Shown here one piece after another: positions 1 to 64,000 of a stretch of DNA of 64,000 nucleotides (within the stretch, counting starts at the first letter, position 1; the number at the start of each line of letters is the position of its first letter). The DNA comes from Macrostomum lignano (lineage: Eukaryota): positions 124,001 through 188,000 of the forward strand of contig NIVC01000428.1 in the NCBI GenBank assembly GCA_002269645.1, read 5' to 3'. The notes under the pieces were generated by a model, which was not told where the DNA came from, searched no databases, and saw only the letters and a list, made by a program, of their open reading frames with translations. Made by a program: the position numbers and the translations under genes.

Positions 1-204
1 TACGAGATGAATCCCAAGAGGAGTTTGTATCAACCGGAGCAAAACGATAGCTCGAACCGCTTAAGCGAACCATTGTCTTCTTACTTAAATGTAGCAGCTC
101 CACGTCGGAGAAGAAGACATAACAATGAGAGAGGGTGTGAAAAAGGGTGTGAGAGAGGGAGTGAAAAAGGATTTGAAAAAAAGTGTGAAACAGGGTATTA
201 GAGA

Positions 205-556
205 AGATGTGAGAGGGTATGTGAGAGGGTGTGTGAGAGGGTGTGTGAGAGGTTGTGTGAAAGGTTGTGTGAGAGGGTGTGTGAGAGGGTGTGTGAGAGG
301 GTGTGTGAGAGGTTGTGTGAGAGGTTGTGTGAGAGGGTGTGTGAGAGGGTGTGTGAGAGGGTGTGTGAGAGGTTGTGTGAGAGGTTGTGTGAGAGGGTGT
401 GTCAGAGGGTGTGTGAGAGGGTGTGTGAGAGGGTGTGTGAGAGGGTGTGTGAAAGGTTGTGTGAGAGGGTGTGTGAGAGGGTGTGTGAGAGGGTGTGTGA
501 GAGAGTGTGTGAGAGGGTGTGTGAGAGGGTGTGTGAGAGGGTGTGTGAGAGGGTAT
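205..556 (+). repeat. 12-bp minisatellite (GAGGGTGTGTGA)n in LLTP intron
   Basis: Direct tandem repeat visible in sequence; explains the repetitive ORFs 85..627, 125..565 and 229..558. Confidence 0.95.
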
Positions 557-627
557 GAGAGGTGAGAGAGAGAGTGTCCGGGAGTTCGGAAGCCGCTGGA
601 ATCCCCGGCCGCGAACCCCCGGCTCAC

Positions 628-20237
<19,610 letters not shown>

Positions 20238-21543
20238 GTGTTTCCTGGCGTGCTGTAGCCGTTTGTAAGCTGTGTTTTTAGCACAGATTCGCTGTAATTG
20301 CAACAGAGAAAAATTGCTGCAAAAATAGCGACCTGTTGTTGACTCGGGGGCTGTCACTTCAAGTTAATCTGCTCTGGCTTTGAGCGAGTGTTGAAGAAGA
20401 AAGCCAGCACAGTTGAGGGTTCAGGGTGCAGAGAGATAACAGTAAATCAGCAGGGGTGCGCAGATTTTGTTCGTCAGCTTTTGACAAACTGACTCGCCTC
20501 ACTCGCCGCAGGTGCGCCTTTTGCATCACAGGCAGAAATTTGCACCGGTTTATCAGCAAGCGAGCGGTGCAGTGCGCACACTGCTGAAACCCCCCTAAAA
20601 ATTGGAACCAATGGGTGTAAAACATTTGACTCGTATTCCAGTGGTAGAATTCAGCAGCTTATGAAATCATTTTTGCTGACATTTCCACATTTCATTGCAA
20701 TCATTCGACTTTGATCTCGCTAAAATTATAATAATGTATTTTTATGCATTCTATAGAATACCTGGAAACAAACGCCTCATTCCCAGATAATTTCTTGTCA
20801 ATGAATTTCCTCACCCTGCGGAACCCATGCTGTCTGAAGATAATTTCCTTCGTTTTATGTTCTGGATTCGCTAGATTTCATATCCGGGATTATCCGGGAT
20901 TGCCGAATGAGGAGGCGAGAATTGAAAAATGCAGACTCGTGGCCATGGCAGCTCAGGGCGTCTGCCTTGCCACCTGTTAAAACTGATAATGACAGCTCGG
21001 ACTCGATGTCCTGAATATCTATTTTCAAATTCCCAGTTAATAATTTCCAATGTCAAATTCCAAATCTCAAATTCCGAGTCCCGAATTCTGAGTCCCGAAT
21101 TCCGAGTCCAGAATTCCGAGTTGTGAATTCCCAGTTGTGAATTCCGAGTCTCGAGTTCCGAGTCCCGAATATTCCAGTCAGGACTTTTCAGTTCCATCTT
21201 GGAATGATCTCAAGACTAAATAAAAGCGAGTCAAAATTTGTACACAATGAAATGTACACAATGAACTTTCACATATATTTGTGTGCCAAAAGCATTGACC
21301 AGATAAACAAAAAGTAATCGTTTATTAGATATTACAAATTCAAAATTTAGTCAACTTCCTAAGTAGACTGATTTGTGCCAACCGCATCTGTGACGAGAGA
21401 ATCGAATTATTGTAATCAAGGTGCCAATATGTTTAAAATTTGTAATCACAATTGCTAGGAAACCGTTGTAAACCTGTGGAGGGGCTGTGACTGACGATTC
21501 GGGAGAATAATCCATTCGGAAAATGCAAATCTTCAATTTCAAT

Positions 21544-21801
21544 TTAGATCGCTAGCGGTGTCTGACGAAGAGACGCGCCCAGCAGGCAGACCAAGTTGGG
21601 GTGGCGCAGCTCCCAGCGGGCCTGAGTGTCCCGGCCGAACTCCGCCTGGGTGCGGGCGTCGGCCGCGGCGCTGAGGCAGTTGATGGCCACTGGCGTCAGC
21701 GAGGTGTCCGAGTACAGCCCGATGAGCTCGCCTTTGTACACCTTGCCGAATGCGGACTCGCCGATCTCCTCTCCAAAGCTGCGGGATTGAGTTGCGATAG
21801 T
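21544..21801 (-). pseudogene. Isolated exon of a ROR/MuSK-like receptor tyrosine kinase (subdomains I-IV)
   Basis: Translates LSQLNPAALERIGESAFGKVYKGELIGLYSDTSLTPVAINCL...ELRHPNLVCLLGASLRQTPLAI*. Matches the ROR-type pattern GExxFGKVYKG...VAIK...HPNIVCLLG. Plausible acceptor (aattag) at 21802; stop follows with no donor; no other kinase exons seen nearby. Confidence 0.6.
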
Positions 21802-21807
21802 CTAATT

Positions 21808-22170
21808 AATCATAATCATAATCAGAATCAGAATCATAATAATCGTCATAATAATAATCATAATCATAGTTATAATCATAATCGTAATCGTAATCATAAT
21901 CATAATCATATTCATAGTCACAATCATAATCGTAATCGTAAGGATAATCATAATCACAATCATAGTCACAATCATAATCATAATCATAATCATATTCATA
22001 ATCATATTCATAATCTTAATCATATTCATATTCATATTCATATTCATATTTATAATCACAATCATAATCACAATCATAATCATAATCATAATCATAATCA
22101 TATTCGTAATCATAATCATAATCATAATCGTAATCATAATTACAATCATAATCAGTCATAATCCTAATCA
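21808..22170 (+). repeat. Degenerate (AATCAT)n hexamer repeat
   Basis: Visible; produces the NH/MI-repeat ORFs. Confidence 0.9.
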
Positions 22171-22544
22171 TAGACAATCAAAAATATTCCGTGACTCATG
22201 TTTTCAAAGGATTTTGTATAGGTTATATAGCTAGCTCTGCAATATCAATGTAAATTATCAAAGTGAATGTCATGTTTAATTCCACGTTACAATGTTAGAC
22301 ATCACGCAACTCACGAACATGTGAAATTAAATTACCTTACGAAAACGAAAAAAAATTAAATTTCTGCATAACAAACTGCTCTAACAAATTTTGCTGCTTT
22401 TTATGTGTGATTTCAATACAGACATGCAGGCTGCAGTTGTATTATTTCATATTTTTTAAAGTTAAATCTTTTTTTTAAATTTTACATGATTATTTTAGTT
22501 GAAACAAGAGAATTAAAATCAGTTTGAATCATGAAACAATCCCG

Positions 22545-22686
22545 GGATTTAAGCCTTACAATCCTGGGATCCCAATCCCACACTGTTGTAATCCCGAGGA
22601 TCATAAATCCTGAAATTTCAAGTCCCAAAAAATCCCGGGATTGAAATCCCGTGTTTTGAGGCTAAATCCCGGGATTGGAATGCCTA
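22545..22686. mobile_element. Fragment of a DNA-transposon-like family rich in ATCCCGGGAT subrepeats
   Basis: Multiple AATCCCGGGATT motifs ending GGATTGGAATGCCTA; more decayed relatives near 59620-59725 and 61410-61545. Confidence 0.45.
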
Positions 22687-23389
22687 TATATGGCTAGGCC
22701 TATATCAAAGTTGTTATATTTAAATGTTTAATCTTATAGACTTAGTCAAGTCAGTGACTCATTATTATCATATGACAATTTTGACTAGGCCTACATCCTA
22801 ATAAAAATAGATTATTTAATTTGTTAGCAGAAAAAAATCAAAGCATAATTAGTTCCAATGCTAGGCCTACTTGCCAGTAGCAGATTTAGAGGGGGGCACA
22901 TAGGGTGCGCATCCCCCGTTGAGTTTAATTTTTATATATGAAAAATACACATTATCATATATATATACTTGTGCATGATATGCATATATATGTACCTTAG
23001 TAGTCTACGCCCTCCCCATTAATGGGCAGCGGGAGCTTGTGGCCCCAGGGGCATATGCCCCCCTAGAAAATGAGTCCATGTGGTAATTTGTGCTTTTTCT
23101 GATTTTAGGCCCTAATTAGCAGCTTATAAAGGTACATGTGCTAGAACAGTTGCTAGAATGGTTTAAAACATCAATTTTTATCGTTGTTATTGTTTTCTGG
23201 TTTTGAACTTTCAAATTTAAACGAAAAATAATTTTGCGAACGAAACTGTACTATTTGCATAAAAGCGAACGAAACTGCACTATTGCCAAGCCAAAAAACA
23301 CTAGATTAAAAGCTTTTACTATAAGACATAAGGCTATAACTAAGTGAACACTTGTTAGTTTGCAATAGCTATTTATTTCAGCCATTTCC

Positions 23390-25222
23390 TGTTTTCTAAA
23401 TATGCAAATTTTGGGTATTGCATACCTCAAATAATGACTTGGATGCCTGGCACTCATCTCGAGCGATTTGAGCAGCTGATGTAAACAGCTCTGTGTGGGC
23501 TCTGTGGAGTACACGCTGCCGTAGAAGTGCACGGGCTGCAACTCCATGGAGTGGCAGATGCCCGACATGGCCTTTGCCTTTTCTGCACTTGTCTCCGTGT
23601 TACACAACACTTGCTAGACATTTAGTGAGAGCATTACGTTTTGTGCACCGCCAGTAAATAGAATCTCCTCGTTTACGGGAAATAACGAAGGAGTGCTCCC
23701 CGTCGACAATTAGCAGATAATTTTTCCAGTTCGAACCACTGGGCACTAAAGCAAATTCTGGTACCCCAAGTTCAATAATGTGCACTGTATCTACATGTAT
23801 TGGCAGCTCGTCACCAGTCGGCAGCTCTGCGGCAGTCGGCAGCTCTGCAGCAGTTGGCAGCTCTGCGGCAGTTGGCAGCTCTGCGGCAGTTGGCAGCTCT
23901 GCAGCAGTTGGCAGCTCTGCAGCAGTTGGCAGCTCTGCGGCAGTCTATAGCTTTGCAGTGGTCGGCAGCTCTGCAGCAGTCTATAGCTCTGCAGCAGTTG
24001 GCAGCTCTGCAGCAGTTGGCAGCTCTGCGGCAGTTGGCAGCTCTGCGGCGGTTGGCAGCTCTGCAGCAGTTGGCAGCTCTGCGGCAGTCTATAGCTCTGC
24101 GGCGGTCGGCAGCTCTGCAGCGGTCGGCAGCTCTGCGGCAGTTGGCAGCTCTGCGGCAGTTGGCAGCTCTGCAGCAGTTGGCAGCTCTGCAGCAGTTGGC
24201 AGCTCTGCGGCAGTCTATAGCTTTGCAGTGGTCGGCAGCTCTGCAGCAGTCTATAGCTCTGCAGCAGTTGGCAGCTCTGCAGCAGTTGGCAGCTCTGCGG
24301 CAGTTGGCAGCTCTGCGGCGGTTGGCAGCTCTGCAGCAGTTGGCAGCTCTGCGGCAGTCTATAGCTCTGCGGCGGTCGGCAGCTCTGCAGCGGTCGGCAG
24401 CTCTGCGGCAGTTGGCAGCTCTGCGGCAGTTGGCAGCTCTGCGGCAGTTGGCAGCTCTGCAGCAGTTGGCAGCTCTGCAGCAGTTGGCAGCTCTGCGGCA
24501 GCCAGCAGCTCGGTGCCGTCTGTATCGCCTGCTATAATGTTGACTGTGCTGGTGTTAGCTGCTGTTCTGCCTTCGTCTGCTGCGCCAGCTGGGGCACTGG
24601 TTTCACTCATAGAAATGTCATCGGGGTTTGGTTGTCTCACAGCTGGGACATTTCCATTGAAACAACTTCTGCATTTTCATAAGCTTATACTGCGCCAGAG
24701 AAATGGCTGCATTTCCAGTCAAGCAAGTTCGGTGATGCCAAAAGTTGCATCCATCACACAGGACTCCCTGTTGACGCTCTCGGACTCTAAACCTGCACAA
24801 TGTGCACACTTCCATGCATGACAGCTACAGTTGACTAAAAGTGTCAGCGCTTTGAAATATATAGCTTATACTTAGCTGGTGTGTGGGGTGGGTGATGGGT
24901 TATGGCGCCATAGTACACCATAATTTTCATGCTACTGTCAGGTAGCTTCAGTCTCCTTCACTTCTCTGGTTTCGCGGTTGGGGGTAGGTGAGGGCATTGC
25001 GTCATTCGCGCGGCTTTTGGGTCTACGGTTTTCAATGACAACTGCATTGACTTTGACTTGGATTGAGTTAGAACGCTCTTGGAAACACACAGTTGTACTC
25101 AGACAATAAGCATTGTCGCCAAATTTAACATTGCTTGTTGCCAAAGTCACAATTTTTCATGTTGCCAAATTGCCGAAATCAACTGTCACCAAAAAGCCTG
25201 GCACCCCATTCAGCCGCTGCTG
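23390..25222 (-). mobile_element. Degenerate PHD-finger plus FLYWCH zinc-finger ORF, probably a Mutator-like (MULE) element relic
   Basis: 24815-24618 PHD (CTLC...LCDGCNFWHHRTC...WKCPSC); frameshift to an AAELPT repeat; then YWRCTKR...CLASVV*HGDKCRKGKGHVGH (FLYWCH-type, premature TAA). FLYWCH with PHD is typical of MULE-associated ORFs. No DDE domain or partner TIR found, so the boundaries are approximate. Confidence 0.6.
23810..24500 (+). repeat. 18-bp tandem repeat (GGCAGCTCTGCAGCAGTT)n with a 270-bp higher-order duplication
   Basis: The variant cagtctatagctttgcagtg recurs at 23941 and 24211 (270 bp = 15 units). Confidence 0.92.
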
Positions 25223-25525
25223 CTTTTTTCATAGCCTCTAAATGGTCTATATTTTATATCATCGACGGGCCAATTATGCAAAGCTGATTAGGGATCAAAT
25301 CCTGTAGCTTTGTTTAAAAATCTTCTTAAAATCTTAAAAAGAAAAATGACTGAGTAAATGCTTAGGATAATTTATTTTAATTTTTTAAGCTAATAGAAAG
25401 AACAATCTAATCAAAGTAAAGGTGTTACTTTGACCGCAAGTTTGGGAACATCCTAGCTGTTTAAAATATTCTTGAAGTTCTTAGAAAATAATAATAATAA
25501 AATTACAAACCCTAAGTAAGTAATG

Positions 25526-26189
25526 TGTGACGAATAAAGCGGAAGACTTTGTGTAGCGGATAATTGGGATTAATCTACGATCCAGCAGATCAGCAGCCGA
25601 TTTTATCCTTAGCGTGAATTTGCAGATTTAGTATATTTGGATTGGTACTTGATTTGATGCGCCTAGCAAGGGCCGGTCAGGATTCAGTTGATTGGTGGGT
25701 GGGCTGAGGCAGGCGGTAGAGGGTTAAGGTAAAGAGGCCAGACAGCTAAGGGACCCGCAAGCTTAGAGCGAGAAGCGAAGCGACGAAGCAAAAGGAAAGA
25801 GCGGCCGCTGACTGCAAGTGTATTTTTATAATTGGTGAGTAAACAAGATAACAACAAGCTTAATCCAAAAACCAGACAAACCCCACTCAGGCAAAATGTA
25901 CATGTACAAATTAATCGATAAAGACATAAAGACAACGATAAATCGACAAGAATAACATACGTCAGTACATGTACATAGGTAGGACTACTTTACGATAAAT
26001 AATAACGATATGAATGAAATACAAATAATAGAATAAATACATAAGAGGCTACAAAAAACAAAGCAATTAACCGTAAAAATAGCGCGATAATAATACGTAC
26101 GAATATTGTTAAAATAAATGAAAGAAAACGGTATGCATATGAAAATAAAGAAATACGATACACGCGATTCTACGAATCACACTGTCACA
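25526..26189. mobile_element. Solo LTR (664 bp) with 4-bp TSD, Gypsy-like
   Basis: Begins TGTGAC (25526) and ends GTCACA (26189), giving TG...CA inverted termini; flanked on both sides by AATG (25522-25525, 26190-26193). Confidence 0.75.
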
Positions 26190-26759
26190 AATGCTGCATA
26201 AAAGTTTTTCATGAATACGCTACGTCGCTACTATATAGGCCTATAATTTGTGAACTGGTAGTTAGCTAGGGTTTTTGTTGATTGATATTATAATTTTTTA
26301 CCCAAATGATTAACTTTCTGTTTCTGATTTTTTAGGCTATTAATATATTTAATCATTTTTTTAGTAATTGTGAATAGGTCTCTAGGATAATAGATGAAGT
26401 TCATGGACATAGAAGGAGTGAAATATCGATAAGCCTAAGCCTAGCCTTACCCTCACCAAACAGCCAAAAAATTATGCTTTGCTTCATAAAATTGTCACTT
26501 GTCAAGTTTTGAATGTTTAGTGTTTGTTAAATATTTTTAGGCCTAACCATTTATTAGGCTAGAAAGATAGGCCTATCTATCTATTCTCCAATTGGCTATT
26601 GATGCAAAAAAAATTGACAAAATAAAAATTGCTTTTGCCCTTGCCCTTGTTACTTCTATAGAAGTAAAAGTCTAGTCCATAATATTTTTTTAAATATTAC
26701 TTAGTTGGACTTTAATTTAAACATATTTAATTTTAAGTCATTTTTTATATTAAAAGTTA

Positions 26760-27199
26760 GGCAGTTGTTATTCTTATGTTATTATGGTGACCATATAAAA
26801 AACAAAATAGTTATTTTTACAATTAACGCATAAGACACTATGCAGGCCTATGCTATGGTCTTTATTTAATGTAATTGTATAAATAACAAAACTGTTATTT
26901 TTATGATCATCATAGCCATAGGTAGGAAGCAAAATGGCTATTTTTATGGTCATGTAGAAGAAATTTTTGTTAAATTACAAGGTAATAGTTGACAATTACC
27001 TAAAGTAAGCTACCATGAAAAGAAGCACTAGAAGTTACCATTGTATTTATTAATAAAATGTTTCTTTATTTTTTAAATTTAACCATAATAGTATTGCATA
27101 GCAAGTTTATCACTTCATTTAGATGGTATTTGTTTTAAGTATTAACCATAAAAATAACTATTTCGCTATTTATATAGTCACGTAACAATAACAACTGCC
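26760..27199. mobile_element. Mutator-type MITE (440 bp) with 9-bp TSD
   Basis: Inverted termini GGCAGTTGTTATT / AATAACAACTGCC with about 60 bp of degenerate TIR; identical 9-bp flanks TAAAAGTTA at 26751-26759 and 27200-27208. Confidence 0.8.
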
Positions 27200-30000
27200 T
27201 AAAAGTTATGCCTAGATTATGATAATGAGGTAAAGGTAGAAAAATGGTTTTGGTTGTCATTGGAGCAGTGTGTTAATTTGAATTGCTACCTGCATTGAGT
27301 TTATACAAATCAAGCCAGAAAATTGTGTAGTCAAATCTCATTTTAACAAATTTTCTCCTGTGTACTCTGTTTACCAAGTCTTTAGTTCTAGGGGGAAAGT
27401 AGTCATTAGTCATAATTGTAGTCAAGTAGTCTATTCATTAGGCATAGTCATTCAAATTATTTCTCAAACACTATGATTTCAATGAAATCAATTTGTATAG
27501 GCCTAGATTGCATAGATGCTTACTAAGAGTAAAGTAGCATTACCACTATTGTAATTATTTATATATTATAAAACATTAATTTCTTAAAGCTTATTTGGAA
27601 TTGAGAACAGTTAGCTATTTTATGTCCCACAGGCAAATTACTCAAAATAGAACTATAGGCTTTTTGATCAAAGATTAAAATGCTTAAATGTTGTTTTGCA
27701 TATACTATTTATTAAGAGCAGATTAAGATTATGTTCAAATGGGACTATATGGCAATTCAATCACATTAGCACTACAGTGCACAGGGTTAAAAAATAAAAG
27801 CTGCTAGTAATTGATCCCAAGTTTAGAGCTAAACAAAATAGCAAAGAAAGTAAGTTCTGGTAAAGAAAATGAGTAATAAAAGAAAGAGAGTAAGAAAGAT
27901 AAAAATACGTAAGCAGTAAGAAAAAGTAAATAGATAAGTAAGAAAGAAAGATAAGATTGTTCTAATTATAGGCATAACTTTTGAATGAATTGACATTTTT
28001 ACCCAATTTAAAAAGCAAATCAACCATTAGATTTTTTTCTACTTATGACGCAAGTTGCATCAAATTCGAGTATTACAGTCAATCTCTGTATCAGTTTTTC
28101 CCACTATTTCTGGGACAACCCTCATAAAATGGTGGGTCACACACATAAATAGGTTAAGCAAAATCAGCACATGGACAAAGGGGCCTAAGGGATAGGAAGG
28201 GGGGGGGCAAATAGAAAATAGAACAATAGAGCTTTAGATGCTATGGCATTATAGCCTCTATATAAGAAACAACAAAAATCCTATAGGTTAACACTAGTTG
28301 GCAATTTGCTAAGTAGGTACCTCATTGCATACCAGAGGCAAGAGCCAGTGTGGTAGGTGGTGTTGACTGCTTAGGTGCTATGGCTAACTTAGAGGCAAGC
28401 TAAGCACTTAAACCTAGCCATCTTTGAATCAAAGCTTTTTGAGACATTTTTCAATGGCTGCATCCCAAAATACCCTTAGGCAAGATATCTAATTGTTGCT
28501 TAGCTAGTTGGCTTCCCAATAGGCAATAGCTAGCAAAAGAGCCAGCCTGGGCTGGGGTTGCCTTTCACCTTGGTGAAAACTCTCTTTTACCTATTAGAGT
28601 TGCTTTTCAAGAAAGTCTAGCATTTTGGCGAGGGGCATCTACTGGCAGAGACTCTGCCAGGGTTTATCAATCTAGACTCATCCCTTGCAGGCAGCTTGGT
28701 AGAAGGCCTCTTTGAAGGCCTGTTGCAATAGTGGCATAGGCATGTAGAAGCTCCATCTTGCCATATTGAAGCCAAGGGGCTCAAGCTGGAGGGGCCTCCT
28801 AATCTGCTTGTTGGGTTATAGTTTCTTGCATATTAATGTTTCTAGACATTTTGATGATGCTCAGACAGCTAATTAGCAGAATTAAAATCAGTTAGTGAGC
28901 AAACAAAAGGCACAGTTAGGCAAAATAATAAATAGATTGGGCTCAAAGGTAGCAAAGATAGAGCAATTTAATAAATAGGTAGACTATAGCAATGGTGGCA
29001 AGAAAACAAAGCATAGAAAATGAATGCAGTAAAAAATAAAAATTAGAATCACTTTAAATACTCATATGGCTAGCCAGTTATTAGATAAAAGGGTCTAACT
29101 AGTGGCCAATAGCCGTAAACCCCTATTGTGCACTCCAATTGAGGTTATGCCTAGAGATTGGGGTGTAGAAAAATCAAGGAGCAATACATAAAAATGACAT
29201 AAAATTTTTTTACATTTTATCGTAAAAATGATAAACCACTAAATAGGGGTGCAGTGTTGCCTGTTAGGATTTAGGCTACATGCTAGATCAATTAAAAAGA
29301 AAGGCCCCAATGGGCTCATATGAATGGAGGATTGTATGGGAGAAAAGAGCCATAGTGTTTTGTATAATATAAGTTTAGAAATTAGCCAAAATGACTATAA
29401 GGGAGCAACTCAAGGCTCCTTTACTAATATTAATAATAGCAAAAATAGATTGTATGATATTAACCAATATAGTAAGCATTGGTCTCTATAAGGAGTTATA
29501 TAAACAAAAAGGCAAAAAGGCACTGGGAAAATTTTCCTATGCTTTGGCTTGATTGAACTTAGATTGGGAGCCACTTTTCATCTCAAATGCCTTTATTGGG
29601 GACAAGGCCTTGAACAAAGAGCCTGACCCAAGTGTGGCAGAACCAATAGCAAAATAAAATGAATTGGTTAGAAGAAATTAATCTCTAGCTCATTAACAAA
29701 AAGCTAAGAAGGTTTACAAATAATTTAAATTTGCCTAATTACTGCTGAAAGGGAAAAGGTCTTTTAGCACTTTGACTATGTGCAAAGAGTGCACAGCAAA
29801 AAGGGGTTTCACAGAATTGAAGGGGTCAAATCATACAGTTATTGTAATATATGTAAATAAGTATTAGTGCAGAGGTGCAAGCTTACTATAATGCATCGCG
29901 TAAGCATGCACACAGAAGATAGATTTTTGCTTTTATCTAGAAAACTTAAAGACAATTAAAAAGGGGGAACTGCTTTTGTCTAAAAAGTATAAGAAAAAGG

Positions 30001-30200
30001 GAGCTGCTTTTACCCTCAAGCACAAGGTCACATTGAAAAGGAGAAACTGCTTTTACCCTCAAGCACAAGGTCACATTGAAAAGGAGAAACTGCTTTTACC
30101 CTCAAGCACAAGGTCACATTGAAAAGGAGAAACTGCTTTTACCCTTAAGCACAAGGTCACATTGAAAAAAAGAAAAACTGCTTTTACCTTTAAGCATAAG
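30001..30200 (+). repeat. 43-bp tandem repeat, about 4 copies plus degenerate copies
   Basis: CACAAGGTCACATTGAAAAGGAGAAACTGCTTTTACCCTCAAG at 30021, 30064, 30107 and ~30150. Confidence 0.85.
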
Positions 30201-30499
30201 GAAAAAACTAGTAGAAAATTAAAACATTTCTTTTATCCCAAAATCATAAGGAAACTTAACAAGGAATTGAAACATTGCTTTTATCCCAAAAGCATAAGGA
30301 AAATTGACAGAAAATTAAAAGAAACTATTTTCAACACTGAGCAGATGCAGAGAGCTTATAGCAGCAGAATAAAATTAGAGCATTTGTAATTTTAACTATT
30401 AGTAATAGTGCACAAAATAAATTAGCACTCAATGTGCACTTAAATTTTGCAGTTAATTATCTTAAATTTTGATTTCCATGCCAATCTCAAACAGATCCA

Positions 30500-30990
30500 G
30501 GTTGCCTTTGGCTAGCACCTCCAGATGGTATAAGCTTGTCTCAAATAGTTGGCTGCCTCAAACAGTTAGCTATGGCCTGCTGTTCCAAAGCAGGCTGATT
30601 GGCTAGGTCTACTTCGCTGTCTTTGCTTGACTTGTAAGTCAGCATTGGCTGCTCAGTTTGGTGCATTAGCTCCGAGCTCCAGTGGTCAGTCTGCTATCAT
30701 TTGTGGCACCTTGATAATGCTATTGTGATAGACTACTATTTTGGCTAGATGTCCTCATTGGGCTATTGCTGGCTTGATCTAGTAGGCCACTTGACCAACT
30801 TTCCTGACAATCTTATATATGCTCTTGTATAGCCAGTGGATTTTGGGCAGCTCTCCTAACTCAAGCTTTGGGTTGGCCAAGCAGACAAGGTCTCAGGGCT
30901 GCAGTTCCATGGCCTTTGGGTGGTTCTCATAATACTCCTCTTGGCATTGAGGCCAACTGGGGTCTAACAAGGCATGGATAGCCAGTGATA
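30500..30990 (-). mobile_element. Decayed Gypsy-like integrase C-terminal (GPY/F) fragment
   Basis: Minus-strand reading QEEYYENHPKAMELQP*DLVCLANP...YKIVRKVGQVAY*I resembles the Gypsy pattern QKxYYD...ELQPGDLV...GPYKVVRKVGxVAY; contains stops. Confidence 0.5.
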
Positions 30991-31231
30991 GGAAAAGCTA
31001 GAAGAAGTGATATGTTTGCTTTTTTCTATCTAAAAACAGCCATTTTTAATAAAAAGCCTGATAACTTTTTTATTCCTAAACCAAATTTTTAATTGAGATT
31101 ATTTTGGAAAGCTGTTATGGTTTAAAAGATGTATGAATTAAAAACATTTTTGAACTTTCAAAATCTTACGAGAGTCCTTATTCTAGGACTAAAAGAAAAG
31201 GGCATTGTTATTATTATAATATACTAGGCTA

Positions 31232-31472
31232 GGGCCTATATGTATATAAATCTCTAAGATCCATCTGTCTTTTTGTCTGTCTATCCCTTTAATATTTCAG
31301 TCTATAGCCTAAATGCCTAAGCCATTGTTATTAAATGCTAAGAAATTTTTTTGATTGTTTAAATGATCATTGTAGTTTGCTAAGGATACTAAGGAGCTAG
31401 TATCCAATAAAAGGAGATAAATGCTCTGACTTCTGAGGGGATAAATAAGAATTATCAAAGGAATAGTACTAG
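31232..31472 (+). mobile_element. Possible non-autonomous Helitron
   Basis: 5' (C)CTATATGTATATAAA...CTGTCT microsatellite-like start and 3' CTAG followed by T; the expected 3' hairpin is not clear. Confidence 0.3.
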
Positions 31473-31498
31473 TTGTAGACTAGGAATGATTGCAGACT

Positions 31499-32285
31499 GG
31501 CTCATTCCATATAAGATGGACATATTTGGAAAATAGAAAAAAGTCAATATTTTTGCTTGCCATTGCCTAATTAGCCTATTTTTTTAACCAAATCTTTATA
31601 TTGTGCAATATATACAATCTAAGAATAAAGGAATGGTAAAATGTTGGATTAGTATGTTATCAATTGGCAAAAAGTCATTTTTGTAAAAATTTGGACATTT
31701 TTCGAAGCAAAAGACATCATTAAGATTTTGTACCTTTTAAAAACAAATAGAAAGCTTTTGAAGGTTGAAACAAACTATAGATAAAAGTATAGTACTTGCA
31801 TCATCAGATAAAGGCATTGGTGACCAAATAATCTATTATATTTTTAATGCATTAGTACCTCAAAGTTACTGAATTGACAGAAAAAAATATGTTACGACCA
31901 TAATGTTACAACCATAAGGCTGCCTTTTCTTTTGTATCTTTGTTGCCTTTTGAGTTTATATATTCTAATAAAAGAGTATGATTTCTAAAGATGTTCTTAG
32001 TCAAATTTTAAAAATGTATTGCAAAATATCAAAAATGAAAAATGTTATAAGACTTTTACCTTTTAGTTTCTATATGTCAAAAATCCTGTCGTTACGACCA
32101 TAAGTGTCATTTAAGGTTTAATAGCATCTATACTAATGATGATATCTATATGAAACTCTATAAATATATTCTAGACAAAATAATCTTTCATTTAAAATAT
32201 TGGTTTAGTATATTCTATTATTAGATTTCATTTTATAAGTAAAAATAACCTGTCATGTTACGACCATGCTTATATGGAATGAGCC
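31499..32285. mobile_element. Non-autonomous DNA transposon (787 bp) with perfect 17-bp TIR and 4-bp TSD
   Basis: GGCTCATTCCATATAAG at 31499-31515 and its exact reverse complement at 32269-32285; GACT on both flanks (31495-31498, 32286-32289). Confidence 0.85.
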
Positions 32286-34122
32286 GACTACTAATAAGAA
32301 CTATAGATTTGAGCTAAGATAAATGAAGACAAGGAGGAAGCCACCTAGCATCTGCCACTATCAAAGAAGGCTAGATTGCAAAGGAGGCTTCTTGGAAACC
32401 AACTGATGAGTAGGCCATTGCCCTTGCAGATCTTGTTAAGAATTGGAGATTTTGTTACTTTTGTTACTTAACAATACAAGAAAAGGAGAAATGAAAAAGC
32501 AAAAAAGTAGTGAAAAAGGGAAAAAGAGAGGGGAAGAAAGAAGAGAGAACAGAAAAGAGAATAGACGAGAGGAAAGAAGAGAGGAGAGGAAATAAGGGAT
32601 AGAAAAGAAGATATTTGCCCTTGGCCTTGCCTATGTGGTCCCTGCAGCTTGATAAAGCAGTAGCACTTCATATAGTGGCTTAGGGCAGTAGGCCTATATG
32701 ACCTATAATAGTGATAATCATAATAATTGGTTCTTTTGTGCAATCCTATTTCTCCCCTTACTCTCATGTACCATTGCAGCATTTTATAGCCAATCAGAGC
32801 ATGGCTGCTTAGCAGAGTTGTACATGATGCATATGATGGTCACATGATCCTCATGGCTAAAAATACATATATATGAATCAGCAGATTTTGACCTTAGATT
32901 TCCTCCAACTTTTGAGGGCATCTTTTTGACTTTTAGGAGTCATATTTTGGAGCCCTCAGACCTACAGAAAGCTCTAATACCCAAACATCTCCCAAACCTT
33001 TGCCATTGCTTCTTATTAAATGATTCCTAATTTAAATATAATGAAAAGGAACAAACTGCCAATAAGTATCCAAGAAAAAAATAGATGTAGTAATGCATAA
33101 AATATGCTTTAAATAAAAATGAATGGAAATTGTTGCAAGCACAAAAAGCTATAAGGGCGCTATATTCATTTATACTTTAACCACTTGTCTACAACTTGCC
33201 CTTATATGTTCTTAATCTTTACTCTTGTCCTGAAATGTATCTGGTTTATATTTGTTTCATTCGATTGCAACGAAGTATGATAATATGTATGATAAAAAAG
33301 TATGATAAAAATTTGTAAACATTAAATGAAAAATTGATAAATTAGTATTGTAAAATGGTATTAAGCACAATTGTGTCAAAGGTGGTGGTATTACTTAGAA
33401 TTGGCTTTGCATGTACCACAAAAGAATTATATTTCTTTTTGTCATGCACTTAAAAGCTGCAATGCTCATGCTAAGGCAGCAATGATGATACCACTCGTGT
33501 CACTTATTGCACTTGATAGGATCTTCATCATCAAAGTAAGCTGTATGGCAGTAACACAAAAGGTCAAATGACACTGAAAAAATAGTGCTTTGACAAACAC
33601 TGTGTGAAACAGTGATTGGAAAATGTTGCATTTGACCACCTTTGAGACAGCAATGTAGGTGCAGATGCAGCTGAGTGACTGAGAAATGGCATATTGTTGG
33701 GTCAATCTTGTGATGCTCTTGCTCAGCCTAGAATTGGATGCCAACTGGATGATCGCAGCTCATACACCACAAGATTGCTAGTTACATTTGACAGTATTTG
33801 ACATCATAAACAGCCCGAATGAAAAGTACTTCTGAAAATTCATGCCAGCTGATAAATATCAATACTTAATAACAAACATTTTTGGTTTTGAAAGCTGCTG
33901 AATTTTGGAATAAATTTATTTGCAATGTGAAAAATCCCTCTTTAGCAACTAATTTTACACACTGAAATGAACAGTAGCAAGGACAATATTCTTGTCTGAA
34001 CTTTTCAGATACCAACTCGTGAACTCAGCATTGAACTGAATGAAAGCTATAAGCCACTTGATATACATGTTTGCAAACTGCAATTAGTCTAATCATCATC
34101 AATTAATAAAGCGATTAGTGTC

Positions 34123-37100
34123 ATGGTGCTTGGTCGCGCCTGGCGTTTCATCAAACGGCACCGCGGCAAGCTGGCTCTTGGCGGAGCTCTGGTTGGCGGC
34201 GGCGCCTACCTGCTGCACTGGTGGTGGCTCAGCCGCTCGGGCGGTCGCCGGGGCGCCGGCCAGGGCGACGACGAGGTGACGGCGCTGCTGTCCGAGCTGG
34301 AACGGGCGCAGTTTCTCCGTTCCACTGGTCGGAACTGTACAACCACCGTTGCCGCCCTGTTGCCGGGCATCGCAGCTCAGTTGGATGCTGATTTTGGCGT
34401 TGAGCAGGTGTGTGTTGGGGATGGGAGCTCAGCAGTAACAGGTGTGTGTTGGGGATGGGAGCTCAGCAGCAGTACATGTAGGTGTGTGTTGGGGATGGAA
34501 CTCAGCAGGTGTGTGTTGGGGATGGAAGTTCAGCAGCAGCAGGTGTGTGTTGGGGATGGGAGCTCAGCAGCAGCAGGTGTGTGTTGGGGATGGGAGCTCA
34601 GCAGCAGCAGGTGTGTGTTGGGGATGGGAGCTCAGCAGCAGCAGGTGTGTGTTGGGGATGGGAGCTCAGCAGCAGCAGGTGTGTGTTGGGGATGGGAGCT
34701 CAGCAGCAGCAGGTGTGTGTTGGGGATGGGAGCTCAGCAGCAGCAGGTGTGTGTTGGGGATGGGAGCTCAGCAGCAGCAGGTGTGTGTTGGGGATGGGAG
34801 CTCAGCAGCAGCAGGTGTGTGTTGGGGCTGGGAGCTTAGGTGTATTTGTTGTTAATTAGTGTATAAGGTACAGTTATGTCAAGCCTGCAGGTAACAAAAT
34901 TACGTCACCCCCTCCTTTGTTCCTGCTGCGCAGATCACGGCAGAGCTGCGCGCCAAACCGGCGCCAGATCGGCGCGCCGAGCTCTGCGACCAATTGCGCG
35001 CCCGCGCATTCGCCCGATTATTGGCCAGCGTCTATGCGGCCTGCGGCTCTTTGCTGTGCGCCCATGTCCAGCTGCACCTACTGGCTGGCCTGCTCTGCCA
35101 GCAGAAGCGGGACGCCGCCGGCGCCGCTGTTAATGAGGACGGCGACGCGTCTGATGGTCGGAATCGGCGGCAGCACGAGATCAGCGAGGAGGTGACTCTA
35201 CACTCTACAGGAATTCTAGCACGCCTCAAATACGAATCCACGCCCTCAAAGTCGTTTCAGAGTCGTAGACTTTTGGGCAACTCTTTGATGACATTTTGGC
35301 GACTTTTACCATGACATCTCGTCGTTTGAGAGTCACTTCTGTGCTATTTTACCGGGAGCACGAGAATTTGCCGCGAGAGTTTTTTACAGTCGGAATTTCA
35401 ATTCTAATCCTATATAAACAATAGTCTATAGACAATGCTGGACTAGATTAGAACTAGACTAGACTAGACATTAACTAGACTAGACTAAACTATACATTAA
35501 CTAGACTAGATTAAAACTAGACTAGACTAGACATTAACTAGACTAGATTAGAACCAGACTAGACTAGACTAGACATTAACTAGACTAGATTAGAACTAGA
35601 CTAGACTAGACTAGACATTAACTAGACTAGACTAGAATAGGCATTAAATAGACTAGATTAGAACTAGACAAGACTAGATTTAAAATCCGACTCTATTTCA
35701 CTTAAAATTCCAACTGGGAAACCCCTGCAGGAAAATCTCGGCGGGAAAACTTCCTGCGGAAAATCCTCATAGACCTATTTTACCTGCGTTATCTGCAACG
35801 ATTCTGGGGAGCTTCTTGGCCTGAGTAACCGTCTTCATCGGGGATGGGGAGCTCAACCAACAAGCGGTCGCCATAGGTGCCGCCCAGATTATCGTCTCCC
35901 CCCCTCACGCCGCAGGTGAAGATCCGGTTCCTCGGCCTGCTGGACACCCGGTCGCACGTGTCCGACCTGGCCGGCCAGCTGGAGTCGCACTGCCTGGCCG
36001 AATGCGCCGGCCTGGATGTCCGAGAGAAATTCGGCCTCCGCCGGCTGGACTCCCTGCTGCACCGGCTCCGCGTGGGCTTCGAGGCCAAGCTGCAAGCGCC
36101 CGAGTCGGACGCGGCCGCCTCGCCGGCTCCAGCGGCCCGCCTGCTGCCCAGCCTGCGCGACAGCCTGATGGACAGCCAGCGCCAGCTGCAGCGAGAAGCC
36201 GGCGACGACGGTCGCGGCCTTCAACGGGACGACCTGCTGCTCCAGCGGCTCTGCTCGGAGGCCGACGCCCGGCTCCGTTCCGTGGAGGCCGGCCGGGTGC
36301 TCAAGCAGCTGCTGGACTCTGCCGGCATGGCTCTGCTGCGAGTGTTCACCGCGCACTATCAGGTGGGTGTAACAGAGAACGCCTGTCAGCCTGTATGTGA
36401 CCTCGTGCGCTTGTGTGTCGCATTTTTGAGTCTCTCTGGCCTGAAGTTGCAGATTTATTGAAATCCCAAAAATCCCAATAGTTATTAAACTATCGATACT
36501 TTAAATGAGCTATTGAATATTTCGTTCCTTTCGTTAATAAGTCTTCTTTTTTGTGTACTTTAACTAATCATATGCGTTAAAAGCAGATTTCTGTATTCTC
36601 GTTTCTGTTCTTGCCTCTGACACGAAACTGGCCTCATTTAATTAATTGATAAGATTATTTGTTCACTTGGCAGAATAGACTGGATAGTCGCTCAGTTTGA
36701 GCAAACTCTGTCCCAGGCCAGGAAAAACTTTTGGCCGCTTCGGGCTTTCTAATAAATTCAGTGCACGTTTCAACTGTGAAGAGCAAATGCTCACTTTTGC
36801 TTGATGGCATTCTTGTAGAGGGCGCGGCCACATTAATTTGTTATGAAGGCCAAACCCTTAACATGCCTGACAATGAATGAGAAAGTCTGGGTCGCTGTCA
36901 CGAGTGGATGAGCGTGACTGCTTGCTCCTGCAAATCATTGCAATGTTTGTAACTAAATAACTGACCACCCACCCCCCCCCCACTGAATCCAGGGCCTCAA
37001 TTCAGACGCGTCCCTGCACGAGCGGACCCTGCCTCTGTTGAAGGTGCTGCCGCTGATCAACTCCACCGCCGCCCTGCTGCTGTCCCGCCAATTCTTGGAC

Positions 37101-37193
37101 ACCTCCGGCCTGGCCGACAATGCCGGCCTGTTGCGCTTCTCTGCCGACCTGTTCGACTCGTTGGGCGGCAGTCCGAGTCGGGAAATGTCTTGA
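34123..37193 (+). CDS. PEX3: Peroxisomal biogenesis factor 3 (~396 aa)
   Basis: Exons 34123-34407, 34934-35191, 35916-36362, 36993-37193, all phase 0 GT-AG. N-terminal WRFIKRHRGK plus TM segment; NCTTTVAALLP (human RTCNMTVLSMLP); VQLHLLAGLL (VQLNIIGGYI); C-terminal LPLLKVLPLIN...FSADLFDSL (LPLAKIIPIVN...FAANVYEAF). Confidence 0.9.
34401..34835 (+). repeat. 34-bp minisatellite starting at the PEX3 exon-1 donor
   Basis: (GTGTGTGTTGGGGATGGGAGCTCAGCAGCAGCAG)n, about 12 copies. Confidence 0.92.
35440..35680 (+). repeat. Degenerate (ACTAG)n repeat in PEX3 intron 2
   Basis: Visible pentamer-based repeat. Confidence 0.85.
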
Positions 37194-37430
37194 CGCTTTC
37201 CTTTGGTTTTGCTGCCTGCAATTGAAGAAAACTGCGCTTAGTCACATTCTTAGTGTCTCCATTGGATGCTGATTTAGGCTTACTGATTTCTCTGTTAGAT
37301 TTCTATTAGAATTATAATACCCCTTAAAAGCGTATTAGATCTCTCTGTAAGGGCAATCGCTATATGATCCAATCTAAAGGTTAATCCAATATACTAAAAA
37401 TTCTAAGCTCTTTTTATCAAACTGACCGTA

Positions 37431-38606
37431 AAACAGAATCTGACAGTATCCAAGGGAAATCCCTACCAGAATCTGACAGTATCCAAGGGAAATCCCCTAC
37501 CAGAATCTGACCGTATCCGAAGGAAATCCTCTGATAGTATCCAAGGGAAATCCCCTACCAGAATCTGACCGTATCCGAAGGAAATCCTCTGACAGTATCC
37601 GAGGGAAATCCCCTACCAGAATCTGACAGTATCCAAGGGAAATCCCCTACCAGAATCTGACAGTATCCAAGGGAAATCCCCTACCAGAATCTGACAGAAT
37701 CCCAGGGAAATCCCCTACCAGAATCTGACCGTATCCGAAGGAAATCCCCTACCAGAATCTGACAGAATCCCAGGGAAATCCCCTACCAGAATCTGACAGA
37801 ATCCCAGGGAAATCCCCTACCAGAATCTGACCGTATCCGAAGGAAATCCCCTACCAGAATCTGACAGAATCCCAGGGAAATCCCCTACCAGAATCTAACA
37901 GTATCCCAGGGAAATCCCCTACCAGAATCTGACAGTATCCAAGGGAAATCCCCTACCAGAATCTGACAGTATCCAAGGGAAATCCCCTACCAGAATCTGA
38001 CAGAATCCAAGGGAAATCCCCTACCAGAATCTGACAGTATCCAAGGGAAATCCCCTACCAGAATCTGACAGTATCCAAGGGAAATCCCCTACCAGAATCT
38101 GACAGAATCCCAGGGAAATCCCCTACCAGAATCTGACAGTATCCAAGGGAAATCCCCTACCAGAATCTGACAGTATCCGAGGGAAATCCCCTACCAAAAT
38201 ATGACAGTATCCAAGGGAAATCCCCTACCAGAATCTGACAGAATCCCAGGGAAATCCCCTACCAGAATCTGACAGTATCCAAGGGAAATCCCCTACCAGA
38301 ATCTGACTGTATCCAAGGGAAATCCCCTACCAGAATCTGACAGAATCCCAGGGAAATCCCCTACCAGAATCTGACAGAATCCCAGGGAAATCCCCTACCA
38401 GAATCTGACAGAATCCCAGGGAAATCCCCTACCAGAATCTGACAGTATCCAAGGGAAAATCCTACAAGAATCTGACAGAATCCCAGGGAAATCCCCTACC
38501 AGAATCTGACAGTATCCAAGGGAAAATCCTACAAGAATCTGACAGAATCCCAGGGAAATCCCCTACCAGAATCTGACAGTATCCAAGGGAAAATCCTACC
38601 AGAATC
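37431..38606 (+). repeat. 34-bp tandem satellite, about 34 copies (CAGAATCTGACAGTATCCAAGGGAAATCCCCTAC)
   Basis: Head-to-tail units with no spacers, between PEX3 and PRMT5. Confidence 0.95.
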
Positions 38607-39352
38607 ATCCCTCACTTAGCTAAAGGCGGGATTTTTTCCTACAGTTACATGGGTAAATAATTTCTATAGTACTCACAGAGAGATGCAGAGCCGGGCGAAC
38701 TTTAATAGTTGTTTTTAATTCTAGATGTTTTCCCTGTTTTCACCGCCCGTCATCATGATTTTTGGAACTAAACAAGAAAATATAAACTGCTCTAATTTTC
38801 TCCAGATTCTACTCAGTTTCAATTGTTAACTTTAGTAGTATGCTGTGGATTAAGCGTTTTCCCATTTGCCTGATTTTAGTTGATTGCGTTTCAACTTCTG
38901 CTAAATTGTTTTAAGTTGAATCGATAAAGTTGTATTGATTTGTTGTTTCCTGCTGCTCTTGTCTGTTGTTTTTGATCGCTAAAGATGATCAAAGCATTGT
39001 TTATCAAAAATCGAAAATCCAGTCACTTTTTTCGTATATGCGAATAATTGATATTGTGTATGACAATTCTGCGATGCTATTCATAATTCAATATCTTAGT
39101 TACGATTATTACGAGCGTATATTCAATTGGCTAAAATCGTGTTAGTCTTTGTTGCTTGTTGCATTTCACAGCAAACAGAATTTCGGTGCAAACTCTCGGA
39201 TAATCTCCTTCTAAACTGTTAGATAATCTCCTTATCAACTGAAGGATAATCATCTCCTTATAGACTGCGAAATAATCTCCTTCTAGATTGTTAGATAATC
39301 TCCTTCTAGACTGTAGGATAGTCTCCTTAACAACTATAGGGTGATTTCCTTT

Positions 39353-40186
39353 TCAATCTCCTTATCAAGTGTAGGATAATCTCCATATCAATCTCCTTAT
39401 CAAGTGTAGGATAATATTCATATCAATCTCCTTATCAAGTGTAGGATAATCTCCATATCAATCTCCTTATCAAGTGTAGGATAATCTCCATATCAATCTC
39501 CTTATCAAGTGTAGGATAATCTCCATATCAATCTCCTTATCAAGTGTAGGATAATTTCCATATCAATCTCCTTATCAAGTGTAGGATAATATTCATATCA
39601 ATCTCCTTATCAAGTGTAGGATAATCTCCATATCAATCTCCTTATCAAGTGTAGGATAATATTCATATCAATCTCCTTATCAAGTGTAGGATAATCTCCA
39701 TATCAATCTCCTTATCAAGTGTAGGATAATCTCCATATCAATCTCCTTATCAAGTTAGGATAATCTCCATATCAATCTCCTTATCAAGTGTAGGATAATC
39801 TCCATATCAATCTCCTTATCAAGTGTAGGATAATCTCCATATCAATCTCCTTATCAAGTGTAGGATAATATTCATATCAATCTCCTTATCAAGTGTAGGA
39901 TAATCTCCATATCAAACTCCTTATCAAGTGTAGGATAATCTCCATATCAATCTCCTTATCAAGTGTAGGATAATTTCCATATCAATCTCCTCATCAAGTG
40001 TAGGATAATTTCCATATCAATCTCCTTATCAAGTGTAGGATAATATCCATATCAATCTCCTTATCAAGTGTAGGATAATCTCCATATCAATCTCCTTATC
40101 AAGTGTAGGATAATCTCCGTATCAATCTCCTTATCAAGTGTAGGATAATCTCCGTATCAATCTCCTTATCAAGTGTAGGATAATCC
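39353..40186 (+). repeat. 35-bp tandem satellite, about 24 copies (ATCAATCTCCTTATCAAGTGTAGGATAATCTCCAT)
   Basis: Head-to-tail units ending about 180 bp upstream of the PRMT5 ATG. Confidence 0.95.
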
Positions 40187-40363
40187 TTACACTAAAAATC
40201 TAATCTAATGTCCTCATAATCTCTGTGATACATTATGCGATGAAATTCAAGAGAATCAATGATTACTTTATTTAAAATAATTTATTAATCTCTTATCAAA
40301 TCACGTAACGCACTCTGGGCATTTCAGCCTGTCTTTCATTAGACTATTAGTCAGCTTTCCCAA

Positions 40364-42386
40364 ATGTCGTCATCGGAGAAACGGGACTGCAACGGTGCTG
40401 ACAAGGAGGAGCCGATAGGATCTGCTAGCGGCAGCGCCACCGCCGCCGCCGAAGCAGTCGCAGTGGAGCCTGCCAAAGAAGATTCTGCAGCCGATGCCGG
40501 GAAGAGCAGCGGCTACAGCGGAGGCAACAGAAGCAAACGAGGCAACTCCGGCCGCGCTCTGTGCGGCATCGACCTGGCGTTCTGCTCGGACCAGAAGGCC
40601 GGCATGCTGGAGGCGCACTCTTTAGGCTACGCGTTCGTCTGTCTGCCGCTCTTTCATCCGCGGAATGTCGTTCGGACCGGCGCCGATGTCGGTGGACACG
40701 CCGACCAAGAAGAGGAGGAAGGGCAGCGGCATCGTCAGCTCGACCAGCTGCGCCTGCTGCCGGCCACGCGGCCGGACCACCTGGTCATCGACTCGGAGGA
40801 CTGGACCCGCTTCGTTGTCGGCAAGATCTCGGCTTGGATTCGCTGCGACTCCAGCTGGGAGGCCGAGCGCCTGCAGTCCCTGGCCGCCCTGCGCCAGGAG
40901 CTCAGCTGGGCGGCGCACATCGGCCTGGTCGCCTGCCTCATCGACTTGCCCGACGGTGGCCGGGTGTCCAACCTGGCCAGGGCGCTGCTGGCCTTCCATC
41001 GGGCCGAGCGGAGCGCGCCGCTGATGTGGGTTCGCGTGCCGATGGCCGCTGAGCAAGTCGGAGACGACGGCGACATCGGCAACGGAGACGACGGCGACAT
41101 CGCTAGCAATGATCCGTGGCTGTGGTGGCACCGGCTGTGCAGGCTGTGCGACCTCATCCTCGGCCAGCTCGGCGTCGCCCTGGAGGTGACGGCCGACCTG
41201 CCTGGCCCGGCGGCTGTGCAGCGCTGGCTGGCCGAGCCAGTCAAAGCCCTGGTGCTGCCGACCTCGCTGTTCCTCACTAATCAGAGCGGCTACCCGGTGC
41301 TGTCCAAGGCGCACCAGGCTTTGCTGATGAAATTCTTCCGGTTGCAGCTGCAGGTAAGGGCCAGGGTACGTACCGGACTGACTTCCTGACAAATGAGTTC
41401 TTGTAATTGAAACTAGAAACCTATTGAATCCATATTGTAAAAGACTGTCCATGAAAAATTGCCACTTAAAACTATCCCTAGAGAATCGTCCCTTTGGATA
41501 GCAAATATTGTGCTTCGAAAATCGCCCTCCTTTCTTGTTGGGATTTCCTGGAAAATCGCCCTCGTATTATAATTTTCCTAGAAAATCGCCTTCTCATATA
41601 TGTTTTCCTGGAAAATCGCCTTCTTTTTCTCATTGTCCTTGGAAAATCGCCCTCTCTCATTAGAATTTGTCTAGAAAATGGCCCTCTTTTTCGTTAAGAT
41701 TTTCCTGGAAAATCGCCCTCTTTCTCATTAAGACTTTCCTAGAAAATCACCCTTTCTCATTAAGAATTTCCTGGAAAATCACCCTCTCTCATTAAGAATT
41801 TCCTGGAAAATGGCCCCTCCCCATCTCTAATCAAAATCGTCCCTGTGAAAATCGCCTTCTCGCTAATTCGACTTCAGGTGATCATCACTGGCAGCTGCCG
41901 TCATGAAAAAGGTATTGAGTACTATCAGCAGTACATCAACTGGCTGTACAGCCGCCGGTCCACGGATCTGTACACCAGCCAGGGCAAGGGTTACGAGGAC
42001 ACGCTGCAAGATCCGCTGCAGCCTTTGGCAGACAATTTGCACTCGGCAACTTATCAGGTGAGGCGTCTCTGTTGCTGCCGTCTCCTGTAGGATAGAAGCG
42101 CTGGTGATTTAAAAAACCCTTGCGATTTCTCAGCGATCTTGCAACTTTCAGCGCTTTGTTTAGCAGCCAGCATAACAGATGCGTAACTTGTCCCCCCTTT
42201 CTGTTCAGGTGTTCGAGATGGACCCGTACAAGTATCGCGCCTATCGCGAAGCGGTTCGTCAAGCTCTCGTCGAAATGGTGCCGGACTCCGAGGCCGAGAG
42301 CCGCCTGGTTACCATAGCTGTCCTTGGCGCCGGCCGGGGACCGCTGGTGCAGGTGAGGATGCGGCCCTGCGACTGGCGTGTCTGAC

Positions 42387-42419
<33 letters not shown>

Positions 42420-45062
42420 TAGTGTCTGTCTGTCTATCTGTCTGTCTGTCCGTCTGTCTCAGTGTCTGTTGATTTGTCTGTCCTGTGTCTGCCTATCTGC
42501 CCCGTCTGACTTTTTATCTGTATCTAAGTCTGTCTGTCTAAAAGTGATTCCAGCTTCCTCGCTACTGTCAGTAGGCTACCGAAGTCATGCAATCCCAATC
42601 ACCGCACAAAACCGCAGGAATGCCTAATCGCTGGCCGGCAAAGCGGTCGCCGAATTCGCGTATTCGCAGTTGAGAAGAACGGCAACGCTGTCAACACCCT
42701 GTTGAACCGGTCATTGTCCGAGTGGCCGGACAGTGTGGTTGTCCTGCCCACCGATATGCGCCAGCTTAAACCGACAGATTTGCAGGTGATTGAGTCTTCA
42801 CGCTTGTCTACTTTGTCTGTTGAGAAACGCGGCGATCCACAGCAAAACATTAACTTTCACCGTTCCCTATTCTCCGCTCCTTGTTGTAGCATTCCATTCT
42901 TTCCTGGCACTGGGATTTCCCTGTCACTGGGATTTCCCTGTTCCCTGTCACTGAGATTTCCCTGTTCCCTGTCACTGGGATTTCCCTGTTCCCTGTCACT
43001 GGGATTTCCCTGTTCCCTGTCACTGAGATTTCCCTGTTCCCTGTCACTGGGATTTCCCTGTTCCCTGTCACTTGGATTTCCCTGTTCCCTGTCACTTGGA
43101 TTTCCCTGTTCCCTGTCACTGAGATTTCCCTGTTCCCTGTCACTGGGATTTCCCTGTTCCCTGTCACTTGGATTTCCCTGTTCCCTTCACTGGAATTTCC
43201 CTGTTCCCTGTCACTGGGAGTTCCCTGTTCCTTTCACTGGAATTTCCCTGTTCCCTGTCACTGGGAGTTCCCTGTTCCCTTCACTGGAATTTCCCTGTTC
43301 CCTATCACTTGGATTTCCCTGTTCCCTGTCACTGGAATTTCCCTGTTCCCTGTCACTGGGAGTTCCCTGTTCCCTTCACTGGAATTTCCCTGTTCCCTAT
43401 CACTGGGATTTCCCTGGCAGCCCGGAGTCTCATGAGTGCATTGACAACCCCCTGCGCTTGCCTCACGGCCCAGGCGGACATTTTTGTATCGGAGCTGCTC
43501 GGCTCATTCGGCGACAACGAGCTCAGCCCGGAATGCCTGGACGGCGCTATGCACTGCCTGGCTGAAGGCGGCGTGTCCATTCCAATGTCCTACACTTCCT
43601 ACCTGGCTCCTATGCACAGTTCGACTGTGTACAAGTGCGTTGGTTTCAGTACAGTTTATTTTGTTGTTGTTAAACGGGGTTGGGAAGCCGGGAGCTACCC
43701 GTAGATCAGCCCTGGGAGGGGCTCTGCCGCTGAGGGTCACTACCAGGGGCATTAGCCCGAGATACCCCAAGATTGGACCCTGACGTCTGGCCTGGGCCAG
43801 GGGAATCTGCCAACCCAAGCCTTATGGACACCGCCAACCCAAAAGTGGAATCAGGGACGGTGCTAAGACCGAGTCCACCCAGCGGACAAATCCCGGGAGT
43901 GCGCGAAAAAAGAATTGGAAAATCTTGGAATACTACTGAAAGCGGTCGGAGAGCGGGGGGACCCCGAAGTCTACGGAAATGGCTTAATTTTGGAGTGAGT
44001 CTGGAAGGCTGAGTAGCCACTGACTGTTTTATGGAGACCGACTTTTTTCTCGCCTGAATTAGCCGACAATGCATTGTTTTTGTTGCTAGGAGGCGCGCGG
44101 TTATGCTGATTCCGTTGACCTCTGAGCACGCGCTCAAATTGTAGCTCGCATACATTGCCCTGAATTTTCATTTTCAGCCTTAGTAAGCTACTATGAGTAG
44201 GTATAAAAGAATGTGAAGTAAATCCTCGAACTTTTTTGTCTGCACAGGTGACTTCTTAGCTCAGCGGTTTAGGATCAGCTGGTGAAAATTAGAATCCAGA
44301 AAGCAGATCCTGGGGTTCCCGGAGGCAGAGAAGCTGGGCGGTAACGCGTCTTAAGCTACCTCAATATCGTAGGAGGGCTTCGGGCACCATGGCGCAATGA
44401 ATTCGGCGACATCGTCCGCAACTGAGGCAATTCCAGCCATTCCTAGAAATTATGTACGTTTTGCTGGAAAATCTAGATTAAGGATCAAGTTATCAGATTT
44501 GCTACTACGAGTACTAACTAAGTAGTAAATTTTCACATTTCTCTGCAACAAGCCACGTTTTTCGCGACTTTGCAGAGAGGTGACCCGCCAACGCGACCCG
44601 GAGAAGCCCTATTACACCTTCTTGGAGACGCCCTACGTTGTCAATCTGGTCAACAGCGAACTGCTGGCGCCGCCGCAGCCAGTCTTCACCTTCCGTCATC
44701 CGGCCGAATCAGCCGGACCGGACGGCCGGCCGGCCAGCAACGAGCGCTACATCGAGCTGACCTACCGGGCCGAGCGAACCGGGGTGCTGCACGGCTTCGC
44801 CGGCTACTTTGACAGTCGCCTATACGGCAGCGTCTCCATGAGCATCCTGCCGGAGGACCACAGCCCGGACCTGTTCTCCTGGTTCCCGCTGGTGTTTCCT
44901 CTGCACTATCCGGTGCCAGTGAAGTGCGGCGACGCCATCACCGTGGCCATGTGGCGCGTGGTCTCCGCCACGGCCGTCTGGTACGAATGGGCCCTGCTAG
45001 CGCCTGTGGTGCTGCCCATTCACAATGCCGGAGGTCGAAGCTTCACCATCAATTTATACTGA
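40364..45062 (+). CDS. PRMT5: Protein arginine N-methyltransferase 5 (~709 aa)
   Basis: Exons 40364-41353, 41878-42057, 42209-42352, 42618-42785, 43474-43634, 44576-45062. Motifs [91 protein letters not shown]. Confidence 0.97.
41510..41860 (+). repeat. Degenerate GGAAAATCGCCCTC-based repeat in PRMT5 intron 1
   Basis: Recurring GGAAAATCGCC motif about every 35-40 bp. Confidence 0.8.
42385..42540 (+). repeat. (CTGT)n microsatellite in PRMT5 intron 3
   Basis: Visible. Confidence 0.85.
42905..43412 (+). repeat. 24-bp minisatellite (TTCCCTGTTCCCTGTCACTGGGAT)n in PRMT5 intron 4
   Basis: Period 24, about 21 copies. Confidence 0.92.
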
Positions 45063-47259
45063 TTGTTGAATTATATAGCTTTGGTACTCGACTATTAGCA
45101 ACTAAATATATAATGCAGCTAATCCTGGCTGAGTTATTGGTTTAATAATATTTTAGACCATAAAAATATTGTCGAGAGTATCATGAGGATTACTCAATCA
45201 GATTAGCACTTCACGATGAATCTTTTCTAATTCAAGTAGAACCGATGCCCCGTGTGTCTCCTTGCATTTGTTGTTTCTCTATTTTCGGCCATTATCAGCA
45301 GGGCTTCTGGTATTTGTAGTCCATTAAATGCAAGCGTATGGTAAGACGCTTTGTTGCCTTGCTTGGTTAAGTTTGCTATTTTGATGATCAGCTAATGAAT
45401 TTGAAAGCGTGTTTTGTTAGCAACATGACTGTATCCAGTTGAACAACTACCAGTATGATTGATTTTTGATCATGCATTTGTGCTGCAAAAATATTTTAAA
45501 TAAATCTGCTGGAACCAACGCCACTTTTCATTGAATGACCAACGACGTTGTCAAGTTATTACTGATGAAATTCTATCTCATACTCGTTTCAGGCTTTCGA
45601 TTCTTTTCACTTTCCGTTGAGGCTAATTCTATTCTGCTACATTCGGCTAACTCGGCGCATCATGTTCAGTTGGTTGTCAATATATATTTAACAAGTCGTG
45701 GAAAAATTCGGTTCCCTGTTTTGTCTTTGATTGTATGAGTGGTTACGGTAGCTAGCGGTAACTGTGGAAGAAGTAATGGAACACTAAGTGGGATTCCAGC
45801 CCACAGCTCAGCTTGGCTTCAATGAGAAGAATCAATTTCTTAGCACCTATGTCTTACAGACGCACATGTATGACGTCCATGTATTTGTGATCATTTTGAG
45901 CATTAGGCGTCGTATCACCATCGGCATCTGCCGGTAGTAGTTCCCTTATGGTTCTATGGTTTTGAGTTAGCAAATGACTGGGTAACGATAACGAAGCCAT
46001 GATGATGTAGCCCGACATGTACTATATATAGCCAAGAACATTTTGATTTTGATTGTCAAAAGTGTTATAGAAGACAGTAGCCAGTTCGAAATAGGCCCGT
46101 AGTAAGTGGAATTTGCAGGATTCACAAACCAATTATCATACTCGGAATGTGAACGTCTCGGATAAGTAAAAGTTCTTTTTGATATTTTAGTTTTCTCTAA
46201 AACACGAACACGATACAAGCGTAAAGTGGCGCCAATTGAATTTGCACAACTAACCATACTCTGAATCTTGAACTATAGAGTTGACATGAAGTTGGCATGA
46301 ATTAAAAATAAAGCGCCTTTATAATGAAAATCCGCATCGTTTTGGAATTGGAATTTAAGGCTTGAGCTTTCAAGGGATGCAAGAGATCTGTTTAAATTAT
46401 AAAACAAGGGCAAGAAGGCGAATATCCAGGGTTTATATTATGCAATTTTCAGCAGTAGTCCGATTTACTGTACCGTATACCATCATATCATTGTTTGGCT
46501 TTACTTTTGATTCGGCCTAGGCCTATATAAAACTCGGGTCTGGAACTATGACTGTCATGGTCATGGCTTATGACGCGTGTCTAACTGTTAAGTTTGGCAT
46601 ACTTTTATTATTCAGAGAGCGGGATTATTATTCTGCAGCTTGCGCATGACATGATCGCATCACACCTTTGTCTTGGCATAAGCCATAGGTTAACCAAAAG
46701 ACCAGTTAATAGACTATTTTCACCTGAGTTAATTCCCTAGATTTTTGTGATAGGCCTGGCCGCCTGGGCAAAATTATATTATATTAATAGCATTTAGCCT
46801 ATGACTAGGCCTATGTCTCTATGTATGAATATGATTACAGTATTTATTTTTGAAATTGGTCTATAGACCTAGCTTAGGCTATTGGAGCTTGTATTACTAT
46901 TAGGATGATAATGACTAAATGATAATGATTTAGTTTTATATTTAGCAGATTTTGCTAGCTCCAGGCTTAACATTGTCATTGATTAGGCCTAGGCCTAGGC
47001 CTATAATTATGTGTAACTAGATAGGCCTACATTTGTAACTAAGTATTAATAAATAGTAATTTTATTTTTGTATTTTTCTTTACTTAATCTTGGCCTATGA
47101 AGTGTGATATCTTGGCTATTGTCTAAAGTCTTAAACTTTAGAAATATTGTAATTATAACTTTGAAAGCCTAACTAAAAATAAAATTACATTAAGTACAGT
47201 TATACTAAAAATCTAGATCAATCTTAGACTTAATTTAAGTAAAAAATGCTATATAAGTA

Positions 47260-48582
47260 TGAGGGCTGCTTAATAAGTTTGCAGAAAATACCATTTTTGC
47301 TTATCCGATTTGCCCAAAATTTTACCTGCATAAGCATTAACCTAATGACATTTCTCAACATAATTTCCAGCCATTCCACACATTTTTCATGCAATGAAAC
47401 CAAGCTTCAAAACAGTGTCTCAATTCCAACTGTGAGACACTCTCCAGCTTAGTTCTTAATGTGTTTTTTAGCTCTTGATGGCAGCCAAATCGCTTTCCTT
47501 TCAAGTTCTTCTTGATCCTAGGAAGAAGAAAAAGTCAGAGGGCGCAAGGTCTGGTAAGTAAGCCGGATGTGGCAACAGTGTCAGCTGAGTTGACTGGAGA
47601 AACTGCTAGGTCACCCTGCCGCAATGCGCAGGTGCATTGTTGTGGTACAGCAGAATCCCGCATTCTTTCATCTTTGGATGCTGCTAAGTGAGACTTTCAA
47701 GCACTTGCAACAGACAGACGGTTGAGTACCATTCATCAGTCACTGTGGCACCATCTTCAAGCAGCACGTATGGCAGGATGCCACATTGTCTGAAGAAAAC
47801 TGCTGCTATGACTTTCTCGACACTGCTCGCAACAAAACTTGATGGGCACATCCTCTTCTCTTGCAATCCATTGCTGGCTCTGCTCTTTGGTTTCTAGGTC
47901 GTAAAAGTAGACCCAGGTTTTGTCACCAGTTATTATGTTATCTACCAGTTTTGAGCTTGTGCATCAAACTTTTTGAGCATTAAGCTTGAGAACTCGACCC
48001 AAGCCTGCATCTGGTTCAGGTCCAGGTGGTGAGGGACCCAGTGTTTGGATACTTTCCTCATGCCAAGGTGATCATGCAAGATAGAAACAATGCTTAAATC
48101 CAAAATCCCCACACTTTTCTCAAGTTCTCGAACCATTGTATGTGTCTGTCCTTGTCCAGCAGCATCTAGACAGTAGCCACAGTTGTGTCAGTATTCAGTA
48201 ATGGCCACATTTGGACAACCTTCCTGGTCATCATTGTCCAGAGACACAGAGCTGCAGCAAAAGTGAGTGAACCACTTGTGGACCATCATCAGAGATAGGG
48301 CTTCATCGCCAAGGGCCACTTGAAGTGTCTGCATGCACTCAGAAGTGGACTGGTCAAGATGAAATTGGATGAGAATCGTGACTAGTCTATCTTGATCAGT
48401 GAGACTCAGTGCAACCTGTGGAGTTTCACTGCTTCTTTGGCCACTGCGTTGCAGCATTTTAGCCAATCAAGCTGAAATTTTGCACAGCTATTATGAATAT
48501 ATGGGGGAAGTATTGTGTCAAATTTTGTGAGAATTGGGCAAAGGAAAATGGGATTTTCTGTAAACTTATTAGGTAGCCCTCA
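47260..48582 (-). mobile_element. Full-length (1323 bp) inactivated mariner transposon
   Basis: TIRs TGAGGGCTGCTTAATAAGTTTGCAGAAAAT (left) and the reverse complement of TGAGGGCTACCTAATAAGTTTACAGAAAAT (right), each flanked by TA. Transposase relic on minus: HKWF, WVPHHL, IITGDKTWVYFYD, YHNNAPAH, HPAYLPDLAPSDF, with stops and frameshifts. Confidence 0.93.
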
Positions 48583-49398
48583 TATAATTAAATATTTAAT
48601 ATATTTAGATTTTGGTAGGCCTATAAATTATTTTTAGAATTTATATATTATCTAAGTCTTAAGAAAAGCATATAAAGTCAAGTTGATTGTTATTTTTAAT
48701 TTAAATTTAAGATTAATGAAGCTATATTTAAATAAATACCTTAAAAGGGCCTATGGACTATATGAGTAGGCCCCTGTTCTAAAAATTTTAGCTTTGTAGT
48801 ATTTTTGCTATAAATATATAATATGACTAGGCCTATAATAATGTTTTATTATTACTTAGCGTAGCAGGTACAAATCTATAAAACTTTAAATGGGATACAT
48901 ATTATTGAAGCATATTTGCCTTTGATTATTTATTCATATAAAAAAACATAATAACTTATATAAAAATAAAAAATCTACCTCAAAGGGAAATATGCCTTAA
49001 TTGAGGTTTATGCCTCCCTCTAAATCTGCTTAGCTACAGACTAGCTTTAGCATAGAGCTTGATCTTAAATAATTCAATATTTTAACCAAAGTAAAATGTG
49101 CTCTAGTATAAGTATATCCAAAATTTACTAACAGGATCTATATAAAATAAATTATATAAAAGTTTTAAAGTTCAAATAGGCCTCTAAATAGTTACATAAA
49201 CCCAATGCATAGCTATTTCTAAATATTTACATCCTTATGATCCATTTCTCCTTTCAGAAACCTTTGCCTTGCTAGAGCATCTTAGAACTGATTTTTCATT
49301 CCACATCACTCCTTTCTCCATATCCAATCTGCATTGACTGAGCTGAGCTCTTCAACACACATCTAGGCAAATCCCCACTAAACCTGCCGCGCTCCACA

Positions 49399-52300
49399 AT
49401 GGACGCCGGCCACAGCATTGCCTCATCAGTGAAGCTGCGCCAGCGCACCTGCTGCGTAACCCGAGACACTGATGCTGCCTCAGCTGATGAAGCTGGCGGC
49501 GCAGGCTCCGTCGCTGGCTCCGGGCTGGGAAACTCTGCGTCTGCAGCACCGGGATCTGCTTCCGCCGCCGGCACCTGCTCCTCTTCCTCGGCCGCTGCCG
49601 CAGTGGCCGCCTCCGCAGCCTCCGCCACCGACTCCATTGACTCAGACGATCCTTCCAGTGCAACCGCCGCTCCGCCCGTCAAGCGCAAAGTGGTCACCGT
49701 GTGGACGCCCGAGGAGAAATCCGTGTTCTTCGACGCCTTGAAGCTTTATGGCAAAAACTTTATGGAAATCAGCCGCTGCATGCGAATGAAGGTCAGGCGC
49801 ACCGCCGACGCCTCGGTGAAGTCGCGAAATCAGGTAGAAATTAATTAATTAATGGCTGGTCATGTCGATTAGGCAATCTGTCCCTGACCCTAACAACACT
49901 AAGGAATTGACCTGCTCCTACTTTTTTACAAAACTACAATCTGATTCTATTAGAATTCCCCTGTGTCTATTTAAAAATCTCCCCCCCCGAGTCTATTAAA
50001 AATTGCCCTCTGAGTCTATTAGGGAATCTCCTTCTGAGTCTATTAGGGAATCTCCTGAGTCTATTAGCCTTAGGGAATCGCCACCTGATTCTATTAGGGA
50101 ATCACCATCTGATTCTATTAGGGAATCACGACCTGAGTCTATTACGGAATCGCTAGCTGAGTCTATTAAAGAATCGCCCCTTGAGTCTATTAGGGAATCG
50201 TCCTCTGAATCTATTTGGAAATAATAGCCCTGCTAAGGCCTTTAAAGTAAATTTATCCAATTGGTTAGTAGTATACCTCACATTTTACTAAACAATTTCA
50301 GGTAAAAGTGTTCTACCAGCGTACCTGGCAGAGCATCCGGCATTTTCTCACCTTCGACGAGGCCGTTCGTCCCGCGGTGCGCGAACTCTACGGCCTAATT
50401 AACTACGGGCATTTTCGCAAATACCTGGTCGGCAAGAAGCTGAACGCTCGCTACGGCGAACGGCTAAACGAGCTGGTGCACAACGGGGCCACCAGGATTA
50501 AAGTGCGCGGCAAGAAGAAGTCTTTCATTGTGCGCTCGCCTGTGTGCCCGGCGCTTAGGCGGCTGAATCACATCCAGGTGAGCTCCATGAGCTCCATGAG
50601 CTCCAGTTGGAATTGTGTTGAAGTACAGTCATCCTTCCGTTTATTCATGCTAGAACTAAACTAGCATCGCCCTTCTATCCCTATTAGGCATCGCCCTTCT
50701 ATCCCTATTAGGCATCGCCCTCCTATCCCTATTAGGCATCGCGCTCCTGACCCCATTAGGCATCGCCCTCCTAACCCAATTAGGCATCGCCCTCCTAACC
50801 CCATTAGGCATCGCCCTCCTGACCCCATAAGACATCGCCCTCCTAACCCTATTAGGCATCGCCCTCCTAACCCAATTAGGCATCGCCCTCCTAACCCAAT
50901 TAGGCATCGCCCTCCTAACCCCATTAGGCATCGCCCTCCTGACCCCATTAGACATCGCCCTCCTAACCCTATTAGGCATCGCCCTCCTAACCCTATTAGG
51001 CATTGCCCTCCTAACCCTATTAGGCATCGCCCTCCTAACCCCATTAAGCATCGCCCTCCTAACCCTATTAGGCATCTCCCTCCTAACCCCATTAAGCATC
51101 GCCCTCCTAACCCTATTAGGCATCGCCCTTCTAACCCCATTAGGCATCGCCCTTCTAACCCCATTAGGCATCGCCCTTCTAACCCCATTAGGCATCGCCC
51201 TTCTAACCCCATTAGGCATCGCCCTTCTAACCCCATTAGGCATCGCCCTTCTACTCCTAACCCCATTAGGCATCGCCCTCCTAACCCTTCCCGCTCTGCT
51301 GTCTCCCCCGGCAGGGTCCTCGGCCGGACTACCAGTTCCCGGACACGATCCTGTTGGACCTGGTGCCCCGCACCGGCCTGTCCTACGCCCGGGTGCAGGC
51401 GGCCGGCCAGAATCCCCGTGTCCGGGCCAAGGTCAGCCTGAACCGGCAGCTGTTTGACGCGCTGGACGCCCTCAACTGCAAGTGGCGAACCGCGGCCTCC
51501 AGGCTACGCGAGAGTCTCGGCCTGCCTGTGAGGCGCGACCGGCCCTGCCTGACCGCCTTCCTGCCCGAGACCGAGACCGGCTGTCTGGGCGTCGATCAGG
51601 GCGGCGGCTTTGATGATGCCGACGATAGCGGCGGTGGCGGAGGCGCGGGACTGGTAACGTCAGTCAGCAAAAGCAAGGCGAGTTGCTTTTATTTCGATTA
51701 TTTTTACACAGTGATGTTGATGCTAGCATGCTTCTTGCTGCACTCTCTCGATCTGCAGTCCTCAATCTTGAGCTTTGCCAGCAAGACACTACAATGTCAA
51801 GTGTGATCATTTTTCGCAGGTAAAAGACATCGCCCTTGAGGCCTATCTGACCAAATTCTCCCAGCAAGATCAGCAGCAGCCGCAGCAACAACAGCAGCCT
51901 CAGCAGCAGCAATCGCAGGAGCAGCAACAGCCGGACAGCCAGGCAGCAGGCGTCACGCCAGAGCAGGTCGGCCAGTTTCGCTTGGACCTCCGCCAGCTGC
52001 TGGCCCGCCTACGCAACGGCGTCAATTTGGACGAGTCGCGCGGCATCCGCCTGCTGGCGCTGTACCTGGCGCTGGGCTGCCCCACGGTCATCAGGCTGGA
52101 GTACGAATACCTGACTATGTCCGACCTGGCCCAGCGGGAGAGCGGCATCACCAACACCATGCGCCGGCTGTTCCACCTGGCCGCGCACGAGCTCAATCAG
52201 CAGCGGGAGCGCAACGTGCTGGAGGCTGAGAATAGCTCGCTGAAAGCCAAGGTGAGTTGCGCATTATACTGGCACTGCATGGCCAGGCCTTTCATCCCGT

Positions 52301-53300
52301 GCTTGTGGGGAAGCCAAGTTTTGCAATTTATTGACAGCATTACCTGCTGCGAATTCTACAGGTGGAGTCTCTGCAGTCCCAGACAGCAGCTCTGCGCGAT
52401 CAAATACGAGAGCTGCAGAGAGCTCAAAAGCAGCAACAACAGCTTCAGCAGCAGCAGCAACAGCAACAACAACAGAACAAGGACAGCTTTATCTGCTGCC
52501 GCTGCTTCTCCGCTTCGGGCAGCTCGCAGATCGACGTTGCGTCCTTAGCGGCTTATGCCGCCGCCGCCGCCGTGGCCACCTCGGCAGCCGCCACAACTGC
52601 GGCCTCCGCTGTGACGACCGCCGCCGCATCCGCCTCGGTCCAGTCTGGCAGCGGCTTGCAGCAGCAGTCGCAGCTGCAATCTCAGCAGCAACAGCAGCAG
52701 CAGCAGCAGTTCCAAGTGCCTCAGCCCTGTTCAACATCCCGCCTGCAGATGCGCCAGGTCTCCCTGCTGGCTGGCAAGCGCTCCATCTCGGCTGTGCAAC
52801 GCCAGCTTCGCATGGGCACCGAGCAGACCGCGGCTGCCGCGCCCATGCCGCCGCTGTACCATCAGCAGCAGCAGAAACAGCAGCTGCAGCAGCTGCACTT
52901 TCATCCGCTCGCCAACTTCGACCAGGCTGGTCCCGGCGCTTCCGGTGTATCGGCAGACGACAGTCTCAGCGGCCTGCTGGAGGACCTCAACCCGCATCAT
53001 CTCCAGCAGCATCAGCGTCAGCATCCGCAGGCTGACGACGATAACGCGAACTTCGCCCCGTTGCCCGCGGCCTCTGCCTCGGGGGGCAACAGCACGCCGC
53101 GCTGGGAGCAGGGCGGTGCCGCAGGCGGCGGCGGCTACTCTATCAGCCCGTTAAAAACGCCTCAGAGGGTGTGCGAGAGCAGTCGGGACTCGTTCACTAT
53201 CAGCTCGGCTATTAACGCTATGATTAATGAGGACACAGCCGAGTATGCTGACAAATTCGCCCAGCTGATGCACGAGATTAACAACGATATTGGCAAGTGA
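49399..53300 (+). CDS. CRAMP1: Cramped/CRAMP1-like SANT-domain chromatin regulator (~806 aa, Q-rich C-terminus)
   Basis: Exons 49399-49833, 50302-50577, 51315-51653, 51820-52251, 52362-53300. SANT region WTPEEKSVFFDALKLYGKNF...NQVKVFYQRTW; ELYGLINYGHFRK; LNELVHNGATRI; SPVCPALRRL; LDLVPR...ARVQAAGQNPRVR all match CRAMP1-family motifs. Confidence 0.9.
49990..50218 (+). repeat. Degenerate ~24-bp repeat (GAGTCTATTAGGGAATCGCCCTCT) in CRAMP1 intron 1
   Basis: Recurring GTCTATTAGGGAATC core. Confidence 0.8.
50663..51290 (+). repeat. 24-bp minisatellite (TAGGCATCGCCCTCCTAACCCCAT)n in CRAMP1 intron 2
   Basis: About 26 copies running up to the acceptor polypyrimidine tract. Confidence 0.93.
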
Positions 53301-53399
53301 GTTTACAGTTGATAGGCTTGGCGGCCAAGACTGAACTTCACTGCTTGTTCTCTCTATGCGTCTGCAAACGCTGCACGTACTGAAACTAGAGATAAAACA

Positions 53400-53800
53400 C
53401 CTCTCTAGATACACCTCTCTAGATATCCTGGCGCCCCTCTAGATACCCTGCCGCCTCTAGATGCCCTGACGCCCTCTAGATACCCTGACATCCATATAGA
53501 TATCCTGACGCCCCTCTAGATGCCCTTACATCCCTCTAGATACCTTGACGCCCTTCTAGATACCCTGGTTCCCCCGTAGATACCCTAACATCCCTCCAAA
53601 TACCCTGGCGCCCCCGTAGATACTCTGACATCCCTCCAAATACCCTGGCGCCCCCGTAGATACCCTGACATCCCTCTAAATACCCTGGCGCCCCCGTAGA
53701 TACCCTGGCGCCCCCGTAGATACCCTGAATCCCTCTAAATACCCTGGCGTCCCCGTAGATACCCTGACATCCCTCCAAATACCCTGACACCCTCTAGATA
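53400..53800 (+). repeat. ~21-22-bp minisatellite (CTCTAGATACCCTGACGCCC-like) downstream of CRAMP1
   Basis: Visible degenerate tandem array. Confidence 0.85.
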
Positions 53801-54950
53801 CACGACTGTATGCAATGTAAGGACTTCTGTTGAGTGAAATTCAAATTCGCGCCAAATTCTAGATCCGAATGTAAAAAAATAGTTGTTTCCTTGGCGCGAA
53901 TTCGAATTTGTATTTTTAGTGCTGAAAATTATCTCAGCCGTTTTGAATTGGCATTTCAAACTACCGCGCGTTCTCATCCGATATCATGTACAAATCGCTG
54001 TCCAGTCTATATATTTGTGTATATGAATATTCCGCGAATCTGAACACTCAGTCCGAAAATCAGTGCATTTCCTGCCCTGCTCCGCATTCTGTCCTCTCAC
54101 CCAAAGATGAAGGAATCTCAGCATTCTCTCACGATGATGTGCCCGTTTACAGTTGGCTAGTCGGTTCTTTTATTATAATAACTGAAACTGTTGGGCAGTA
54201 CGCGAGTGCCGCCAACTTTAACAAACTGCTGTATTTTTTCTGTACAAAACAGGACCTATTCAAGACCTATGCTTGCTTTATTGATAAAACTGATTGATAA
54301 ATAATAATATGCTTAGCACTACACTGCACCGCACTGTTGATAAAATTAAACCTTTTCCGCCTTCAGTACTAAATTTTTTTTTTATACGCCCTGTGCGCCT
54401 GTCCCCAGGCAATAAATAAATTATTGCATTAATTTAGCAAAACCGAAGCTTATTTGTATGCATATATAATTACGTGTAGTAAGTTTCTAAAAACACAGGT
54501 GGTTTACTATTTATTAGTTTAGAAAAAACAACTGTACAAGGAATGTTTTCGCGGTCAGACAATCAGCAGTGCTATAATTATATAAGATGGAAGACCTGTT
54601 TAAGTTAGTATATTGTTAGCAGTGGTACAAAGAAGGGCGTATCAAAAAATAGAACCCAGATAAAAGAGACAATTTTGGAATAGGTATACGCTTGTAATGA
54701 GCACAGCTCCAGTAACAATAGTAGTACAAAAATACGAGCATATGCTCAAAAAATGAGACGGTTCTCTCGCTGTTAGCACAGGCAGACTAGCGTGAAAACA
54801 GCTGGAAGGAAGCGATGGGTCGCTTTGATTAAGCTGGGAAAATTTAAGAGCTGCTAGCGAAAGTGAGTAACAACTCACTTGTTAGCGATGCCAATATTAA
54901 CTTTGATCATAAGGTCCAGGGCTTCGAGCATGTAGATTTTCACGCTTGTC

Positions 54951-56027
54951 TCACTTGCCAGCCCCAGCGGCGGAGCCCGGCAGTTCGTAGCCGGCGTCCA
55001 GCAGCTGCTGCCGGGTGAGGAAGTTCAGGGATTCGTCCCGACTCACGTAGGGATTCGAGATAGCCGTTGCTCCCGTTAAATTTACTGACGCCGCCGGTCG
55101 GCGACTTTCGGCGGCAGTGCCGCCGCCTCCGTTCGTCTCCATGGCGCGCTCGTAGCGCCGTTTTCTAAGAAACTTGTAGATCTGCAGCCGCCTGGCCTCC
55201 AGCTCCGGATCGGCGAATGTGAACTCCCAGCGGAGGGAGGCGTCTTTGTCGGTTAGGAACTGCAGCACCTGGGCGGGCGGGGGTCCTGCGGCTGTTATTG
55301 CCTGTGCCTGGGGATCTGGGGGGGGGGGGGGGCTAGCCAAACAACTGAGTATCTGCGAGGCTGGCCCAACAACTGAGTATCTGGGAGGCTGGCCCAACAA
55401 CTGAGTATCTGGGAGGTTGGCCCAACAACTGAGTATCTGGGAGGCTGGCCCAACAACTGAGTATCTGGGAGGCTGGCCCAGCAACTGAGGATCTGGGAGG
55501 CTGGCCCAACAACTGAGTATCTGGGAGGCTGGCCCTGCAACTGAGGATCTGGGAGGCTGGCCCAGCAACTGAGGATCTGGGAGGCTGGCCCAGCAACTGA
55601 AGATCTGGGAGGCTGGCCCAGCAACTGAGGATCTGGGAGGCTGGCCCAGCAACTGAGGATATGAGAGGCTGGCCCAGCAACTGAAGATCTGAGAGGCTGG
55701 CCCAGCAACTGAGGATCTGGGAGGCTGGCCCAGCAACTGAGGATCTGGGAGGCTGGCTCAACAACTGAGGATCTGGGAGGCTGGCCCAGCAACTGAGGGT
55801 CTGGGAGGCTGGCCCAGCAACTGAGGGTCTGGGAGGCTGGCCCAGCAACTGAGGATCTGTGGTAAAGGTGGCGAGGAGGAAGATGATATAGAAGTGAATG
55901 ACAGGAAATTTACCTGCTGGGTCGCAGCATCATTTGGCACCTCCTTATAGAGCTTGGCCAAGTCCTCGGGCTCCTGGAACGAACACGGAGAATTGGATTT
56001 TGTCGATTTTATGTTGACAATCGACAT
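54951..56027 (-). CDS. Small protein with a LIAT1-domain-like motif (~143 aa)
   Basis: Exon 56027(ATG) or 55973 to 55914 (EPEDLAKLYKEVPNDAATQQ, donor GTAAAT), then exon 55268-54951 containing DASLRWEFTFADPELEARRLQIYKFLRKRRYE. This resembles, from memory, the LIAT1 domain [30 protein letters not shown]. Start uncertain. Confidence 0.65.
55336..55860 (+). repeat. 28-bp minisatellite (GCAACTGAGGATCTGGGAGGCTGGCCCA)n in the intron of the LIAT1-like gene
   Basis: Period 28 (55561 and 55589), about 19 copies. Confidence 0.92.
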
Positions 56028-56516
56028 TCGACAACATAGGCATTTTCTCTTAAGCAGTTTCTGAACCTTCAAGACAAGCTAAAGAAAAATTAATTAACAG
56101 ACACAAGTGAAACAATCTTTTGATTTGATTAGAAATGCCAAGAGCTTCAAACAAATGAGTACTGTATTAATATATTTATTTACACAGCTGCACAAAATAA
56201 GTGGATACATAAATTAAAGCCTAATTATCAAACACTTGTAAATTAATATAAAAATATTGAATGCATACGGCGACACTAAAGCAGATTTATTGATAAAATT
56301 GACAAAATCGGATTGCGATGCACACTGCAAATGCGAGTTGACATTATAACCCAGACAATGTCAGTAGAGGCTTAAAATTTAAAATAATAGCAAAATTTGT
56401 CTTAAAAAAGTAGACAGCACCAAAGTGCATTCATTAATGGAACTTTCTAAAAACCCAGAAAGGCTGAACAGCACAGCATACTGGTTAAAATTCAGAACAG
56501 CGGGGTGAAAGCAAAA

Positions 56517-59248
56517 TCACAGGGCCGGCGGCAGCAACGGCTTGAAGTAGTTGGTGATCAGCTGAGCCGACGGCGAGGCCGCCGCCGGATCTCCGACGCC
56601 GCGAACACGGTCGGGCGTGCCGCCACTGAACAGCTTCGATTGTCGCGAGACTCGCCGCCGCTTAGCAGACTGCGGCTGCTGCTGGTTGACGAGCTGCAGC
56701 GGCCGGAGCGGCGAGTGCGCGGCAGTCGGCGACGGCGACTTCATAGCCGGGCGCTTCGACAGCCGGCGATTCGGCGTGTTGGTCGAATCGCGCAGCATTG
56801 ACAGCGGCGGCGGAGGAGTGGATGGAGGCGTCAGCGCCGGCTGCTGCAGCAGGGTCAGCTGTCGGCGCTGCGGGCTTTGATGCGGATTCGGGCGCGAGAA
56901 AGCGGCCGAAGGCGCCGCCAGGGTGGCCGACAGGAATTTGCGGATGTTCATCTGACGCTGCTGGCCAGTTGACGACGCCGAAAGCTTCGTCTGAAACGTC
57001 GGCGTCGACGATGACGACACGGCGGTGGGCCACCGGCAGCTCCAACAGCCGTCGCCGCTGCCGCTATCAGCCAAGGAGGCCAGGGCGCGCAGCCGGACTC
57101 GTTCAGCCTCGGCCGCTGGGCCCTCCATCTCCCAGTGCCGGCGGCGGCGGAGGCGCCACAGTCGCACGGTGCAATCGTCGGACAGCGTGGCCAACCGGAG
57201 CGGATCGCAGTTGCCCGGACACCAGACGGCCACGGGCACTTCGGCGTCGAAGCCGGACAGCAGAGCCGGCGGCTGGCCCGCCTGCTGCCAGTCGGTGGCG
57301 TACAGGGCCACCCGACAGTCGTTGCTACCGGCGGCCAGGAAGCGGCCGTCGGGGCTGACGCTGACTCGCGAGTAGAAGGCGTCAACCCGGTGCTGGCCGC
57401 GGTACACTGCGCTGGGCTCGGGCCGCAGCATCAGCGGCCGGAACTCGTAGACCGCGGAGTCCAGACAGCTGGCGAACAGGCGGCCCCTGTCGAAGGCCAG
57501 GTGAGAGTAGCCGTGCGGCTTGCCCGGCCCCGGGTAGGCCAGGATTTGCCGAGGCGTCAGCGGCTTCGGCGCCGACACGGACGAACGACGGCGTCGAGGC
57601 GTCAAGGCGCCCGATCCTGAGGCTGACAGGGCGCGGATGTCCCACAGTTGGATGACGCCGTCGGCCGCGCCGCAGGTGGCCAGACTGTTCGAGTCGATGA
57701 ACACCGCGCAGGTGACGCTGCTGGCGCCGCCACCTCCGCCACTGCTGGCCCCGACGGTCGCATGACTTCGCCGACGCCTGGCAGCGGTGGATGATGAAGC
57801 CGCACGTCGAGACGCGGCGCTGCTGCCGCTGCCGATAACAGGGCCACCGGCGTGGGCGTCAGGAATGACGCCGACGGAGCCGCCAGGAGTTCGCGAGTCC
57901 CACAGCCGTACTGTGCCGTCGCGCGAGCTGCTGCAGAACTGGCCGCCACTGGCCGGCTCGCCTGGCCGACAGCTGAGGCTCTTCACCGAGCTCGTGTGGC
58001 CATTGAAGGCGCGAATCTCGCGACGGTCCAGGCACGAGTGCAAGCGCACCTGAGGTTAGAGGCAGAATTAAAAGTTTTTTAGTATTCATTTCGCAATGGA
58101 AATGCTAAATTCCAAGAAATGCCAAGAACCTACAAACAGGTAGGTTGTTACCCCCTCCCTGAGCCTTCAGTAGGCTGCTACCCCCTCCCTGAGCCTTCAG
58201 TAGGCTGCTACCCCTTCCCTGAGCCTTCAGTAGGCTGCTACCCCCTCCCTGAGCCTTCAGTAGGCTGCTACCCCCTCCCTGATCCTTAAGTAGGCTGCTA
58301 CCCCCTCCCTGAGCCTTCAGTAGGCTGTTACCTAACCCCTGAGCCTTCAGTAGGCTGTTACCTAACCCCTGAGCCTTCAGTAGGCTGTTACCTAACCCCT
58401 GAGCCTTCAGTAGGCTGTTACCCCCTCCCTGAGCCTTCAGTAGGCTGCTACCCCCTCCCTGATCCTTCAGTAGGCTGCTACCTCCTCCCTGATCCTTCAG
58501 TAGGCTGCTACCTCCTCCCTGATCCTTCAGTAGGCTGCTACCCCCTCCCTGATCCTTCAGTAGGCTGCTACCTCCTCCCTGATCCTTCAGTAGGCTGCTA
58601 CCCCCTCCCTGATCCTTCAGTAGGCTGCTACCCCCTCCCTGATCCTTCAGTAGGCTGCTACCCCCTCCCTGATCCTTCAGTAGGCTGCTACCTCCTCCCT
58701 GATCCTTCAGTAGGCTGCTACCCCCTCCCTGATCCTTCAGTAGGCTGCTACCCCCGATGCAGCAGACCCTGCCCTAGCAGACCAAGCAGCAGCAGACCCC
58801 ATCCCCTGATACTTCAATCACTCACAGTTTTATCCCCAGACGCAGTCAACAGCTGGTCGGCACTATCTGCCATCCATTGCACATCAAAAATGGCATTCCG
58901 ATGCGCCCGCCAGGCCGTCAACAGGCCGGAGCCGGCTGGCAGCTCCGTGTCCATCAGCAGGACGCCGCCTTCCTCGTCGCCAACAGGTAGCAGGCTGGGC
59001 CGGTCGGGCCGCTTGCAGAAATCGGCCTGCATCGGCGGCACCCGCGGACTGACGTCGCCGGCCACCTCGAGAGTGTCGGACCAGGCCAGCTCCAGGTGGG
59101 ACAGGAATTCGGTTGGGAACGGCCGCGCGCTCAGGCTGTCCGACATTGACAAGGCCGAAGGCAGCGGGCCAAGTGGCCGACGGAGCAGCGAAGCGAAAAC
59201 TCTGGGGCACTGCAGCTTGGCATCAGCCAGGCTGTGTTTGTTGTGCAT
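56517..59248 (-). CDS. DTL: Denticleless/CDT2, WD40 substrate receptor of CRL4 (~651 aa)
   Basis: Exons 59248-58826 and 58049-56517. DEEGGVLLMDT...WRAHRNAIFDVQW...LLTASGDKT, GHTSSVKSL...SRDGTVRLWDSR, GYSHL...LFASCLD, FYSRVSVSPDGRFLAAGSND, WCP...LATLSDDCTVRLWRL, then a Ser/Pro/basic tail ending QLITNYF. Confidence 0.92.
58141..58755 (+). repeat. 30-bp minisatellite (TAGGCTGCTACCCCCTCCCTGAGCCTTCAG)n in the DTL intron
   Basis: About 20 near-identical copies. Confidence 0.93.
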
Positions 59249-59992
59249 GTCTGTCTGCCCACAGACTGGGGAGGGGGCTGGCTGGAGGGGTGTGAGATGT
59301 GGTTATCAATTAGTGTCTTGAGGTTGTGTTTAAAACACATGTTCCAGGTTAACATGCTATCAAAGACTACACTGTCGTGTCATGTGTTTTAAGAACTTCT
59401 TACTAACTGTGCATGGATTGCACAGTGTTATGCATTTTTGCTGCAGTAGCTAACATACCATACATGTCTTTTGTCTAGTAACCTCATAACTTGTAATATC
59501 ATAACTAAGCAATAATAAGACATACTAGAATCAAATAGTTAATATGCTATTTTACTAGATAGAAGTCAAAGACATCTAATACTAGGCTTAGTTATGCAGA
59601 AATTATGCCCTTTCAATATCCTAGACTTTGAAAATCCTGGGATTCTTAGGATTGAGATATCCCAGACTTTGCCAATCCTGTAATCCTGACAAATTGGGCT
59701 AGGATCCCAGGATCCTGGGATTAAAAAAGGCTAATCTGTTGGTGCAATTTTGGTTTACAAAGCTATCTTCTTTGAAAACAAAGAAAAATATTATGCCAAC
59801 AAAAAACTGACAATGAGCTTTTGAATTAGAGTGTGACATATAGGCAGGCATAATAAATATACTTTTTTATATGCCAATATCAACTTAGGAAAATCACACT
59901 TGATTATAATGTAACCTGGGGAATAATTGATTACAAAGCTATGGCCCAAGATACTAATACTAGGGTAAAAAGGATCAGACCTTATCCTCCTA

Positions 59993-60348
59993 TTTATTAG
60001 AGGCAGGGGGGTTGTGTGCAGCCTGGCGCACTTTAAGCGACATAGGCACACAACCGGCGAGAGGCATTACTGCCCATTCCGCCGACTCCCCTGAGCAGGC
60101 ACACAAGCGCGCGGATATGTACGCAGGCACACTCACACAGGAGTGTACAGCGGCCCTAACTTTATTTTATCGTTAGGCATGTACACTTCACTGCACCTTG
60201 GGGGGTTGGCTCTCAAGGCTGTTAATTGCACGAGCAGAGCCAAGCCGAGATTCCAATTCAGCCCCAAATTAATGTGACTGCACTTGGAATCAAGCCTGGG
60301 TCGCTGGCACACCAGAGCCTGCACTAGACCGCTGGGCTACGCCCCCCC
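59993..60348 (-). mobile_element. tRNA-derived SINE, copy A (~356 bp)
   Basis: Minus-strand head GGGGGGCGTAGCCCAGCGG (A-box-like) ... GGCTTGATTCC (B-box-like); AATAAA tail; 11-bp TSD TTATCCTCCTA at 59982-59992 and 60349-60359. Confidence 0.85.
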
Positions 60349-60885
60349 TTATCCTCCTACTCCTAGGAGCATTTGCCCTAGATAGAGAATTGGTAGCTTA
60401 GATTTTGGTCTAATAGCAAGGTTCCATTGTTCTTAGCCTTGGCTAAGGAGTTTTAAAAGTAGGGAGTCAGGGACTACTTAAGGTATTTTACTATCCTAAT
60501 GCTTTTTACTGGGGTAAGCCACTAGCTAGATATCTAAAAGGTCTCTTAACAGTGCTAAGAATAAGGTCTTTCCTATATGGGGGCTTTTGATCTGTGCAAG
60601 GTTAAGAGTTAAGACCCCTTGATTTTAGCTAGGTTTGAGGTAGAGGGAAAGTTCAAATAAACAATTATTTGACTCCTGTCTGGCAAGTTCTAGTGCTATA
60701 ATAAAAAACAATAAGGAATTGGCTTTTATTGCTTTAGGCTCTATGCATAGGTTTTAGAATATAGTTTACTAATATTATGTATACACTTACATAGGCCCTC
60801 TCTATATATTTATTATACCTAAAATCTAACAATTTTCTAATAGGCCTAGCTTCAGTCTTGTATCCTTACAATCTTAGCCTTCTCA

Positions 60886-61240
60886 GGGGGGCCGTAGCCC
60901 AGCAATAGCGCAGCTGCTCTGATGTGCCAGTGACCCAGGCTCAATTCCAAGTGCAGTCACATTAATTTGGGGCTGAATTGGAATCTTGGCTTGGCTTTGC
61001 TTGTGCAGCTAATAGCTTCAAGAGCCAACCCTCCAAGGCGCAATGAAGTGTATATGCCTAACAATAATATAAAGTTAGGGCTGCTGTACACTCCTGTATG
61101 TGTGCCTACGTACATATCCGCGCGCTTATATGCCTGCTCAGGGAAGTTGGTAGTATGGGCAATAATGCCTCTTGCTAGTTATGTGCCTGTCACTTAAAGT
61201 ATGCCAAGGTGCATATAACCCCCTTGCCTCTAATAAAAAA
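60886..61240 (+). mobile_element. tRNA-derived SINE, copy B (same family, inverted relative to A)
   Basis: Aligns end-to-end to the reverse complement of copy A; A-tail; 15-bp TSD ATCTTAGCCTTCTCA (60871) / ATCCTAGTCTTCTCA (61241). Confidence 0.85.
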
Positions 61241-64000
61241 ATCCTAGTCTTCTCACTAGCCTTAGCCAGTTAGCCTACATGCTTCAAAAGATTAATAAAT
61301 CAAAGCAAGACAGCTGGGTTATGATTTTAATTTGATAAGTACTTGAAGAAGCTCAGTTACAAATAATATTACTTAGGAATAAATGATTGAATTATTGCAA
61401 ATTATCATTAGGATCCCATCCTAATAATAGTCATTCTTAGGATTTTCTAATACTAGATAAGTTTGATTCTAAACCTTAGGATTTAGGCATAATCCAGGGA
61501 TTAGGCCTATGGGATCTTAGGATCCCAAGATTGTATTCCTTAATTAGGCAAATTAGACCAACATTTCAAAATATAGTAATTGTAGTATAGAAGTCATAAA
61601 GGCTAGAGCCAATCTAAAGCCTAGGCTAAGGCAACTTATAGGCCTAAGCCTATATATGCCCACAATAGCAGTTAGCTAGGCTAGGCCTAGTTTTTAGTAG
61701 TTTTATTAAACTATAATTAGATTAATACTATTAGACTAGGCCCCTATTAAACTTCTTTAAGTTTAGGCCTAAGGCAATAAAGTCTAGGGCTAGGGCCTAA
61801 GCCTTACTCTTTAATTTAGTGGCATAATATAGAAAGGATGGAAAGGCCAGTTGCCCCCCTTTATGTGAAGACTAGAAAAAAATCAAAAGGAGGACCAAGC
61901 AAATGTTTGCCAAAATACAGAGCTATATCCTGCATCCCCTCCACCCTCTTTTGGGTCTTAAGCCTCCAGAATAATGAATATACCCCCCTCAACAAATTTC
62001 TGGTTGCACTAGCTAAGTGCCCTAATTTATTATAAGTTTATTTTTAATCTTATTTGATAGTCATTTTGTCTGCAGCAAGTTCAGTTGCAACTCTTGCTGC
62101 CGCTGGCAGACAAAAAAGTAGGCCTAGCACTCAAACTAACTATTTAGACTTAGGCCTATGCACAGTAATGCACCTAAATCTCATTAGGCCTATCTCACCC
62201 AACAAAAAATACAAATATTTTCAAGAGTTTTTGTAGTTGACTATTCTTGCTCTGGTGTGGTGGCTAGGTTAGTTAGAACCTAAGCTAAGTAGGCACAGTA
62301 GGCCAGCCTAGATTATAGGGCATCCAAGCATGTTAACTTAGGGCCTACTTAATGATTATAGTCTTAGGATATGTGCATGAGCATAGCGTGCAAAATTTTT
62401 GTTGTTGTATGATTATCATTCAATTTAGATTTTAAAATCACTGTAAGAAAATACAGACCCAAGGACTCTATGTATCTGAATTAATAAGAAAACTTAAAGT
62501 GAGAATGAGCTTTAAATACTTGTTTATATCAGACAGACCTTAAATATTTTTCGCAGAAAACAGTAATAAAAATTAACAATTCGTTCATTCATTCGTTCGT
62601 GCATATGGCATATTATAGGCTACAGCATGCATATATGATGTATGTAGCCTATACATCCACCTATTTATTAAGTCTATATATATATAGACTATCGTTCGTG
62701 CATATGGCATATTATACACTAACTACTGAATTCACCAGCTGTTGGGTTCACCGGATTTTTAACTTTATTTTTAAGGCTTAAAAATATATATAATCGATAG
62801 CGCAAGTAAAACTAGAGATGCGCCTAGACTTTTGTATGATTTTATGATTAGTATAATCATATACCAAAGATAATGGCATTTTAAAATAAGGATGCACTAG
62901 CCATGATTGTATGAATATCTCTGCATAGGCCTAGGCCTAGAAGTTGCTTTTCTTTCTTTCTTATAATGTAAGTGCCTATATGAGCTATAAACTATAGTTC
63001 AGAATCAGAAAGCAACATATATTAGGATTTCCTAGCATATAACAAGGGTACTTGCCATTTTTTCAGCAGCTTAGCATATATCCCAATATATATGATAATG
63101 AAAACATGTGTGCTAGGGGTATTTCCTGTACGATACAAAATCCTACCACTGTAACCAAAGTTGTTACAGGTTTATAATTTCTTCTATTAAATTTCTGCTG
63201 CTGACACCAAATCTTGCCTTAATATTTCTAACTGTTTCTTAGAACTTCATTCAAATATTCCTGGGTAGTGTTCTGGTAGCGTTCTAGTAGCTTATAGCCT
63301 GAGTGGTCTAGTGCTGGTATATGTATTTTCTCTCTCCAGTCTGGGCGTTACTGAGATTAGAGGGTCACAGCGATTACTCTTAGTACTACTCTTTGCATGA
63401 ATCCTAAGTGCAACCTTCAACCTTCTTCACAATACTTTTAGAAATGAACAATGATCTGAGAAAGATTTATTGAACACGTTTTGAGCTTATATGTTATAGC
63501 TAGTAAACGAGTTATCTCTTCTTCCTCTCAGCCTGCTCCTATTTATACTATTTGAACGTGTGTATTTTTAACAAATATCAAATATTGAGAATATATAGAA
63601 TATATAGAATATTTTGTAGAGTAAAACAAATTATTAGTGCAGATTCAAACTGTTATATTCCTAGAAACTATTAACCACTTCTACAACTTTCTTCCTCTAA
63701 CATAAATTTTAAACAAAAGCATTGCTACAGTGAAAAATTTATAAATAGTCATAGTAGTACATATAGCTTAGAAGCCATCATATTAAGAACAGGAAAGCAT
63801 AGAAAATGTAAAAGACAACAATTATATCAAGTAGGTGCTTTGGTGCTATAGAACAACTAAAAATGTAGTGCATAAGGTGAGCATGAAAGTAAATTGGTTT
63901 TAAAGCACACGGTAGAAATTTGGTTTAAAATGCTCATAACACAAAACAAAAGAAAATACACTTGGCATAGAATGTTCAAAGTCAATTACCAAGTTTAAAA

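What the first reader, a model, noticed from the sequence alone, without database searches (positions are those of the whole stretch)
26200..33900. RIP-like hypermutated compartment: TE graveyard stripped of CpG and enriched in TpA
Seen: about 7.7 kb with almost no CG and abundant TA/TAG/CTA, made of nested TE relics, with sharp transitions to CpG-rich exons (also at 46.4-49.3 kb and 59.3-64 kb). Intronic tandem repeats such as TCCTAATCCCGAGC and TAGGCATCGCCC keep their CpGs. Knowledge: fungal RIP gives C>T with a CpA/TpG preference, while animal 5mC decay is mainly CpG-limited. Inference: a TE-targeted cytosine methylation/deamination system acting on dispersed TEs but sparing tandem arrays, which differs from fungal RIP.
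Basis: partly seen in the sequence, partly recalled or inferred. Interest (0 to 1): 0.8.

Follow-up and report, generated by a model that had tools for sequence, protein, structure and literature searches.

The report
CpG-stripped transposon graveyard in flatworm
A 7.9-kb stretch between genes of the flatworm Macrostomum lignano consists of decayed mobile elements that have lost about 87% of their CG dinucleotides, most likely because this DNA, unlike the neighbouring genes, was methylated in the germ line and methylated cytosines mutate to thymine; it does not carry the signature of fungal RIP.

Summary
Window 26,227-34,111 has 29 CpGs where 220 are expected (o/e 0.13). Its edges are sharp: o/e 1.62 just left of it, and PEX3 exon 1 just right of it. 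Two similar blocks lie at 46,657-49,387 and 59,195-64,000. The window is Macrostomum lignano (contig NIVC01000428.1), a flatworm reported to keep DNMT1 and DNMT3.

The blocks hold transposon relics: the tail of an LTR-retrotransposon pol gene, a foldback element, a mariner with its inverted repeats, and a young and an old copy of a short retroposon. Most of block 1 is unclassified, and nesting was not shown.

At the same G+C (0.32 against 0.35), AT-rich DNA in the CpG-normal parts of the window keeps its CpG (0.84 against 0.17). Exons have o/e 1.02. RIP indices fail: (CpA+TpG)/(ApC+GpT) is 1.4-1.55 and the composite index is negative.

Polarised comparisons show near-saturated CpG-to-TpG/CpA change (14 of 15 sites in the pol relic). 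CpA-to-TpA is a weaker second class. There is no strand clustering.

Tandem arrays keep CpG because they lie in the CpG-normal parts, not because they are tandem.

Best reading: CpG methylation directed at transposon-rich DNA, followed by deamination, with gene bodies spared. This is a known process in an unusual animal pattern. Moderate interest.

The parts
26227..34111 (.). CpG-poor block 1, the finding itself. G+C 0.335, 29 CpGs against 220 expected.
25727..26226 (.). Left flank. AT-rich (G+C 0.35) but CpG-rich (o/e 1.62). It shows that AT-richness alone does not remove CpG.
26757..27202 (.). Foldback or MITE-like element. The arms are 78-87% complementary. The ends read TA|GGCAGTTG...CAACTGCC|TA.
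   Evidence: sequence
29961..30320 (.). CpG-free minisatellites (43-bp and 48-bp units). They lie just 3' of the pol relic on its strand and may be the element's 3' non-coding part.
30465..30949 (-). Relic of the last ~150 codons of an LTR-retrotransposon pol gene (integrase C-terminus). It runs through three reading frames and has four in-frame stops. It is cut off upstream at about 30,950-30,990.
   Evidence: family domains
34123..34400 (+). PEX3 exon 1 (Peroxin-3, a weak Pfam match). The CpG-rich compartment starts about 10 bp before its ATG.
46657..49387 (.). CpG-poor block 2 (o/e 0.22). It lies between the last PRMT5 exon and the Myb/SANT gene.
47232..48611 (-). Mariner-type DNA transposon relic, 1,380 bp. 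It has ~95-bp terminal inverted repeats (74% identical) and many stop codons. CpG o/e is 0.27; the flanks have 0.07.
   Evidence: (HTH_48 and Transposase_1, both below Pfam cut-off)
59195..64000 (.). CpG-poor block 3 (o/e 0.27), upstream of the DTL-like WD40 gene. It runs off the end of the window.
59993..60349 (-). Young copy of a ~355-bp dispersed repeat. It has an exact 13-bp target-site duplication, CCTTATCCTCCTA. G+C 0.56, 17 CpGs. The strand is only a guess.
60885..61237 (+). Old copy of the same repeat, 85% identical to the young copy, with a decayed duplication. G+C 0.48, 7 CpGs. The strand is only a guess.

Best explanation
The block is transposon-derived spacer DNA of Macrostomum lignano. 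Over evolutionary time it was methylated at CpG in the germ line, or in the stem cells that give rise to it. Exons, the DNA between them, and other CpG-normal DNA were not.

5-methylcytosine deaminates to thymine. Each inserted element, CpG-rich when young, therefore loses its CpGs to TpG/CpA many times faster than it changes elsewhere. A general AT-biased mutation pressure, which also acts outside the blocks, drives G+C down to about 0.3.

Shown here:
- the block-specific CpG loss;
- its direction and its near-saturation;
- its dependence on age;
- the absence of CpG hypermutability in genes.

Inferred:
- that the cause is 5mC laid down by DNMT1/DNMT3;
- that transposon sequence or chromatin state directs it;
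- that it acts in germ-line cells.
For: 1. Organism. A 1,344-aa exon is 100% identical to BOX15_Mlig020540g3 on contig NIVC01000428.1 of GCA_002269645.1. Reviews state that M. lignano keeps DNMT1 and DNMT3 and has low global 5mC (PMC11292947; PMC9246332; PMC10658182).

2. Same base composition, different CpG. Symmetrised CpG o/e is 0.17 (bootstrap 0.10-0.22) in the blocks, at G+C 0.32. It is 0.84 (0.75-1.00) in non-tandem AT-rich DNA outside the blocks, at G+C 0.35. In GC-rich exon-like DNA it is 1.02.

3. Polarised decay in the pol relic, compared with three proteins of its own family.
- There are 23 G:C>A:T transitions, 1 A:T>G:C transition and 11 transversions.
- Mutated sites by context: CpG 14/15, CpA 8/50, CpT 0/32, CpC 1/38, A:T 1/169.
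- Typical changes are Arg to Cys, His, Gln, Trp or stop.

4. Age series.
- The young repeat copy has an exact 13-bp target duplication and CpG o/e 0.61.
- The old copy 540 bp away has o/e 0.35. In the well-aligned core it has lost 11 of 15 CpGs and differs by 34 G:C>A:T against 5 A:T>G:C changes.
- The mariner relic has o/e 0.27, and the surrounding unclassified DNA 0.04-0.07.

5. Genes show no CpG hypermutability.
- CpG columns in intronic arrays vary no more than other columns.
- Arg differs at 6 of 231 positions (2.6%) between the lipoprotein gene and its paralogue. The average is 79 of 2,502 (3.2%).

6. The ratio of non-CpG C>T to T>C is about 4:1 both in the old repeat copy (0.145 against 0.037) and in the tandem arrays outside the blocks (0.0060 against 0.0015). 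The AT drift is therefore not specific to transposons.
Against: - No methylation data were available. 5mC in these blocks is inferred, not seen.
- TpG/CpA is not raised as simple CpG decay predicts: 1.09 in the blocks against 1.15 in the control. This needs onward CpA-to-TpA loss, or a different starting composition.
- The CpG-poor DNA reaches to within about 10 bp of the PEX3 and Myb-gene start codons. The promoters would then lie in formerly methylated DNA, which is unusual.
- In the repeat pair the contrast between CpG and non-CpG is only about 3-fold. A CGCGCG cluster survives in both copies.
- All of this rests on one 64-kb window, two small polarised samples, and an assumed ancestral state.
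Confidence: 0.72

Rival explanations
1. Methylation is the default, and active genes are protected from it. All DNA is methylated unless something linked to transcription excludes DNMTs. The blocks are then CpG-poor because they are untranscribed spacer, not because they are transposons.
For: - All three blocks lie between genes, and two of them end within about 10 bp of a start codon.
- Unclassified AT-rich DNA in the blocks is the most depleted part, at o/e 0.04-0.07.
- Exons, the DNA between them and 3' flanks are all CpG-normal.
Against: - The 20.2-26.2 kb stretch has no gene in the record's annotation, yet it is mostly CpG-normal. Only a patch at 22.5-23.5 kb (o/e 0.51) is depleted, and it carries the same TAGGCCTA motif as the blocks. 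That looks patchy and sequence-directed.
- No transcription data were available, so the two models cannot be separated here.
Confidence: 0.15
2. A RIP-like or other non-CpG cytosine deamination system hypermutates dispersed repeats, C-to-T with a CpA preference.
For: - C>T at CpA is the second most frequent class in both comparisons. In the repeat pair it is 13/59, against 11/107 at CpT plus CpC (Fisher p 0.06). In the pol relic it is 8/50 against 1/70 (p 0.004).
- ACA/TGT is mutated at 8 of 18 sites in the pair.
- The tandem arrays outside the blocks show no CpA preference: 9/1,664 against 18/2,861.
- WCA trinucleotides are about 17% lower, and ATA and TTA 11-24% higher, in the blocks than in the control.
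- TpA o/e is 0.99 against 0.81.
Against: - (CpA+TpG)/(ApC+GpT) is 1.38-1.55, and the composite RIP index is -0.34 to -0.58.
- CpG, not CpA, is the saturated target (14/15).
- There are no strand-coordinated runs: 18 runs against 18.0 expected.
- The young copy is intact although an 85%-identical copy lies 540 bp away.
- Four of the eight 'CpA' events in the relic could have started as CpG codons (CCG, ACG).
- Six of the eight ACA events lie in CACACA runs.
- Much of the CTA/TAG excess comes from one motif, TAGGCCTA.
Confidence: 0.07
3. The elements were CpG-poor and AT-rich before they inserted, through intrinsic composition, foreign origin or editing of cDNA. There was then no decay in place.
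For: The blocks differ from the AT-rich DNA outside them in several dinucleotides besides CpG: GpC 1.66 against 1.39, CpC 1.23 against 0.93, ApG 1.19 against 0.98. Different ancestry therefore contributes to their composition.
Against: - Intact family members are CpG-rich. The young repeat copy has 17 CpGs at G+C 0.56.
- The family proteins have Arg where the relic has Cys, His, Gln, Trp or stop.
- The relics match M. lignano families at 61-78% amino-acid identity, so they are not foreign.
- G>A and C>T are balanced: 17 against 17 in the pair, and 15 against 8 in the relic. That argues against editing of one cDNA strand.
Confidence: 0.05

Closest known systems
Methylation-driven CpG decay of transposons (5mC deamination), as in vertebrate Alu and L1 copies and in plant heterochromatin
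   Same: - CpG is the main target, with transitions to TpG/CpA.
- Decay increases with the age of the copy.
- Young copies are CpG-rich.
- DNMT1 and DNMT3 are reported in the genome.
   Different: - Gene bodies, including the DNA between exons and the 3' flanks, are CpG-normal here. Vertebrates methylate gene bodies and spare only promoter islands.
- Here the CpG-poor DNA reaches the start codons.
Mosaic gene-body methylation of invertebrates (oyster, Ciona, annelids, insects)
   Same: The genome is divided into CpG-depleted and CpG-normal compartments with sharp borders.
   Different: - The polarity is reversed. Housekeeping-type genes (PRMT5, PEX3, DTL-like) have exon CpG o/e about 1.0, and the spacer and transposon DNA is depleted.
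- Reviews describe methylation of transposons in only some invertebrates (PMC11292947, abstract).
Repeat-induced point mutation (RIP) of Neurospora and other fungi, and the AT-rich transposon blocks it creates (for example in Leptosphaeria). Stated from my own knowledge.
   Same: - AT-rich blocks full of dead transposons alternate with GC-rich gene blocks.
- G:C>A:T transitions are overwhelming.
- Many stop codons are created.
- There is a secondary CpA-to-TpA class.
   Different: - The substrate index is high rather than low, and the composite index is negative.
- CpG is the saturated context.
- There is no strand clustering.
- A duplicated young copy has escaped.
- No sexual-cycle duplication sensing is known in animals.
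4mC marking of transposons in bdelloid rotifers by a horizontally acquired methyltransferase (as described in PMC11292947)
   Same: A spiralian lineage that directs cytosine methylation at transposons rather than at gene bodies.
   Different: - The chemistry differs (N4 rather than C5).
- Rotifers lack DNMT1 and DNMT3, and M. lignano keeps them.
- CpG-specific decay points to 5mC.

Membership tests
Fungal-type RIP | Substrate depletion: (CpA+TpG)/(ApC+GpT) low (about 0.75-1.03 or less) and composite index positive | tested here: not met
   The substrate index is 1.38-1.55 and the composite index is -0.34 to -0.58 in the blocks. The control DNA gives 1.31 and -0.46 (per-kb values).
Fungal-type RIP | Product excess: TpA/ApT clearly raised (0.89 or more, typically well above 1.15) | tested here: inconclusive
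   TpA/ApT is 0.97-1.05 in the blocks (bootstrap 1.00-1.11), against 0.85 (0.80-0.96) in the AT-rich DNA outside them. It passes the lenient threshold only. Part of the excess is due to the TAGGCCTA motif.
Fungal-type RIP | CpA is the preferred context of C>T | tested here: not met
   CpG is preferred: 14/15 and 14/34. CpA comes second: 8/50 and 13/59.
Fungal-type RIP | Mutations occur in strand-coordinated bursts and hit all sufficiently similar duplicated copies | tested here: not met
   The runs test gives 18 runs against 18.0 expected. The young copy is intact beside an 85%-identical copy.
Fungal-type RIP | A RID/Masc1 or DIM-2 type cytosine methyltransferase in the genome | not testable with these tools
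   The rest of the M. lignano genome could not be searched.
5mC deamination decay of methylated DNA | Strong CpG deficit relative to base composition, confined to the compartment | tested here: met
   CpG o/e is 0.13-0.27 in the blocks, 0.84 in the AT-rich DNA outside them and 1.02 in exons.
5mC deamination decay of methylated DNA | Directional CpG-to-TpG/CpA transitions at a rate far above other sites | tested here: met
   In the pol relic, 14 of 15 visible CpG sites are mutated, against 9 of 120 non-CpG cytosines and 1 of 169 A:T sites. In the pair, 11 of 15 CpG dinucleotides are lost.
5mC deamination decay of methylated DNA | Matching excess of TpG/CpA | tested here: inconclusive
   TpG/CpA o/e is 1.09 (1.01-1.15) in the blocks against 1.15 (1.07-1.21) in the control. 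By my own arithmetic about 1.3 was expected from the lost CpG.
5mC deamination decay of methylated DNA | DNMT1 and DNMT3 present in the organism | not tested
   Taken from reviews that cite Wasik et al. 2015. The primary paper was not held.
5mC deamination decay of methylated DNA | The compartment is actually methylated in germ-line cells | not testable with these tools
   No methylome data were available.
Invertebrate gene-body methylation | CpG depletion of the exons and introns of broadly expressed genes | tested here: not met
   Exon-like DNA has o/e 1.02. Array CpG columns are not hypervariable. Arg is not hypermutable between paralogues.
LTR retrotransposon (relic at 30,465-30,949) | Homology to a pol protein with protease, RNase H and integrase | tested here: met
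   - tblastn to P0028 and P0032 gives E 1e-38 to 5e-42, in three collinear frames.
- Relatives carry RNase_H (P0035) and Integrase_H2C2 (P0037).
- P0033 has a DTG protease motif and P0036 a zinc-finger plus DDE core, both by eye.
- The superfamily (Ty3 or BEL) is not resolved.
- No LTRs were found in the window.
Tc1/mariner DNA transposon (relic at 47,232-48,611) | Mariner transposase domains between terminal inverted repeats, about 1.3 kb long | tested here: inconclusive
   - HTH_48 (E 3.9e-4) and Transposase_1 (E 4.2e-3) hit in the right order, but both are below the Pfam cut-offs.
- The ~95-bp inverted repeats are 74% identical and the element is 1,380 bp long.
- A mariner-like part of P0034 matches at 30% identity.

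The most novel reading that the evidence does not exclude
Besides ordinary CpG methylation decay, a second process specific to the transposon blocks converts cytosine to thymine at CpA, especially at ACA in CA runs. It could be non-CG methylation by DNMT3 or an unknown deaminase. That would make this an animal counterpart of RIP-type genome defence.
Probability: 0.1. Interest if true: 0.8.

Novelty: new member of a known kind. Interest (0 to 1): 0.4.

Why it matters
Animal DNA methylation outside vertebrates is usually described as gene-body methylation. A 2022 review calls the pattern in free-living flatworms unknown (PMC9246332).

This window gives sequence-level evidence that in M. lignano the historical target was transposon-rich spacer DNA, and that gene bodies were spared.

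It would also explain the reported low global 5mC: the methylated compartment has already lost most of its CpGs.

The result gives exact coordinates for a direct methylome test. It also sets up a comparison of polarity with molluscs and annelids. It is one locus and indirect evidence, so it is a lead rather than a result.

Tried and rejected
- Pfam scans of the three minus-strand reading frames of block 1, and of seven fragments from both strands of it: nothing, not even for the pol relic. The other unclassified parts were translated but not scanned.
- Self-comparison for repeats shared between the three blocks: none. A within-window family spectrum was possible only for one pair.
- DNA of intact copies of the LTR family: P0028 is not on record in the contig index. 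Proteins from the later searches cannot be looked up. The spectrum was therefore inferred at codon level from proteins only.
- Homeologous DNA for a compartment-by-compartment divergence test: only the window's own contig was returned.
- A tRNA-derived SINE identity for the 355-bp repeat, suggested by an A/B-box resemblance recalled from memory: ARAGORN and Rfam found nothing. It is left unclassified.
- P0034 as an outgroup for the repeat pair: it covers only about 31 codons. Two of the three informative sites make the old copy the derived one.
- A tandem ~185-bp repeat around the GTTACGACCAT motifs: not supported.
- Link between the mariner ends and TAGGCCTA: the motif lies about 35 bp outside the inverted repeat, so there is no direct link.
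- The primary M. lignano genome paper (Wasik 2015) could not be read.
Full report
WHERE THE WINDOW COMES FROM
A 1,344-aa exon (10,956-14,990, minus strand) is 100% identical to 'hypothetical protein BOX15_Mlig020540g3 [Macrostomum lignano]'. That protein maps to contig NIVC01000428.1 of assembly GCA_002269645.1. The locus returned is the reverse complement of window 956-30,237, so window position equals record position minus 124,000.

The genes, by Pfam, are:
- a large vitellogenin/apolipophorin-like lipid-transfer protein on the minus strand (about 0.8-20.2 kb);
- PEX3 (from 34,123, plus strand);
- PRMT5 (40,364-45,062, plus strand);
- a Myb/SANT protein (from about 49.4 kb, plus strand);
- a DTL-like WD40 protein (about 55-59.25 kb, minus strand).

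Exons are 60-72% G+C. About a fifth of the window is minisatellite arrays, mostly between exons.

THE OBSERVATION
CpG positions define a block at 26,227-34,111. It holds 29 CpGs where 219.6 are expected (o/e 0.13). None of 2,000 shuffles fell below 181.

The borders are abrupt.
- Left: the 500 bp outside the block are AT-rich (G+C 0.35) and have o/e 1.62. The first 500 bp inside have 0.09.
- Right: CpG density resumes at 34,112, which is 11 bp before the PEX3 ATG.

Equivalent blocks lie at 46,657-49,387 (o/e 0.22) and 59,195-64,000 (o/e 0.27).

TpA is not in excess over base composition (o/e 0.91-0.99). It is higher than in the AT-rich DNA outside the blocks (0.81). CTA/TAG and above all CTAG are enriched: CTAG is 2.07 against 0.71.

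WHAT THE BLOCKS ARE MADE OF
Block 1 holds:
- a foldback element at 26,757-27,202;
- the last ~150 codons of an LTR-retrotransposon pol gene at 30,465-30,949 on the minus strand.

The pol relic was found with a homology search (P0028, M. lignano, E 1.7e-28). It was confirmed by tblastn as three collinear pieces in three reading frames, with four in-frame stops (E 1e-38 to 5e-42).

Relatives from an exhaustive HMMER search support the family assignment:
- P0035 carries RNase_H and P0037 carries Integrase_H2C2;
- P0033 has a DTG protease motif and P0036 an integrase core, both by eye.

No other part of the element is present in the window.

Block 2 holds a 1,380-bp mariner relic with ~95-bp inverted repeats and two sub-threshold mariner Pfam matches.

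Block 3 holds two inverted copies of a ~355-bp dispersed repeat, 85% identical to each other.
- The copy at 59,993-60,349 has an exact 13-bp target duplication.
- The other copy has a decayed duplication.

Most of block 1 could not be classified, and nesting was not shown.

IS IT RIP-LIKE?
I compared the blocks with non-tandem AT-rich DNA from the rest of the window, at almost the same G+C (0.32 against 0.35).

| Measure | Blocks | AT-rich DNA outside the blocks |
|---|---|---|
| CpG o/e | 0.17 (0.10-0.22) | 0.84 (0.75-1.00) |
| (CpA+TpG)/(ApC+GpT) | 1.38 (1.55 in block 1) | 1.31 |
| TpA/ApT | 1.05 | 0.85 |
| Composite RIP index | -0.34 (-0.58 in block 1) | -0.46 |

The substrate index should be low in RIP-mutated DNA, and it is high. 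The composite index should be positive, and it is negative. By the standard indices this is not RIP. The thresholds are from my own knowledge of the RIP literature.

POLARISED SPECTRA

(a) The pol relic against three proteins of its own family.
- 144 codons were compared and 43 have changed.
- The 35 unambiguous single-step changes are 23 G:C>A:T transitions, 1 A:T>G:C transition and 11 transversions.
- Mutated fraction of sites whose change would alter the protein: CpG 14/15, CpA 8/50, CpT 0/32, CpC 1/38, A:T 1/169.

(b) The repeat pair, taking the young copy as a proxy for the ancestor. Its intact duplication supports this choice, and so do two of three sites polarised by a third copy.
- Over the longer alignment span: 38 G:C>A:T transitions against 6 the other way. 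By context: CpG 14/34, CpA 13/59, CpT 7/50, CpC 4/57.
- In the well-aligned core: 34 G:C>A:T transitions, 5 A:T>G:C transitions and 3 transversions.
- 11 of 15 CpG dinucleotides are destroyed.
- C>T and G>A number 17 each and are not clustered by strand: 18 runs against 18.0 expected.

(c) Background from 15 tandem arrays outside the blocks, counting singleton variants against each array's consensus.
- C>T at CpA is 0.0054, at CpT 0.0076 and at CpC 0.0047. T>C is 0.0015.

Three points follow.
- The roughly 4:1 bias of C>T over T>C is the same in the arrays and in the old repeat copy. The AT drift is therefore general.
- CpG hypermutability is specific to the blocks. In the arrays outside the blocks, CpG columns vary no more than their neighbours. 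Arg residues are not hypermutable between the lipoprotein gene and its paralogue P0030: 6/231 against 79/2,502 overall.
- A CpA preference appears in both transposon comparisons (Fisher p 0.004 and 0.06) but not in the arrays.

It has caveats.
- The counts are small.
- Four of the eight relic events may have begun as CpG codons.
- Six of the eight ACA events in the pair lie in CACACA runs.
- Array variants are an imperfect neutral standard.

TANDEM ARRAYS
Only 2 of the 15 arrays profiled have a CpG in their unit. Those two lie where non-repetitive DNA also keeps its CpG. The arrays inside block 1 have no CpG. Location decides, not tandem structure.

INTERPRETATION
The simplest account is germ-line CpG methylation directed at transposon-rich DNA, followed by 5mC deamination. 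Gene bodies are unmethylated.

Reviews report that M. lignano retains DNMT1 and DNMT3 and has low global 5mC. They also say the genomic pattern in free-living flatworms is unknown.

The polarity is the reverse of the usual invertebrate gene-body pattern.

I cannot separate 'targeted at transposons' from 'default methylation with protection of transcribed DNA'. A CpG-normal, unannotated stretch at 20.2-26.2 kb contains one partly depleted, motif-bearing patch. This favours targeting.

Two things do not fit neatly:
- the expected TpG/CpA surplus is missing;
- the CpG-poor DNA abuts the start codons.

VERDICT
- The 'TE graveyard' is partly documented.
- The mechanism is most likely ordinary 5mC decay in an unusual compartment pattern, not RIP.
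- Novelty: a new instance of a known process.
- Interest is moderate. It rests on the reversed polarity and on the unexplained CpA component.

Noticed in passing
window 26,236; 26,538; 26,568; 27,498; 32,689; 46,806-47,022; 48,616; 48,828; 60,841-62,932 (22 sites). Also 22,695; 22,786; 22,862; 46,518.: - The 8-bp palindrome TAGGCCTA occurs 26 times in the window, 22 of them in the CpG-poor blocks.
- About 0.5 are expected under a first-order Markov model; the maximum in 300 simulations was 3.
- One site sits exactly at the left edge of block 1.
- The flanks are not conserved.
- (TAGGCC)3TA occurs at 46,984.
- Idea, unproven: it is the excision footprint (TA+GG+CC+TA) of a TA-targeting transposon with 5'-GG...CC-3' ends. 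The foldback at 26,757-27,202 has such ends (TA|GGCAGTTG...CAACTGCC|TA).
- Repeated insertion and excision would build the hexamer array.
   Followed up: partly
window 25,860-26,226: An AT-rich segment (G+C about 0.30-0.35) with a CpG excess: o/e 1.6 over 500 bp and 2.56 in 26,001-26,250. It lies directly against the CpG-free block. CGAT, ACGA and TACG are frequent. Its function is unknown; it may be a UTR.
   Followed up: no
window 31,895; 32,090-32,095; 32,261: The motif GTTACGACCAT recurs three times, about 180 bp apart. It holds 4 of the 29 CpGs left in block 1. The surrounding sequence does not align as a repeat.
   Followed up: partly
window 60,108-60,123 and 61,109-61,123: A CGCGCG cluster (AAGCGCGCGGATATGTACG) is kept in both the young and the old copy of the 355-bp repeat, while most other CpGs of the old copy are lost. 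It may be protected or functional.
   Followed up: no
window 10,900-10,960 (minus strand): The lipid-transfer protein reading frame is broken here. The annotated gene stops at 10,956, and the ORF continues in another frame (7,230-10,901). The paralogue P0030 reads straight through. This is either a frameshifted gene copy or an assembly indel. The VWD-domain ORF at 823-2,973 is probably the same gene's 3' end and is not annotated.
   Followed up: partly
whole window, e.g. 3,037-5,087; 17,267-18,447; 37,434-38,606; 39,322-40,185: Minisatellite arrays are very dense: more than 25 arrays with 12-43-bp units, about 21% of the window. Most lie between exons. They include a 2-kb array of a 43-bp unit inside the lipoprotein gene.
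   Followed up: no
protein P0034 (M. lignano, 3,732 aa), matching window 30,689-30,949; 47,969-48,352; 60,226-60,318; 60,913-61,038: One database 'protein' contains pieces of the LTR pol, a mariner-like transposase and the 355-bp repeat. It looks like a gene model run through a transposon cluster elsewhere in the genome. It shows that all three families are dispersed.
   Followed up: partly
window 22,500-23,500: A partly CpG-depleted patch (o/e 0.51) with three TAGGCCTA motifs inside otherwise CpG-normal DNA. It may be a small transposon island of the same kind as the blocks.
   Followed up: no

What the first reader, a model, noticed from the sequence alone, without database searches (positions are those of the whole stretch)
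59982..61255. Paired SINE copies and a mutated TSD give direct evidence for non-CpG C>T hypermutation
Seen: hand alignment of the two ~355-bp SINE copies gives roughly 45 substitutions, of which only about 3 are transversions. Besides CpG decay there are many non-CpG changes (TACA>TATA, TTGTG>TTATA, CACAC>CATAT, CTGC>CTAC, CAGT>CAAT), mostly toward A/T in copy B. Copy B's 15-bp TSD, identical at insertion, now differs at two positions, both C/T in non-CpG context. Inference: a strong directional deamination process acting on TE-containing chromatin and spreading into flanks. This is the cleanest local evidence for a RIP-like system in an animal-type genome. The inverted arrangement ~540 bp apart could also promote pairing or dsRNA.
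Basis: partly seen in the sequence, partly recalled or inferred. Interest (0 to 1): 0.85.

Follow-up and report, generated by a model that had tools for sequence, protein, structure and literature searches.

The report
Old and young flatworm SINE copies
Two head-to-head copies of a short retroposon in the flatworm Macrostomum lignano differ almost only by C-to-T changes because one copy has decayed heavily, about half of it at CpG sites, while its neighbour is nearly untouched; this fits age plus methylation-type decay better than a fungal-style repeat-induced mutation system.

Summary
The window is Macrostomum lignano contig NIVC01000428.1. Two ~355-bp SINE-like retroposons lie head to head, 537 bp apart, each with its own target-site duplication (TSD): 13/13 bp for A, 13/15 bp for B. 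They differ at 46 positions: 41 transitions and 5 transversions.

I found a third insertion of the family elsewhere in the genome and used it as an outgroup. Copy B carries 41 derived changes: 34 C>T/G>A, 2 T>C and 5 transversions. Copy A carries 5.

C>T changes per available site in B are CpG 38%, CpA 18%, CpT 12% and CpC 4%. T>C is 1.3%. Eight of the 18 non-CpG changes hit ACA, mostly in CACACA runs.

Local controls look ordinary, with transition/transversion ratios of about 1.4-1.9. These are 13.5 kb of duplicated loci and 16 minisatellite arrays. The outgroup copies keep 24-25 CpGs.

The repeat-induced point mutation (RIP)-like reading is not supported. The partner copy is spared, tandem repeats are unaffected and there is no strand bias.

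Best explanation: B is an older insertion in a CpG-depleted, AT-rich domain. It decayed by 5mC-type CpG deamination plus AT-biased transitions. The ACA hotspot is suggestive but rests on this one copy. The TSD mismatches carry no statistical weight. Interest is low to moderate.

The parts
59980..59992 (.). Target-site duplication of copy A, tail side (CCTTATCCTCCTA)
   Evidence: Exact 13-bp repeat of 60347-60359.
59993..60346 (-). SINE-like copy A: young, GC 56%, 17 CpG
   Evidence: 85% identical to B. Only about 5 derived changes against the outgroup: 4 CpG C>T and 1 T>C.
60347..60359 (.). Target-site duplication of copy A, head side
   Evidence: Exact 13-bp repeat of 59980-59992.
60360..60870 (.). 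Pre-existing AT-rich spacer between the two heads
   Evidence: GC 35%. Observed/expected dinucleotide ratios: CpG 0.0, TpA 1.26, CpA 0.69, GpC 1.41. No repeat or ORF of note.
60871..60885 (.). Target-site duplication of copy B, head side (ATCTTAGCCTTCTCA)
   Evidence: Matches 61241-61255 at 13 of 15 positions; both mismatches are C/T.
60886..61240 (+). SINE-like copy B: decayed, GC 47%, 7 CpG, 30 TpA
   Evidence: 41 derived changes: 34 C>T/G>A, 2 T>C, 5 transversions. ACA hotspot at 8 of 19 sites.
61241..61255 (.). Target-site duplication of copy B, tail side (ATCCTAGTCTTCTCA)
60248..60290 (-). 43-bp core in copy A, shared across the family
   Evidence: Identical in A and B, with one mismatch in outgroup copy C1.
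60944..60986 (+). The same 43-bp core in copy B
56517..59248 (-). Neighbouring DTL/CDT2-like WD40 gene (context only). It has two exons. Its intron holds a 30-bp x 20 minisatellite.
   Evidence: Pfam WD40 and beta-propeller hits. ORFs and splice sites read. The nearest relatives of the exon-2 ORF are proteins of about 450-800 aa at 28-47% identity. The DTL/CDT2 name rests on my reading of the N-terminal WD40 sequence, not on a database annotation.

Best explanation
A and B are two independent insertions of one M. lignano SINE-like family, made at different times by LINE-type target-primed retrotransposition. They landed by chance 537 bp apart, head to head, upstream of a DTL-like gene. The surrounding non-coding domain is AT-rich and strongly CpG-depleted.

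Copy B is the older insertion. Since it arrived it has lost about 15% of its G+C through C>T transitions on both strands.

The largest share of those changes is at CpG. This is as expected from deamination of 5-methylcytosine, because this flatworm retains DNMT1 and DNMT3.

The rest comes from AT-biased decay at non-CpG cytosines. That decay is concentrated at ACA in CACACA runs and spares cytosines preceded by G.

Copy A is recent and shows only the first CpG losses.

Shown: independent insertions, direction of change, context-specific rates, asymmetry between the copies, ordinary spectra in controls.

Inferred: methylation as the cause at CpG, the relative ages, and whatever causes the ACA hotspot.
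For: Organism and locus:
- An ORF in the window is 100% identical to M. lignano PAA83202.1 on NIVC01000428.1.

Independent insertions:
- Separate TSDs of different sequence and length, plus A-rich tails.

Polarised changes, using outgroup copies C1 and C2 from duplicated loci L002 and L003:
- B has 41 changes and A has 5.
- C>T per site in B: CpG 16/42, CpA 10/55, CpT 6/49, CpC 2/55.
- T>C in B is 2/149 and transversions are 5/350.
- There is no strand bias: 17 C>T and 17 G>A on the sense strand.
- All four of A's C>T changes are at CpG.

Surrounding DNA:
- Flanks and spacer have CpG observed/expected 0-0.26, against about 1.0 in exons.
- GCH trinucleotides are enriched 1.6-2.2 fold in AT-rich DNA. 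This matches the sparing of G-preceded cytosines in B (2/62 against 16/97, p=0.01).

Age:
- B's TSD divergence of 2/15 fits B's non-CpG divergence of about 8% per lineage. A's TSD is perfect.

Literature:
- DNMT1 and DNMT3 are retained and 5mC levels are low in M. lignano (PMC11292947, PMC9246332, PMC10658182, all citing Wasik 2015).
Against: - B's CpG to non-CpG C>T rate ratio is only about 4. That is low for pure 5mC decay.
- From B's ratio, A should show about 4 non-CpG C>T changes and shows none. This is weak evidence (Fisher p=0.11).
- B's non-CpG spectrum of 18 C>T, 2 T>C and 5 transversions is richer in C>T than the minisatellite control (p=0.0055).
- The ACA hotspot is significant after correction for 12 contexts (p about 0.001). 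Simple ageing under the background spectrum does not explain either of these last two points.
- No methylation data for this locus were available.
- Everything rests on one decayed copy.
Confidence: 0.55

Rival explanations
1. Transposable-element (TE)-directed cytosine mutagenesis in chromatin. M. lignano would have a process that deaminates cytosines in silenced TE copies. Either a DNA deaminase does this, or DNMT3-type non-CpG methylation at (N)ACA followed by deamination does. It would prefer CpG and ACA, avoid cytosines preceded by G, and not depend on pairing with a second copy.
For: - ACA is hit at 8 of 19 sites against 2 of 36 for other NCA sites. The corrected p is about 0.001.
- C>T is 72% of B's non-CpG changes, against 38% in minisatellite variants (binomial p=0.0005).
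- Cytosines preceded by G are spared in B, and GCH is enriched in AT-rich DNA across the window.
- Both strands are hit.
- From memory, not tested here: mammalian DNMT3 non-CpG methylation favours CpA.
Against: - It rests on one copy only.
- Six of the eight ACA hits lie in four CACACA/TGTGTG runs, so they are not independent.
- ACA itself is not depleted in the AT-rich DNA (observed/expected 0.93).
- The correlation between B's trinucleotide rates and depletion in the AT-rich DNA is weak (Spearman -0.36, p=0.17).
- Copy A and both outgroup copies show no non-CpG C>T excess.
- The literature searched describes no convincing AID/APOBEC-like gene in flatworms (PMC5889660).
Confidence: 0.2
2. Copy B was 'born old'. 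It was retrotransposed from a different subfamily master or from an already decayed genomic copy. Most of its C>T differences would then predate insertion and say nothing about this locus.
For: - Only three insertions could be compared, so private changes cannot be told apart from changes that define a subfamily.
- The family has subfamilies. The branch to copy C has 11 transitions, 14 transversions and indels.
- A's lack of non-CpG changes in the same domain fits this reading.
Against: - 34 of 41 changes are GC>AT transitions, and 16 of them destroy CpGs. That is the pattern of decay in a silent copy, not of an active master.
Confidence: 0.15
3. Deaminase editing of single-stranded DNA during retrotransposition, in the manner of APOBEC. 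This would also hit the exposed target-site overhangs and so produce the TSD mismatches.
For: - Both TSD mismatches are C/T.
- Cytosines preceded by G are avoided, as with APOBEC1 and APOBEC3 enzymes (the enzyme preferences are from memory).
Against: - There is no strand asymmetry: 17 C>T against 17 G>A on the sense strand, and 8 against 10 at non-CpG sites.
- The highest rate is at CpG, which points to methylation.
- Two mismatches are what age alone predicts.
Confidence: 0.05
4. A RIP-like, homology-triggered process recognised the A/B pair, or the dsRNA hairpin it could form, and mutated it.
For: - The changes are transition-only in character, and CpA>TpA changes and a rise in TpA occur in B (17 to 30 TpA).
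- The pair would form a hairpin of about 350 bp if co-transcribed.
- The spacer shows low CpA and high TpA.
Against: - RIP mutates both partners. Here the counts are 5 against 41 (p=4e-8).
- CpG is hit more than CpA, the reverse of Neurospora RIP.
- Sixteen tandem arrays in the window have a transition/transversion ratio of 1.4 and no CpA preference.
- Duplicated loci L002 and L003, at 97-99% identity over more than 13 kb, diverge with a ratio of 1.9.
- The outgroup copies keep their CpGs.
- The two literature searches that bore on this turned up no report of RIP in animals.
Confidence: 0.04

Closest known systems
CpG decay of methylated SINE copies, as in Alu and B1 ageing in mammals
   Same: - A short retroposon rich in GC and CpG loses CpGs fastest. 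TpG, CpA and eventually TpA are the products.
- Older copies sit at lower GC.
- The TSD diverges along with the element.
   Different: - The host is a flatworm with low global 5mC, and I found no published description of where its methylation lies.
- The CpG to non-CpG rate ratio is only about 4.
- There is an extra ACA hotspot.
Repeat-induced point mutation (RIP) of Pezizomycotina fungi
   Same: - C>T/G>A transitions dominate.
- CpA>TpA changes occur.
- The DNA around the element is AT-rich and contrasts with GC-rich genes.
   Different: - Only one member of the pair is mutated.
- CpG is hit more than CpA.
- Tandem and segmental repeats are not affected.
- The organism is an animal.
AID/APOBEC editing of retroelements in vertebrates
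   Same: - Many C>T changes sit in one retroelement copy.
- The rate depends on the 5' neighbour of the cytosine.
   Different: - There is no strand bias.
- The preferred 5' base is A, not T or C.
- CpG is the top context.
tRNA-related SINEs of flatworms, such as Schistosoma Sm-alpha
   Same: - Size of about 350 bp.
- Dispersed copies with TSDs.
   Different: No hammerhead ribozyme or tRNA model match was found by Rfam, even at E<=1. Sequence relatedness could not be tested because no repeat library was available.

Membership tests
SINE (non-autonomous retroposon mobilised by a LINE) | Short, non-coding and dispersed in several copies | tested here: met
   About 355 bp, with stops in every frame within 90 aa. 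Three independent insertions in about 103 kb of M. lignano DNA.
SINE (non-autonomous retroposon mobilised by a LINE) | Variable-length target-site duplications and an A-rich 3' tail | tested here: met
   TSDs of 13 bp (perfect) and 15 bp (13/15). Tails are TAATAAAT and TAATAAAAAAA.
SINE (non-autonomous retroposon mobilised by a LINE) | tRNA-, 7SL- or 5S-derived head with an internal pol III promoter | tested here: inconclusive
   Motifs resembling box A (TAGCCCAGCGGTC) and box B (GGCTTGATTCC) can be seen by eye in the first 70 nt. ARAGORN and the Rfam tRNA model do not match.
SINE (non-autonomous retroposon mobilised by a LINE) | 3' end shared with a partner LINE | not testable with these tools
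   No LINE is in the window and no repeat library was available.
RIP (repeat-induced point mutation) | Both copies of a duplicated sequence are mutated | tested here: not met
   A has 5 derived changes and B has 41 (binomial p=4e-8).
RIP (repeat-induced point mutation) | CpA is the dominant target, with TpA/ApT high and (CpA+TpG)/(ApC+GpT) low | tested here: not met
   In B the CpG rate is 38% and the CpA rate 18%. Around the pair TpA/ApT is 1.1-1.4, but (CpA+TpG)/(ApC+GpT) is 1.1-1.4, which is not low.
RIP (repeat-induced point mutation) | Acts on any repeat above a length and identity threshold, including tandem and segmental ones | tested here: not met
   Minisatellite variants: 97 transitions to 71 transversions, with CpA 17, CpT 26 and CpC 19. 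Duplicated loci L002/L003: 42 transitions to 22 transversions.
RIP (repeat-induced point mutation) | RID/DIM-2-type cytosine methyltransferase machinery acting before meiosis | not testable with these tools
   No access to the M. lignano proteome beyond a few proteins.
5mC-deamination decay of methylated repeats | CpG cytosines mutate fastest, to TpG/CpA | tested here: met
   16/42 at CpG against 18/159 at non-CpG cytosines in B. All four of A's C>T changes are at CpG.
5mC-deamination decay of methylated repeats | The surrounding domain is CpG-depleted while unmethylated DNA is not | tested here: met
   Flanks have CpG observed/expected 0-0.26 and exons 0.97-1.15. Loci L002 and L003 have 0.85, and copies C1/C2 there keep 24-25 CpGs.
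5mC-deamination decay of methylated repeats | The host has maintenance and de novo DNMTs, and the locus is methylated | not testable with these tools
   The literature reports DNMT1 and DNMT3 present and 5mC low (PMC11292947, PMC9246332). Methylation at this locus is unknown.
AID/APOBEC editing of retroelement cDNA | Strand-asymmetric G>A on the sense strand in a fixed 5' dinucleotide context | tested here: not met
   17 C>T against 17 G>A on the sense strand. The preferred 5' base is A (10/32). T is 2/17, C is 4/48 and G is 2/62.

The most novel reading that the evidence does not exclude
Macrostomum lignano has a TE-directed cytosine mutagenesis that acts copy by copy in CpG-depleted, AT-rich domains. 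It hits CpG and ACA, spares cytosines preceded by G, and works on both strands. The cause would be either deamination after DNMT3-type non-CpG methylation or an unrecognised DNA deaminase. This would be a functional analogue of RIP in an animal, but without the need for pairing between copies. It could also help explain the genome's extreme mosaic of 60-70% GC genes and about 33% GC repeat-rich DNA.
Probability: 0.15. Interest if true: 0.7.

Novelty: new member of a known kind. Interest (0 to 1): 0.3.

Why it matters
If the ordinary reading holds, this is a textbook young/old SINE pair. Its main value is as sequence-level evidence that non-coding repeat domains of M. lignano are, or were, CpG-methylated while its GC-rich genes are not. 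That pattern is unusual for an invertebrate. [quoted passage not shown]

If the ACA/CpG hotspot pattern recurs genome-wide, it would point to a TE-directed mutational defence in an animal. That would matter for how genome defence evolved outside fungi.

Tried and rejected
Getting more copies of the family, which mostly failed:
- blastn and an nhmmer profile found no further copy in the window or in loci L002 and L003.
- A search with the SINE translated as a peptide gave one M. lignano protein. That protein led to the only extra insertion, copies C1 and C2.
- Eight candidate exact proteins were not in the collection.
- The only M. lignano DTL entry is UniRef-only and has no contig.
- A metagenome scan for the 24-bp core gave nothing.
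- Locus L001 was simply part of the window itself.

Readings rejected:
- A fungal origin with true RIP was my first thought, given the GC mosaic and the CpA>TpA changes. It was rejected by vitellogenin, VWD and PRMT5 genes and a 100% match to M. lignano.
- Gene conversion as the reason for the unchanged 43-bp core was rejected. The core is conserved in the outgroup too, and only about 1.5-3 changes were expected there (my own estimate).
- Rfam and ARAGORN gave no tRNA or hammerhead match.
- The TSD mismatches carry no statistical weight as evidence of flank mutagenesis. Two mismatches in 15 bp fit either model.
Full report
**What is there**

The region holds two copies of one element of about 355 bp in inverted, head-to-head orientation.
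- Copy A lies at 59993-60346 on the minus strand.
- Copy B lies at 60886-61240 on the plus strand.
- They are 85% identical.
- A has a perfect 13-bp TSD, CCTTATCCTCCTA, at 59980-59992 and 60347-60359.
- B has a 15-bp TSD, ATCTTAGCCTTCTCA / ATCCTAGTCTTCTCA, at 60871-60885 and 61241-61255. It has two C/T mismatches.
- The chance of a 13/15 match in one register is 9e-7.

These are two independent insertions, not an inverted duplication. The evidence is the different TSDs of variable length, the A-rich tails, the lack of coding capacity and the GC-rich head with motifs resembling box A and box B. Together these make the element a SINE-like retroposon. ARAGORN and the Rfam tRNA model do not recognise the head.

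**Whose genome**

My first suspicion was a fungus with true RIP. The window is a mosaic of 60-70% GC blocks and 28-38% GC blocks, and many of the changes are CpA>TpA.

That was wrong.
- The GC-rich ORFs encode vitellogenin/VWD, PRMT5, a WD40 DTL-like protein and Pex3.
- PRMT5's nearest relatives are animal proteins at 40-45% identity.
- The 1344-aa ORF at 10956-14990 is 100% identical to Macrostomum lignano PAA83202.1 on contig NIVC01000428.1 of assembly GCA_002269645.1.
- Locus L001, fetched from that contig, is identical to window 956-30237.

The literature says this free-living flatworm retains DNMT1 and DNMT3 and has low 5mC (PMC11292947, PMC9246332, PMC10658182). More than half of its genome is repeats, and 15% is simple or tandem repeats (PMC5730564).

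**Polarising the differences**

The window has no third copy. A search with the SINE translated as a peptide found an M. lignano HSBP1 protein with a SINE-derived extension. A member of its cluster led to two duplicated loci, L002 and L003. Each carries the same third insertion:
- C1 at L002:10826-11152.
- C2 at L003:9368-9694.

With C as outgroup:
- The B lineage has 41 changes: 34 C>T/G>A, 2 T>C and 5 transversions.
- The A lineage has 5: four CpG C>T and one T>C.
- The asymmetry gives p=4e-8.
- The branch leading to C has 11 transitions, 14 transversions and no direction. Ordinary subfamily divergence in this family therefore looks quite different from what happened to B.
- Four sites at the 3' end could not be polarised because C has a deletion there. 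I took A's state as ancestral at those sites.

**Context of B's changes**

C>T changes per available cytosine:

| Context | Changed / available | Rate |
|---|---|---|
| CpG | 16/42 | 38% |
| CpA | 10/55 | 18% |
| CpT | 6/49 | 12% |
| CpC | 2/55 | 4% |

- T>C is 2/149 (1.3%) and transversions are 5/350 (1.4%).
- The two strands are hit equally, with 17 C>T and 17 G>A on the sense strand.
- Among non-CpG sites the hits concentrate at ACA: 8/19, against 2/36 for other NCA sites. The permutation p, corrected for 12 contexts, is about 0.001.
- Six of those eight hits lie in CACACA/TGTGTG runs, so they are not fully independent.
- Cytosines preceded by G are spared: GCH 2/62 against 16/97 (p=0.01).

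**Controls from the same genome**

- *Duplicated loci.* L002 and L003 are 97-99% identical over 13.5 kb. Their isolated mismatches are 42 transitions to 22 transversions, with 9 at CpG and no dependence on local GC.
- *Minisatellites.* Variants in 16 arrays of the window were polarised by each array's consensus. They give 66 C>T (CpA 17, CpT 26, CpC 19, CpG 4), 31 T>C and 71 transversions.
- *B against these controls*:

| Test | p |
|---|---|
| All transitions/transversions, against duplicated loci | 0.012 |
| Three categories at non-CpG sites, against minisatellites | 0.0055 |
| Non-CpG transitions/transversions, against the cleaned duplicated-locus control | 0.12 |
| C>T:T>C, against minisatellites | 0.055 |

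- *Outgroup copies.* C1 and C2 are at least as old as the duplication of their loci. They still have 24-25 CpGs and differ from each other by about 2 transitions and 4 transversions.

The C>T excess in B is therefore real but only moderately supported. It is not a property of repeats in general in this genome.

**The surrounding DNA**

- Flanks and spacer are 34-35% GC, with CpG observed/expected 0-0.26, GpC 1.2-1.7 and TpA 1.0-1.26.
- Exons have CpG about 1.0 and TpA 0.3-0.5.
- In all AT-rich non-tandem tiles of the window, GCC, GCA and GCT are enriched 1.6-2.2 fold and NCG is depleted to 0.4-0.6. This is the same sparing of G-preceded cytosines seen in B.
- The rank correlation with B's rates is not significant (Spearman -0.36, p=0.17).
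- ACA is not depleted in the AT-rich DNA (0.93).

**Interpretation**

The pair was not hit as a pair. A RIP-like process triggered by homology or dsRNA should mutate both partners, prefer CpA, and also affect tandem and segmental repeats. All three expectations fail.

APOBEC-type editing of cDNA should be strand-biased, and B is not.

The simplest account is that B is older than A and sits in a domain where cytosines, above all CpG cytosines, are lost. This is most likely through 5mC deamination.
- B's TSD divergence of 2/15 pairwise matches its non-CpG divergence of about 8% per lineage.
- A, with a perfect TSD, shows only four CpG losses.
- The two TSD mismatches carry no statistical weight. 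Any insertion of that age would show them, and two transitions out of two has probability about 0.3 under the background spectrum.

**What remains unexplained**

- The CpG to non-CpG rate ratio in B is low, at about 4.
- A has no non-CpG C>T changes (weak, p=0.11).
- B has the ACA hotspot.

Three accounts remain for these points. One is a context-specific, TE-directed deamination, for example after non-CpG methylation. Another is hypermutability of the CACACA runs themselves. The third is that B was copied from an already decayed source. I could not obtain more copies to decide between them.

If the A/B unit were co-transcribed it would fold into a hairpin of about 350 bp. Nothing here shows that it is transcribed.

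**Verdict**

The directional C>T decay of B is confirmed and polarised. The claim of a RIP-like system is not supported. A non-CpG, context-specific component is suggestive and cheap to test genome-wide.

Noticed in passing
window 1-64000: The window is an extreme compositional mosaic. Coding ORFs are 60-70% GC, with CpG observed/expected about 1.0 and TpA 0.3-0.5. Non-coding DNA is 28-38% GC, with CpG observed/expected 0-0.26 and GpC 1.2-1.7. This suggests CpG loss, and so probably methylation, confined to non-genic repeat-rich DNA. That is unusual for an invertebrate.
   Followed up: partly
window 3037-5087, 17267-18447, 37434-38606, 39322-40185, 58140-58755 and about 12 more: The window holds at least 16 minisatellite arrays, with units of 12-43 bp and lengths up to 2 kb. 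Several lie inside introns. One example is the 30-bp x 20 array in the intron of the DTL-like gene. Their variant spectrum is ordinary, with a transition/transversion ratio of about 1.4.
   Followed up: yes
window 823-20237 (- strand): The GenBank gene model PAA83202.1 (1741 aa) stops at 10956. A gap of about 55 bp there separates it from a further 1223-aa ORF at 7230-10901. A VWD-domain ORF lies at 823-2973. The annotated vitellogenin-like gene is probably cut short by a retained short intron. UniProt holds a 2480-aa version (A0A1I8GT35).
   Followed up: partly
L002:10826-11152 and L003:9368-9694: A third insertion of the SINE family lies next to an HSBP1 gene in two 97-99% identical duplicated loci. 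A UniProt HSBP1 model (A0A1I8GC36, 118 aa) reads into it, so part of that predicted protein is SINE-derived. This subfamily has an extra 14-16-bp insert, and its 3' end lacks about 13-17 bp of the A/B sequence.
   Followed up: partly
window 60248-60290 (-) and 60944-60986 (+): The 43-bp block ATTCCAAGTGCAGTCACATTAATTTGGGGCTGAATTGGAATCT is identical in A and B and has one mismatch in C1. It may be a conserved SINE core domain. It could not be compared with known SINE cores because no repeat library was available.
   Followed up: no
window 40364-45000 (+): A PRMT5 gene is plainly present, with a 341-aa first exon matching the TIM-barrel domain at E=3e-56. No M. lignano PRMT5 protein appeared in the protein collection, so the gene seems to be unannotated in the public records.
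   Followed up: no
window 59700-59721, 61409-61422, 61510-61531: Short GGATCC-centred palindromic motifs (TAGGATCCCAGGATCCTGGGAT and relatives) recur on both sides of the SINE pair. They may be remnants of an older decayed repeat.
   Followed up: no
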